Assembly (NCBI GenBank): GCA_037447605.1
Contig: CM074805.1
Coordinates: 744,001 to 808,000, forward strand
Origin: Zygnema circumcarinatum SAG 698-1b
Lineage: Eukaryota; Plantae; Zygnematophyceae
Length of the DNA: 64,000 nucleotides
Reading direction: 5' to 3'
Position 1 is the first letter of the stretch. Each line of letters opens with the position of its first letter. Both the position numbers and the translations under genes were made by a program. The notes beneath the pieces were generated by a model. The model made no database searches, was not told the DNA's origin, and saw only the letters and a program-made list of their open reading frames with translations. Below, one piece after another: positions 1-64,000 of this stretch.

Positions 1-774
1 GCCGTTTGCTAAGGACCGGTTGGCAGGCCATCCAGCGCCTGAATGGCTAAATGCTTCACACATGTCCACCGACCTATGGATATTGGAACAGTTATCAACA
101 AAGTCTTGATTAAACCGTGAGGGCACATCATACATGTAGACATACTTCCCTGCACACTCTGCCGAGGGAAGGGGCAGGGTGATAGGCTCAATAACGGCGG
201 CACCCACGTTGTAATCCTCTTCATTCTCAGCTTCAAGTGGTTCAGTCTGTGGAACAGGCAATTCCGCACTCGCATTCAGCGATGCCTCCCATTGTTGCAT
301 AACCAAATCTGCTTCAAATCCCTGTCTTTCTCCTTCTGTTCCTCCTTTTTCGCCTCCCCTTTTTCCTCCTGCCCCCCCTACTCCTTCAGTGTAAGCTTTT
401 CCACCTTGTTTTCTCATTCTTTTGCCTTCTTCACCCATCATCTCCGCGATTACTGCGCCCTGCAATACCTGCACTGTTCTTCGCTCCTTTCGTTCAACAA
501 TCGCCCCCGAAGCCATAAGTTCCTCCAGCAAATTAGACCTTCCATCCGTAAGTCTCGGAGTATCAGTTTTCAGTTGAATGCTGAAGCCACTGGTTATCTC
601 ATTGCTTGCTCCATAACGGAACTGGAAGTAACTCGGCGCTGACAACCACGACTGTACGCCGAAAAGTAAAGCCACAACACAGAGGAGGAAGACGGGCAAT
701 ACCCGACATCGCCGACCAGTTGCTCTCCGTTTTCCAAGCGCCAGATCCAGCATAAACTTTCGCACCCGCATCAT
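1..774 (-). CDS. GT47 exostosin-family glycosyltransferase, MUR3/KATAMARI1-like clade; 3' end runs out of the window
   Basis: Open frame from ATG 774 to base 1, absent from the ORF track because it has no stop. Contains a type II TM segment (VLPVFLLCVVALLFGV), a long stem, then ECAGKYVYMYDVPSRFNQDFVDNC...DMCEAFSHSG, the typical N-terminal motif of the GT47 catalytic domain. Confidence 0.8.
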   Translation of the reverse strand, partial: MMRVRKFMLDLALGKRRATGRRCRVLPVFLLCVVALLFGVQSWLSAPSYFQFRYGASNEITSGFSIQLKTDTPRLTDGRSNLLEELMASGAIVERKERRTVQVLQGAVIAEMMGEEGKRMRKQGGKAYTEGVGGAGGKRGGEKGGTEGERQGFEADLVMQQWEASLNASAELPVPQTEPLEAENEEDYNVGAAVIEPITLPLPSAECAGKYVYMYDVPSRFNQDFVDNCSNIHRSVDMCEAFSHSGAGWPANRSLANG

Positions 775-1837
775 TGCTTCCAAAACTAAGCCATCTCATT
801 TCCCTGCATATCCCTCGCAGCAAAAACTCTCTGCTTGATCGTTCCGAACCCTTCCTCTCATCAATACTTGCAGAATCCAGCTCCTTGTCTGCAAACTGTC
901 ACTCGCATTGGCAACCACCACTGCCCAGCGCGCCGGAGAGAGGAGATACAGTAGCTGCTCTGCCCTCCTTGCAACTCACCACAAAAGGGAGGAGCTTCAT
1001 TTTGACGTGTCAGTAGAAGCCTGGCCTTGAAAAAATTCCAAGGCCCAGGAAAAACCCATTGCCACTTCTATGTCCATGCTGTTTGAGTTCTGGTTTTTTT
1101 AGTCGGTGAGAACTGTTCACAAAACGGGCAGGTCGGAACTGCTCGGAAACACTCCTAACTGCATGTAAATGCTGCCCGATGGAAAAAAAAGGACGTTAGA
1201 ATCTTCAACCTTCAGTAAATTTTTCAAATATCGGAATATGACGGAAAAAATCGGGATTTGCAACGATATTAACGATACGTACGGATAATTCAAAATCCAA
1301 TTCGTGCAACGGCTAGAAAGGACACCCGAGCCACAACTTTGACTTCCCGCCGGCCCCGCCGCATGCCGGCATGCGCGTGTCAGGAACAAGGGTTGTTCAA
1401 CATTGCAACCAGCAACATGCGAACTCGAGACTCGCATGTCGTAAACATGGGATTCCTCCTCGCTTGTTTGTGGTATTCAATTCTTTTCAGTTTCACAAGG
1501 TTGCCACTTGTTGAAAACAAACGTGCAGTCAATTGCAGAGATCTACACGTTCTACACGTTCATGACATGAGGTACGCCATACATCACGCTAAAGCAAAAT
1601 TTCCTCACAGATTCAAACTTATTTTATTTCTGCTAGCCTTCTGTTTCTAGTTACAGCACAGTCATGCGAATGGGTGGTCGAGGAGCAGAGTACGCTGCTT
1701 GCTTTGTTTAAGAGCAGGAATCGAGAGAATGCCATTGGTTTTCAGCAAAGCACAGTTTCAGACGAAGCTCTGTGGAAGGAATGCTACACTGTCCTAAACT
1801 TTAGCTGCGCAGCTTTCTAATAACTCGCATACGCGTC

Positions 1838-3959
1838 TCAAGTGACCGGCCGTTGTTCCCCTCTGCATTGGAGACATTGCTCTCGGAGCCAATTTGCAGC
1901 TTCAAACTCTTTCGTAAAGAGCTGAGCGGGCTCAGACAACCCAACAGGGACATTCTCTTGGGCCTATGCATTGTTGAGGCATGGGTTCCCTTGGGTTGAC
2001 GTCCCCTGCATGACCACCTGCATGACCACCTGCTTGCCTCTCATCATAAATGTCTTTGACAAAAGAGTAAGCAATAATCTTTTTGAGTTCAATTTGGTAT
2101 GGTCTCTTGCATTAAGAAGGAAATAAAATGTAATTACTGCATATGACTGTGAAAGGGAATTTGTACCTGATCAGCTTGTTCAAGCCGCAGTACTACTTCC
2201 GACGGCAGGACGGCTTTGCCAGTTTGCTTCATCCGTTCTGCAACATGGGCGACCTGCTTGCGGGCCTCTTCCATCCCTCCCTCGTTCACAGCCTGATCAA
2301 TGAGCAATTCCCAAATCTTGAGCACCACCTTTTGGTTCTTGCCGTCGTCATCATCCTTGATGATCCTATTCCAGATCGCATAGTGTAGAATTTCCAAACA
2401 AATCTGCATATCACAGAACCATATGGCCTCCCATGGACGGAAGCAGGAAGTTCGCTTAGAAGTACGCTCAGTGTCAGCCTAACAATGACCTATTTCAGAG
2501 ACATGCTACAGAACAACTCATTCAGAGAGATTCTTGCAAAACCACAGAATAGCCGATGTGAACTCACCGCCCATAGGCCAAACGGCATCACATAGTTATC
2601 ATATAGCGCCTGAAGAGTCTGCATGTTATTCTTCAACTCCTCAATCTTCTGGCGAATTGGTTCACCGCCCGGTCTGAAGTAAGTCCATGCAACAAGTAGC
2701 ACACCAGCAAAATGGTCTCAGATACCCATTCTAACAACCACTTCTGCTGACAGTTTGTTCATTTAGATTCTAAATCCTCTGCTCGCTATCTTAGACCACC
2801 GTGTTTTTTTCCTACTCAAAAGGAAATGGCTGTTTTCTTGTCGTATGCATAACTGAGGCAGACGAACATTAGAAAACACTGTCAATTTGACTTTTCAACG
2901 TAGGCTAGACTTGCCTCCAGAATGAAGCATACATACTAGAGGCGTGGTTCAAACAACAACATGGGGGCAATTTCACTTACTTGGCACTCAATCGTTCTAA
3001 CTCCTCGCATATGGAATTTTGGAAGCGGAGAAATCGAAGCTTTTTACGAAGAAGCCGCAGAAAGTCTGGAACGCTGTCCACTCGCTTCAGGCGGAACGAC
3101 CTGTCCTGCACGTCCCGTTGATCTGAAAACATCGCTTGAAGAACAGCATCGGCCAAATAGTTCTGCCTGCACGCATTTTCAACACAGTCACGCTTCACTC
3201 AACCCAACCACATGCTACATAGTGCAACCCAACATTCACGTAACGCAATAGCGCATCATCAGCTTTACCTCTGTTCGAGGGAAATGCCGCCTGGCTGGGT
3301 ATGTCCACCTTCTGGCTGACTCAGCTCGGCAAGCTGCAAATAGACATGAGCTGCCGAGAAACCCTTGTGACGGTCGACATAACACTTGGCAGTAAGCTCC
3401 AAATGCTTTCTTTGCTCTGCAAGAATGGTGGCCTGCCGGCCAGGGAGCTGGATGGAAGATACACGAAGTTCTGACTGAGCAAGTCCTGCAGAACTTGTAG
3501 ACCCTGCAAATCCGAATCCAGGGGTGGCAGCAGACCCGAACATGGATCCCCCAAAAGCTGGTGTGCTTGCAGAGCCAGCAGGCGGGGAAGCCCCAAATGT
3601 GGGCTGCTGCTGCTGCGGAGCGCTATCTCCGAATCCAAACAGGGACGGCGTTACAGTGTTTGCATTTGGCTGACCGAACATCGATGAAGTGCCGAAGGGA
3701 GAGGCCGAAGAAGCCCCTTTTGCTGTTTGGAGAAAATAAATTAATGTCAAAATATGAAGGTTGATTAGGTCAAGGGCAAGAAAACTGTTCGAAATTTACA
3801 TTGAGTTGAGTCTTATTGAACACATTCACAAGGTCTGTGCACTGCTTCAAAACCCTAGAAATGCAATAAAGCAACAGCAGCAGCAGCAGGGAAAATGGAG
3901 AGAACGGAGACAAGGAAAGGCGCAAGGAGGAGGAAGTTACGAGAGCTCGCTCCAGACAT
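1838..3959 (-). CDS. Truncated Nup155-like protein (about 375 aa): FG-rich N-terminus plus Nup155 C-terminal domain
   Basis: Six GT-AG exons in phase: 3941-3959, 3269-3722, 2981-3166, 2568-2673, 2167-2403, 1838-1963. KHLELTAKCY..SAAHVYLQLAE, QNYLADAVLQA, LLRKKLRFLRFQ, LYDNYVMPFGLWAICLEILHYA and WELLIDQAVNEGG match the Nup155/Nup170 C-terminus. First and last exons are less certain. Confidence 0.75.
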
Positions 3960-4464
3960 GGCTGCGAGAAGCTTCCCAGCAGCACGCAGGGGCTACGCAG
4001 CGATACGGGGAGACGATAACCTAAATCCCTCTAGCTTTCTGACTGCCAATTCCCTCCTACCTTCCAGCTTCTCTCTCTTTCTCTCTCTCTCTCTCTCCAC
4101 ACACACAAGCAGAAGGAAGGAAGAAAGAAGGGATGGAAGGGAAGTTGGAAGGGAGGCGCCTTTAACGGGGGGCCGAAGAAAGCCGTTGGAAGGGAGGCCC
4201 GCCTTCCCCGCAAAAGGCGCCCCCAACGGGCGAGCCAGTGTACGAACTCACCGTTGAGGTACTGACTGATCGATGTCGTTCGCGAGAGACATCGATGTCT
4301 CTCGTGAGAGCGAGCGACATCGATCCCATGCCGTAACAAGTCCCCAACCGCATCACTACCCGCTGGTTCCATGCAATCCCGTGGAACGCAGCACGCAACC
4401 ACGCATTACAGTGCACACACAACGGCGGCCGCTGCGTTCCTGGAACATGACTGCACTTTTCAAG

Positions 4465-4769
4465 AACGAACGAAAGAAAGAAAGAAAGAAAGAAAAAAGT
4501 AGATGGACATGCCAACATGCGCAATGCACACTCATCCGCCCCACAACGCCGACAGATCGTGGCAAAGCGCAGCATGGTATAGCCCAGCCATGGACTTTCC
4601 AGCCGAAAAATGATGCCATCTGACCCATCCTGCATGCACGCATGCACCAAGAAGCGCAAGATCAAGGATGTACGGCAACGACAGAAGTGGCGTGATTTGA
4701 GTGGAGGGATTCGAACCCTCAACATTCGGTTAACAAAACCGTTGCTCTACCAGATGAGCTTCACTCATC
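4465..4769 (-). mobile_element. Candidate tRNA-derived SINE
   Basis: tRNA-like head (4696-4768), about 200 bp body, TTTTT followed by a (TTTC)n/(TTCG)n tail; flanked by the direct repeat TTCAAG at 4459-4464 and 4770-4775. Confidence 0.45.
4696..4768 (-). pseudogene. Degenerate tRNA-like sequence (Thr-UGU-like)
   Basis: Minus strand reads ATGAGTGAAGCTCATCTGGTAGAGCAACGGTTTTGTTAACCGAATGTTGAGGGTTCGAATCCCTCCACTCAAA. D arm GCTC/GAGC, T arm GAGGG-TTCGAAT-CCCTC and a 6/7 acceptor stem are present. A at position 8, a pyrimidine at 37 and mismatched stem ends argue against function. Confidence 0.7.
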
Positions 4770-4949
4770 TTCAAGTTTCATAAGAAACACTTATCGAGGA
4801 GATCTTCGTCACTGACGTGACACGCTGACCGGCCCCACGCAAGCATCGTCTCCACAACGAAGTACGAAAAAGTGCCAATGCAAAGAAGGAAAGTGAACAC
4901 GAGCACGACAAAGACGACCACACGCGAAGAACGAAAGCAAAGCTCGAAG

Positions 4950-5745
4950 GGAGAGGGGACTCAGGGGATGGGAGAGGAGGAGGGAGAGGGAAAGGGAGAG
5001 GGAGTGGGAGAGGGAGAGGGGACTCAGGGGATGGGAGGGGAGGGGCGCGGGCAGGGCACGGCGCGGCATGGCACGGCATGAGGTTGTGGATGGGGCGGCT
5101 CTGTGGGGGGATGTGTGTGTACCGAGGATGCGGGAGTCGGTGGAGGGGAGGAGGACGTGAGGGGAGGGGAGGGGAGGGGAGGGGAGACGAGAGGAGAGGG
5201 GACTCAGGGGAGGGGAGGGGACGGGAGGGGAGGGTAGGGGAGGGGAGAGGAGAGGGGACTCAGGGGAGGGGAGGGGACGGGAGGGGAGGGTAGGGGAGGG
5301 GAGAGGAGAGGGGACTCAGGGGAGGGAGGGGACGGGAGGGGAGGGGAGGGGAGGGGAGAGGAGAGGGGACTCAGGGGAGGGGAGGGGACGGGAGGGGAGG
5401 GTAGGGGAGGGGAGAGGAGAGGGGACTCAGGGGAGGGGAGGGAGAGGGGACTCAGCGGAGGGGAGGGGACGGGAGGGGAGGACGGGAGGGGAGGGGAGGG
5501 GAGGGGAGAGGGGACTGAGGGGAGGGGAGGGAATTACAGGGCGCGGCACGGCACGGCATGGGGGTATGGAGGGATGGGGCTATGGGGGATGGCTCTCTGT
5601 GGATTCGTGCATTTGTGCCGAGGATGGAGGAGCGCTCTCCTCTCCCTCTCCCATCCCCTGAGACCCCTCACCCTCTCCCTTTCCCTCTCCCTCTCCCTCT
5701 CCCATCCCCTGAGACCCCTCTAAGCCCTCTCCCTTTCCCTCTCCC
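4950..5745. repeat. G-rich polypurine minisatellite with a downstream inverted pyrimidine copy
   Basis: Roughly 50 bp units (GGGGAGAGGAGAGGGGACTCAGGGGAGGGGAGGGGACGGGAGG...) over 4950-5535; complementary CCTCTCCCATCCCCTGAG units at 5635-5745. Confidence 0.85.
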
Positions 5746-6298
5746 AGCGATAAGGATTGCGGTTGGCTCCTCTGGCGTGGACGGACGGCGCGCTGCCACG
5801 TCGAGCCCTCTCAACAACTCGCCGCCTGCCGTGCGCACGCGTGAGTCCGCCTGGCACGGTACAGTACAGTACCGTCCTTTCTGGCGGTGGGGTTCAAATT
5901 TTGGCTTGTTTCTGACTTTTAGGGTTTAGGGTTTTTTGCCTGGTTTGTTTTTGTTTTGACCTTTGGCGCGGCCACCTGCTGGCACTCCATCTCCTCCAAT
6001 CCAGGGGATTGGGACCCGGGGCTTTAGGTGTGTGTACAGTTGTACAGTACAGCATTCTCGCGTGCTGAAACTTGAAAGGTTCTGACGTCCTGTGGGCGAT
6101 GTGAGTTATCTGCTGGCTGGAAACTGTGGGCTGCTCCTTGCAGTGATGCGTTGCTCCTAGAGGAAGGAGGTGGTTTGATGCACTCTCCGGCTGAGGGAGA
6201 GGCAACTGCCAGCACTATCGATGGGTGTTGTGAGATGGGAGCGGTGAGGGTGCCATGGAGAGTCTGCAGGAAGTATGGAGGGGCCGGGATTTTTGTTA

Positions 6299-7145
6299 AT
6301 GGCATCAGCAGCTGGTTATCCAGGGGGCAGCCCAAATGGAGGAGATTGGGCCAGGTGATTGACGGAAACATTCCTTCCTTAATTGAGGCGATGTGAAGGA
6401 AAGCTTGTTGCGATTGGTTTGGATGGTTTTCTGTTCCTGGTTCGTCGCCTTGCACATCGCATGGAATGCTGCTTGCATCAAGCATTCGAAACGTGGAATT
6501 TTTCGTTTTCTAGCAGATGTTTCTTCAACGGAGTTCATTTTCTGTCCAAAAGTAACCTAGCCATTTTGTGTTGAGAGGCCATGCAAATGAAGGAAAAGTC
6601 TCGGTATATTGGACTGGCTCGCTCTATGTTGCTTGCCGGTTGCAAAGCATGGCACGACTGTAGCCTCATTCAAAACGGTCCTTCAATTGAAGTTCGAACT
6701 GCAGATGATGTTGAAAGAATAAAGGCTTCGTTTTGTACGTATTGATGCATTATATTATTAGACTTGGTAGATGAGATCCTTCGTTCCCTGAGGCTATATG
6801 GGGCTTCTGTGTTGTATGTTCTCAGGAATTCTGCCCACGGAAATTCTCCTCGCAGCTATGATCCCGCCTTGGGAGGGGCCCAAAGCCGCTCTGTAGCGCA
6901 TTCCGCGGGAGGCAATGCTGCCTATCACAGCCACTCAACTCACAACAATGGCCACCCCTTGGTGACTCCTTACCTTACCAGCCTCAGCAGCATGCCTCTC
7001 TCCTTCACCCTTCTCAGCAGCAGCAGCAGCAGCAGCAGCAGCATTTTTTCCTTGAGCAGCAAGGCCACCTTGAGCAAGAGCAGCACCGGCAGATGATGGT
7101 TCTGCAGCAGCAATGCAAGGGCCTGCAGAAGCAGACGTGTTGCGG

Positions 7146-7183
<38 letters not shown>

Positions 7184-8726
7184 GCCTCCCTCCCTCCCTC
7201 CCTCCCTCCCTCCCTCCCTCAGCTGGCCAGCTTCCAGCGCTCGCTGGAAGGGAGACAGACAATGACAATGCCGCTGCTGCCCTTCAGCTCGGCCTCCAAC
7301 GCCAACAGGCCGTTAACAACACAACGCCCACAGCGGGCAGGCAGGCGGCTTCCCCCAAGGTGGTGCCTCTAACGCTCTCGCTCGCAGCCCGGGGGCGGGG
7401 GGCTCGGGAGAGTCTGCAGCCGTTGTGGACGTAGCCATGGGCTGGGCGGGAGCTTCCCTTCAAGTCTGGGGGCCAGTGGGGCTCCTCCCGACCAGGCCAT
7501 GGCTAATGACTAATGGCTAATGGCTAATGGCTAATGGCTATGGCGGAGCAGCCATGGCAGAACGCACGCAGTGGCTGAAGGAGCCGCAGTGGGATGTTCG
7601 GCAGAGGGAGGGTACGGACAGAGCGGAGGTGAGCCAACCTTCAACCCCATTCAAAGCGTTGTGGGTGGGTCAAGAGCGTTTTGCACTCTTCTATCGCACT
7701 TGTAAGGTTTTGATGGAAGAGCTGTTCTCTTATACTTACTGCTTGCTTTGCTGTTGTATGGATGCCATGGTTTCTCGCAGAGGAGAATCTGACTGATTTA
7801 CTCACCCGGATTCGAGATGAAGGATTGCAAGGTGCTTTGGGGGTATCGAGTAGTGTGACCCTGAATAACATAAGGCTGTGCTCCCAGCCTTTTGGAGAGT
7901 CTTATGTAGGATGCAGAAGATGTCTTAGTGGTAACTGGAGTAACGTTGTATTGGAAATTCCTCTTATGTTGTCAGTAGTGTTGACACAGTGTGAAGCCTA
8001 CAATCGGGATTATCCCGTCAGATTGCACCCTGGGGGTCTCTCTGTAGCATGATGCAAGATTGCACAGGCTTATGGATCAGCAGTCAGTGCTGTCGTACTG
8101 AAGCTTCTCAAACTCTTTTGCATGTCAATGAACTTTGGTGTGCGTAGTTTTTGTTACCTTGGGTTGACGTCCCCTGCATGACCACTTGCTTGCCTCGCAT
8201 CATAAATGGCTTTGACAAAAGAGTAAGCAATAATCTTTTTGAGTTCAATTTGGTATGGTCTCTTGCATTATTGGTCTGATCTGTTTGGATGAAAGCGATG
8301 AAGAATGATGTAAGAAGGTGTGGCATGTAAGGGCGTCATGAGCTCACGTGGAATATGTATGTGGGCACTGTGTGTGTTGCTTCAGCTGCACTACCGTCAC
8401 GCTCTCTCCCTGAAACAGCCCTGCAGCCCTCTTTTGACTCTAAAACAGGAATTTTCACAACATTTTCCTCCTGTTTTGGAGTCGGCTCCCCGTCAGACAT
8501 GCTATGTAAATTAGTTCTTATGCTTGATAAGCAAAATCCAGATTCGTCAGGAGAAAAAAGTGAGCTGGTTGGCGGAATCTCCTCCTCCAATAGGCAGTCG
8601 CCCTCTTGGGAGATGTTGGTGGAAGATGAGCGAGGAAGAGGGAGGGATGGGGTAAGTCGAGCAGCTGGGCATGGAGGAAACAGTGAGAGGAAGGAAGCTG
8701 ATCACGTTCGCGAAAAATCCGGTTAG
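6299..8726 (+). pseudogene. Possible Gln-rich hypothetical gene with a frameshift; extent uncertain
   Basis: MASAAGYPGGSPNGGDWA splices in phase to NSAHGNSPRSYD...; one extra C in the run at 6955-6958 would join it to the polyQ frame (QPQQHASLLHPSQQQQ...). Later exon-like pieces (EENLTDLLTRIRDEGLQ). No family recognised. Confidence 0.3.
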
Positions 8727-9082
8727 TGCCTCCCTTTCCATGGGCAGAATCGCCTACAACCTGCAATATTGCTGCAAATTTCAAAGCATACCGTTCAGCG
8801 ACAGCCTCTTATTAGGTATCTCTCACCTGCTGCATGCATTTGAAATGGTGCGAATATGCCGCCTCTCAACTTCATTCACGTCGCCAGAGATCGCCAGAGC
8901 TGTACGGAAGAAAATGGGCCCCGGGTTACTGTAACTGGATCCCTCCAATCGCACAGAACCAAGGTGGCAAAAATTGGAGTCCACACGTGCGACTTAACAC
9001 ATTGAGTTTTGTACAATTCGAGGGACCAAGTTACCGTACTCCCCCCCTAATATTATTTTCGCCATGGTTTCGGCAAATATTA

Positions 9083-9358
9083 GGGGGAGTCAGACCTTGA
9101 CCAGCGCCAAACCAATCCGCGAGCCCGTCGGGCCAATTCCGCGTTGTAAGGCAGGCCTTTTTCGCCAAAAGTGGACGTTCGACAGGCTCGGGCGCCGAGC
9201 CTGTAACTCATTTTTGTAACCTATTTCGAAGTACGGACGGGACAGACAGGTTCGGGGGGAGCCGCGGTTTCCGACCCGAATTCTGCAATCGAAATCAATA
9301 CCTTTCCGCCGGCGGAATCTTTCAATTCCGCGGGCGATGGTCAAGGTCTGACTCCACC
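9083..9358. mobile_element. MITE family A (TIR GGGGGAGTCAGACCTTGACCA, TA target duplication)
   Basis: About 21 bp TIRs with TA on both sides; inserted into a decayed family B MITE whose halves lie at about 9040-9082 and 9359-9430. Confidence 0.8.
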
Positions 9359-10478
9359 TATTGGGTGAAAATCTTGGAATTTGCAAATATAAGGAAGTCC
9401 GTGTTACAAATAGGCGGGCGGTATTATGTTAGAGTCCGGCATGTGGCCGTACAGTAGACCCCCCCAATATTTTCGCCCCTCTTATTTTCGCTACCCAATA
9501 TTTTCGCCCTGATCTTGCCAAAACCACCTTTTTGTACGGTAAGGCTGTGTTAACCGTACTAGCCGTACTGACCGTACTGGACGTACTGTACTAGCCTTAC
9601 GAACCNNNNNNNNNNNNNNNNNNNNNNNNNNNNNNNNNNNNNNNNNNNNNNNNNNNNNNNNNNNNNNNNNNNNNNNNNNNNNNNNNNNNNNNNNNNNNNN
9701 NNNNNACTGACGGATCCGCCCGCTCGGGCTTGTACTTGACATATTCATATTCAAAGGTCACTCTTTAATCGCATAATCCGGTGAGCCGCTGAATGAAAAA
9801 TGCAGGAAGGCTGGCGCCATGTGTTGGCGGCTCACTCTAACAAAGACACCATCCGCCTAGGCGGACTCTACCGCAAAGCCAGCCAAGGCTTGACCTATTC
9901 GGCTCCACGCTAGCCACCAAAGTTACCTGGGCAAGGGCTAATAATCAGTGGATCACATCACAAGGCTCAAGATCTATTGTCGCTAAGCAAGTAGATGGGA
10001 TGTCAGTGATGCTTGTTTGTCTTTTTAGTGCCGGGCTTAGTATTTGTATTTGGTTGTGTAGTTTGTTATTGTCTTGTTCTTCTTCCTCTTCCAAAGAACA
10101 GATGCTAAGTGAGAGAGAGAGTTCCATGCCATAGATAGAGAGAGAGAGAGAGAAAGAGTCTTCACATAGCATTTATATCCCCATTCAAACTCAGACAAAG
10201 ATTTCAAAGGAGAAGATCCTTTCATTGTATCGACTATCCCCACCAACTCACCGGGTCGGGGTGACTTTCCAAAAATACAACCTTTATCTAAGTTGAGTCC
10301 TGCTTTCCCTTTGCCGCCACTATGCCAAGCTACCATCTTGTTTTACCCTGCCTTACATTCCTCCCAATGACCAATGATAACTAGAAGCCTAGTTAAGAGA
10401 CTAGCCGAGGAGAGGACAGGGGAGGAGAGCCCCCAAGGAAGGGCTCTTTGCGCATCGAGTCCAGCCGCCGGTGGGAAC

Positions 10479-13400
10479 TGTTAGTGTTAGTGTGCTATAG
10501 TTAGACATTGTACGGGTTCACAATTCGCTAACATTGTTGCGGGTCCTCGGGCCAAAGTCATGAGATTCGGGCTTAGTAGTGTTCCCTGTGAAATACGGCC
10601 GGGCCAAATGCCTGCGGGTCTGCACGCCGGAGATGTCGGTGATGTCGGCGAACCGCCGTAATTCTTAGTGCGGTCCGCTGGATCGCGGATCAGGCCGGAC
10701 CACGGAGGAGACCGAGCCGCCAGCCCACGCTGACAGTGTGAACGGCTGCTGAAATGCGACACGGAGATTTCGCCAGCGGGACGGCGCTAATGTGTAATGT
10801 GCGCTACGAACGAATATTGGCGGCGGACGCCAGACGGACGGGCGCTAAGTTCTCAAGGCTGAACGACGCATAAGTTCGGGGAGTGGGCGGGCGACCAGGC
10901 CACTTTAATTCGGACCAGGTCGGGCAACCGGGCGAGGTTTGCGAAAAGACCGCGAAAGCCGATGTTGAACGCACTGGTCGGCCAATCCATGAGGGCGGCC
11001 GTAATGCGACATCGGTCAACAAGGAAGATGTCACGTAAATACGTACCATGGCGTATATAGGTTTAGCTTTGTTACGGCGATAACCACATTAATTACCGTA
11101 GTCCCGGACTTATTCTCAGGCCTCGCCGTGTTAAGCCGGGCCGCCCCGCTTGTGTCGCAAGGCAGTGAGTAAGGGAGAAGTAGCTATAGTGAGAGGGGGA
11201 GAACTTCATGTGGGTGACATTCTTATTATAAAGGAGTTTTAGAGCCGTGAGCTTTCTCCTCTATACTCTCTCGTGTGTGATTTCCGCTGTGCTCGTCTTT
11301 GCGTTCATTCTGTGAGTTATGGGCTATGAGTGAAGTGAGTTAGAGTGAGAGAGAGTGAAGATGTCTTCATCGGTGGGAACCGGAGTTCTAATGGAGAGCG
11401 ACACGCGAGGTGGCGCCGGAGCAAATGGAAGCGCATCCGCATCTAACAAGTGGTATCGGCCAATGGTGGCGTACGGTAGGACCACGGAAGTTCAAAGATT
11501 CCCAGATTCACGGTCAAGACTGGCGCGTGGAGATGGCGGCTGGTTCCTTTGCTCGTGGGCAAGGGACCGTTGGGGTACGCTACATCTTCATCAAGGCACC
11601 GTGCTACCGGAGTGGGTTTACCGCTGAGCGTGCCAGCTTCCAAGTGGCGCCGCCATGATGGAGTGCCATGACAACAAAGCGCTCACCCGTGATTGCCATG
11701 AGTGTGAGGGGAAGTCCTTCGCCCATGTCAGAGGATCTCCACTTCACATGCTATGTGGAGGTGCCAGAAGAGAGATGTATGATGTAAAGGATAACGCCAC
11801 GATAGTGAGTCTTTTACACGCAATTTGGGAAGATGAAGATGACTTCGATGAGAAACTGAAAGTGAATATATGGTCGCTCATAATTTGATGGAGAGGTTCT
11901 CATAGCCTACGTAAAACCGTTGTGAGAGTGACCATAAGATCACCCAGCCTTAGGGATTGACCTCTGTGATTTGATGGCAGCCGCAATGGACTGGCCCTAA
12001 TCTAACTCTAAAATGACCCTGAGCAAGAAGCGGAGGATCAAGGAGGAGGACACCGCCCAAGACACCGAGCACCGAGGAGAAGGTGTTAGCACAAGACTCA
12101 CGACAAGACCAAGAGGAGGTGTGCGCCAAGTCGACCGAGGAGAACGCTCGCGATGTTACACGCGGTGGGCAAGATCGCCACTACTCTACATCAAGCATAA
12201 GAACAAGAGTCCCCAAGATCGGGAGGAGGAGGCGCTACCGCATTCGCAAGAAGGAGAAGAAAGGCTTCAAGGATCTGCCTAAGTGCAAGCATGAGAGGTC
12301 ACAGCACCGAATGCGTAGGGTCGAATGAGACCAATCTCAGATGGCCGAAGCGTCCGTTCTCGACTTTGTTGGGAAGATCCGTGTTCAGATCTCGCTGCCC
12401 CTCGTTGATCGACTTCAGCGCCTACACACATGTGTATGCATAAAGTGTGATGTTCTCCACGTTGGACACGCCGAGAAGACTCGACCGCTCACTCAAGAAT
12501 CGGAGAGGGAGTGACAGCCACGGCGGGTGGAGTAGTCAAGATGATTCTGAGACGCGCTTCCGTCATCTACGTAAGAGGAGAGGGAGGAGCCGCTTATGAC
12601 GTGGTGGATACCTACACCCCCAGCCAAATGTAACTTCATGCCCGTTAGCTGCGGTGTGCAAGAGGGGGTACGGTGATCACGTTCAAGGAGAAGTTCATGT
12701 AGCCTGGCTTCACGCGCGATCGGGAAGCGCCGTTGAGGGGTAAGGAGAAGGGAGGCCTGTGATATTCTCATTATAGAAGGATGAGGATGAAGATGTGATG
12801 GTCGTAATGAAATCGCCATAAATCTCGCATCGTAGGACTTGACATCTTAACCATCGGGCTGCAAATGTACTTGCCGCTAAGGGGCTGGTCCGCGGGGTTG
12901 TAGGACGTAGATGTCGTGGAGAAGGAGCCCTGCAAGGAGGTGTAGAGGGAAGGCGACGGAACCATTCACAGAGCTGAGAGGAGGCGCATCATGCCAGAGA
13001 AATCGGAGTCAGTTCACACCCCACCTGTGGCCCCGCGGACACCGCAACGCAGGGAGGAGCTCGGTACTTCATCACTTTCTCGGATGATTTTCGAGGAAAA
13101 ATTTGGGTGAAAATTCTCAAGAACAAGTCCGAGGCTTCTGAGCCTTCAGAGATTGGGCGCACTGTGATGAGCTGCAGAGAGCCGGACGTAAAATCAAGAC
13201 TCGCTGCATAAATCCGAGGGAGTCGCTTCATGGAGTTCGGGCGAAAATCAAGACTCTCGTGGAATTAGCATGAATTCCTCTCAAGCCCCTACTCCTCAGA
13301 GTAATGGAGCTGCCGAAGGGTAATAGACGCTGGGGACACATGCTTTACCATGCCTCATGATTCCCCTTCCGCTTCTCGGGAGAGGCGGTGATGACCCCAG

Positions 13401-14446
13401 CCTACCTTTTTAGAATAGATGCCCATCTTTCGCTCGGGCGACCGTGTTCCCGAGGAGGTGAGTGGGGAGAAAGCCCACGGCTTCCCACCGGTTGCTTTCG
13501 GAGCGCTGGGCCGCCGGTCGCATAGCGCCGGGCTGGCGAGATGTAAGAGGAAGTTTGACCCGCGAGCCGCTGAAGGATATATGTTCTCGGCTACAATATG
13601 ACAACCGCGACCTGCTGTGATTTGGAACCCAAGGAAATAAGGAAGTGCAGAGCTCGAGGGACATCACGGTGACGAGAAAGGGCTGCATACGCTAGGTGAG
13701 ACCCAGCCCCCAAAGACAGATTGGAGATTGTGTGATGAGGACGGGAGACCACGGGAGAAGGCGCTGAAGCCTTCTCGTGTCCCGCATGGAGGAGATCAAA
13801 GATGCCGCGAGAGCCGGCGAGCCGGATCAGAGCAATGCCAACGCCGCAGGCGAGGCGAGTCAACCCGGGTGCCGCAAAGGGAGCCGAGAAATCACTCGAG
13901 ACGCGCCCCACTACACACTCACCCGCCGATGAGGAAGACTCCGGCCTAAACCGACCTTTGCACGGGACAGTATCCGAGGACTTAGATATGGCTTCTAGAG
14001 AGACGCCATGAGGGCAGCGATGCTCTCCGGATTTGTTCCTGAATTTTCTTCAACTCGAGGAGTGCGGGAGAACGCAGGCGACCGCTGAGGAGCACTGCGG
14101 TGGTGAGGAGGCCTAAACGATATAGGCCGTCGCAGACTAACCTGATGCAGGAGAGAGTGCCTACGGATTCTGCTGACCTCGCAGGAGTTGCCCACTGCTA
14201 CATGATCACTGAGCCGCAAACCTTCGAGGAGGCTCACGATGGGGTCGATGGAGCGAAGTGGCGAGCAGCGATCGATAGCGAGTGGAATAGTCTGATAGAG
14301 AACGGAACGTGGCGACTGGAGAAGCTGCCGAAGGGAAGGTGAGCTATTGGATGCAAATGGGTGTTCAAGGTGAAGCGCAAGGCGAACGGGAGTGTCGACC
14401 GTTACAAGGCGCGGCTGGTGGCGAAGGGATACAGCCAGAAGTACGG
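10479..14446 (+). mobile_element. Decayed Ty1/Copia LTR retrotransposon, truncated at an N gap
   Basis: LTR TGTTAG...CTAACA (10479-11448) followed by PBS-like TGGTATC at 11451. Broken gag; integrase remnant GGARYFITFSDDFRGKIWVKILKNKSE (about 13050-13135); RT start [62 protein letters not shown]. Confidence 0.85.
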
Positions 14447-14666
14447 NNNNNNNNNNGAAAAATGATCTCACTCCCTTAGGAGTTTTAGGCTGAACAAGAC
14501 AGCTATAGAAGTGATGCAAACTACTCAAAGAGACCCTCGAAGAGCGGTCAAACTATCAAACTGTTTGCAGTGAAGAATGCCTTCCAATGAAAGGTCTGTC
14601 AACCTCTTTCGAAACTCGTCTTTCTCCCATCCAATTACTGAAAAATCAGACTCGACGGTAGTAGTA

Positions 14667-14799
14667 GGGGGTGTCAGACTTAACAAAATGTTACGAACAA
14701 AAAAGTTTTGTAAGTACTCCGCCGCACCAGGATTGCGATGTCACCAAAGTACTTGTTCTGGTCTCAAACGTACGAACAATTTTTAAGTCTGACACCCCC
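14667..14799. mobile_element. 133 bp MITE (TIR GGGGGTGTCAGACTTAA, TA target duplication), related to family A
   Basis: Perfect 17 bp TIRs with TA on both sides. Confidence 0.8.
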
Positions 14800-15840
14800 T
14801 AGTGTTGGGAAATAATGAACGTCCGTACGTGCACGGTTTCGTCCGTACAGTCCATATTTACGTGTTTTTACAAAACCAAGTTAGGGGACAGTCCCCTATC
14901 TTAAGCCGAAATCCCCTATTTGAAGAGGCCTGTATATTAGCCTTATGGTCCGTACTAGCCGTATTAACCGTACTGTACTAACCTTACGAGCCGTACTAGC
15001 TGTACTAGCCGTTACGGGCTCAAGACTCTTCCCGCACGTGCCGCCGTAAGAGGCGCTCGTTCCTCTCCTCATCTTCGTGACTTCGATTCGGTACGATACG
15101 ATACGATACGTACGAATAAACAGGAACTCTAACCTAATACCGCCCGCCTATTGTTAACACGGACACCCTTATATTTTCGCTACCCAATATTTTCGCCCAA
15201 CATTTGCCGAAACCATGGCGAAAATATTGGGGGGGTCTACTGTACTGTTTCTCTCTCTGTACGAAGGCGCATGGCCGCCCGGTGGACCCTGCCGCGAGCT
15301 TCTATTGGTGCCGTACGTTTAACCACACGACATCCTATTGGTGACGTACATATATCGTACGATTTAGAGATTCTAACCGTATTTACCGTACATTGGAATA
15401 GCGTGACCCATGTTTGAAAACCGTTTCGATTAACAGATTTTGTATTGAAAAATTAGGCCAGGTTAGGTAAACACCCCTAATACATCAGCACAGACTTACC
15501 GTACTAACAGTGGTTTCGGCAAAATCAGGGCGAATTTCTTGGGGAACGCAAGGACGAGGGTGGAAAATATTAGGGGGGGCTACTGAAACCCGAGCGCCAT
15601 CTTTTTCGTACGACTCTCTGGGCCAGTCGATCAACAATTTCTGTACGAACCTCCGGGACCCCGCGTTTTTGCGATCCGCTAAAATCTCATTGTTGATCGG
15701 TGGACCCAAGGAAAACTCAAATTGAATACAAACGAATAATTAATTGTTCAATGTTCAATTAGTTCTCCATAAAAATTGTATTAACTAAAACAAATAGAAA
15801 TTCATTTCTCATTTCTCAAAATGAACCTTGTTCACAAATA

Positions 15841-16040
15841 GGGGGAGTCAGATCTTGACCATCGCTTACGAGATTCCCGAATTCCTTCTACTGAAAGTCA
15901 CGACTTTCGTGTACGAATTCCCGGTCGGGATCCGCGGCTCCGTCGTTCACAGCCGTACCGAAATGCGTACCTAGCCAATGCTTAATTCGCCCGACAGGCT
16001 TACGAAATTGATTTGGCGATGGCCAAGGTCTGACTCCCCC
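15841..16040. mobile_element. MITE family A copy
   Basis: TA-GGGGGAGTCAGATCTTGACCATCGC ... GCGATGGCCAAGGTCTGACTCCCCC-TA. Confidence 0.8.
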
Positions 16041-16167
16041 TAATAATATAGGGTTTTTTTTATTATCAGAAACTGGTTTTGAAAATGAAAACAGATTTTG
16101 TTTGAGAAGCCAGAATGTTGAACTTCTTTTTTTCTCAACCTGTTCGGTTTTCCGGTACAGTACAGTA

Positions 16168-16358
16168 CAGTAGACCCCCCCAATATTTTCGCCATGGTTT
16201 CGGCAAATATTGGGCGAAAATATTGGGTAGCGAAAATATAAGGGTGCGTGTTAACAATAGGCGGGCAGTATTATATTAAAAAGTGGTTTTGGCAAATTCA
16301 GGGCGAAAATATTGGGGAGCGAAAATAAGAGGGGCGAAAATATTGGGGGGGTCTACTG
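16168..16358. mobile_element. MITE family B, intact, Tc1/mariner-type
   Basis: TIR CAGTAGACCCCCCCAATATTTTCGCC at both ends, TA duplication; CAGT termini are typical of Tc1/mariner. Confidence 0.85.
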
Positions 16359-17333
16359 TACTGAATCCTAGACGGCCGTACTGAGGGAGGTCCTTCTGAG
16401 ACCTGGTTACAGTACGTGCAGGGGAGGTCTTATTTGCATAATCGTCATCCATCCACACCGTCCATTGCACGTGTAATCGACGACCAATATTGCAGTCCAC
16501 CCGCTGACCAAATTTCGCGGTCCTTTCTCCCAAGCTCAAATTTCAGCCCTTCGGATCCCCCCGATTCTGCGGCTGCAATTCTTCATCGTTCAATCCTGGC
16601 CGTCCGTTTGATACCCGCAGGATAAGTTTTCGACCACTAGGCTATCGGCGTCGCACATGCGAAAGCAGTTTGATCCGTGTTTGTTCACACTGCCTAGGTC
16701 GATCCGTCGTTCTCTCGCGCCCGGCCTTTTTTCGCGCTGAAGCTCGAATCCGACATATAAGAGCCGTCGGATTGAGCGTGCGGATCCAATTTTTTTTCGG
16801 AATCGGACGGCTCTCGGTAGCCGATCGAAAGCACAATTCGTCAGAGAGGGTCCGTACACCGAACTTGGCGGCTTCCAGACCAGCCCCCCGAGCCGTAGGC
16901 TCGAAACGTTGAGGTGGCTCGGATGAGGCTCGAACTAGCCCCGGATAAGGCACAGAACAGGTGCGGCGGCGGTGCGGGCCAATCGCACGGCATGGAACCG
17001 CCTTAGCGTTGAAAACCGCTCACACGGTGGAGCCCAAAAACTGCGCCGTCGTTGTCTGAAAGGAGACGGCAGCCGGCAAAAACTTTGACGACGGTCGGCA
17101 GATTTTGGCCGGCAACCGGCCTGACCGGCAGCTCTGGGGGGGGGAGGGCTGCAGGGGGGGGGAGAGAGAGGCTGGTTTAAGCAGGAGGCGGGAGGATTGG
17201 GGGGTTCTTGGAGGCGCTGGCGGAGCTGCAGGAGCCTGGAGGAGAGCGGAGGAGGGGCAGAAAAAGCGGCTGGAGGCAGAGTATGTGTGGTTGAGGAGGT
17301 TTTGGGCCCTGTTTGATCCTGTTTCTGGAAAAA

Positions 17334-17888
17334 ATGGCTGCTCCTGGAAGGAGGTGTGTGCGGGTGTATCCAACAGTGCGCCATGGCGGGAGGGACGTGG
17401 ATCAGGCGGGAGATGTGGTACTATGCTCTCCCCCCTCCTTGTCAAGCAAGGTATTGAACGGGAAGGAGGTGGTGAAGGCAGAGGAAGAGCGGGAGGTGGC
17501 GATGAAGATGCGCAGGATGGAGTGGGAGAGGCGGATAAAGGGGGATTGTGAGAGCAAGACGAGCGAGCCGAGAGCACCAGAGGAGGAAGGAGAGGAGGCC
17601 GAGGACGACGACGAGGATGACGAGGAGGAGGGAGATGATGACGAGGGAGAAGAAGGTGAAGAAGAGGGAGAGGAGGATGGAGATGACGAGGGAGATGAAC
17701 CAGGAGAAGAAGGCGGAGAGGCGGGAGACGAGGGCGACGAAGGCGACGAAGGTGATGAAGATGAGGGTGATGACGACGATGCCGAGGGAGAGGGTGCTGA
17801 TGAGGAGGACGACGAGGAGGACGACGACGACGAAGATGAGGAGGATGAAGAAGAAGTGCCTGCGAGCAAGAAGACGAAACGAAGCTGA
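17334..17888 (+). CDS. Hypothetical intronless ORF with a long Asp/Glu tail and C-terminal basic motif
   Basis: About 95-residue D/E/G tract ending in PASKKTKRS. Start uncertain, no family recognised. Confidence 0.35.
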   Translation: MAAPGRRCVRVYPTVRHGGRDVDQAGDVVLCSPPSLSSKVLNGKEVVKAEEEREVAMKMRRMEWERRIKGDCESKTSEPRAPEEEGEEAEDDDEDDEEEGDDDEGEEGEEEGEEDGDDEGDEPGEEGGEAGDEGDEGDEGDEDEGDDDDAEGEGADEEDDEEDDDDEDEEDEEEVPASKKTKRS

Positions 17889-19247
17889 GCTAGTTGTGCC
17901 CGCTGGTCTCCTGTTGCAGGTGGTTACATCCTACTACCTGCAAACAAAGGCTACTGAATAGAGCTTAAGGCTGGATCCTGTTTTTTTGAGGTCGACTGCG
18001 ATGAGGTTTCTTGTTACTTTCTCTTAATTTCTTTTCTGTTACTGTGCTTTTCCTGCTATTTTTTTTGTTAGTAGCTTGGTTGTACCACTATTGTCGACAG
18101 TTGAGAACACCGTCTATAGTGTAAATGCTGTATAGCTCTCGACATTACAGTTTCAATGTGGAAGACTCTATTTTTTCGAGATCTGACGCTATCTAAAGCT
18201 TTGCTTTTATCTTTATTTTGGTCAAGTTTTGAGTCGCAGTTTCAATCTGAGTTGCCTCCATTTGGTTTAGTTTGCTTCTTCATTCTCAGATTATTTTCAA
18301 GAATCTGCAATGTATTCGTGATTGTCGTTTTCTCATTGAAAGACGACTTACTGAGATGGAAGAGGCGTGATGATGATAACTGATAACGTGTTGTGTTGAT
18401 AACTCCTTTTGATGAAGAGTTGCCGTGTCGTCTTGCAGGCCGCTGCTCACCGGGAGTCTTCACGATCTGGCCATGGCCTCGTTCTCTGGCTTAAACGTCT
18501 TTGAAGAAGAAACATTTCAACTTTGGACAGGGCAGGGGATGAGGAGCTTAGCCTCAAGCTGCTTTATGGGGGGAGGGGGAGGGGAGGAGGCCTGCCGCTT
18601 TTTGTAGCCCAATAGCTTTTAGAGCATCCGACAGGCTATTTGCTTAGGTCTTCATCCCTTTTCTAGTTGTCTCCGGTTTAGGTAGATGCGCCTCTCCTGT
18701 TATCAAGGTCTTAGCAAGCCTGGTGCAGTCTGCAGCAAACGCCGGTCTGTTGTGTATGTCATGCAATGTGCAAGAGGTAGGAAGGTTTACAGAATCACAT
18801 TAAATTTTAGACTGTTGCGCCTGCAGTGGTCAAAGCAAATTTGGCTGTGAAATAAGCTGTGGTCTTTGAGAAGGCCAGAGTGGTTTTGTATACCAACAGC
18901 CGCAAATAACAGCCTTCTTTAGTTGAAAAATGTTTAGGATGGCAGCCAAGGGCTGTGAATGCGTCGCAGACGAACCTGTAATGCAAGTTTTTGTAGGCTC
19001 TTTTCATGCTGTCCTGATCGGGTTTTGTCTGGGTTTTTGATGATTTGCACCGCGTGCTTGTCTATGTACTTTCGCGTACATTTCATTTCTCTTTTCAACT
19101 TTTTGTGAGATTAATGCCACATCCTCGCATACTGTTTTGATTGGATTGAAAGCTGCTGTCAGCATCCAAATCAGGGAGATAGATTCTGATTTTTGAGACC
19201 GAGACTCTGGTTATTTGTAGTATATCAGTACCGCTGGCTTCTTGTCG

Positions 19248-19715
19248 TCATTCAACTTTAACACCAATGCAGATAAAAAGATAGCGATAATGTAAAAAGC
19301 ATATGTAAAAATAAGAGCGGCTGAGATTTGAAGATTGTGGAGTGGAAGGATATGTTGGATTCTTAGCACACTGAACAGATCCACAGTTCGGGCCAATCAT
19401 TGTATGATTGCATCGACAATCATTGGCAACCATAGGCAATCCAAGGTTGCAACCACTAGCAATGGCTGGTTGGGATGCGAACCAATTGCTCCCAACCTGT
19501 CCAATGGTTGATCCAATGGTAGGATTTTGGCATGCTCTGACGTCTGGAGGATCTGAACACAAGCGAGAAGTACTTGCAGTCATACATTTCCTATAATCTG
19601 CTATACAACGACAATCCCTGTGTTTAAAAAATCCGACTTTGTACAAAACCCCGTAACATTGGCTTACGAGATACCCAATAACAACAAAATACTTCAGAAG
19701 AATGGTTTCATTCAT
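19248..19715 (-). CDS. Putative secreted cysteine-rich protein (155 aa)
   Basis: Hydrophobic N-terminus (LLKYFVVIGYLVSQCYG), two DCRC-x-C-x-C modules, S/P-rich spacer and aromatic-hydrophobic C-terminus. Overlaps the stop codon of the upstream gene. Confidence 0.4.
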   Translation of the reverse strand: MNETILLKYFVVIGYLVSQCYGVLYKVGFFKHRDCRCIADYRKCMTASTSRLCSDPPDVRACQNPTIGSTIGQVGSNWFASQPAIASGCNLGLPMVANDCRCNHTMIGPNCGSVQCAKNPTYPSTPQSSNLSRSYFYICFLHYRYLFICIGVKVE

Positions 19716-22700
19716 GAAAGACTTCAATATGGCGGTTTACGTCCCGCTCACTGTGAAGGCCAAGGCCGCATATTGGACATGATACTCGACAGCTTTTCGG
19801 AAGCGTGTCCCCGCCCATATGCGAAACAATGTCCTCCCCTTCTGCAGACGCCTTTCCTTCCTGAAGTCGAGAGTCTTCCCTAACCTCTGCAGCTCCGTCG
19901 CCATGGATTGAAGACGTTTGATGCAACTGATGCTGTTGAGCTGAAGCATGGGCATGCACAGCCGCCATATGCAGATCGACTTCCTTCAACATGATGGGCT
20001 TCCTGCACACTTCGCATGGAGCGGTTCTTGAGCCGCATTCGCTCTCATGTTGAGTCAGTCCATGGAGACGGTCTCGAGGATTCACTGCCTCCCCTCGGGC
20101 GTGCACAGACCCTCCACAAAATTTGCAGAGGATTATTCGTAGAGGACACGTGTCAGTTCGGTGCTTCACCTGCAAGGAAGGAGTCCAACAGCTACCGTTA
20201 TTCTCAGTAATGACAGAGTGATGAGCACACATCCGCTGTCTCAAACTCTGACTTCCCCAAATCCTCCACACCTTGAACTGAATTTCCTAAACTCGCAAGA
20301 AAACCCTAAAAGCCCTAAATCTGCGTAGAGAAAATCCCGCAATAGTCACCTTTGCCTACTCTGCCGGACTCAAAAGGTAAAGAGCTTAGAGAGAACTGAC
20401 GCCTGCTATGTCTCAGTAACGCTTCACAACTATTTACACTACTCTACTGTCTATTGTCTATTCAGCTCTAATGAAGCCATAGCTTACCATGGCCTCCATC
20501 TCCATCACAGCCCCACACTCGCACTTTAGAGCTGCGTGGATGACAGTTTCATGTTTTCTGAGCTCCGCCGCCTTCATCGCCTCTCCGCACCTTCCGCAAT
20601 GGACATGATTTGCTCTTTCCTCTTTCCTCAAAACTGCACCGCATGATGGGAAGTCGCAAGTAACATTATGTCGTCGGCAGTACGCTTCATGCAACAATAG
20701 CGTTCTCTGTGGAACAAACTGCTTGCAGTTCCCGCATTGTTCAATGTCTGCAACCCCCTCTGTCAGAGTTCTCTTCTCAATTGCCCCACCCAGAAGCACG
20801 CCTCGACTTGCGCTCTCTTTCCTGTTTTTAGCATCCACTGAGACCTTAAATTTGGAAGATCCTCGAAAGCCATACACTCCCAAACTGTACTGGACTGCTC
20901 CCTTAAACTTTGAGCCATCCTGGGCAGACAAGACGATAACTTTAGTGCCCACATCATGAGATGACCACTGATGCTGATGCTGTGTAGGATAGAGAATAGG
21001 CTGTGAAGCTAAATACAAGTCTGCATCGGCTTCATCCCTAACGCTAGTGGACCCTTCTCCTTTCCAACCACCCATCTCCAACGTCACTAAGATGTCCATC
21101 TCAGCAGACACTACAGCTTTTGCCAAACTCTCATCCACAAAGAACTTGTAGTAGCGATACTTCCCCTCCTCTACTAGTCCTTCCTGTGCTTTCCCGAATG
21201 TGAGCGGGACAATGACTCTCGACTCGTTTGCTTTACTCTCCGTTGCAGGGGCCACATCTACCTCCAAATCTGTCTCAATCAACGAAACAGAAAGCTCAGG
21301 CTTCAGCTCCAACACTTTGAGCCGATACTCCAAACCTCCATATTCTAAGGCCAAAGTATCACCTACTGTCAGAGTTGAGTGATTGCGAAGCTTCGCTTCC
21401 AGAATAGCTTTGTGATTCTGAAGCTCGGCAAAGTCAAGAGTGTCTGGTTGGAGCTTTGCGAATTCTCCTCTAGGAAGTCTGATGTAGCGAATATGTACTT
21501 TTGAAGGTGGACCTGCTTTCTCTCCCCTGCTGTTCATTCCTAAGTTCAACCAGACATGATGTGGAAGCCCAACAAAGCCCTCCTCTGCACTGAACTCAAG
21601 AACACCTCCATGTGTGACTTTTCTCCTAATGCCAAGGTCCTCCGTGGAGGTCAACAATTGTCTTTGGGCCATTACATCAACGGATGAAGAAGGCCTATCC
21701 TGAATTCTGTTCCCTTCGTTCTCTTTAAAACTTCCTGCTTCCGACTGTTCCATATCTTCATCAATCGATCCGCTATCGCTGTCGACACTGATCTCAAAAA
21801 ACATCGGGCCCTTATCAAGGGCATGTTGGGACTCCAGCTCTGCCAAGGCTGATGCTGGAAGGGCAATTTTATCGCCTTTTTCAAGTGTTAATTGCGGGAC
21901 TAATTGTACATGGAACCGTATACCACCGCCTGCACTGATTTCCGCCTCTTCCTGGAGGAGAGCCTGGACATCACCCAAACAAGAAATCACATGAATGATC
22001 AAACCATACTACGGAAAGCAAGCGGGGAGTTACCATTACACTCTCTCCCTTCCGCCATTATTCTTTGTTCGGAAAAGGTATCGGTTATGTTGTTACAGGT
22101 GGAAAAGTTACGTACACTCAGCAAAGGTCAACCTTACGCCACACCAGAAAACCTACAACGAATTAAAACTGTTTCAACAAGGACGCACGGAGGCCAAGGG
22201 ACGGGCCAATGCCTTGAACTATGCACGATACAAAACTTTGAATAATAAAGGACATCACACACATACTGGAGAGATTTCATATCGTGTAAAAAACTGCGTA
22301 TAATCGCTACATTACGAATTAAAGGAATAAAGTGCCTCCCAGTTTGAAGCTCTAACTCTCCTTCTCATAAATACTTTCTCAATACGACACCAGGCGGTAC
22401 TGCATTTAAAGGACTACGTTCATCTCCTTATTTATTGGAAAGACCATAACAGAAGGCGAATTGGCGTAAAATGCACATGCTGTAATAGTTTCCAAAGGTC
22501 CATCTTAAGCTCGACACTGAACGTGATGGAAAGTGCCAAGACATATGTGGGGTGCAACCGATCGGTGCGAATTCATAGGTTCCTGACAAGCTGGCATGAT
22601 TACCGCTATTCTACGAGAGGAAAACATGAATATAGAACACAAAGAGAATACGAAAGTTGTTCCAAACGTGTTTACTCACTGCCTAGTCTCTTCACACGCA

Positions 22701-22990
22701 TCTGTCGAGCTAATTCAACTCTATACAGCTCCAACCAATCTGAACCTACAAAGCAGGTAAAGCCCCTACAATCTTCCCTTCCAAGCATGCCTCGGCTTAC
22801 AACTTACCTTTTCAGCGACCGCTGCCTCCCGCAACCTCCTCACGCGCTGCGCCTCGTCTATCTCTCTCTGCCGCCTTTCCGCCGCCTCCTTCACCCTCTT
22901 CTCCCTCTCCACTCGCTTCCGCGCCTCATCCTGTCGCTTCCTCTGCTCTCTTTCAAAGCGGAGAGCAGACTGTTGGAGCTCCCAATCCAT
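19708..22990 (-). CDS. UFD1-like ubiquitin fusion degradation protein with C-terminal zinc fingers (plant type)
   Basis: Exons 22808-22990, 20488-21963, 19708-20169. MDWELQQSALRFEREQ start; UFD1 core GDKIALPASAL, THGGVLEFSAEEG, NHKAILEAKLRNHSTLTVGD; zinc fingers CGNCKQ..HEAYC, CKFCG and HESECGSRTAPCEVC. Confidence 0.92.
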
Positions 22991-23846
22991 GGCTGCCCTT
23001 TCCACTTCCACACCCTCTCCTCCAACCTCTTTTTGCCTTTCAAACCAAAAATAATGATTTCAATTTGGATCGCTGTATTGTGTATATGAATTGGAATAAA
23101 TCTTCCAATTTTGCGCAAATATTTAGAGCCAAATAAGATGCAGCAAGAGGCAGACTCTCAATGCAGCAATCTGCGCTTCTGGAGCCTCGTGGACCCCTCC
23201 AGACAGGCGAGCCTACTGCGAAGCTTCGTACCGACAAAATACAAGTTCTATGTCACATTGAACCGTCATGATCACAACCGCAGCGTGAAACTGTAGCTGG
23301 ACAGATAGGATTTCCATGTTAGAAATGTTTTTTATGTTGGCGTATACGTGGTAACACCGATCCAAGCGGGCAATGTTCGATTTTGCTCGGGCAGAAGTTG
23401 ACTCAGCTCATGTCCTCTTGAGCCCGATGGGGTCCGTACAGAACCGAGCCAAACGCAAGCCGAATTGGAGCCAAAATTCAACCAAAAAATATCTTACGGA
23501 AGTTGGCTTGCCGGTCCGAGCCAACGCGAGTCACGTGTGAGCCAAGTTTAAGGTGGATTTTTCAGATTTCTCAACTGGAACTGGACTGGAACCTGCAACT
23601 GGCTCCATATATCTCTGTCGCTGATAACAAAATATTCTTCTCCCTGAGGGCTGCACCTGAACGACCTAACCCTAATCCTGGCCCTAACCCTAAACCTGGC
23701 CATAACCCCTAAACTTAAGCGCTGTCCCTGACAAAGAGTTTGACCATTTGAGAAAAAAGGCCTCTCTTGGAGACTGCCTGCGTTTCTATATATGCTTCTG
23801 AGAGCCTGTAGGAAACCACTAAAGAACTTTGAACTCCTTTATGATC

Positions 23847-26800
23847 TTATGATGTGAGGAGATACCGCAGGAGGGGGCCCACCACTGCCACTGAGAGACT
23901 GTTGCCCAGCAAAGCATACCTGCAAGAGAGGTTTTCCCCTATAAGCATCCATCTGTGCAATACAAAGAAGCAGGAAAGGAAGCATGCAGCAAAGTTCTCT
24001 TACCACCCTTTGGTTTTCTTTGTGTTTGAACACGCAATAGAGTTCGGCACAAACTCAGCACTCACCGTTGGCGGAGAGAGACATGGTCCGGAAAACTGAA
24101 GTCAGAGGGGAACGAATGAAGGTTTGCAACCTGCAGACAAACAAGAAATAGGGCCATTTAAAGCCATCTCGAGTTTTAGGATCGTTTCAAACATTTGCTC
24201 CTCAAATGTGGTTTCTTCCTGCTCACCTCTCTCGGAGTGAAGTATCTCAAACCCAAGTTCCGCAAAGGTACACCGCACCACTCTACCTCCCCTTCCTTAG
24301 CATTACATTCCTCCCTTGTTGCAGCTCTTTGCCTCCATCCTTCGACTGTTTGATGGCGCTCTGTATCGACAATATCATCAACCTGCGTACGGACGTTCAT
24401 TCGATGTGAGAACAAATGCAAACAAACGTCACTTTGCAAGCTCAACTTATCCCCAACTTCTTTGCATTGAACTCACCTTGGTTGCAAGGACGGAGCCTGT
24501 TCCCTTTGCGTACTTTACATAGCTCTTTGTAAAACAGCAGCATCGCTTGGACCTTTCCGTTACAATGTCTGCAGCAAAAGAGTTTTCAATTACTAAAGTA
24601 TGGGATTCATAGGAAGTCTCCCCTGCTAAGGGAATCTAAAAAAAGTATAGCGCCAACACACACACAAAGTGAGGACTTTACCCATTGCTTCGCCCCATCT
24701 TTCATAAACTGAAGCTGGCACCCTGAAGGGCTGCCACGTGTCATCATCTGCAGTCTGCTGGGAATCTGCATCTTGTTGCTGAAGGTCCAATCCTAAGCAA
24801 CAAGAGTTACCTCTCAGACCTGCATCTTCTTCCATGGAAATCCCACCATTTTCTAGAGAGCCTTGTGCTAAAGCATGACCATTACCACTACCATTCTTTT
24901 CTACCATTCCCCCTTCCGCACTCCGAAGGTCTGCAAACAAGGGACAGTTCCTGCTTCCTCCAATTTCTGGTTCAGCCAAAAGGAAATCTTGAATGGCTCT
25001 ACATGCAACACCTCCGTCCTTACTAGGAGTCTCCTCACGAACTATCCCACTTCCGATCTTCCTTTCCGTTTCCCCCTCTCCACCCTCTCCCACATTCCAA
25101 GACTCATTCCCCCCTTCCAATGCTTCCAACGCAAAAGCGGCGAAGTCTGGCGACTCTGTCTCGAATTGGAGAGTCTTGCAGACATAACAACCTCCTTCAC
25201 TTGCAGAGTGAGCATGAAGGAGAGGCAAGGGATGGGAAAGTATTCGCCCTTCCAACGAGCCATGAGCAAAGTGCCGCTGCAATCTGGCCTGCCATAGAGC
25301 CGGCAGTCAGTGCCTGCAGGTCTCTACTTTTCATCACCGGATGCACACGGTTCAAAAGTCACTGAAGCAGAGAGGGAAATTCCATTGCAAGAAGCAACGA
25401 ATGTAAAGCATGCTTGTGGTGATGATCCAAAGGGAAGTTAGAACAGGTACCAAGCAGAAGTAGCGCGGGCGAGAATACGGAACGGAGAACTGAACGGGGC
25501 TGAGAACGAACTCCTGCACCGTGTAGCGGCACACCGCAAGGGCTTCCAATAGGCGGGTATGCGTTACGGAATTCTGCACTACACATGTGGGACAAAGGAA
25601 TTCATAAAATATTGCGTGGAATTAGGTATTTAACATAAAAGCAATCTGGCCAAACGATCACATCCACATGCATCATAATAGACCGTTGAAGGCTCCGTAT
25701 GTATGACTATACGTATGATTGCGTTATACTAGTAACCGCAGGATAATCTCTGTTTTGTTCACTCCAAAAAAGGAGAACACAGAAAGTGCACATGGAAACC
25801 AAGTATTTCAGCACACAAAAAACGAGTGAGCAAACTTGACAAGCCTAATGTTGGCTCCAAAACATGCAGGAGCCCTCCATTGATTTCGCAAAGGCCACGA
25901 TTTGTACCTCAAAGCCCACCACATTCTCCACAGCGAGGTATGAAGGTGGGCGATCCATCATCGGCAAACTCGTCAGCATTTGCAGAAAAGACAAGGCACG
26001 GCCATCGTCCACGTCTTTCTTTAAGCCTGCATCTCCAAAGATCATGATGTTACAAGAACTCTTTTTTTAGCAACTCTACTAATACGAATTTTAGAAGCTT
26101 AGAGATTATTGCTTGGCTTCAGGGGATTCAAGATTAATTGATTAATTAATTAATTGATTGGGGATTGATTGATTGATTGATTTTTTATATATTGGATTGT
26201 GATCATACAGCTGTGCCAGCAACTTTTCTACACTCTTCCCATCAAATATGTGATAAAGGCTAAGTGGACGCTACTTCAATTCAAATGAAAACCCCACAGG
26301 CATATTCATAAGTTTTAGCTGTACACCTTGGCGAGTGTAAGGCTGGCAAGGAGGGGAAAGGAGCCACGCATCAGCTTCGTAGTCCTGCAGCTGTTGAACA
26401 CTCAATCTTTGAATATTGCCCTGTACACCGGGTCAAAGATATGAGGAGCATCAGGGAAGTTTTTTTAAAAGCGCGACAATGGTTGAGTCCCAAATGCCTC
26501 AATTTACTCCTGCTACCGACTCCTCTAGCAAAACAAACTGCAAAATGCGTTTCCAAGCTTGACAAAGTGATGAATCTCAAATTCGATGTGCACTGAAAAA
26601 TGAGGCTGCATAGTTGGCGCATATGAGATAAATCAAACACACAAATGTTGGGAGAATGAACATTCTTTAAGCAGCTTTGGAAGTGAGTTCTGGTCTACTT
26701 GCAGCGACCCTTGCCACAAGACAGCTTGGCTAATTTCATTTATGTCTAAGTTGGCATATTACCTCTTGCGGCACAACATAGCTTTGGTTAAAAAAAAATA

Positions 26801-27285
26801 ACCCTAAGTGCTGACCATTGACCATTGGAACGCAGAACGGGTTATACATAGGATTTTCACATTTCGTTCTTCTCTAGAAAAAAAGAATATTGGCTTAAAT
26901 AAACACCTGGTTTGGTCGTCTGCCAAAATTATGTTGGTATACATCATTTGCCACCTCGTTTATATCGAAAGATTCAACTACTTGGGCGGCCACGCCTGCT
27001 TCCAAGAGTGAGTAATGCTGCAGCCCTCTCGCTCACCATTCAGGCGATTAAGACTTTCCGAACAGGGAAGGATGCGGGGGGTGCTGAAAGGTCATTCTTT
27101 TTAAAGCTACACGAGCCCAGAAAATCATCAGAAGCCGAAAGCATGTTTCCAAATGACGGCACGCTATGTCATTCTGCAGAGAAGCTGAAAGTAACGATCA
27201 ACGAACATACCAATCCTCCAATTCCGCTGTAAAATTCCAAAACTCGGAGATAAGGAGTTTGTGCGGATGCAGAAGATGCCTCCAT
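23847..27285 (-). CDS. DNMT2: tRNA (cytosine-38-C5)-methyltransferase DNMT2/TRDMT1
   Basis: Ten spliced exons give motifs [45 protein letters not shown], the DNMT2-diagnostic [18 protein letters not shown] and [11 protein letters not shown]. The true start may lie upstream of ATG 27285. Confidence 0.95.
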
Positions 27286-28196
27286 AACTTTCTGACGAAC
27301 TTGCTCCCTGAAAGATTCTCTCTCAGATATGGCAGCATGCAGCCATGGCCGTGAGGAGGGCAGCCCTGCGACCTTCTGCAGAAAGCTCTAGAAAAACCAC
27401 TATTGTGTGAGCCAATTAGTAATAAGAAACAGCCGGGCAGAACCGAAACATATTTTACGGACCATCAAAAGGCAGCATTTATCCATTTACTGTACAAAGA
27501 AAACAAAATTTTCTATCGCATGCACGTACGGGCAGGTAAAAATATTTTTTGGTGTAGGTTAGACGACGCATGCGCTCCTGAGAGGCGTGGAGGGCCGGGT
27601 CGCAGGAGGTGAGGGAGAGGAGGTAGGAGAGGGAGAGGCGCGATAGTGTAGGATAAAGTACGTGAATAAGTGGGGACAAGTGAGGGGAGAGAGGTTATAG
27701 AGTGGGAGGGAGGGAGGGAGGGAAGGGAAAGAACAGGGGAAGGGAGGAGGAAAGTGAGGGAGAGAGGTAGTAGCATACCAGAAAGGTAGGGAGGGAGGGA
27801 AATGAAATAACATAAGCAAAAAGCCGGAAAGAGAAGGAAAAATGAACAGTGAAGTAGACTGACCTTGGTGGACTGAGGGAGGCGAGAAGGGGAGAGGAAC
27901 AGGAGAAGTGGGGCAGTGAAGGGGTGGGGGAGAGGTGTGGGGAAGTGTAGCAGTGTGTAGGCGGATGGGGGACTAGGGAACAGGGAAGCGGAGAGGATTG
28001 CGGAAAATAAAGCACATTCTTGTAGACCTGCAACGGTTGCTAAAAGCAGCTTAAACAGCTGTCGTAAGGGATAATTTTCTGGAGTCACGCATTTGAACAC
28101 TGGCAGTCAGCTTCTCACGTTCAGGCCCCGCGTGTTTCTTTGGAGGGAAGCAGATTGTTAACCGCGTGATTGAAGTTTCATATTGTGTTCAAAGCC

Positions 28197-31100
28197 ATGG
28201 CAATGCCTGCACAATACGTCGTGCAGTGGTCTGCAAGCAGTACACCACCGGACGGTAGTAATGAGGAGGTGAGTTCTTAGAAGTTTCACTGCTTGCGAAG
28301 GGCATGATCTAAATTGAAAGTTGACATCTTGACAGTGTTGTATAGTCGGCCTTGCCGAATCGAAGTGGCATTGGATAGGACTACATGTTGCTTCCCAAAG
28401 CTTTCCTTCCTTTATTCGGAACTAACCCATTGTATACCTTTGGCTTGCTTTAGATCCGGACTATATTCGTTTTAGGTTTCCCATCAGACGTGAAGGAACG
28501 GGAATTACAAAACCTTTTGCGTTGGTGGCCTGGTTACGAAGCATCTCAAATGAGTATGAAAGGTGATCAGCCTATGGGGTTCGCACTGTTCTCTTCTGCT
28601 GCCATGGCGATGGCAGCTAGAGACGCCCTTCAGGTCAGTCTGTGCTCCTCATTTTTTTTTTTTTGTTGTTGTTTTCACAATCGCTCAACTGAGGGGTGGG
28701 CCAACAACCATGCGCGTGTCCACTTGTTTTTTAAGGTTTAAAGAGGAGCACCCGCTGAAGCTTGCAATAACACACGAGTCAGGATTTGATTGTAGACAGT
28801 TTTTGCTTGTCTGCAGAATCTCGTCTTTGATCCAGAAACAAATTCAGTCCTACGAGCGGAAATGGCAAAGAAGAATCTTTATGTTAAGAGAGGTGAGGTG
28901 CACAATGCAGGACCCTCAAAAATTAAACAGACAACTATTCTATATCTCTTTTTACATATTGCGTTAGAGTCCTGCTGATATTCTTGATGCTTATGTAAGG
29001 TAGGCAGTGTTTATCATGACAAAAAAAACTACAACTGAAAAACTGTAAATAAACTGTAAATAAGCAACGTGGAAAGGTAACAAAGGACCCAGGGCTTGAG
29101 GGAGGCCTTCTGTGGACTTTTGTGAGTCATGCTACTTTTATCGTAGTTTCACTCACTGGCTACTAATTCTTGCTATAACCACTTTCAGGTGTTATCGGAA
29201 ATCCTGCTGATAGCTCTTCTGTATTCGACCCCAGTAAGCGTATGCGGACTGTTGGAGACTTTACCTCTCCAGCATACGCAAGTACACCCACAGCGTATAT
29301 GCCTGCAGCCCCTGCTTGGGCACCTCAGAGGTGCTTCCCTCACGTGCACTCAGTCACTGAACAGCTAGCCAGAAGGTGCGGCTTCATGGCTGCTCTCACT
29401 GAGGGAAGAGCCCCCATTGCGTCACCATCAGCAACAGAGATCGAAACTGGCAGGACAGTGGAAGCGAGTTCTGAATAGGAGTTCGTCGGTCATAACGTAA
29501 CATATTAACATAACATATTCGTTTGACATAAGCAGGCAGGAATAGTGGAGACAGGCTGTTGTCAGGTCTATGCATCTCGAACAGCTTCCGAATGAATGAG
29601 TGTAGTGGCCCTACGGTTCGATCACGATCCACTCTATTGGCTTTCTTCGTATTTCCTTTCCCCTGTCTGTCTTCACTGCACATTCCGACTCTGAGCAATC
29701 AGCTGCCTCCTATTGTCGTTCCGTCAAACTCTCTCGCGTTATTGGCTAGTTTTCTTTTACTTTTTGCCGCTTTCTTGACATGTTCAGTCGATTTCTACTT
29801 AATTGTGTGTTCAAGAGATCTTCCCAAAGACTCTGTCAGATGTCTGCAGATTTGCAAGCTTCGAAGTCTAGATTCCTACCTCCCTTCCCTTTTTCCCTTC
29901 CCTTTTTTACCTCTTGTTTCAGTGGCAGTCTGAAGCACTTGCCTAACATCAGAGTGCTTGTTGTCTGTTGTGCCCATATCACCATGATCAGTTTCATTGC
30001 TTCCCCAGCTCCTCCAGCCTATGATCCGTACGCTAGCTATGCTGTGACACCTGTCACGCCTGTCCCTCCTGCAGGGTATGCACCGGTGAGGGTAAGTGTT
30101 CTGGTAAGTGACTTATTCCGGACCGGACTTTCAACAAACCCTTCTTTTCCTGTCTGCTTGAAGAAGAACGCATTATTAGAAAGAAATGCGAACAAAGCAC
30201 ATGGAATGGCTATCTGACTGCAACGGATTTCTTTTATTTTGTAGAAAATCACTTGCGTTACTTGTTACTCTTTGCAGCAGTTTTCTCAAGCTTGACTGTG
30301 TGAATCACTTGAAGTTTGGATTCCTTTCCTTTTTCTGCAGAACACTAAGGACAACCCTCCCTGCAACACACTGTTTATTGGAAATCTTGGAGAGAATACA
30401 AATGAGGCAGAGTTGAGGGGACTGTTTTCTGGGTAAGTGTGAAATACCTTATCTGGTCTGTACTCTGTCCTTGTAGAAAAATCAGGCGAAAGGTCATTTT
30501 CATACTATCCTATGACTGGATTTCTTTTGTTGCAACTAACTTATTAAGTTTTACGTTTGAAGTTTTCAGAAAACCTGTCAGTTTGAAAGTTTTCAACCCC
30601 TTCATCGTTTTGTCTTGGAGTTGGATTGTATATTTGGAGTTGACTTAGACCCTGCATTCCTCGCTTGCTTACAATGCTACAATCTGGGATGTCTGCAAAT
30701 GTCAAGGCGTACAGTCTGCAAAAATGCATTCAGTTTACGCTAAATGTGTGATCTATCTAACCAGCTCATGTACGGAAGCTAATAGCCGGTTCTTACACTT
30801 ATATTTCTTTTCTTGCGAATTGCAGTCAGCCCGGGTTCAGGCAAATGAAGGTTCTTCGACAGCAGAAGAGTACGGTCTGCTTTGTAGAAATGCAGGTAAT
30901 GGCTCAGTCCATATTAATAAGAAACTAGATACTTCTGAAGAGGAAACGATCAGCATCTGATTCTAGCGATTTAAGGCCTACTTGCTCATTTTCCCTTTCG
31001 ATGTCACTCGGTTGGCCTTATCCGCATGCTTTGGAAACAGGGACTAAGTCTTCATGACCATTTTTTTAGCTTGTTTGCAATGCTCGGTAATTTTCCCAAT

Positions 31101-31652
31101 CGTTTCGACCAAATGCAATGCAAGATTGACATTGTGTTTCATTCTTTTTGCTCTCGTTTTCGTTTCTTTTTTTGTGAATTAGGATATTCCGAGTGCTATG
31201 GGGGTGCATTCCGCTCTTCAAGGAGCTGTTTTGTCAACTTCAGATCGGGGTGGCATGAGGATACAATATCCTTTCAACAATTGAAGTACAGAGCTACATT
31301 TTGTGTAGTAGGTTATTGTTGTCGAGAAGTTTGTCTGCTAGTTCTATGCAGTCTCTTGTAAAGTCGTTTCATTGCATTCCTGTCAGCAGAAGTCTCTCTT
31401 AAGCTTCACTGCAAATCAGAATCCTTTGTTTCCCTTGACCACATTCTCACGTACTCAAAAAATCCCTTTGGGAGAAAACGTGACGGTTATTCTACTAGTT
31501 CTCAAAACGGAGCTGGCGAGGAGACTACCCCTGCTCTCTCTATGCCTTCAGCGCCGACTGGAGGAGGATCGAATGCGGGAGAGGCGGCCTCACTCGCTCT
31601 CCCTCCTCCCTCGGAGGGAGAGGCAGCGGGAGGCCAACTTGTTTCAGGCTGA
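28197..31652 (+). CDS. Two-RRM RNA-binding protein (plant scw1/RBPMS-like family)
   Basis: Nine exons. RRM1 IRTIFVLGFPSDVKERELQNLLRWWPGY..MGFALF; RRM2 DNPPCNTLFIGNLGE..QPGFRQMKVL..MRIQ|YSKNPFGRKR. The last intron is AT-AC. Confidence 0.92.
31266..31450 (+). other. U12-type (minor spliceosome) AT-AC intron
   Basis: 5' end ATATCCTTT, branch site CCTTGAC (A at 31438) 12 nt before the terminal AC. Removal restores MRIQYSKNPFG. Confidence 0.9.
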
Positions 31653-34356
31653 GGAATCTCCCAATGGCGGCTGAATGCGGGAGATGGGAGAGAGCGGTGA
31701 GAGGCCGAGTCACAGGGTGGGATGCACTCTGAACCATGGATGGCACTGCCCCACCGCAGCCCTCCCAGGGGCCCTGCATGCATCAGCATCGGCATGGGGA
31801 GCATCGCCGCACATGAAAGCATCATCACATCATGTTCGCGGGTGTTCATACACATCATCATCCGCGAAGTAGTACTGTACCAGCATCTACATGTGTGAGG
31901 ACGCCGTCACGTGTCACGGAACTGGCATTACGGATCTGCAAATGCATCCTGCAGACCGAAGTGTGGCAATGGCGTGCGCATGGACATGGCGCTTGTAGGA
32001 AGAGGGAGGGAGGGAAGGAAGGAGGAAGGGAGGGAAGGCGGGAGGGAGGGAGAGTGGGAGACAGGGAGGGAGGGAGAGTGGGAGACAGGGAGGGAGGGAA
32101 GGGGGGGGGGGGGGGAGGGTGACAGGGAGGGAGGTTGGGAGGGAGGAAGGGAGGAAGGGAGGAAGGGGGGTGGTTGCAATGGAAGGACATACAGACTACT
32201 CCCTTTCCTTGTAAGCCTCAGCCGAGTTGGGGGGGGTAGTTTGCTCCAAGCTGCATAGACTTGCTCTCCTTCAATCAGTGCACAGACACTGCAGGCACGC
32301 GTGGCATTCTGTTGGCATATTTGTCAGTTTGAAGCTTGACAATCTTTTTTTCTGAAATCACGTGCCATTTGCCTGACTGGTGGTTCATTTGGGACTCTGA
32401 AGAGAGGCCTCTGACCGCTGTACATGCACTCATTTGGCATTAGGGTTTGCACTCTTTCAAATTTCGGGGGATGTATCTTTAGGGCATGCAAAGCACACAT
32501 GCTTTCTCGCCACCATTCCATGAGGCAGATTCTGCCGACGTTCTGGTTAACCGGGTCTGGAAGTTACTGCTATTGAAGCTCGGAGGTCCTTCTTCATACT
32601 AACTTGAATTTTTTTTTATCAACTCAGCTCAAGCTCTGTGGAGCATTAAGGTTGCGAGCAATGTCAGAGGAGTCAGTTTTTTCTTATTAGGTTGTGTTTG
32701 TCTTTTGAAATTTGACCCAAGGATAGGCCTTAGAGCTCACAATCCTTCGTTATGTTATTACATCAGTGCGGCTCTGTGAAAAAAAGCCCCGGGCTGGGCG
32801 CTTCGTCGCTTTCTGCTTTTTCTTGTGTTTAGTTCTTGTTTATGTTCTGTTTCTGGCTTCGGCTTGCAAGCTCTGCAATATTTCGAAAGCATAAAAAACT
32901 TTAGATAAGGGTCTCTTTTCTCTTCTGTCGTCAGTTTGAATTTTAGGATTTGTAGGGGTGCCCTTTACAGCAAGCCAACGCTGTTCCATGTACACAAGAA
33001 GAGATATTATGGATGTATACTGGCGCTTCTTTTCTCCGTTTCGCTTATGTCAGCTCCATCATCGAAAACAGGTGTATAAACATAATAGCAACCTGGCAAC
33101 CTGTCACATGCGCAACCATGTTCCTTCCTGCGACAAGTGTATGATAAGTACAAGTATATGTACATAAAGACGTAGATGGTCTCTTGGGCCAAAGAAATAT
33201 AACAGTTCCGCCATGGACCCATCCATTCAATCACGCATGCTCATGCAGACACGCATGTGCCAAACAAAGTTACAAAGTACACTTTTCTTACTCTTTCACC
33301 GTTCAGCATCATTGTACAGGACATCTCAAGTAAGACTAAAGGAGCCGTACACTGGAGGGCATTATTGCGTCCAGGAGCTCCCTCCCTCAGGCCGCCACCT
33401 CACTAACTTGGATCCACTAAAGTAAGAAAGAATCAAAATCGACAACAGAAAAGTCTCCTGCAAGGAGGGAATCCTTCTTTAAGACATGAAGGAACCGCTC
33501 TATGAAGACAACCAGCTCTGAAGGAGCCGGCGGGAACATATACACCTCTGACTGGTCTACCGAAGCATCAACCTCGAACGCTATTTTGACTAACCAAGGC
33601 GTACAGGCAAAAGACTCTCAACCCTGTAGCTTTGAGCTGTGGGTAGCTGAGAGGATGAAGGAGACAACGAAGCCCCGTCCTCGGAAGGTGATTAAGAAAC
33701 TACACTTTTGCCGGGTCAGCTCAGATCCATGGCACTTCGTACATGGGATTGACTCCAAAGCTGGCGTTATTCATGACCTACTTAAAGAATGTGAGCCCAA
33801 ACGAGCGAAAAAAAAAAAAAACAAAAGTGGGAAACAAAAATGATGTTGCTGCTGCGGCTGCACTTTGGCTTTATGATTGGCTCGGTGAAAGGACCAAGCA
33901 TTAAGTTCGCTTTGAGAAACGATGTCAGATAGAAATAAAGTAATAATACTGCAGTCAAAATAGCCACAGCAATTGCGATTCAAGTCAGCTCAAACATATG
34001 CATCATGTGACGTTATCAGCAGACACACTAAAAAGGGAAGCCTTAGACTCTAAACTCTCCCCTCAGCCAGTTGGCTCCATGAGTAGACACTCAAAAATAT
34101 ATATGAGCACTCGAACTTAACTATTATACATTAGTATCACAAAACAACGTATGCTTCAGCATGACAGCATATTCGTCACACAATCAATCATATGGATAGT
34201 GCAGACACAAACTATGCAGCGGTTGATGAATGTCGACTTCCCCACTGAGGACGTCTATTGTTAGAGGAGAGATCAGAAAGGATTGATGCGTACCTCAATT
34301 TCTTTCTGAGATTATTATAAGGAGCCTTGTTCAAATGCTTATTGTTGATGATGTGG

Positions 34357-36788
34357 TCAAGTTCCGTTAGCTAAGGGGCCGCCTTTATCCCCAGCCTTAT
34401 CCGAATGTTTGCTTTTCTGACGGCCCATCATTTGCACCATTTTGGTGTGTTAAAACGACTAGTATGGACCTCGCCTACCCTACTGTCCCACAAGAGCGAG
34501 ATTTGTTGAAGCAGAAACCCGAAATATGCCTCACTCTCATGGCTTCATTAGCACTTGTCATTCAAAGCTGCCAGCATCCAAGGAGCTGCCACATTCTCTT
34601 CAGAAAGGGAGAGAGTTAAGAGTTGCTTTTCAAAAACTGACCTTCTTCTTGTGCTTGCGATCCTCCCCCTCCTTCTCCTTCTCTTCTTCACCATCCCTTT
34701 TTCTCTTCTGTATTGGGCAGCGAAATGTTTTGGACATGCGGTCAGTCGCCTTGCTAAAAGAGAGGCATAACTTACTTCACAGCACCCCTCAGCTGCAACA
34801 AGGAACTTCAAACAGCCCCCTCTGTACTTTCCCGTTCGGCCTTCATCGCTCCGCTAGGAGTGCTATCATGTGGGAAGAGGAAGATTCTTGTTCGGTCCCA
34901 TTAGCCTAACGAGCTTTGAATTGAAAGTGCGGCTTAACAGACCGAGAGCTGCCACTTTCGATGAAGCCATTCGAACTCTTCATGCTCACGTCACTCCGAA
35001 CGGAAATGCATCTGCTGTGTTTTACTCGAAAGACATCTAAGAATGGGAGGGATACAAACCTTTTTCTTGTGTTTTCGTGACTTTTCTTCCCCGTTTTCAG
35101 CTTGTTCTGGCTTGTCTTTCCGCTTCTCTTTGTCTTTGTCTTTGTCTTTGTCTTTCCGCCTCTCCTTGCCCTTGTCTTTATGCCTGTCTTTATGCTTCTT
35201 CTTCTTCTCCCCTTCAGGCGGTTCTGCAGCACCGCCACTTATTGTGGGCGCCCCTTTCTCACTCTGCAGCAGAAAGGCACAAATTGTTTAGCCCGACAAG
35301 TCGTCTCTAACAAGAAAGGTCAGCTAAGGGTTTCAACGGGTTCTTACCAATGCACTAATGTAACACATGCAAGAAAGAGGAAGATGTTTTGAAATGCACA
35401 TGTGTTTTCTGTGCCAGTTTCTCTTTTTAAAAAAGAGAAACTGTCCGCAAAATCCGCTGTTGATATAGGCAAAGTCATGCTTGCAAGGGTCCTCCTGGCC
35501 TTGAGGCCTTCAACAATGGATCCAAAACTTGTAGCACAAAGGTGCATAAACTAAACATAAACATCAGCTCCTCTACGCCCAAAAAACACCCGTATGCACG
35601 CTCCTGCAGCAAACCTGCAGAGTATGTCACCCGCGTGGTGACATAGTCTGCATGCCACCTTCAAGTCTGCCTGTTTGCAAGCAGAAATTGTAACTAGGAG
35701 AAGGCACCAGCTGCAAAATTATGCATGACTTCGTGCAAAATCATTCACACCCACCAGCATTGGTTCAGAATATATGAGTCTGATCATTACCTCTGGCAAG
35801 ACTGCAGGCCCGTCCCAGAAGCTAAAAGCTGCCTCTAAAGTCTTCAAGCTCAGCGGAGCTATTTGTGAAGGTTCTGACGACCCAAAACTTGGTCTCTCCA
35901 GGAGCTGTCCTAACTCCATGCCTTCCCCTCGCCGAATATCGATGCTTCCAACGACTCGCTGGAGGTAAGATGACTCTGCTGCAGAAGCTGGCAATGGATG
36001 ATTACATAATGTATCGTATTGCTGAGCCAAGCCATAGTGAGAAATGAGATCTGTAGCTCCCGTCAGCTCCTTAAGCCCTGCATGCGACCGTCACATTTCG
36101 ACCATGAGCCGATTTCAATGTCTGCGCCTGCGTAACTCGCAACCCTAATATCCGAACAAGTCCATTTCTACATCCAGTTTCTCACCACCACGCATCTTGC
36201 AGTGACAGAAACAGAAGCTCCCCTCTAACCCTCTCCCCCCAACAAAGTCCGTATTTCACGCTGGAAGGAAAAAGCAAAATGAGCTCCGACTGAGCATTGC
36301 AGAGCATGTCGATTTCTCTCCTTGCATCCGTCTCTCCAGGGTCTGCTTGAGCAAGATTGGTCAAGGAGATGGCAGGAAAAATGCTCTGCTATATGTCCGC
36401 TTCCATGACATGCATCGGAGACATTTCAAAAAACCCTAAATGATCTTGCATGACAATGAACGTTTGCATCATGGCAACTCTATAGACTCCACAACCCCCA
36501 TTTTCCCTCATTATCTTCTTCCAGCACTCCTGCAGTTCCCACAAGGCATTCTCCCATAAGTTCCATCCCCTACATCATAACCCTAATCCCTACACCCTCT
36601 CCCGCAGCGTATCCTCTCTCTCTCTCCTGTCACGTACACGAGCAGGGCATAGAGACGCCATAAATGGCGAGAGGAAGAAAGAAGAAGAAGAAGAAGAGAA
36701 ACGTACGTGGCGCAGCTCGCAGAAGGTAGAACTCATGGCTGCGCTGCTGCCCTCCCGGAGGGTCCCCCTCGCCCGCCGGCTCCGCCAT
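34357..36788 (-). CDS. MED19: Mediator subunit 19
   Basis: Exons 36707-36788, 35791-36077, about 35058-35266, about 34633-34698, 34357-34416. KELTGATDLISHYGL, SYLQRVVGSIDIRRGEGMELGQL and a K/D/H-rich tail match plant MED19. Confidence 0.88.
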
Positions 36789-38017
36789 GGCCTGCTGCTC
36801 TGCAGCAGCAGACGCCGACGGAGGCAGAGAGGTTGGGGATAGGCCTCTCCCCTTCCCCTTCCTTCCGCTCCCCTTAAATTTCTTTTGAATCTATTTTAAT
36901 TCCTTTTCTATGCTATTTCGGTTGTAGCCCCAAAATTATCCATCCCCCGGACCCATGGGCTGACCGTAAAATTTGGAATTTTGCACGAAGGAAAAAAAAT
37001 TTAAAGTTCAAAAAAAAAAATTGAAAAAAGATATTGCCATTTTCTAGGGCAGCAAGAGAAGCAAAGTTCTGGACCTTTTGGAAGTTTGGCTCTGCCCGAG
37101 AAAATCATTCACGATGAAATTTATTTTTGAAAATTTTCGCTCTGCCCGAAGTGTGTTAAAAGTCGGATTCTGAGCCAATGGCTGGGTCGCGTAACACGTG
37201 CGGGTAAAAGATTCAGCGTTTGGCGCGGCATGTGCACGCGCCACGTGGCATGTCGGCTGACTTTTTAGGGCTTTTCTTCGCTACACGACAAGTGGTCGAC
37301 AAGCGGTCGACAAGCGGTCGACACCAGCCAAAACGCTCTAGCAACCGTACGATCCTTAACAGATTTTATACATGGAACCGTAAAACATGGGTTACGGAAC
37401 GGGTTACTAATCAACCACATGGAAGTCGATACATGCACTCAGTTCCGTCACTGGATTGCCGAAACATTTCCCATATTTTCAGGAACTGTGTACATAGATC
37501 CCCAGTTTCTCCCAAGTATCCTTGGTCCTCTTATGGCATGTCCTTGACATAGTTTTCGGAGTTACATTCCTTTAAAACTGAGACAACGAACGAGTTCCAG
37601 GATGACCGACTTGCCGTGTTCATTTAGGGCTATACATCTATCACAGGCAGCTGAAGCTGCAGCGGGGCCCTTGCAAAAGGAGGTAAATTCCCATCAACTC
37701 CAATGCTCGTCCAGTGATATGATGTGGTTGAGATACTTGCTTCGCTTGATGCAATACTGAAGACATAAGCCTTCTTTCGAAACATCTCACAAGGTTCAGC
37801 CATGGCAGCCATGCACAGATTTTCCAACACAGAACTGGCGGGCATTGTGGGCATGGCTCACATTTCAACAGATTTACGAACAAAAACTTGACCAGAGCTG
37901 ACGTCACCTTCTTTCATAGTGGCTCTGCACTTTTCTTCGGCATCTGCGCGGGTACTCTTTGCAATCTAGCAAAGCATAAGCCCCAAAGGGAGAGACCGAC
38001 ATCATATTCGGACCACC

Positions 38018-40135
38018 TTAAGCTGCCAACTCCGCCTTGACGAGTTCGGATCTCTGTGCCACAACATTTGAACCCCACTCCCGCAGAGCATAGTTAATGG
38101 TCAAGAAATCAAACAAAACTGGCTTCAACCTCCCTTGTCAGGCGTTGTCTAATCATCCCTTCTACGCATATACTGCGAATTCACATAATTCCCTTAGTCA
38201 CCCTATGTAATCATAGAAGAAGCCCCAGAATGAACAAATCACACTGCTGCCATGACGCGTTATCAGACACTGTACTTTAGGTCGTGTTGCACACTTTTGT
38301 GACGATGTTAATAGTTGTGAAAAATTCCTAGCCTTAATCTCGTCTCTGTGCAATGCAGACAATCCTAAAAACCCCATTGCTGCTTGGACCAGGGTATGAC
38401 AGGGCAAGCTGACATACCTTCACACGAGCCAGCATGACTTTAAATCGGTCAAAGTCAGTCAAAGCAGCACGACGCTTCTGAACCAAGAGCTTACGACCCC
38501 AGGAGCTCGACTCCCACTTGCCCTTGACATCTGCCAAATTACAAGACAGAAGAAGTTGCTTAATTCAAGTACAGGGTTTGTTAAAAAAGGACTGCTCATC
38601 GACACCATTACTCCGGGCTTTTCCTAATGCCTGGATAATATAACTAGAACAAAGCCCAGGCCGCTTCCACCTACTACGCTTTCCGTCTTTATACAGTGCT
38701 TTCATTAGGGTTCCTTCTCAGACTTGAATATGCGAAAGGTGTTTGGCTCTACTCAGAAATAATGACCGAATTGAGTCCCAAAATTGCAAAGAAACTAGTC
38801 GAGCACTGTGTCAACAACTTACGGGAAGGGATCAAAGGTAAGATGCCCATCCTCTTTCTGCAGCTTCCAATCACGCTCTAATGCAACCGAAGACTGAGAA
38901 TATTCAAAGGAACAATCCATGTTTCCAATGACTATCACCCCAGAATTACCCACATGGTCAAAAAAATGAAGTGGGAGGGCGAGGGATTGTTGCACGAAAG
39001 TACCCACCAGCGTCTGCGATGGCTGCAGTGAGCACCTTCTTCTTCGGCAACCGTTGAATTTTCACTGTGATGTCAGTCAGAGACAACCTCTTGAAGTTCA
39101 TTTGCCGCCTCACCATGTCGGGAGCATCAACCAAGGCCTGCATCGAATTCCCTTATCAGCATTGAAACATCTCTTTTTCAGTGAACTGACTGTTCTTTCA
39201 GAGACGATGATTAGTCATGCATCCCTACTAAATATCTGATTCGGCAAGGTCTCCATTGCCCGGCAGTGGTCAAATCTCGCAGTAACATGACGAGGATAGA
39301 GAAACAAAAACAGTTTAGAGTCAGTCCCTCGTCAAGCGCAACTTTGGCTCCTTGTTGAAAAACTGGCTTCCCCCAGCGATTTACTTACACGATGTCCTTC
39401 ACAGGGTTAGAGACATATACTTGCAAAATTCAGCACTATAGTGCCACTAACTAGGCCCTATGCCCTAAAGGATACGCTTGTCCATCATTTCGGATTCGTT
39501 GAGCTGGAGGGAAAGCTAAAGAGCTTTCCCTGAAACACTCATCGATTAAAAAAACGTAAAAACGGGATTTACAAAAAGGCCGATAAAAATCAAACTAGTG
39601 CTCGAGCAACTACGCTTTAATGCTGCAGACTTGAAGGTTCAGCTTAAAGAGTAACCCGCCTCTCACTCCTTCCCTCAAAGGTCAAGTTTATCAAATTCTA
39701 CTACCATTATGCACATGATATCCCTAAATATATCGATCATGCATATGCAAATACTCACTCTGTTCTGGTCAACCACATCCACAATGACGACCAGCTTGCC
39801 GTACTCCGGCCCGTAGCTGATCATCGCCACCCGCCCAACCTCCACGAAGCGCCGGAACACCTGCACCCGCACCACCGTGCAACACCCTTTGCACTGCTCA
39901 AAAACAAAAACAGTCGCAGGCTTGCAGAATTCACCCTCTCTCTCGAAAAAAAAAAAATAGTCATTCTTCCAGGATGCCCTTCAGTGCAGCGCCTGAAGAA
40001 TCAGCATCAAATCGTGTGCAGAAACATCCACGAAACCCTGAATGGCCCGCCATGAGATGTCATCCCCCATGACCCCTCTCTCATCCCTTTCCAATACAGC
40101 GGAGAAACATGGGCCCGCGGGGGCTCCCTCACCAT
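38018..40135 (-). CDS. RPL14: 60S ribosomal protein L14 (eL14)
   Basis: ATG-only first exon, then [97 protein letters not shown]. Confidence 0.97.
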
Positions 40136-40201
40136 GGCTGCAGAGGGCGCACTTGCAGGCGTCCGAACGCGAGCGAGAAGAGGGCGCCTAAGGAGACGGG
40201 C

Positions 40202-40210
40202 AAACCCTAA
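40202..40210. promoter_or_regulatory. Telo-box (AAACCCTAA) in the RPL14/PPR divergent promoter
   Basis: Exact motif about 70 bp upstream of the RPL14 ATG with GGCCC motifs nearby; typical of plant ribosomal protein promoters. Confidence 0.55.
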
Positions 40211-40490
40211 ATAGGCCGCGCGGGGTTCAGGGCCCGCCCGGGGGGTTCAGGTACGGACCGTACATTTTGTTGTTCCATGCTGTAAGCTTTGTACGGTGTC
40301 CGTACATCCTGCAGACCTGGACCTTCCATTCGCTAACTAGCTGTTGCCAGCGTGGTGAACAATACCCAATAGAAAAACGTCACGTGTATTTTTGTTGACG
40401 TGGCAAGTTTTCATTGGGCATTAGACTGTAACCTTGTACTGTTCCATTTAGGGTTTGGGTTCTGAAGGTGCGCTCGCCTGACCTGAGGCC

Positions 40491-40545
<55 letters not shown>

Positions 40546-40577
40546 GTTTGTGCTCTCTCTCTCTTGTTGCTGCCTTC

Positions 40578-43500
40578 ATGTCTGCGCTTACGGGAATCGC
40601 ATTGCCCCGAGAAGGGATATTGCAGGAGGCCCTGCTGCAGGGCTCCCTGTCTTCGTTCTTTATCGGGCGAGCCTTAAAAAGTAGAGCGAGTACTACCACT
40701 AGTGCTGAAACTATGTGCAGAAAAAAAGCTCGTCCACGCTTTCATGCCTTGTATGCAGATTCCTCCTGTCAATATGGAGAATTTCCCTCTAGATACACTC
40801 CGACAATTAGCAGTTCGGGGAGTGTTGCTGCTAGAACGCCTCGTACTCGTGGTTTCTCCCCTCTCGAAAGCCTCTCTCTCGGAACTCTTAGGTAGCACAA
40901 TAACTCCTCGTCTTCTTCTGTGCCGCCGTTCTCTGCCTGTGTGGCCTCCACTGAGAAAATGCTTGACTTCGAATGTTACCAAGAAGGGGGGCGTTCGAAG
41001 GAAAACATTTACCAATTTTAAATTTCAATCTCAAGTCTGAAACCCGAGAAGCATTTGGAGCCAAGCTTTAGTTTTTAATATTTTCATTAAACATATTTTG
41101 GGTACCTACCCTTTCCCGTTTTTGTGATACGTTTTGTAAGAAAAATGCCTTTTTAGATTCGTCGATCAAGTAACATAACGATCCTGTCCTTACTTGAGGA
41201 GACACGATCGTCATGTGCTGCAGAAGTGGCACCTCATCATCATTTGGAGCACAATCACCAATAGTTGGGAACAATTTGAACCAGCGCCCCAATCTTCAGG
41301 TCAGGTTTCTTGGTCAATCTCCAGGTTTATTTGAATGTCTTTATGGAAGGAGTCGGCGACGATGCAGTAACTATGGCTACACCATAATCATAAAATTAAT
41401 CATAATCATAAACATTACACCCCTCAAGAGGAATAAAAATCATGTGGCTGGCCCTGCATGGGTTTGGCGAAGATTAGACTTTGTGAAAAAAACACTTTCA
41501 CTGTAAGCTGCGTATGATATTTAAGACTGTTAACTCGCCTTCTCTGAGACAGACAGAAAAGTATAGAAGTGGGACTTGGTCTTAATTCCTGCTGAGGAGA
41601 ATCTGACAGCGTGGCATTTAAGCTAAGTGCTTGTAGCCTCAAATGAAACAAATAGTAAAAGATGAGAAATAGAAGCACGGTAGCTGGGTTGTTCACGACG
41701 AAGAACTCTCTTCTATCGTGAGATCAATGCCAATCATCTCCATCAATCTCTCCTAAGCATCTTATAAAATGGTTCCTCGTCATTTACGTCAATGACTTGT
41801 ACAGGCAGTATACTGCAGCACTCTAGCACTTGCAACGCCTGTGACGCTTGTAATGATCGGGCTGTTTCAGTTATGATTGTTGATCTAAAGCAATTGCAAT
41901 GAAGCCCAGCATAGCCCCTGGTTCAACTTCAACTAGCACGGCCGCCTAAATGATATCCTTGCCACCCTATACGTACGTGCATATGCTGTCAAGGGCTTTG
42001 CGCAACAATTGCGGAGACCAAGTTATCTCCCTATGAATCCTTATATTTTTGTAAGTTTCATGCTGTCTTGCATGATGATTCAGATTCCTTCATTGTGTTT
42101 GTGCAGAGATGCTTTGGCTGGCGGAAGAAGGACACCAAAAATGTATTGGGGAGGGCCCAAAAGCTCGTCAGAGTGGTAGCTCCCTATGGCCTTCCTTATC
42201 CCTCCATGGATGCATTGAACCACCTGCGTTAACGATCTGTCAGAGTTGCTTCACGGACTTTTGCTGGGACGTGCACTCCGTGTACATTGCTCCAGTTTGT
42301 TTTGAACTCACCTTGTTTGGGAGAACTTTTTGGTTGCCTAATCGCTGTCTTCTCCATACGAGGTCGATTCTTGGCGAGATTTTCTTTGGAGATACAGATT
42401 GGCTGGTAGACTTCTTAGTTGGTGTATGAGAGGCACGGCTGGCAATCCGTCGTTAGTGGCAGGGTTTAGTGGGTGGTTTGTTTTCATCTCTGGTTTTTCT
42501 AACTTGAGAGCCGACACATGCAGATCCAAGACGTCCCTGACGTGAAGGAAGAAGTTTATACAGCCTTGGATTTATGGTGTGCCTGGGAGCTCCAATTTCC
42601 AATGTTGGCACTTAAGAAAGGTCTGCAGCTGTTAAAAGAGCAACGGCAATGGCGACGAGTGATTCAGGTGAGTTGACCCTCAAGGATAGCCAAAGCCATG
42701 TTTCCGCCATGTTGCTATCTTCCACTCAGACTGGTAGAGGAGTATTTAAATGTTGAGCTTTCATTTGATGCTCACATTAAGTGAACCCAACACATAATTG
42801 CGCAAGCTGTTTGCATGGCATGTTTCCAGGTCAGTAAATGGATGCTTTCCAAGGGCCAAGGGCGCACCCTTGGGACATACAACCTCATGATTGAAGCATA
42901 CAATGAGACGGATCGTATTCAAGAGATGGAAGAGCTATGGAGCAGAGTGCTTGCAGAGAATTTGGAGTCAGTGCCACGAGCGATGTTCAACCGGATGATG
43001 AAGATCTATGAAAAACGGAAGCTTCCACTGAAGGTGTTAGAGGTGAGGTAGACCTGTGCTGCATTCTGAAAACGTTGAGCATAATGGAGGACAGATATGA
43101 GATGTGAATTCAACTCTGATCCTTTTTGCAACTGTCCACATCGACAACATCCCGTTGTCGTGGTGTTGGGGAGGAGATGGCGGAGGGAGGAGGGAGGAGG
43201 GAGGGGAAAGTGGGAGAAGGAAAGTGAGAAACAGATGGAGAAAAGGGATGGCTGATGGTTAAGGTTTCACATGCAGGTCTTTGGCAGCATGGATGCCATG
43301 GGTATCAAACCGGACGAGGTAATCCTTGAGCGTGTAGAAGGCGCTCTTACAGCTGTGGGGGCACCCGCCAAGGCGGAAGAGTTGCGAAGGGCATATCCGT
43401 TGCTGAAAACGGAGTATCGTTACGTGAATGGTGTGAAAAGAAAAGTGAGAGTAGCGGATTTACGGAAGTGGAGAAGAGATGTTGGGGCAGAAAGCATAGA

Positions 43501-44275
43501 CCATTCAACTTCAATCGTTGGGGCCGAGGAAGGTATGGGAGTGAAGCAGTTGAGAGTGGCAATGGGATGGTCAGTTTATGTTTTCTTTGACTCACATCTT
43601 TGCTGCATTCTTTCCTTTCTGTTTTGTTTCGAAACTTGCTCTCGCATGTAAAGACATGTCTAGATGAAGAAGCATGCTCAGCAACTAACGCTTGATGGAA
43701 TCCTTGCTACTTCCTAGGATTCTTTTAGGACTGTTTATTCATACCAATCCTCGCCATTCGGTGCTTTGCAAAACCGTCGCTTTTTTTTTGAAGTTTAGTA
43801 CTGAATGCTAGGCATTCCGGATTTTGCTGCAAGAACTTGCTCAGGATTCCGTGCATCCTTTTACTTCACAGTTGATTGAAAACTCAGGATATCTAAAACG
43901 TATTTGTCTCTCTTACTGTGGGGTTCTTCAGAAGCTCAAACACGAGAAAACGACCCGGCCGCTGCTCAGCAAAACGAGGGAACAAAATCGAGCCGGGAGG
44001 GCACGAATGTCAATGAAGATGGAAGAAATGTTGGGATTGGCGAGTCGGATGGCGAAGGTATCTGGTGGGTGGGAGAGAGTGAGAGTGAAGAGGAAGACTG
44101 GCTTGATGAAGGTCCAGCAGAGAGGGCGAGGCAACATTGGAGTGAGATTACCGAAGTAGGGGAACAAGTTGCGAGAATGAAGGGTGAGGTAGATAGGGAG
44201 CTAACGGGAGACACGCGGAGGGAGGACAGTCAAAGGTTCAGAAGGTCCCGCACCTCGATAAGAACTGGGAGTTAA
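40578..44275 (+). CDS. Pentatricopeptide repeat protein, short organellar type
   Basis: Exons encode KEEVYTALDLWCAWELQFP..QWRRVIQ|VSKWMLSKGQGRTLGTYNLMIEAY..|VFGSMDAMGIKPDEV. The 5' exons and acidic last exon are less certain. Confidence 0.85.
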
Positions 44276-44535
44276 GGGCCTTGTGTCAATGTAGGTGGTT
44301 GGTTCTGCAGGTATTGGGATTCGTTATTCTTGGTCGGGATAAGTCGTTATGGTTAAAGCTTGAGAGCTGAGGGTGAGCTGAGGGTTTCGGTGTCTTTCGC
44401 AACCATTGCCTGTCATTTGTGATTATCATTGTGCCGTTTTTTTTTTTTTTTTTTTTATGAATGAAAATAAGCCGCAGCCATAGTTGAGGAAGTTGAAGAA
44501 AGCTGGACCATGAAAGCGGACCCTAACAGGCTTCC

Positions 44536-47500
44536 CTAGAGATTGACGGAACGGAGACGCGCAAATGAAAGGCACCCTAAATCATGAGCCCATGATCCAA
44601 TTTTCAAATTCCACTGTTGGGCTCTGCATTTTCCAGCCACTGCCACTTCCGGAAAAGTCTGGGTCCGGCTTCGTCTGGCCTCAAAATTCGTGTAGATCAG
44701 TCTATTTCATGTAAACCCCGAAAACAATTTCGGACTCCGCATCCATTATTCATAATGACCAGGCTCTTATAGTTATTTCTACTGATTCAAGAAGATGCTC
44801 CAGTTCTAGTATTCGCTGAGATGGTTCAAGCCACAACAGCCTTCGTGAGCGATTTTTCGTAGCGTTTTGTTAGAACCCTGTAGGAAGAATTTATTTTCAT
44901 CATGTATACCTCCACGTGTATAATGCTTTTCCTTTTGGTGCTGAAAAGTTGGTTGATCTCTCTGCCAGAGTCGACCAATGTACAAAGGAGAGATAATACG
45001 CATTGTCATCACGTGATAACAGTCTCGCGGGGAAGCTAAAATGTGTGACTCCAAGCTATATCTCCACCAAACCGCACTGAAGAAGCACCACCGTGCATAA
45101 CCAATGAAAATTACACACGCATGGAAGTGCAATTTTCGTGAATTATTTCCACTAGTCATAGGCTACACATGACTAAGTACCTGCCCTCAACCCTTGGAGC
45201 ATACCATGAACCCTAATCGCCACCATACCTCACCAAAAGACCCAGCTACTAACATAAAGAGAAGCGCCCATCTCGTCATGTATGGTCTTAGTAATCACCC
45301 ACTCCTACACTCACAAACTATCACTCCAAAACACCCCCAAAGAGGCAAGAAGAGCACACCCTCTTTATTCTCAACCTCGACATTAGCATCTAGGCTTTAT
45401 TTTTTTTCCCGAGGTTTGCTCCCGAGGTTAGCACGGCGATCGATCTCCGAGTTGGAGATATTCCTCCATGCATCGCAGCAGGGCAATGAGGGGGCCGAGA
45501 TAAGCGATAATCACGAAGCCTGTTGGGTTGTCAACCACCTTCAAGGTCCAGGAACTGCATTACGAGAACACCATATTAGCTAAAAAAAGTGTCTGAAAGA
45601 ACGGAATTTCAATCTGCGACACTTTAAGACTGATGTCAGTTCTTTTCTTTGAGTTTGTGTTGACTCGAATAAATTTGTAGGTTGGATTAATTGAACAATG
45701 GTAGAACTTGGAGTCAGTACTGCTCACAAGTCCCATTGCAGTCAAAAGAGAGAAGAATGTGAAGCACATTCAAACTAGAAGTGGAATAGACAACAGGATC
45801 AGCTTACCTGACCGATAAATTAAAATTTGCTATGACATGAACTCATCACTAGTGTAAACTTGACTTGTAAGTCTCTGCTACAAAGTGCAGTCATCCAATA
45901 TCCCACTTTTCACACACACCCCGAACTTCACCTCCTCCCCCACTCATTTGAATTCGACATCCATTCAAAGCAGCCACCATGCTGTACCAATTGATCCCTT
46001 TCCATCCATAGTCAGAAGTGCAAAAGTAGTGCACCCTCCGTACCTGGCCAGCTGCTCTGAAAATCCCATGTCAGAATGTCCTGTGCTTCTGATGCTCCCC
46101 CTGTTGAAGCAGTAAATCCGATAAATGCGGTATTCAAATCCTTGCATGCAGCACCGCAACCCGCCGGTTGCAGAATGTTGCAGAGCGCTGCGCTGTGTGT
46201 GAGCAATGGCTGTGACGGTTTAAGGTCGCCATCGTTGAGATATACACTCCACGACCCCAAAGCTCCATCATATTCGACCCATGCAAACTTCACACCAGAA
46301 TAGTTGCCGAGAATGTTCGTCGTTTCAGTCTTGATGACGCGTCTGTTTAGGTTTTCACGTATACCCACATTGGGGATGATAGCTGGCTCACCAAGTAAGG
46401 GATTTGGCCAAGTATCAAAACTAATTGCTGTACTGCCCACTGACCCCGCCGTCAAGTTGTACGAATATGCAAGATTTCCGCCTGTTTTTCGGCCGAAATA
46501 ACTTAGAACTGCATTTGGAGTGAGGAGAACGAATGTGATACCGTCGGCACCGCTTACATTGCCGGCGGAAAGTCGGAAAGAGAATTTGGTGGTGAAGGAA
46601 GCTGCCTGACATGCTCCATTCGCATCGTATTGTAAAAGTTCGATCGGACTTTCATAGAATGCAACTCCCGTAAGATACTTCCAATTATAGGTCAGTCGCA
46701 GCCTCCCAGTGAGGAGCTCTGCTGAATACTGACGGATTACTCCACTTGTGGACTGAAAACTCGAAAAGGAGAAACTGGCGGGAGTGCTAAGAGCTGCACA
46801 TTGCACAAGGAGAGGTCGTCAAGAATGTGAATCCATCTCGAAGAGATGCAGATCTAAGTTCGTATCGAATGCCATACGTTCAAAATATGCGAGAAACTGC
46901 CCTAAAAGCGACTCAAATCACTTAATTCTCAAACAATCTGAAAAAACTGAGGAAAAAAGGGGTACGTACGGAGCTTGCGGAAACTTGAGACGTTGAGCGG
47001 CTGCCAATATTGCCTCGATGTGAAATTCCCGCAGTTGTACTGCTGTAAAGGAGTTCCAGGATATGCATTTTCCGAACTCAAGCACAAGCCTGATTCTACA
47101 TTCTCCCACTGTACAGCAGAATCTGAAGATCGTATATTCCGGGCGACAAACGTCTGATTTGGTCCATAATGGCAATCTGCAAACCATTTCAACCTCAAAG
47201 AAAACCTTAAAACTTGAAGTAATCAGACCTTGAAGTGCCAATCAGCTGCTCAATCTGCAGCTGCAATGAGGCTTGGCATACTTTGTGGTCCTAAGACTTA
47301 CATTAACTTCACTATGCAAATCCTTCACTCCACTTTCTTAGCAGTTACGACGGTATGGCACTTTTTAACGCCTATAACATATGTATAGATGATGCCGGAT
47401 CCCAAAACCCTAGGCCATAGGGAGCTATATGTAGAACAAGTGGTTTTCTCCCATATATTATGGGAGTGAGGAACTCTCGCTCATTGAGCAGACGCAATCG

Positions 47501-50500
47501 ACTCTAGTTGTCAGGCAGGCTGACTTACCTGAAAGTAAGAGGGGACCGCTGGGAAGGTCAGGACTTAATTGAAAGCATTTGTTTCCCTGTGCTTGTTTAA
47601 AAACATATCCGCGTGTTTCGGCTAATTGAAGCACCCACAGGCCCCGCGTGTTGCTGCTTGTACCTGCAATTCCAATGCAAAGGGCACGTGATTGTGTCTA
47701 CTGACAAACGAAAAATCGTGCTGGAGAAGAGAGCAGAGAGGTCTGTCGAGAGTTTGAGGGCAAAGCAATGGACCAAACCCAAGAGAGAAAGTAATGAGAG
47801 CTCTACTTAGGTACAAAATAGCACTGTTTAACATCCATGAAAAAGTTCAATTTGCGAGAGCATCTCAGCCTCCGAATCCTCCCAAACATCCAGCTAAAAA
47901 AACGTGCCTGCTCGCAGAAATCATACCATGAAATCCCACCCATGTTCGAACTTTGAAACCTTAAAAGTGAGACTTAACCCCAACAAGCACCCGATTACTC
48001 CTTCCCATGCATGCATCCCTCATGCATCCCTCATGCATCCCCCATGCATCCCCCATGCATCCCCCATGCATCCCTCATGCATCCCTCATGCATCGCTCAT
48101 GCATCCCTCATGCATCCCTCATGCATCCCTCATGCATCCCTCATGCATCGCTCATGCATCCCTCATGCATCCCTCATGCATCCCCCATGCATCCCCCATG
48201 CATCGCTCATGCATCCCTCATGCATCCCTCATGCATCGCTCATGCATCCCCCATGCATCGCTCATGCATCCCTCATGCATCCCTCATGCATGCACATGCA
48301 TCGCTCATGCATCCCTCATGCATCCATCATGCATCCCTCATGCATCCCTCATGCATCGCTCATGCATCCCTCATGCATGCACATGCATGTCCATGCATGG
48401 CCCCCGCCCCGGCCGCCGGCCCTCACCGCTCTTCCGCACGTAGAGCGCCTTCCCGGGGTCGCTCGCCCTATCGCCGGCGGCGCGGAGAGCGGCCTTCGTC
48501 GCGCACGCAAGGGTCCCGCCGGCGGCCGTTGGCGCGCTAACGACAAAACCGACGCAGTCGCAGTCGGCCGTACAGAGGCGCTGGCACTCCACTACTGACG
48601 TCACGGCGCTCGTTGACTCGTCAAAACCGGCCGAGTCGGTGCCGGGGAAGCGCTCGTATTGGTCGAGACGGCCGTCGCACGTGTGAAAATCTGCAGAGTG
48701 ACGTGAGCAAAATGAGAACGGAAGCAGAGTTCCCAGTATTCCGCTCCGTTAACACTGTTCCATCCCGATCTGTCTCGTCTCGTTCCGTTCCGATCCGTTA
48801 AGCCCCCGTTCAACTGTCATGACAAGCGTAAACGGCACTGCGCGCCAAACGGCCCCTTTCGAACGTGATCGCACATAGAACGCCCTACGTGTCCGTTCAA
48901 CTGTACGGAACGTCAGTGACCATTCACGCTAGAACTGGCACATGGAACTGTGTGTCACGGAATGACCCTGAACCGGCTGTCGGCAGTCACTCGCTGGCCC
49001 CTTCAAACCCTGCGATCTGAAACCCTTCAAAGCAGAGGCCGGGGAGGACAAAGGCATTGGCTGAGCTCACCTTCCGAAAGTCGAATGTCAACCTCATTTG
49101 CATCGGCCATGAGGGCGGTGTGCGACCAGGTGGGCTGCATGAGGAAGCCTCCCGAGGCCGAGAGGGACAGCCATGGGAACACTGGAGAGGAGGACATAGG
49201 TAAAACATTGCAGCTTTGAGTGATGAACAACGTGATGGATATTAGGGAGCTTTTGTTACTGCTAGAATTGTAACGTGCAGTTAGAGCTGCAATCATCGTG
49301 GCTATCAATGTGTTGTGAAAGAGCTGCAGAGTCCTTTGTAGACTGCCATACAAACAACCCCGGATTGCCTCAGCTGCGATCAGCTTCATTCCACAACGGA
49401 ATCAGGTTTGGTATCTCACAAGATGAGGTGGTGGACAGCTTGAAGCACCACTTTCCGGGAACGTTGACATTCGATTCGAGGGGCAGATTTGAAATTCTTG
49501 TCGATGACAAGAGGTTCAATCCAGCCTCTTGGTTACTTGTGAAATACCCTACAACGTTCGCGGAAGCTGCATCCCTCCACGCACAGTCAAGAGGATGGTG
49601 GATCATTACGTCTCGCTTTCAGCCTCTCTTTGCTAGCAGTAATAAGGGCCATTTAATCGGGTCAAATACATTATGAAAAAGTTCATTTCTGGCAGCTCAA
49701 TGTCATTAAAGACGACTGCAGCAAACAGGGAAAGGAAACTGAGAAACCTCCAGTTCATTGATTACAAATCCGGCCGTTAAAAAAAAAAACTCTTCGACTG
49801 AGGTTAGAAGTTCAATAACCATGAACAAACATCAAAGAAATAAAACTTTCAGTTTCAGAGTTTCAGAAAACATTAAAGAAACATTTTGAAGATCGATGAC
49901 CGAAGTTAAGAGTAGCTGACCTCTCTGTATGCCACCTTTAGGGTACAGAAAGCATGTGTAGGTCTGCGGAGAGTATCCCGACGAGCTCCATACGACCCAC
50001 GCTTGAAAAGTGTTTTTCAGATCGGTTTTTCGCCTGCAAGAACGAACACATGCAATGGTGATGATAAATCCTTGAAAACACAGAAACATTTTTGACAACC
50101 GCTGTTGGACGAAACAAAAGTCGTTGCAAGGAGTTGCTTTTACTTTTTCGCTCTTGAGCTCTCGCTCACATCCGCCCATGCAACATTGCAAACACGGAGA
50201 TCAATTGTCACAGTTCCTGGGCATAAGAAAGGTTGGTGGACATGCACAAAGGGTCATGTGTTCATGTGGCAGGTATGTTGAATGGGCAGTAGACCATGAC
50301 CATACCATGACCATAAACCCATAGACCCATGAAGACCATGACCCATGTAGACCTATGTGCCACTATTTCCTCTCAAGACCTGTTCACTATGTCATACTAC
50401 TCTAACCTTCCAGCGCTCGACCTCGAACAGCGAAACGAACAGCGAAAGGCCAACAACAACATGATGAGAAACTTTCAATAGGGATTGTGCTCACGGGTAA

Positions 50501-52316
50501 TATCCAATGTTGATGTAGGACACCACCAGCCCTCCATCCGGCCGGAAGTTTTGAGCTTCAGGATCGGAGGGAAACAAGGTCTTCACTTCTTGGGCGAGAA
50601 GGGAGAGGTCCCCCGGTTTGTTCGTCGGGCTCACTGTTCTGTAATATACGCCTCCAGAAGACTGGCTGGTAGTGTCTGGGAGAAGGCAAGCGAGGAGTAC
50701 ATTGGAAGACAAAGACAAGATGAGAGAGAGAAAAATTTATGAAAAGGAAGAAGAGTGAAGAGAAGAAAGAAGAGAGAAAGAGTGGCTGTTGTTTGAGAAG
50801 AGGACGATGAAACATTGGTAAAAGAGAGAATCTCCTCACCAACATCATATTGAAACGGTGCGATGTAGGAAAAAGAAGGTGTTGGCCCACTCCTGCACAC
50901 AGAGCATCTCCAATAGCATTATAATGGCAAAACCTAGGCAATCTTCTAAGTTAAAAAGGCATCTCAAGAACTGTTTCCCATTTAGAAAAATGAGAAACGG
51001 AAGGGAAAATCAGAGAGGAAGAAAGAACAGAAAAAGAGAGTTCGATAGACAGAGGGTAGTACGGGAGGATGGCAGGAAAGAAAAGAAAGAAGTGGAGGGT
51101 GGGAGTAGGAAAGGAAGAAAAAGAGATGGAGAGAAAGATTGTGGGCGAGGGAGATAGCACCAACGAATGCGCGTGAATATGGTGATGAGATCAAGCGACA
51201 GAGAAGGAGGGACGGAGCAAGGTGGTGTATGAAAGAATTGGAAGTACAAAAAATCGACGAGAGAATAACAATTCAAAGGTATTATGGAGTAGACAAGCAT
51301 CGCCAAAAACATAAGGAACTTCAAATAAATCAAAAAAAGGAAAAAAGGAAAGCAGATAGTGCAAGGAGAGACGAGAAAGAGAGGGGGAGCAGAAAGAGGA
51401 GGAGTGGGGGAAGAGCGTTAGCCTGTGATTCCTGTACACTAAACAAAGAGAGGAGGGAGGTGAGAGAATGTAAGGGAGAGAGAAAGAGAGAGAGAGAGAT
51501 GACGCACAAGTAATACTGGCTGCCAACAGACGGAAAACCAAAATAGCCGTTGTTTGAGACCCCGAACGTTGTGAACTTAGTGCTGAAGAAGGACATGGGC
51601 GAGGGCAGCGCCACAGGGCTCGCGTAGCAGTCGTCGCAGAAAAACAGCTTCGCGTCTCCGGCTCCGGGGCCGTACGGAAACAGAGAAAATGAAGGAGTGG
51701 GGGCGGGCGCCGCCAACACGCGAGGGGTCACCACCTCAAGCTCCCTCCTCTTTGAAGCCTTCTCAGCCATCTCCTTCAGATAGGCGTGTGCGTATTCCTC
51801 CAGCTTCTCTGGAACGAGAAAGCCATTGATGGAGTGCACCACACCATCCTCTGCTTTCAAAACTCCGACTTCCTTAACCACCGCATCGTTGACCTTGAGC
51901 TTCCCCCCTTCAATGTAAAGCTTCGCATCGCCATCCGCGAATGTTTTCAGAGTCTCGCCGGCCTTCCAAGACTCGGAGGTGAGCTTCCCTCGGACGATGT
52001 GGTTCAGAAGCACCTCTCGGAGGAGCTTGTCATTGCTCGGCTCCTCCAGGAAGGAGAGGAGAGAGGGAGAGACCCTCTCCGTCAGGTACTCGTTAGTGGG
52101 AGCGAAGATCGTGACTCCCACAAAGATCTCGTCCGACTCGACGTCCCCGAGCAGGTCCGCCTCCTCGAGCAGGTTCATGAACATGGTGAAGTTGGACCCC
52201 AGCAGCTGCACCAGGAAGGACTCCTCCTGCTTCTGCTCGCCCGCCTGCACGCCGCTCCAGCACCCTCCCGCCATCACCAAACAAAGGGCGAATGCGATCG
52301 CCATGCGAGCCGCCAT
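44536..52316 (-). CDS. Secreted mosaic protein: signal peptide-FAS1-NIDO-PAN/apple-ricin B lectin-legume (L-type) lectin; over 920 aa, 3' end uncertain
   Basis: Ten GT-AG exons chain with matching phases: 51517-52316, 50840-50892, 50495-50675, 49921-50033, 49420-49566, 49071-49181, 48427-48690, 47529-47663, 46970-47176, 46044-46793. Motifs: TIFAPTN/NHIV/DGVVHSIN (FAS1); IAPFQYDVD..GGVYYR, NTFQA, SNVNVPGKWCFKL (NIDO); ECQRLCTADCDCVGF (PAN); SGLCLS..QQYNC..QYW (ricin); SFTTKFSF..GADGITF..FDT..IGFTASTG (L-lectin). Exons below 46044 are tentative. Confidence 0.85.
48006..48398. repeat. Intronic 11 bp minisatellite (CATGCATCCCT)n
   Basis: About 35 head-to-tail units with variants CATGCATCCCC and CATGCATCGCT, inside intron 47664-48426 of the mosaic gene. 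Confidence 0.95.
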
Positions 52317-54156
52317 TGCTGTCCCTCTCCCTCTCCTTCTCCCTCTCCCTCTCACCCCCTCTCACTCCCTCTCCCCTCTCCCTCTCCTTCTCCCTCTCCC
52401 TCTCCCCTCCTCTCTCTCCCTCTCCCCTTTCCCTCTCCTTCTGCTCCTCCCACTCCCCCTCTCCCTCTCCCTTTCTCGCTTGCTCCCTCGCCCTCTCCCT
52501 CTCCTTATACCTTTCACTCTCCCTCTCTCTCCCACTCACTCTCAAGGCAGGACCAGCGGAGTCGCCGGTCAGCAATTTTCTTTGGCATTTTTTGGGCATC
52601 TTTTTTAGACCATTTTTTGGCATTCGTTAGACGTTTCTGATTGGCTCCCACTGCTGACTTGTTCCTCCATACTCGCTGCGGATTGGCCGGAAACAACATC
52701 TTCTAAAAATGGAAATATTTGTGCACCGACATAAGGAAACGATTCAAATTCACATAGCGACGGGTCAGTTGATGATCTGTACGGACATTGCCGTACTCAT
52801 TTGCCCCGTCAGCGGCGGGAGGATTTCCGCTGCAAAACGACAAGTTACGGCTACAGTCCGTACCTCTCTGTACTTTTCTTAATACATTTTAAGATATTTT
52901 TGACAAACAATATTACTCGACGATGATTTGTGGAAAAAGTCCTGAGAGCATTTAAGAAATATTTTCTCCGACACGATTCGCCGGGCAACGGGAAATGTTT
53001 CTTCGCCGACAAAGGAAACGGCCAAATATGACACACCGCCAATGAAAGGTCGCCACGCGTCCATATTGAACCGTACGGATGACTGCGACATAAAGTCAAC
53101 AGAGTACGGTAGACCAGTGGAGAGAACAGTGAAACGAGGAAACGCCAAACAGTCACCTGGACCGGATCTGTACGAACGGTATGGACAAATGTACGAATAG
53201 ATCGAACGGATGGTACGCAAGGACAAAACAGCTACGGACAAATCGAACGGTGGGAATGTCGCTTCAAGGAGTAATGGTACAAAATGTTGACTTGTTCTGC
53301 GCTCGCATGGCTCAACTTTCCTTCAACTTGTTTCGACGGGTTGAAGTTCAACCGTGCAAACGCGCCAGCCGGTTGGATGCCGGAGGGCCGCCGCAAACCG
53401 CCACACTAGCTATCGCCACACAGAAAAGTACCACGTGGCGTCCACGTGGCACCACTGAAACATCAACGAACGAATGCTATCGTGCTCGAGGCTGCCCGCA
53501 AAAGGTTTGACTGCCCGAGGCGTTGAGAGCTAGTTTGGTAATTTGAATTTCATTAGTACCCAGTCTGAGTCTCTGCCTTCTTAGGGTGCGCGTTCATGTT
53601 CCAACTTCGTACATTTAGTTGAACGTTCCAAGAACCCCCAAATCTACAATTCGACCTTCTACGCCGCATGCAATAATGGTAAACTTTACAATGCACAGAG
53701 CCTTTGCATTGCCTTTGTTTTGGCCTAGGCGTAGCTTTCCGCTCCTACCTTTTTTCTTTGGTCCTTCGGTCCTTCGCGACCAGTTCCTCGTGGTTCCCCA
53801 TGCTGATTTTGTGCATGTACATTTGATGGCATCACCGCCATCGTGAGACCAATGCCATTTCCATTCATGGTTTTACAAACACTATGGAGCTGCATCCTTG
53901 GGTCCTGGCGACCTGCAGGGACTGAAGCCCGCCTGACAGTGACCCATGCCGATGCGGGCCATGGCCATGTCTATGGCCATGGTCCCATGTCGTCCCGGTC
54001 CCCTCCCTCTCCTCGGCGCGCGCAGGCCCCAATCGCGCGTCGCCTTTTCGCACGTGCGAGCGCGCGCGGCGAAACGACACTTTGCTTTTGACGCGAGCCA
54101 AGGTTCGCGCGCGTCACGTGACACCCACTCCGTATTGTACCGTATACTTAGGAAAG

Positions 54157-56019
54157 GGTAGTGATATTTCCACCCCTTTTTTGGATCCAAACACCCCTTC
54201 CCGGCCGGGCAGATTTCAAAAGGGATTAAAAACGGAGAATGCTTTTTTCACACCTTTTTGGAATCGATACCCACCCTCCATCGGCAGATCATATTTTTGC
54301 GAAACAAGGAAAATGATAACCCGTCACCCCATTTTGAATATCCCGCCTACCTGATTTTTTTTTCACGCGTGCGGTCAATCGCAGCCGTCGATTCCCTTGC
54401 AGATCGCAACACGGCAGATCACTATTGGATCTGCAGCCGGGCTCGGTCACAGCGATTGATACGTGCCCACGTATCCCGCCAAACTCGTCTCAAAAGTTTG
54501 CCCGTACAAATTTAGTACGGTCGCAACTTTGAGGAACCCAGAATTTCGTAACATTGAGAGCTTGGACCAATCAAAAATTTCCACGTCAAAAATGCAACAC
54601 GTGGCAGATCTTGATTGGCTGGCGCTGACAATGACGAGATCTCGGGCCGAGAGACGCGCGCACTCGCCCGCGCGATCCGGCTTTGACGGGACTCGTGGGC
54701 GCTTTCCATTCGCTGAGATCGAGCCCGGCTGCAGATCGAACGGTGATCTGCATTGGTGCGATCTGCCAGGAAATCGACAGCTTCGATTGACACACATGTG
54801 TAAAGGACGGATATCCGCGAACGATCTCGTGGCGGACGGATCTTCCGCTCCGAGCGGCCAGATATTTCTTTCCCTCAAAAAAAAAAATCAGAGAGGCGGG
54901 ATACAGTATTCAAAATGCAGTGACGGTGTATCATTTTGGGTAGTGATATTTCCACCCCTTTTTTGGATCCAAACAGCCCTTCCCGGCCGGGCAGATTTCA
55001 AAAGGGATTAAAAACGGAAAATGCTTTTTTCACACCTTTTTGGAATCGATATCCACCTTCTTCCGTCGGCTGATTTTATTTTTGCTAACCAAGGAAAATG
55101 ATACCCCGTCACCGCATTTTGAATACTGTATCCCGCCTCCCTGAATTTTTTTTTTGAGGGAAAGAAATATCTGCCTGCCCGAATCCGCTCGGAGCGGAAG
55201 ATCCGTCCGCCACGAGATCGTTCGCGGGTGTCCGTCCTTCACACGTGCGTGTCAATCGCATCTGTCAATTTCCCTCGCAGATCGCACCACTGCAGATCAC
55301 CGTTCGATCTGCAGCCGGGCTCGATCTTAGCGAATGGAAAGCGCCCACGAGTCCCGCCAAAGCCGGATTGCACGTGCGAGTGCGCGCGTCCCTCGGCCCG
55401 AGGTCTCGTGATAATTAGCTCCCAGCCAATCAACATCTGCCACGTGTCAAATTTTTGACGTGGAAATCGTTGATTGGTTCAAGATCTCAATGTACGAAAT
55501 ATTGGGTTCCTCAAAGTTGCGACCGTACCACATTTGTACGGACATTTGAGACGAGTTTGGCGGGATACGTGGGCACGTGCCATTCGCTGTGACCGAGCCC
55601 GGCTGCAGATCAAATAGTCATCTGCCGTGTTGCGATCTGCGAGGGAATCGACGGCTGCGATTGACCACACGCGTGAAAAAAATTCAGGTATCGTTTTCCT
55701 TGGTTAGCAAAAATAAAATCAGCCAACGGAAGGTGGGTATCGATTCCAAAAAGGTGTGAAAAAAGCATTTTCCGTTTTTAATCCTTTTTGAAATCTGCCC
55801 GGCCGGGAAGGGGTGTTTGGATCCAAAAAAGGGGTGGAAATATCACTACCCATCATTTTCCTTGGTTAGCAAAAATAAAATCAGCCGACGGAAGAAGGTG
55901 GGTATCGATTCCAAAAAGGTGTGAAAAAAGCATTTTCCGTTTTTAATCCCTTTTGAAATCTGCCCGGCCGGGAAGGGGTGTTTGGATCCAAAAAAGGGGT
56001 GGAAATAACACTTCCCCTT
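54157..56019. mobile_element. Foldback-like element: about 1.8 kb imperfect palindrome
   Basis: 54157-54938 is the inverted homologue of about 55095-55850. A roughly 140 bp terminal unit (GGGTAGTGATATTTCCACCCC...) occurs four times: 54157 and 54938 forward, about 55730 and 55890 reverse. No coding capacity recognised. Confidence 0.75.
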
Positions 56020-56194
56020 AGGAAAATGCTCTATTCACACACCTTTTTTGTCTACACACAGACATTTTTTCGCCGGGCAGATTCTATTTTAGAACAATGA
56101 GGATTAAATAAGAAAAATGTTTTTTGCGTTGCCGTAGGCAAAAGCTTTGTCATCGTTTTCATCCGTACGATGAGTTCGATTAAGGTGTCAAAGA

Positions 56195-57085
56195 TGAGTT
56201 TGATGAAAATGGGGTATAGTTTCCGCGAGTCTGACGTTGCCACGTCGCGCGTCTTGATTGGTTGTGTGTTTTGTTGGATCGAATGTGCAGAAAATGGGGT
56301 ATTCAGTTATTGCCACGTGTTTTTGTTTTATGTGACCTACGGATTCGATTATGTTGTCAAAGGTGAATTTAATGAAAATGGTGTATAGTTGCCGCGAGTT
56401 TGACGTTGCCACGTCGCGCGTCCTGATTGGTTGTGTGTTTTGTTGGATCGAATGTGCAGAAAATGGGGTATATCGCGTATTTATGTAGTCATTGCCACGT
56501 GTGTTTTCTACGCACGACAGCGTTCTGTTTGAATGTTTTACGGGACTTATTGTTGTAATTACGGTGTTTGTCGCAGCTTGATAAACTAAACTGAATATCC
56601 AATCAGTTATTGCCACGTATTCGCTTTTTTTTTTTTGGATTGTCGAACGGAATGTGGTATACCTCTTATCCAGTCAGAAATTGCCACGTGGGTATTGTGG
56701 TTTTTATTGGATCGTTTGTAGGAAATGGGGTATGTTTTTTATCCAATCAGGTTTTGCCACGTAGCCCTAAATTGGGAAAAAAATCAAAAAAAAACCACAC
56801 ACAAACTGCGACGACAGAATGCGGCGTCATTCTGTCGTCCAGTTTGTGTCCAATTTTTTTTTTTTTTTTTGGATTGTCGAACGGAATGTGATATACCTCT
56901 TATCCAGTCAGAAATTGCCACGTGGGTGCTGTGATGTTTTTTTGGATCGTTTGTAGGAAATGGGGTATGTTTTTTATCCAGTCAGGTGTTGCCACGTAGC
57001 CCTAAAATGGGGAAAAAACTAAAAAAAAACCACACACAAACTGAAACGACAGAATGCGGCGTCATTCTGCGTCCAGTTTGTGTGT
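56195..57085. repeat. Two tandem duplications (about 170 bp x2 and about 235 bp x2) rich in TTGCCACGT
   Basis: Units start at about 56195/56365 and about 56620/56860. Confidence 0.8.
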
Positions 57086-57198
57086 GGAAAAAAAAAAAAT
57101 TCGAAATTTTTTTTTTTTTTTAAATAGAAGCCAATTCTAGAACTGGCCGAAACATGGTTCGATCGACAAGCGCGCAGTGACTGCCACGTGGCGATGTC

Positions 57199-57244
<46 letters not shown>

Positions 57245-58244
57245 CAAAAAAAAAANNNNNNNNNNCTAGCGAAACGCTACAGCCACCGTGGCGCTCAGCG
57301 CACCACAAAGATCTTCGTACAACTGACCGTACTGATCGTCCGCCCAATCCAGGATCCTGTCGGTACGAGCGGACCGACATATAAGGACTGTGCGTCGCGC
57401 CCGTACATCGGACGCGCGCAGTTCCGTACAACGGCGTGTCGCGCGCGCGTGTCGGACATACGACATTGCGGCGCGCCACGCGTGTGGGTCGGATATCCGA
57501 CCATCGACCTATCACGGACGCAGGTTAGATATTCGAGACGGCTACTTGGCCCGCCGGATGCGGCTGACCCGCTAGCGTTCAGTAAGACTGACATTGCTCA
57601 ACAGACCGGCCACGTGGCGTCGCGCCACTGGCTAGCACGGACCGGCCACGTGGCGTCACGCCACTGGCTAGCACGGATCGCCCACGTAGCAGTTTGCTAC
57701 TGCGCAGCCCCGCTTTGAGCCCCTCACGCCGGTAGAGGGTTCAACGGGGGAAGCGTACATAGGAGGGGGAAAAAAAAACAATTTAAATATTACAACAAAC
57801 CAAAAAAAAACGGATACGAAAAATCACACACGCAAATTCTGCCGCACACAAAAACACTCGCAGAGAAAAAAAAAAAAACAATGTAATTATTACAACATTA
57901 GGCCTTCTGTTGTAATATTATTTTGTTTTTTTTTTTTTTCTATTTTCAGATAAAAGAATGCGCACAGTCAGACAAACATACAGACATAGCCACACACACG
58001 CCGATACTCACATAATGGAAAAAAACAAAAACATTATTAAAGAAGAAAAAGAAAAGGAAAAAAAAAAGGTAAAAGCTCTCTCTCTCTCTTTCTTTTCTTC
58101 CTCCTGTCTTCTACGATTCTTCCTACCGGTTTACCTCTACAACTCTTCTGTCTTTCTGAAAACTATAAAGGTGGGAGGAATGAGAAATTGAAGTACGAAC
58201 CTGTTTTGATGCGGATTTCCAAGTTTGACGATTTCCGCTCTTTT

Positions 58245-58520
58245 CGATCTTCGTTATCTCCAGGACTGGGTCCTTCAGAAATCAAAGTACGGTTATTTGT
58301 CATTTTACATATGAAAATAAACATAGATACGAACCTTTTCGGTGTTTCTGATTTTCGTTATCTCCAGGACTGGGTCCTTCAGAAATCAAATTAGGGTTAT
58401 TTGTCTTTTTACATATGAAAATAAACATAGATACGAACCTTATCGGTGTTTCGGAATTTCGTTATCTCCAGGACTGGGTCCTTCAGAAATCAAAGTATGG
58501 TTATTTGTCATTTTACATAT
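58245..58520. repeat. About 106 bp tandem repeat, at least 2.5 copies, truncated by a gap
   Basis: TTCGTTATCTCCAGGACTGGGTCCTTCAGAAATCAAA...TTTTACATATGAAAATAAACATAGATACGAACC recurs three times. Confidence 0.85.
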
Positions 58521-58870
58521 NNNNNNNNNNTGACTTCTGATTGACTGACAGACAGACAGACAGACTGACAGACTGACTGACTGACATGTTAGTTAGTAGC
58601 CTCCATCCTTCCTCAACACCCTCTTCAACTTCTTCCTTCGCCCTTCCACCATTCTCCCTCTCACCACACTCCATGTTCCTTCCTCCGCCTTCCTCCTCAA
58701 CACCCTCCTTCCTCCTCCTCCTTCCTCAACACCCTCTCGTTTCTCTTCCTTCGCTCTTCCACCATTGTCCCTTTCACCACACTCCATGTTCCTTCTCCCT
58801 CCTTCCTCCTTCCTCCTCCTCCTCCACCAATCATTATTTTTCGGTTTTTCGCATTTCTCTGGTAGGAAGA

Positions 58871-61800
58871 TGTTGTTGCAGCGCCCTCCCTTGGTGGGGC
58901 TGCCACTTCTCCTCTAGCACTTGTAGAACTCGACATCTTCAATGAATTGATCAATCACACAAAGCACACTAAATGCAAGAGAACAACTCAGCGGAAATAT
59001 GAAAATGTAAGGAGAAAGCCACCAGCCTAAAAATCCTTAAGATAAAGTTGAAATACAACTTGACAACACTAGAGCCAAGCTTCAAGCACCTCCACTCAAG
59101 CTACGTGAATAAACCACCCACTACAAGCTGAACTCTTCCCACTATCTCCTTGGCCCTAAGCAAGATAGCCTCACCCTGATGTGAGTCACGAGAAGGTTAA
59201 CTTCTACCAAACAATCTAACCCTTAAATACAATATGGCGCCATTAGTGACATTGTCACGTCACGGCCGCACATGCTACGCCTTGCAAGACCCTTATCCCG
59301 ATCCTAATCTCGCGCCGTCGGATCCTCGTAGGCTTGCACGGATCCAGCACATCATTGCCGTCAGATCCGCCTCAGCCTTATCTCCATCCGAGTCCTCCAC
59401 CGTAGGATCTGACTCCTCATTACTTGGCGGCATGTGGGACCCCGTAAGCCTACGAGCGCCACCGACCTAGGCCGTACAGGCCTTCCCTTTAACCCGACAC
59501 GTGGCGCCTTCCGATTCGCCACTGTCCTCCAAATGAATCATTGCTGACTTCGCACTTCGTCAATTCTGCTCCGCGCGCTGATTCGCGCCTCGTCACGTCC
59601 CGATTTGTCGCGTCGTGCCACGTCACATCTGACTCCGCCACGCCGCGCCTCGCCACCGACCAATGTCCGTACATTCGAGGTCCTGGCCTTACAAATCGTA
59701 CCACTGATTGGCTCCACCGACATTCTGATGCCTTGCCTTGCCAAATCAGACTCTGCGCGCTACACGCACACCCCTTAAAGACTTGTACGGTCGCCTAGAC
59801 GCCCCTCCGTACAATGTGGACAACATGAGCACACCCCTCCTTAGAACTTAGTACCAACAACTTAGTGTACAACTAGTTCCTAACTACTTTACACTAACAA
59901 TCCCCCTCTTGGTACTTAGTTCCCCATGGGCCCTAGTTGCATGAGACCACTACAATTCCCTAGTGTCCCACAACTACATGTATGCTCCCTTGCCCTAACA
60001 AGCTGCCCCCTCTTGATCTCAAGGCCTGGGAGAGCATCTTCCCCTTCTTGATCTCCCCTTGGTCGCCTTTCACACTCGATCCTGGGCGCTTCCGCTGAAC
60101 TCCTCATAGGCTCAGCAACCGGGTATTCCTTTGTAGCCGCAACCTTGTCCTCAGGCTGCTCAACTACCCTGGGTTGAAAGGACCCCTCCACTTCAACTCC
60201 ATCCTTGTTTGGATGCAACAAGCCCGTGTTTCCGGCCTCCTTGGAGCTCACTAACTCTGAGTGATCCTGGAATTCGCACACATTCTCACCACCACTAATG
60301 TCCACCCTTTCGGTGATGGGTCTTTCAACCCCCTTAGCCTGGCTATCTGAAATGTCGTTGGCGAAATAATCCCCTGCTCCCCTGAGCCTCAATGCTTGCT
60401 CTAGCATCCCCTTTCCTCCTCCAAGCTGGACTGGATCTATCTTATGGCGAATGGGTTCCTCTACAGGGTCCTTGGCGGGATTGCTCAGCCCTTGAGCCTC
60501 CTTCCACTCTAGAAAGTAAAGCCCACCTTGCTGGATTCCCTTGCACAAGACTTGCCTTGTCTCCTTGTGAATGACCTCACAACTACCCTTCTCAAACCAT
60601 ACTCCATTGTCCTTCTCACACAGCTGACTAACAGAGAGGAAACTAACCTGCAGTCGAGTATGCTACGTCACCAACATGGACAACCCTCAAGCTTTCCTTC
60701 CCCGACACCTCCAACTCTGCCGTCTGCGTCGTCACCAGACTCCACTCCAGCGCCAAGAGACTTGTTGGACTTCCTTTGGAAGCCCCTCCCTGCAAGAGCG
60801 GGTAGTCGTCCACCACAGTATGTGCCTTGAAGCACGGAATCAATCACCCAAGGTTTAGCTGAATTTTCAACTCTAACACATCCGACAAACTCATCATTAG
60901 GTTCCCAATCCGAGAACATCAAGTTCGTCTCGTGAATCCTCTTGCGTTCATCTCTGGGATACCTGCCATCACCCCTCCTCCCTTCTTGCTCGTTTAGAGC
61001 ATCTGCATTCGAGGATGAACCGCCATTCTGAACATTGGGGCAGTTCCTCTTGAAGTGACCGGTCTTCCCACAAGAGTAGCAAGTCCTCTGAGTCTTCAGC
61101 TCTCCACCATCTTTGGCTGCGTTTGGTCCCTTGCCGTTCCTGTATGGGCGAGCAGTTGCAGCATACAGTTTCTCTGAACTTGACCTGTACTGCTTCTTGT
61201 CCTGAAGACCATCCTCCTCTACCACTCTTCTCTTAACCTGCTCAAAGGTCATCTTAGTCGTAGAAAGCTGAGTTCGTAGAGCAGTGCAAGCAGGGTCAAA
61301 TCTATCCGGCAAGCCTCCAAGGAATAGACTAATCTTGTGATCCAAGTGAAGGGGCTGCTTCATCCCATCAAACTTTTGCATCAGATTATCAAACTTGATC
61401 ACATAGTCTTTAAGCTCCTCCCCTGAATCCAAACTGAGTTTTCCTAGCTCTGTGTACAGATAAACTATAGTGGCATTATCTACCACATCATAAATCTTCT
61501 CTAGAGTATCCCACATCTCCCGAGCTGTCTTTAACTCTGAAATCAGGTCTGTAGGCTCCTCACTAACGCCAGCACAAAGCAGGGTCCTAACCTTGCAATC
61601 CTTAACCCTCCACTTCTCAAACTCAAGTGGATTAATCTCTGAATCGGGGGCCACAATGGAGCCATTCACATACCCCAACAGCCGCTTGTTCTCCAGCACT
61701 GTGAGCATGCGAAACTTCCACCGCTTGTAGTTCTTCCCATCGAAAGTTGGAATGGTAAACTTCACGTCTTCTTCGCCTTCGGCTCTGATACCACTTGTTG

Positions 61801-62608
61801 TTGCAGCGCCCTCCCTTGGTGGGGCTGCCACTTCTCCTCTAGCACTTGTAGAACTCGACATCTTCAATGAATTGCTCAATCACACAAAGCACACTAAATG
61901 CAAGAGAACAACTCAGCGGAAATATGAAAATGTAAGGAGAAAGCCACCAGCCTAAAACTCCTTAAGATAAAGATGAAATACAACTTGACAACACTAGAGC
62001 CAAGCTTCAAGCACCTCCACTCAAGCTACGTGAATAAACCACCCACTACAAGCTGAACTCTTCCCACTATCTCCTTGGCCCTAAGCAAGATAGCCTCACC
62101 CTGATGTGAGTCACGAGAAGGTTAACTTCTACCAAACAATCTAACCCTTAAATACAATATGGCGCCAATAGTGACATTGTCACGTCACGGCCGCACATGC
62201 TACGCCTTGCAAGACCCTTATCCCGATCCTAATCTCGCGCCGTCGGATCCTCGTAGGCTTGCACGGATCCAGCACATTATTGCCGTCAGATCCGCCTCAG
62301 CCTTATCTCCATCCGAGTCCTCCACCGTAGGATCTGACTCCTCATTACTTGGCGGCATGTGGGACCCCGTAAGCCTACGAGCGCCACCGACCTAGGCCGT
62401 ACAGGCCTTCCCTTTAACCCGACACGTGGCGCCTTCCGATTCGCCACTGTCCTCCAAATGAATCATTGCTGACTTCGCACTTCGTCAATTCTGCTCCGCG
62501 CGCTGATTCGCGCCTCGTCACGTCCCGATTTGTCGCGTCGCGCCACGTCACATCTGACTCCGCCACGCCGCGCCTCGCCACCGACCAATGTCCGTACATT
62601 CGAGGTCC
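58871..62608 (-). mobile_element. Young, internally deleted Ty1/Copia LTR retrotransposon
   Basis: 3' LTR 58871-59899 (TG..CA); 5' LTR 61796 to beyond 62608 (gap). About 6 substitutions seen in about 810 aligned bp. PBS TGGTATCAGAGCC at 61781-61793 and PPT at 59901-59910. Internal region is only 1.9 kb. Confidence 0.95.
60668..61861 (-). CDS. Copia Gag with zinc knuckle, frameshifted in the protease
   Basis: IPTFDGKNYKRWKFRM, KTAREMWDTLEKIY, FLGGLPDRF, CYSCGKTGHFKRNC, then WVIDS followed by a 1 nt shift into GASRHI. Confidence 0.9.
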   Translation of the reverse strand: MSSSTSARGEVAAPPREGAATTSGIRAEGEEDVKFTIPTFDGKNYKRWKFRMLTVLENKRLLGYVNGSIVAPDSEINPLEFEKWRVKDCKVRTLLCAGVSEEPTDLISELKTAREMWDTLEKIYDVVDNATIVYLYTELGKLSLDSGEELKDYVIKFDNLMQKFDGMKQPLHLDHKISLFLGGLPDRFDPACTALRTQLSTTKMTFEQVKRRVVEEDGLQDKKQYRSSSEKLYAATARPYRNGKGPNAAKDGGELKTQRTCYSCGKTGHFKRNCPNVQNGGSSSNADALNEQEGRRGDGRYPRDERKRIHETNLMFSDWEPNDEFVGCVRVENSAKPWVIDSVLQGTYCGGRLPALAGRGFQRKSNKSLGAGVESGDDADGRVGGVGEGKLEGCPCW

Positions 62609-63599
62609 NNNNNNNNNNCGCCGACGTGGAGGTACAGGCGTAGTTTTGGAGGATGATGTGGCGCCGTCGTGGCGCCGACTAGGACCGACGTGGAGGTACA
62701 GGCGTAGTTCCCCAGAACATACCCCCTAAAGTGAGTTCTGGGGAACTACGCCTGAGTTTTCCAATCGTGCGCCGCCGCGTGGCGTTGAAGATCCGTTCGA
62801 GATGCCACGGGGGTACGGCGGCCACGCTGGCGCACAGCCGCCAACGCGCCTTTGGCGACGCACGTACGGTAACCGCGGTGGGCCACGGTGGACGAGTAAG
62901 TGTGTCCACGTGGCGTCCGCTGATTGGCTCGCGCGACCTCTGATGGAACCCGCAATTCTCCCTTCATGACTCGTGATCCGATGTGGCGGTACAGGCAAAC
63001 GCTGATGGAATCCCACCCTGAGCCTGGTTGCAAATCGAACGATGATCTGCCGTGGTGCGATCTGCGAGGGAATCGACGGCGCAGATTGAACGCACATGTG
63101 AAGGACGCAGACTCGCGAACGATCTCGTGGCGGACGGATCTTCCGCTCCGAGCGCATTGTGAAATAAAATCTGCCCGCAGCAACAAGTTGTGTATCGATT
63201 CCAAAGAGGTGTGAGAAAAACATTTTTCTTATTTAATCCTCATTGTTCTAAAATAGAATCTGCCCGGCGAAAAAAGGTCTGTGTGTAGACAAAAAAGGGG
63301 GAACTTTCATTGAACTCGCGATGGCGAGGCCATCAAATGTACATGGACAAAGGCAAAATGTGGACAAAAAAGGTGTGAATATAGCATTTTCCTATAGGGG
63401 GCGACTATTTACAGTGTACGGATTCTGAATGTAGTGTACGATTTCGCTGGGCAGCAAAAAAAAGGTTTTTTTTGGCGAAAAATGTTGTTTCACACTTTTC
63501 GTAATAGTGGAGCCAACTCACCACGCCTCGCTGGAATTGAAAGATTCACGCTGAAAGGTATTGGATTTCTACCGCAGACCTGGCCTAAACCGCTCCCCC

Positions 63600-63782
63600 C
63601 AAACCTCGTCAGGTCCCGGGTCCCCATTTCGAAATAGTTACAAAATGAGATATGTGCCTCTGGGCGCTACCGAGCTCGTCATTAACGCCCACTTTTAAGC
63701 ATAAAAGGCCTGCCGTACAACGCGGAATTGGCCTGACGGGCTCGCAGAATTGGTTTGGCGATGGACAAGGTCTGACTCCCCC
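63600..63782. mobile_element. Partial MITE family A copy
   Basis: Ends in GACAAGGTCTGACTCCCCC-TA; 63620-63782 is the inverted homologue of about 9083-9235. Confidence 0.7.
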
Positions 63783-64000
63783 TAATAGATACAGACCTTT
63801 TATCGTCGGATGTACGGATGGTGATTTGAAATGTACGAAGTGCGCGCGTCTACAAGGTATAAGGGCACAACACGTGGAAGGCGACATGATTGGCAGCGGC
63901 GACATATGGCGTGTCAAGTATGTTTGGGACCGTGGCGTGATGAAGCGAACTGGCGACAAAGTGGAGTCAGCGGATGGCGGTCGAAATGGCGGGGAAAAAG

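Follow-up and report, generated by a model that had tools for sequence, protein, structure and literature searches.

A putative truncated NUP155 derivative with an FG-repeat leader in an algal genome

FG domains are anchored via a handful of folds other than that of NUP155, among them the coiled coils in NUP62/NUP58/NUP54 and the autoproteolytic domain in NUP98/Nup145N. NUP155/Nup170, to our knowledge, is a pure scaffold protein without FG repeats, and we know of no described member of its family that carries an FG-repeat leader. The C-terminal domain of human NUP155 (residues 870-1391) binds the NUP98 linker and the N-terminus of GLE1 through overlapping hydrophobic surfaces (PMC5998080), and in Chaetomium the R3 region of Nup145N binds the NUP155 C-terminal solenoid (bioRxiv 10.1101/2021.10.26.465796). 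Here we describe a locus in a 64-kb stretch of algal genomic DNA (the whole stretch analysed, hereafter the window) in which an FG-repeat run and a slice of NUP155-like solenoid are joined in one putative reading frame.

On the minus strand, from 3959 to 1838, six exons with GT-AG splice sites were read directly from the sequence and, joined in frame, give a reading frame of 375 codons (Table 1). The exon lengths sum to 1128 nt, the junctions lie in phases 1, 2, 2, 0 and 0, and the introns measure 102-307 nt. This frame had been proposed in a sequence-only reading of the same DNA, and it is present as described; the 19-nt ATG exon proposed there likewise joins exon 2 in phase, as a sequence-level model, and an alternative start is offered by an in-exon ATG in exon 2, the M of SSMFG. 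The exons had a GC content of 0.50-0.58, against about 0.40 for the two introns in which it was measured. We trained a simple codon-usage score on coding stretches elsewhere in the window; in the model frame it was above zero for every exon part, and it was below zero for those two introns and for the sequence after the stop. Exon 6, with a GC content of 0.54 and a positive codon score, was exon-like, and the DNA after its stop was not. This contrast between exons and introns in GC content and codon score supports the exon model. Similarity searches and Pfam scans were run exon by exon, and aligned columns were likewise counted per exon.

Table 1 Features of the minus-strand locus, with splice junctions shared with pecan NUP155 and matches to the NUP155 profile (a slash marks a splice site)
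Feature	Position or site	Strand	Phase	Profile positions	Profile E value	Description
E1	3959-3941	minus				Putative first exon, read from the sequence; ATG plus 16 nt (19 nt)
E1 splice signals	GT donor (GTAACT) at 3940; AG acceptor at 3724-3723	minus	1			One base contributed to a split codon
E2	3722-3269	minus		994-1054	8.5e-8	FG run, then NUP155 homology
E2 5' part	3722-3487	minus				FG-repeat region, 78 residues
E2 3' part	3486-3269	minus	2			NUP155 homology; profile match from ~3462; ends AG/GT, splitting an Arg codon
E3	3166-2981	minus		1053-1113	1e-7	NUP155 homology
E4	2673-2568	minus	0	1144-1177	2.6e-5	LYxxYxxPFxLW motif; end in phase 0
E5	2403-2167	minus		1166-1246	4.9e-12	Starts ICLEIL; last homologous exon; donor at an ancestral intron site
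E6	1963-1838	minus				Putative last exon, read from the sequence; 41 codons plus TGA at 1840-1838
E2/E3 junction	Arg codon split AG/G after LEQ/LEK		2			As in pecan
E4/E5 junction	Between LW. and ICLE		0			As in pecan
E5 donor	After LE.A..		0			As in pecan

Homology to NUP155 was assessed with a profile of 19 sequences (P0001 and 18 NUP155; 1391 positions), which was run with all filters off against every six-frame piece of at least 15 residues in the window. Results showed that only four pieces matched in the whole 64 kb, namely exons 2-5, in collinear order over positions 994-1246. A tblastn search with P0001 agreed with this picture (exon 4 at E 0.002), and the similarity of exon 3 to P0001 gave a shuffle p < 0.0005. 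P0001 was the closest relative found; this protein of 809 residues carries Nucleoporin_C and is encoded by a transcript contig of a different organism (Logan SRR8128905). In an exhaustive search of 1.84 billion representatives with exon 2 it was the single match (E 8.9e-8), and its residues 419-474 aligned to exon 2 with 61% identity over 57 residues. Arabidopsis NUP155 (PDB chain 9sob_D) was matched by the helical part of exon 2 at residues 1078-1114 and by exon 5 at residues 1248-1318 (E 0.0066). Exon 5 also gave the best Pfam Nucleoporin_C score among the exons scanned singly (14.3 bits; cut-off 25.9); it retrieved nothing in a metagenome scan and only sub-threshold bacterial look-alikes from the ESM Atlas. 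The four collinear exon matches, together with those to 9sob_D and P0001, place the locus in the NUP155/Nup170 family by sequence homology. A weak exon 5-like match at 11811-11885(+) (E 0.086) was taken as chance, with no NUP155 profile match there.

Against the named land-plant NUP155 matches, P0001 showed 37-39% identity in nearly every case. In its contig (L001 1-163), an in-frame stop precedes the called start by 34 codons, and that start is not an ATG. The 809 residues probably reflect a NUP155 transcript that is incomplete or in part unspliced, rather than a natural short form.

In extent, the slice corresponds to about residues 1080-1319 of 1464 in Arabidopsis and to residues ~1073 to ~1250 of 1391 in human NUP155, that is, ~250 residues or about a third of the C-terminal domain (human 870-1391). 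Because the last ~145 positions are absent, the NUP155 piece comes, as judged by these matches, from inside the C-terminal solenoid and does not amount to the C-terminal domain. The sequence-only reading had assigned that domain to the locus; the homology stood and the extent did not, only positions 994-1246 of 1391 being present. Profile positions 1-993 and 1247-1391 had no match on either strand of the 64 kb, and no match to P0001 residues 1-418 (by tblastn) or 663-809 was found in the window. The N-terminal beta-propeller (Nucleoporin_N) was found neither by the profile, nor by tblastn with P0001 1-418, nor by Pfam in the upstream frames, where 82 minus-strand open frames at 3996-19579 contained no nucleoporin domain. 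With positions 1247-1391 absent, the C-terminal alpha-solenoid (Nucleoporin_C) is incomplete as well. The few kb downstream contained no NUP155 exon of any kind. N-terminal NUP155 exons were absent from the 60 kb upstream, which bears out the earlier statement that no further exons of the gene are recognisable upstream. The window is gap-free (no N) from 1 to 9605, and the studied gene lies inside this part.

On the 3' side, NUP155 homology stops cleanly at the exon 5 donor. Exon 6, the read-through with X at stops and the other downstream frames, compared with the C-terminus of P0001, gave shuffle p values of 0.2-0.3, and exon 6 and the downstream frames had no or negative NUP155 profile scores. 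The idea that Nup155-like codons (DAYAS..) continue past the stop at 1838, put forward earlier as a sign of erosion, was not upheld by these tests. Resemblances noted by eye (ENV, C+G..PV...Y and LRLKL...QW) were dropped for the same reasons.

The pecan NUP155 protein P0042 was mapped onto its gene for intron comparison, and three junctions of the locus agree with it in both position and phase (Table 1), which gives the locus gene structure in common with plant NUP155. These three shared intron sites indicate that the slice is an intron-containing genomic copy of a real NUP155 gene. A retrocopy origin was rejected in favour of a partial genomic duplication with introns, and the 3' limit of the slice lies at or in an ancestral intron. 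Pecan NUP155 has a phase-0 intron in the variable loop (QE/VRVVSS), and none occurs at that point in the window, where the upstream intron is in phase 1 and lies ~90 codons further 5' than the pecan loop intron, before the FG run. Intron 5 holds a ~130-bp dispersed repeat (1985-2114), of which a second copy of ~118 bp lies at 8153-8270 in the same orientation. The two copies were 87.7% identical by blastn over 130 bp, with one 12-bp indel and few other mismatches, and relative to the copy at 8153-8270 the intron 5 copy carries a 12-bp duplication. A search around the locus for signs of transposon capture, namely terminal inverted repeats and target-site duplications, found none.

The rest of the window holds other features. 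GC content rises up to 0.60 across 4001-6000, and a GC-rich minisatellite-like block of GGGAGAGGG / CCCCTCCC units at 4980-5720 produces long spurious open frames on both strands. Rfam identifies a full-length tRNA gene at 4696-4768 (-) (54 bits, E 1.5e-9), which is separated by 740 bp from the putative start of the locus, on the upstream side; its anticodon loop reads by eye as GTT (Asn), and ARAGORN reported no tRNA in the whole window. Assembly gaps occur as 100 N at 9606-9705 and as 10 N each at 14447-14456, 57256-57265, 58521-58530 and 62609-62618. The gene at 19708-22008 (-) encodes UFD1 N-terminal domains and, after them, zinc fingers of the TRAFD1/XAF1 and C2H2 types; its best database relatives are only 47% identical, and its named matches come from land plants, e.g. 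Physcomitrium and Selaginella, as would suit a streptophyte alga whose close kin are not represented in the protein databases. Copia-type retrotransposon remains lie at 60668-61879 (-) and 13900-14400 (+), with a gag open reading frame that contains a zinc knuckle (Pfam Retrotran_gag_2, E 2e-24), and more transposon-like open frames cluster around 12-17 kb. A legume-lectin domain (E 3e-25) was detected in the open frame 46012-46806 (-), and a fasciclin domain (E 6e-20) in that at 51330-52355 (-). Three overlapping open frames at 47904-48598 (+) share a repeated unit of the C-I-P-H-A-S-L-M-H-P-S type, a coding-looking tandem repeat. A 265-codon open frame at 1-795 (-) runs off the window start, and the part inside the window gave no Pfam match at E 0.001; its KYVYMYDVPSRFN motif near the edge resembles the way in which exostosin/GT47 domains begin.

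The first 78 residues of exon 2 contain 8 FG dipeptides (SPFG, SMFG, SLFGFG, PTFG, PAFG, SMFG, PGFG). Gly follows 8 of the 9 Phe residues, two residues are charged (one K and one D), and the composition is otherwise S/G/A/P/T/Q/N. None of 100,000 composition-preserving shuffles of the stretch reached 8 FG; the run cannot be attributed to chance. About 9 FG in about 70 residues had been noted before, and the cluster held while the count was corrected to 8 in 78. An FG cluster in a low-charge, disordered-type region is a feature of FG nucleoporins, and this part of exon 2 displays it; judged by its composition, the stretch is of genuine nucleoporin type, though short. With Pfam Nucleoporin_FG it scored 15.9 bits (E 0.024), under the gathering cut-off of 32.2, and its codon score was weakly positive in the model frame only. 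A DNA-level tandem repeat, which would suggest slippage, was not found in the FG region. When exon 2 was searched against the 1.84 billion representative proteins, its FG part had no match, and a word search with exon 2 returned none. According to the exon-wise and profile searches, the FG run passes uninterrupted, within the same exon, into the NUP155-like sequence, as the sequence-only reading had it. The run sits at the variable loop of the NUP155 family, and FG repeats at the corresponding point are absent from all 19 aligned NUP155 sequences, P0001 and the plant proteins included. The FG run thus takes the place of this loop without being explained by it.

The homologous part of the locus is well conserved. 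The slice was 41.7% identical to P0001 over 223 aligned columns and 34-38% identical to most of the land-plant NUP155 compared, for which P0001 itself gave 39-46%. Conservation reaches at least 90% at 63 positions across the 17 other profile sequences, which are mostly from land plants; of these 63 residues the slice keeps 40, and so does P0001, an expressed algal NUP155. A Tajima-type count gave 30 changes specific to the window and 20 specific to P0001, a difference that was not significant (chi-square 2.0). No stop or frameshift occurs in exons 2-5, and the frame is unbroken over the ~330 codons of exons 1-5, so that the signs of a pseudogene (frame breaks, premature stops, a faster protein rate) are missing from the homologous part. 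The unbroken frame and a conservation equal to that of P0001 exclude an old unused copy; the copy is either young, mirroring its parent, or under constraint. What was found here agrees with the structure that the sequence-only reading had proposed: a chimera in which an FG N-terminus precedes part of a NUP155 relative, with no NUP155 exons nearby on the upstream side. The evidence it gave for decay does not survive, since the homology past the stop failed its tests. Of the two outcomes it offered, an FG-tethering paralogue and a decaying partial duplicate, both are still live, and decay is not apparent in a slice conserved to the same degree as an expressed algal NUP155.

Our main reading, to which we assign a probability of about 0.5, is that the locus arose when part of NUP155 was duplicated in this lineage alone, and that it now constitutes a putative chimeric gene with a short open frame. 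It would be a stand-alone truncated derivative of the alga's NUP155 gene, arisen by partial genomic duplication, in which four exons from the middle of the C-terminal alpha-solenoid were kept. On the 5' side, inside exon 2, the slice would have been joined in frame to the FG-repeat stretch, and on the 3' side, after the ancestral exon 5 donor, unrelated sequence would supply a short tail and the stop. A full-length NUP155 presumably lies elsewhere in the genome, and we infer that the copy, specific to this lineage, either has not become an established pore component or has ceased to be one. If the gene is translated, the ~250-residue solenoid slice would be the only plausible anchor of the putative protein, bearing a short FG tail to which transport receptors could bind. 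Several observations point this way: the significant, collinear matches of exons 2-5 with no other NUP155 in the 64 kb; the three junctions identical to those of pecan; the loss of positions 1-993 and 1247-1391 from a locus with short introns, in DNA gap-free from 1 to 9605, with a tRNA gene 740 bp upstream; the FG run beyond chance; and the exon-versus-intron contrast in GC and codon score. The ~330 codons without frame break or stop weigh against it, as do the 40 of 63 conserved residues kept without significant rate acceleration. A neutral origin would, moreover, leave the FG run beside NUP155 unexplained unless the loop of the parent has FG repeats, and the loop of P0001 has none.

These same features lend themselves to a second reading, which we regard as possible but hold only tentatively, namely that the alga expresses a putative ~375-residue nucleoporin of new architecture, with an FG leader and a NUP155-derived slice as anchor. 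The slice would dock on a partner of NUP155 at an inner-ring or bridge position, where the FG leader would add sites for transport receptors beside the inner-ring scaffold; in a variant of this reading, the product would compete with full-length NUP155 for linkers. In a related reading, the parent gene already had the FG run, and the alga's own full-length NUP155 would then have an FG loop. The intact 375-codon frame with canonical splice sites, a conservation on par with bona fide NUP155 and a compact gene-like locus with exon-like composition as far as exon 6 are all consistent with a working gene. The strongest argument for it is that two nucleoporin-type parts adjoin, a pairing unlikely to arise by chance under neutrality, and that the FG pattern has the look of selection. 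In addition, NUP98 and GLE1 are known to dock on the C-terminal domain of NUP155 (PMC5998080; bioRxiv 10.1101/2021.10.26.465796). However, only about one third of that domain is retained at the locus (PMC5998080), a solenoid truncated on both sides may be unable to fold or bind, and the FG run is very short. The same architecture was absent among the 1.84 billion representatives and from the word search, but this absence counts for little, because the genome's own proteins are not in those databases. That its proteins and transcripts are missing there follows from the neighbouring UFD1-like frame, whose closest database matches reach the low identity given above.

It is unlikely that the slice belongs to the full-length NUP155 of the alga, with the FG stretch as an internal loop and the other exons separated from it by a very long intron, an assembly gap or a mis-join. 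The homologous exons do show the conservation expected of an orthologue, the FG run falls at the variable-loop site, near which land-plant genes have an intron, and the gaps at 9606-9705 and elsewhere in the window would leave room for such a break. But the last ~145 positions are missing too, although the downstream DNA is gap-free, and the N-terminal ~1000 residues were not found on either strand of 60 kb in which other genes lie. The other introns of the gene, moreover, span just 102-307 nt, and the pecan loop intron is in phase 0 whereas the exon 1/exon 2 junction is in phase 1. That there is no gene here, only chance similarity or an artefactual exon model, is very improbable: every exon singly scores under its Pfam gathering threshold, and exons 1 and 6 come from sequence reading only, but for exons 2-5 the reading is refuted by four collinear profile matches (E 5e-12 to 3e-5), the 61% identity to P0001 and the three conserved intron sites.

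What the locus would mean depends on which of these readings applies. If the gene is expressed, it would offer a natural experiment with two questions to answer: in what way partial duplication and fusion generate new FG nucleoporins, and whether ~250 residues of the NUP155 solenoid suffice for docking at the pore. If the FG run came from the loop of the parent, a scaffold nucleoporin would contribute to the permeability barrier. If the locus is only a young neutral copy, it would be ordinary.

Among described systems, the anchored FG nucleoporins (NUP62/NUP58/NUP54 and NUP98/Nup145N) resemble the locus in having an N-terminal low-charge FG stretch followed by a folded helical part that is predicted here as a possible anchor. 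The locus, known from its sequence, differs from them in that the anchor is derived from NUP155 and in that its 8 FG in 78 residues fall under the Nucleoporin_FG cut-off. With the NUP155/Nup170/Nup157 scaffold (PF08801 Nucleoporin_N plus PF03177 Nucleoporin_C) it shares the solenoid homology of exons 2-5, the hallmark motifs and the three intron sites. Unlike that scaffold, it has no beta-propeller; the first two thirds of the solenoid (~1000 residues) and the final ~145 residues are missing as well, and an FG-repeat leader stands in front of the slice that it keeps.

Follow-up and report, generated by a model that had tools for sequence, protein, structure and literature searches.

Does the minus strand of a 64,000-nt window from Zygnema circumcarinatum SAG 698-1b (the whole stretch of DNA analysed here) carry separate fasciclin and lectin genes, or one gene for an extracellular mosaic protein, and what might such a protein do? 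Transcript contigs answer the first part. Positions 52316-45541 on the minus strand form one transcribed gene with 11 exons and 927 codons. A spliced contig of 3,582 nt from run X1 joins the fasciclin exon to the lectin exon via GT..AG introns, with 100% identity to the window (0 differing letters), so that the initial annotation was right to read both as one gene. Its joints are 46793|46970, 47176|47529, 47661|48425 (cut +2) and 48690|49071 in the 3' half, and 49181|49420, 49566|49921, 50032|50494 (cut +1) and 50675|50840 in the 5' half. All eight have CT..AC on the plus strand, corresponding to GT..AG on the minus strand, and the contig runs on into exon 1 at 51507/51508. The same eight joints and the same loose contig end at 46044 occur in run X2 of a second study. 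Based on local translation of the spliced exons, all introns (10/10) are GT-AG and the frame stays open through 927 codons. Seven runs from three studies have contigs of the transcript, with a high contig depth in each run holding the gene, although contig depth is unsuited to ranking expression.

The gene ends required some correction. The initial annotation joined ten exons from 52316 to 46044 into 920 codons; the in-phase joining and the donor at 46044 hold, whereas the end of exon 1 and the 3' end do not. According to the transcript contig, the exon 1 donor in use is 51508|GT, and the earlier reading probably took another GT in phase, at 51516. The donor at 46044 is spliced to exon 11 at 45554: the loose ends of the X1 and X2 contigs match 45525-45554 exactly and an AG acceptor is present. 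The coding part of exon 11 completes a Val and adds Pro-Gly-Pro (V-P-G-P) before a TGA at 45543-45541. Transcript evidence thus confirms the joining of the exons. An unspliced end (...GTEGALLLHF*) at 46012 is a minor form, seen in an X2 contig that retains intron 10 at a depth of 30 versus 1,557. Positions 44437-45540 (minus strand) are probably an unspliced 3' UTR of about 1.1 kb, reaching up to a genomic A20 run (44437-44456), since the X1 contig has 1,120 nt past 46044 and 45554 minus 1,119 gives 44435, just beyond the A run. At the other end, the start codon is assigned from the ORF and the putative signal peptide, because transcript contig coverage does not reach the first 308 nt of the CDS (52009-52316). 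No paralogue was detected within the 64-kb window by tblastn with every exon. The coordinates of the exons and repeats are listed in Table 1. As a side observation, the minisatellite listed there gives rise to spurious ORFs of 177-195 aa on the plus strand.

Table 1. Exons, domain content and repeats of the mosaic gene (positions counted from the first letter of the window)
Feature	Position	Strand	Content and evidence
CT-rich microsatellite, (TCCCTC)n / 51-nt	52322..52543	.	Tandem Repeats Finder; directly before the start codon, in the 5' UTR or promoter
Exon 1, aa 1-270	51508..52316	-	ATG at 52316; contig piece 51507-51699
Content of exon 1			Signal peptide ~aa 1-26; FAS1 ~aa 42-169 (51810-52193); AAPAPTPS linker; NIDO start ~aa 223
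Exon 2, aa 270-288	50840..50892	-	NIDO part with IAPFQYDV; joint 50675|50840, AG/GT sites
Exon 3, aa 288-348	50495..50675	-	NIDO profile 41-92; transcript joints
Exon 4, aa 348-386	49921..50033	-	NIDO profile 98-126; transcript joints
Exon 5, aa 386-435	49420..49566	-	NIDO profile 144-185, NIDO end; symmetric 1-1; transcript joints
Exon 6, aa 435-472	49071..49181	-	37-codon 1-1 spacer before PAN; joints 48690|49071, 49181|49420
Exon 7, aa 472-560	48427..48690	-	PAN/apple, six Cys; 1-1
11-nt minisatellite, (CATGCATCCCT)x33.6	48010..48378	.	In intron 7; transcript depth near zero
Exon 8, aa 560-605	47529..47663	-	Probable beta-trefoil lobe 1 and start of lobe 2; 1-1; transcript joints
Exon 9, aa 605-674	46970..47176	-	Ricin-B/CBM13-type beta-trefoil lobes; 1-1
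Exon 10, aa 674-924	46044..46793	-	Whole legume (L-type) lectin domain, one 750-nt 1-1 exon; donor 46044 used
Exon 11, coding start	45541..45554	-	Contig loose-end match; AG acceptor

The encoded modules follow one another as signal peptide, FAS1, AP/TP linker, NIDO (exons 1-5), a 37-residue spacer, PAN/apple, a ricin-B/CBM13-type trefoil and an L-type lectin. Pfam scans were done exon by exon, and the domain limits rest on these exon pieces. In this way all five module types named in the initial annotation were recovered, with NIDO and ricin-B below the cut-off per exon. For the FAS1 part, Fasciclin (PF02469) matches exon 1 with 72.2 bits against a gathering score of 22, covering profile positions 2-123 of 123. 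Residues 3-207 of exon 1 are 52% identical to P0012, a protein of 407 aa with two FAS1 stretches, and this similarity breaks off where NIDO begins.

A hydropathy scan of the spliced protein identified a strongly hydrophobic 19-mer only at residues 1-23, the predicted signal peptide. The C-terminus (...SSWPVPGP) is hydrophilic and lacks a hydrophobic GPI-signal tail, and seven NxS/T sites are present. The product is therefore predicted to be a secreted, soluble protein of 927 residues, in line with the earlier proposal of a secreted protein that has neither a transmembrane segment nor a kinase. FLAs are defined by a signal peptide, FAS1 and AGP glycomodule regions, often with a C-terminal GPI signal. 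Here, signal peptide and FAS1 are present, the sole AP/TP stretch is the short AAPAPTPS and the GPI tail is absent. Judged by these sequence features, the protein as a whole is not an FLA, and its N-terminus is derived from an FLA-like protein.

NIDO (PF06119) is spread over several exons. It is the sole Pfam match of exons 3 (14.1 bits, E 0.049), 4 (20.8 bits, E 4.4e-4) and 5 (18.5 bits, E 2.1e-3), and the three profile segments are colinear; each piece scores below the gathering score of 25 bits and their simple sum is 53. A language-model search of the ESM Atlas with exon 3 alone found NIDO in 66 of the 100 nearest named clusters, with a best score of 0.92. The exon 1 tail and the neighbourhood of exon 2 have no Pfam match alone, in the case of exon 2 because it is too short, and exons 3 and 5 gave no match in PDB sequence searches. 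To our knowledge, no ligand of NIDO has been described in any organism. Exon 6 has no Pfam match and no recognisable domain. Exon 7 alone matches PAN_1 (PF00024) with 24.8 bits against a cut-off of 21.4; its cysteines lie at positions 476, 507, 511, 515, 517 and 534, and its best solved-structure matches are the apple domains of kallikrein and factor XI and the PAN domain of SRK9.

For the trefoil, exon 9 reaches 22.1-23.5 bits for Ricin_B_lectin (PF00652), against a cut-off of 29, and 19.5 bits for RicinB_lectin_2. Its best solved match is the CBM13 of a Streptomyces xylanase (1knl, E 4.6e-5), whose three lobes all align to the exon 9 lobe, followed by ricin agglutinin B and GalNAc-T lectin domains. 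Exon 9 has a Cys636-Cys653 pair and one canonical QYW motif. Exon 8 alone gave no match in Pfam or in a PDB sequence search, and was placed in the trefoil because of the spacing between Cys589 and Cys606 and a QxW-like motif, NQTF, across the exon 8/9 junction. Together, these exons would form one putative trefoil of some 110 residues, with a degenerate first lobe and two Cys pairs, each with a spacing of 17 residues. A ricin-type toxin was considered and dropped. A type 2 RIP combines tandem ricin-B domains with an upstream A chain, an N-glycosidase; here there is a single trefoil, no A chain and no catalytic domain, and no exon or ORF piece scanned with Pfam matched the RIP family.

In exon 10, Lectin_legB (PF00139) scores 89.1 bits against 26.3 and spans profile positions 3-237 of 250 within one exon. 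Against solved structures, this exon matches 44 legume lectins at E < 1e-3, with 44.9 bits for PHA-E (3wcr), and its nearest Atlas clusters are all Lectin_legB. In the PHA-E alignment the sugar-contact Asp (ADG), the Asn and Ca-type ligands are retained. At the five positions that we take to be metal ligands, legume lectins have E, D, N, D and H where exon 10 has S, D, N, E and N, the two presumed Mn2+ ligands being changed from E to S and from H to N. With both Mn2+-ligand positions replaced, the L-type lectin module might not bind sugar, as is the case for many lectin receptor kinases. A receptor kinase or receptor-like protein was rejected as a reading of the gene: the ORF stops four residues past the lectin without a transmembrane segment, and none of the exons matches a kinase.

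How such a gene came about is suggested by its introns. Introns 4-10 are all phase 1, and exons 5-10, each a multiple of three in length, have phase-1 introns on both sides. Symmetric 1-1 cassettes thus begin with the final NIDO exon and continue through the spacer, PAN and both trefoil exons to the lectin. In metazoan matrix genes, modules are bounded by phase-1 introns. The intron phases and the symmetry of the cassettes argue strongly that the gene was put together by exon shuffling. A fasciclin-like protein with two FAS1 domains would have supplied the N-terminal half, with signal peptide, first FAS1 and linker, and the cassettes would have been appended to it.

Relatives of the same build were also searched for. 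Among 1.84 billion cluster representatives queried with exon 1, no protein combined this FAS1 with other modules, which is weak evidence of absence as the set lacks the gene's own protein too; the closest single-FAS1 matches were FLA-like proteins of about 400 aa. A homologue search with exons 1 and 10 returned distant matches only, proteins of about 927 aa being outside its length range, and the best match of the lectin exon there was an L-type lectin of a bacterial MAG with 32% identity. One metagenome locus matching the lectin exon (28% identical, on a short contig with bacterial-looking ORFs) was dropped. The architecture, which the initial annotation did not recognise from land plants, therefore stayed without a relative of the same build in these searches. 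According to Feng et al. (2024; PMC11096116), NIDO, a module of animal glycoproteins, is present in filamentous Zygnema, 'absent in land plants' and missing in unicellular relatives. The same study reports 26 Lectin_legB domain combinations in filamentous Zygnema. As these observations were already published, the mosaic is less of a surprise. The genome itself also fits a streptophyte alga that is not a land plant. FAS1 of plants is almost confined to FLAs (PMC12820192). In the accessible parts of the text and supplements of PMC11096116, where the supplements hold no domain-combination lists, and of other papers, Fasciclin, NIDO, PAN, ricin-B and Lectin_legB were not found together.

Taken as a whole, we consider it somewhat probable that this transcribed 11-exon gene arose by exon shuffling and that its secreted mosaic protein acts as a multivalent matrix linker, with the function being the inferred part. 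Its modules suggest a role as a matrix glycan cross-linker or adhesin. The protein would be delivered to the wall or mucilage of this filamentous streptophyte alga. There, the trefoil and the L-type lectin, perhaps with PAN, may each bind a different glycan or glycoprotein, and FAS1 and NIDO may make contacts with the matrix or the cell surface. A multivalent linker of this kind could connect matrix polymers with each other or with the cell surface.

Other explanations were weighed against this one. Assembled contigs can in principle span neighbouring genes, and a FAS1-NIDO gene next to a PAN-ricin-lectin gene might have been joined by read-through, a chimeric contig or mis-assembly. However, the bridges across exons 5, 6 and 7 are true GT..AG splice joints in one open frame, recovered in two studies, and no stop or start signal lies between the two halves. 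The bridging joints have the same depth as the remainder of the contig (336 in X1), which does not differ from the genome by a single letter. An artefact is therefore largely refuted and highly improbable.

The remaining alternatives accept the gene and differ in its role. The protein might be a soluble pattern-recognition or defence lectin that uses its three glycan-binding-type modules to recognise the surfaces of bacteria, fungi or oomycetes in the mucilage and agglutinates or flags them, in which case FAS1 and NIDO would merely anchor it in the sheath. We regard this as rather unlikely: signalling or effector parts are missing from the protein, and every run with the gene shows a high contig depth, though depth cannot rank expression. 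A recognition adhesin for sexual or cell-cell contacts, acting in filament pairing and conjugation tubes, would suit the multivalent, adhesion-type build, as well as the occurrence of NIDO in filamentous Zygnema and its lack in unicellular relatives (PMC11096116). Yet the seven runs with abundant contigs of this transcript more likely come from vegetative cultures, and the protein has no membrane anchor to keep it on one partner, making this role quite improbable.

Beyond the matrix linker reading itself, a broader idea can be put forward, which we think unlikely. The gene might belong to an exon-shuffled 'matrix toolkit' that is specific to the lineage of filamentous algae sister to land plants, in which phase-1 cassettes of NIDO, FAS1, PAN, trefoil and L-type lectin would be recombined much like metazoan matrix modules, and its protein might be a structural cross-linker required for filament cohesion or sheath organisation. 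If true, the green lineage would have evolved a modular extracellular matrix independently and by convergence, in connection with its multicellularity. The protein brings together FAS1, NIDO and three lectin-type modules in one strongly transcribed secreted product of an alga next to land plants. It is also a concrete candidate for work on the proteins of zygnematophyte walls and mucilage, which are still poorly known. The seven phase-1 introns around its modules offer a testable handle on how extracellular mosaics arise in this lineage, and raise the question whether the green lineage evolved metazoan-style shuffling for matrix proteins.

Compared with known systems, the gene resembles several in part. 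With FLAs (P0012, P0028, P0037 and P0039; 384-430 aa, two FAS1 stretches) it shares the signal peptide, a short linker (AAPAPT) and a FAS1 that carries TxFAPTN and VVHxIxGxLVP. In contrast to FLAs, it has one FAS1, with NIDO-PAN-trefoil-lectin in place of the second, and neither an extended AGP glycomodule nor a hydrophobic GPI-signal tail. Animal NIDO matrix proteins such as nidogen, alpha-tectorin, MUC4, SNED1 and SUSD2 likewise carry NIDO (PF06119) in a secreted, glycosylated, multi-module extracellular protein, and phase-1 introns bound the modules in both, as is well established for the animal genes. Here, however, the usual partner modules AMOP, vWD, EGF and G2/G3 are absent and the partners are plant/algal-type lectin modules of the green lineage. 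Land-plant L-type and G-type lectin receptor-like kinases have the same ectodomain module types (Lectin_legB and PAN/apple), whereas this protein has no transmembrane helix and no kinase. With the ricin-B/CBM13 trefoils of type 2 RIP B chains, xylanase CBM13 and GalNAc-T, it has the CLxx...C...QxW lobes and two Cys pairs in common, but it has just one trefoil (about 110 residues, lobe 1 degenerate) and no RIP A or catalytic domain. A further parallel comes from the lineage-specific Lectin_legB combinations and NIDO proteins of filamentous Zygnema (PMC11096116). In the accessible parts of that study this five-module combination was not found, and new here are the phase-1 1-1 cassettes and the likeness of the N-terminal 207 residues to a two-FAS1 FLA-like protein. 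Nevertheless, the phenomenon is the same: in an alga sister to land plants, L-type lectin and NIDO modules have been recombined with other extracellular ones. As NIDO presence and the many Lectin_legB combinations are already published, the gene is a good specimen of it rather than a new kind of system.

The studied gene comprises 11 exons on the minus strand (52316–45541), in a model that was built by hand from three-frame translation and the raw sequence and then checked against public runs. Seven such runs, from three studies and a single organism, hold the gene. In run X1, 0.40 of the sampled words are present, approximately the exonic share of the stretch. Contigs of X1 and of X2, a transcript run from another study, were compared with the window over 45700–51699. 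The X1 contig (3,582 nt) has zero mismatched letters to the window and skips eight intervals, every one ending in CT..AC on the plus strand, i.e. GT..AG for a minus-strand gene. Contig depth is in the hundreds or thousands over exons versus 0–35 over introns. The same eight joints are found in X2, such that the junctions, for which transcript evidence had been called for, are confirmed in two runs from separate studies. The ninth joint, between exons 1 and 2, was omitted from the joint table owing to a nearby repeat and was taken from record coordinates: since X1 record 3029–3080 corresponds to 50840–50891 and record 3081 to 51507, the exon 1 donor is 51508/GT and the acceptor AG/50892. All ten introns are canonical GT-AG once two ambiguous cuts are set to GT-AG.

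Both X1 and X2 have a loose end at 46044, whose 30 letters have one exact match in the window, at 45525–45554; the donor at 46044 is therefore used and spliced to an 11th exon. The initial annotation had this donor right, but its ten exons and 920 codons become 11 exons and an open frame of 927 codons, with a C-terminus of ...SSWPVPGP followed by TGA at 45543–45541. The X1 contig reaches 1,120 nt past 46044. Counted from 45554, the same length ends slightly beyond a genomic A20 run, so the 3' UTR is likely unspliced and ~1.1 kb long. The A20 run, located exactly at the expected contig end if exon 11 is unspliced, could be a poly(A) site, or else an internal-priming or assembly stop. A low-depth X2 contig (45700–46073) keeps intron 10 at a depth of 30 versus 1,557; in this minor form the protein would end in ...WPGTEGALLLHF instead of ...WPVPGP. 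The X1 contig ends at ~52008, 308 nt short of the 5' end of the CDS, and we infer the start at ATG 52316 from the ORF, an in-frame stop at 52364–52362 and a signal-peptide-like N-terminus.

Modules of the gene and further features of the window
Feature	Location	Strand	Remarks
Fasciclin (FAS1)	exon 1	-	72 bits, full profile
NIDO	exon 1 tail to exon 5	-	profile matches in exons 3, 4, 5
Spacer	exon 6	-	37 codons, no Pfam match
PAN/apple	exon 7	-	PAN_1 24.8 bits vs cut-off 21.4; six Cys
Ricin-B/CBM13 trefoil	exons 8-9	-	exon 9 22-23 bits, below cut-off 29
Legume lectin	exon 10	-	domain complete in one exon; 89 bits
tRNA gene	4696-4768	-	Rfam RF00005, 54 bits
Assembly gaps	~14440 and ~57250		short N runs (XXXX in ORF translations)
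UFD1-like gene	19708-22002	-	zinc-finger/TRAF-like parts, 514-aa exon
A20 run	44437-44456	-	
11-nt minisatellite CATGCATCCCT	48010-48378, within intron 7		33.6 copies, 92% matches
CT-rich hexamer/51-nt repeat	52322-52543		immediately upstream of start codon
403-aa ORF	60668-61879	-	CCHC zinc knuckle CYSCGKTGHFKRNCP, gag-like appearance

Family and structure searches were performed exon by exon, and the spliced model was translated solely for frame, length, hydropathy and simple motifs. All five module types named by the initial annotation (Fasciclin, NIDO, PAN, ricin-B and Lectin_legB) were recovered, with the ricin-B and single-exon NIDO scores below cut-off. The NIDO assignment is supported by profile matches: exons 3, 4 and 5 match this family only, at profile positions 41–92, 98–126 and 144–185 with 14.1, 20.8 and 18.5 bits, each below the 25-bit cut-off, but colinear and summing to 53 bits (exons scored singly). 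The first match names the family and the remaining two are tests of one pre-named profile. With exon 3 as the sole query, 66 of the 100 nearest clusters in a language-model search are NIDO (best score 0.92). Exon 2, too short for its own profile score, encodes IAPFQYDV, which we take to be the conserved PFxxD motif of the NIDO family. The best solved matches of exon 7 are the apple domains of kallikrein and factor XI and the PAN domain of SRK9. Exon 9 matches a Streptomyces xylanase CBM13 (E 4.6e-5), followed by ricin agglutinin B, ebulin and GalNAc-transferase lectin domains, and the trefoil model contains two Cys pairs with 17-residue spacing (589/606 and 636/653), one QYW and one NQTF. Since exon 8 alone has no match in the Pfam or PDB sequence search, the first trefoil lobe is, judging from the sequence, degenerate or absent. 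Exon 10 matched 44 solved legume lectins, and its Atlas neighbours are all Lectin_legB.

The predicted product is secreted and soluble, as the N-terminus is the sole strongly hydrophobic 19-residue window in a hydropathy scan of the spliced model. The second-best window is within PAN, below membrane-helix level; the spliced model has seven NxS/T sites and lacks a GPI-type tail. Neither a kinase nor a RIP A chain is matched by any exon, in agreement with the earlier description of a protein without kinase or clear TM segment.

The most useful new point is the run of phase-1 introns at the cassette borders, absent from the initial annotation, as is the FLA-like front half. Introns 4–10, seven in all, lie in phase 1 (chance of ~1e-4 under an assumed background of about a quarter phase 1), and exons 5–10 are each a multiple of three (147, 111, 264, 135, 207 and 750 nt). 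Because their flanking introns are in phase 1, PAN, the trefoil and the lectin are symmetric 1-1 cassettes, the classical exon-shuffling signature of metazoan extracellular proteins. The lectin cassette retains its 3' phase-1 donor though just three whole codons come after. An unrestricted search with exon 1 gave, as best single-domain matches, proteins of ~400 aa from transcriptome assemblies with Fasciclin only, in two stretches. One of these FLA-like proteins, P0012 (407 aa, two FAS1), is encoded by transcript contigs of Logan SRR8128902 and SRR8128904 and is the closest relative found for the N-terminal 207 residues. Identity is 52% over residues 3–207 (signal peptide, FAS1 and linker to AAPAPT). 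This likeness stops where NIDO begins, so the gene seems to combine the first half of an FLA-like gene with shuffled cassettes placed downstream of it.

Both repeats at the gene generate spurious ORFs. The minisatellite gives three overlapping ones on the plus strand (177–195 aa, HASLMHPSCIP repeats), which automated ORF calling would report as genes; the upstream repeat gives long ORFs on either strand, of Ser/Pro/Leu and Glu/Arg/Gly composition. Elsewhere in the window, the 403-aa ORF is probably a copia-type LTR retrotransposon fragment. Among named land-plant proteins, the best matches of the UFD1-like exon (mosses, lycophyte, Amborella, liverwort, ferns and conifer) share 43–46% identity with it, and nothing closer appeared, which is compatible with a genome from a streptophyte alga that is not an embryophyte.

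The set of domains suggests a multivalent linker outside the cell, in which FAS1 and NIDO are interaction modules for matrix or cell surface and PAN, trefoil and L-type lectin have folds of glycan-binding type. In an alignment to a solved legume lectin, the Asp of ADG and the Asn are retained, presumably as sugar contacts. What we take to be the five metal-ligand positions are S, D, N, E, N versus E, D, N, D, H in legume lectins. A Ca-type site may survive; the Mn site is probably lost, so the predicted sugar binding of this module is uncertain. A cross-linker or adhesin of wall or mucilage is the reading we favour, with moderate confidence. A soluble lectin for the recognition of microbes is an alternative that we regard as rather unlikely, and a role as conjugation adhesin appears improbable. 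An artefactual fusion of two genes is very hard to credit: the spliced X1 contig, with its joints repeated in X2, bears out one gene spanning FAS1 to lectin.

The initial observation is confirmed with small corrections, and its interpretation appears reasonable. According to Feng et al. (2024; PMC11096116), filamentous Zygnema has NIDO, which land plants lack, and Lectin_legB occurs there in 26 lineage-specific combinations. Neither the text of that paper nor the part of its supplements covered here names the present five-module build, and no other paper found does so; the class of protein is already published if the genome is Zygnema. The gene adds a variant to a pattern known from the algae that are sister to land plants.
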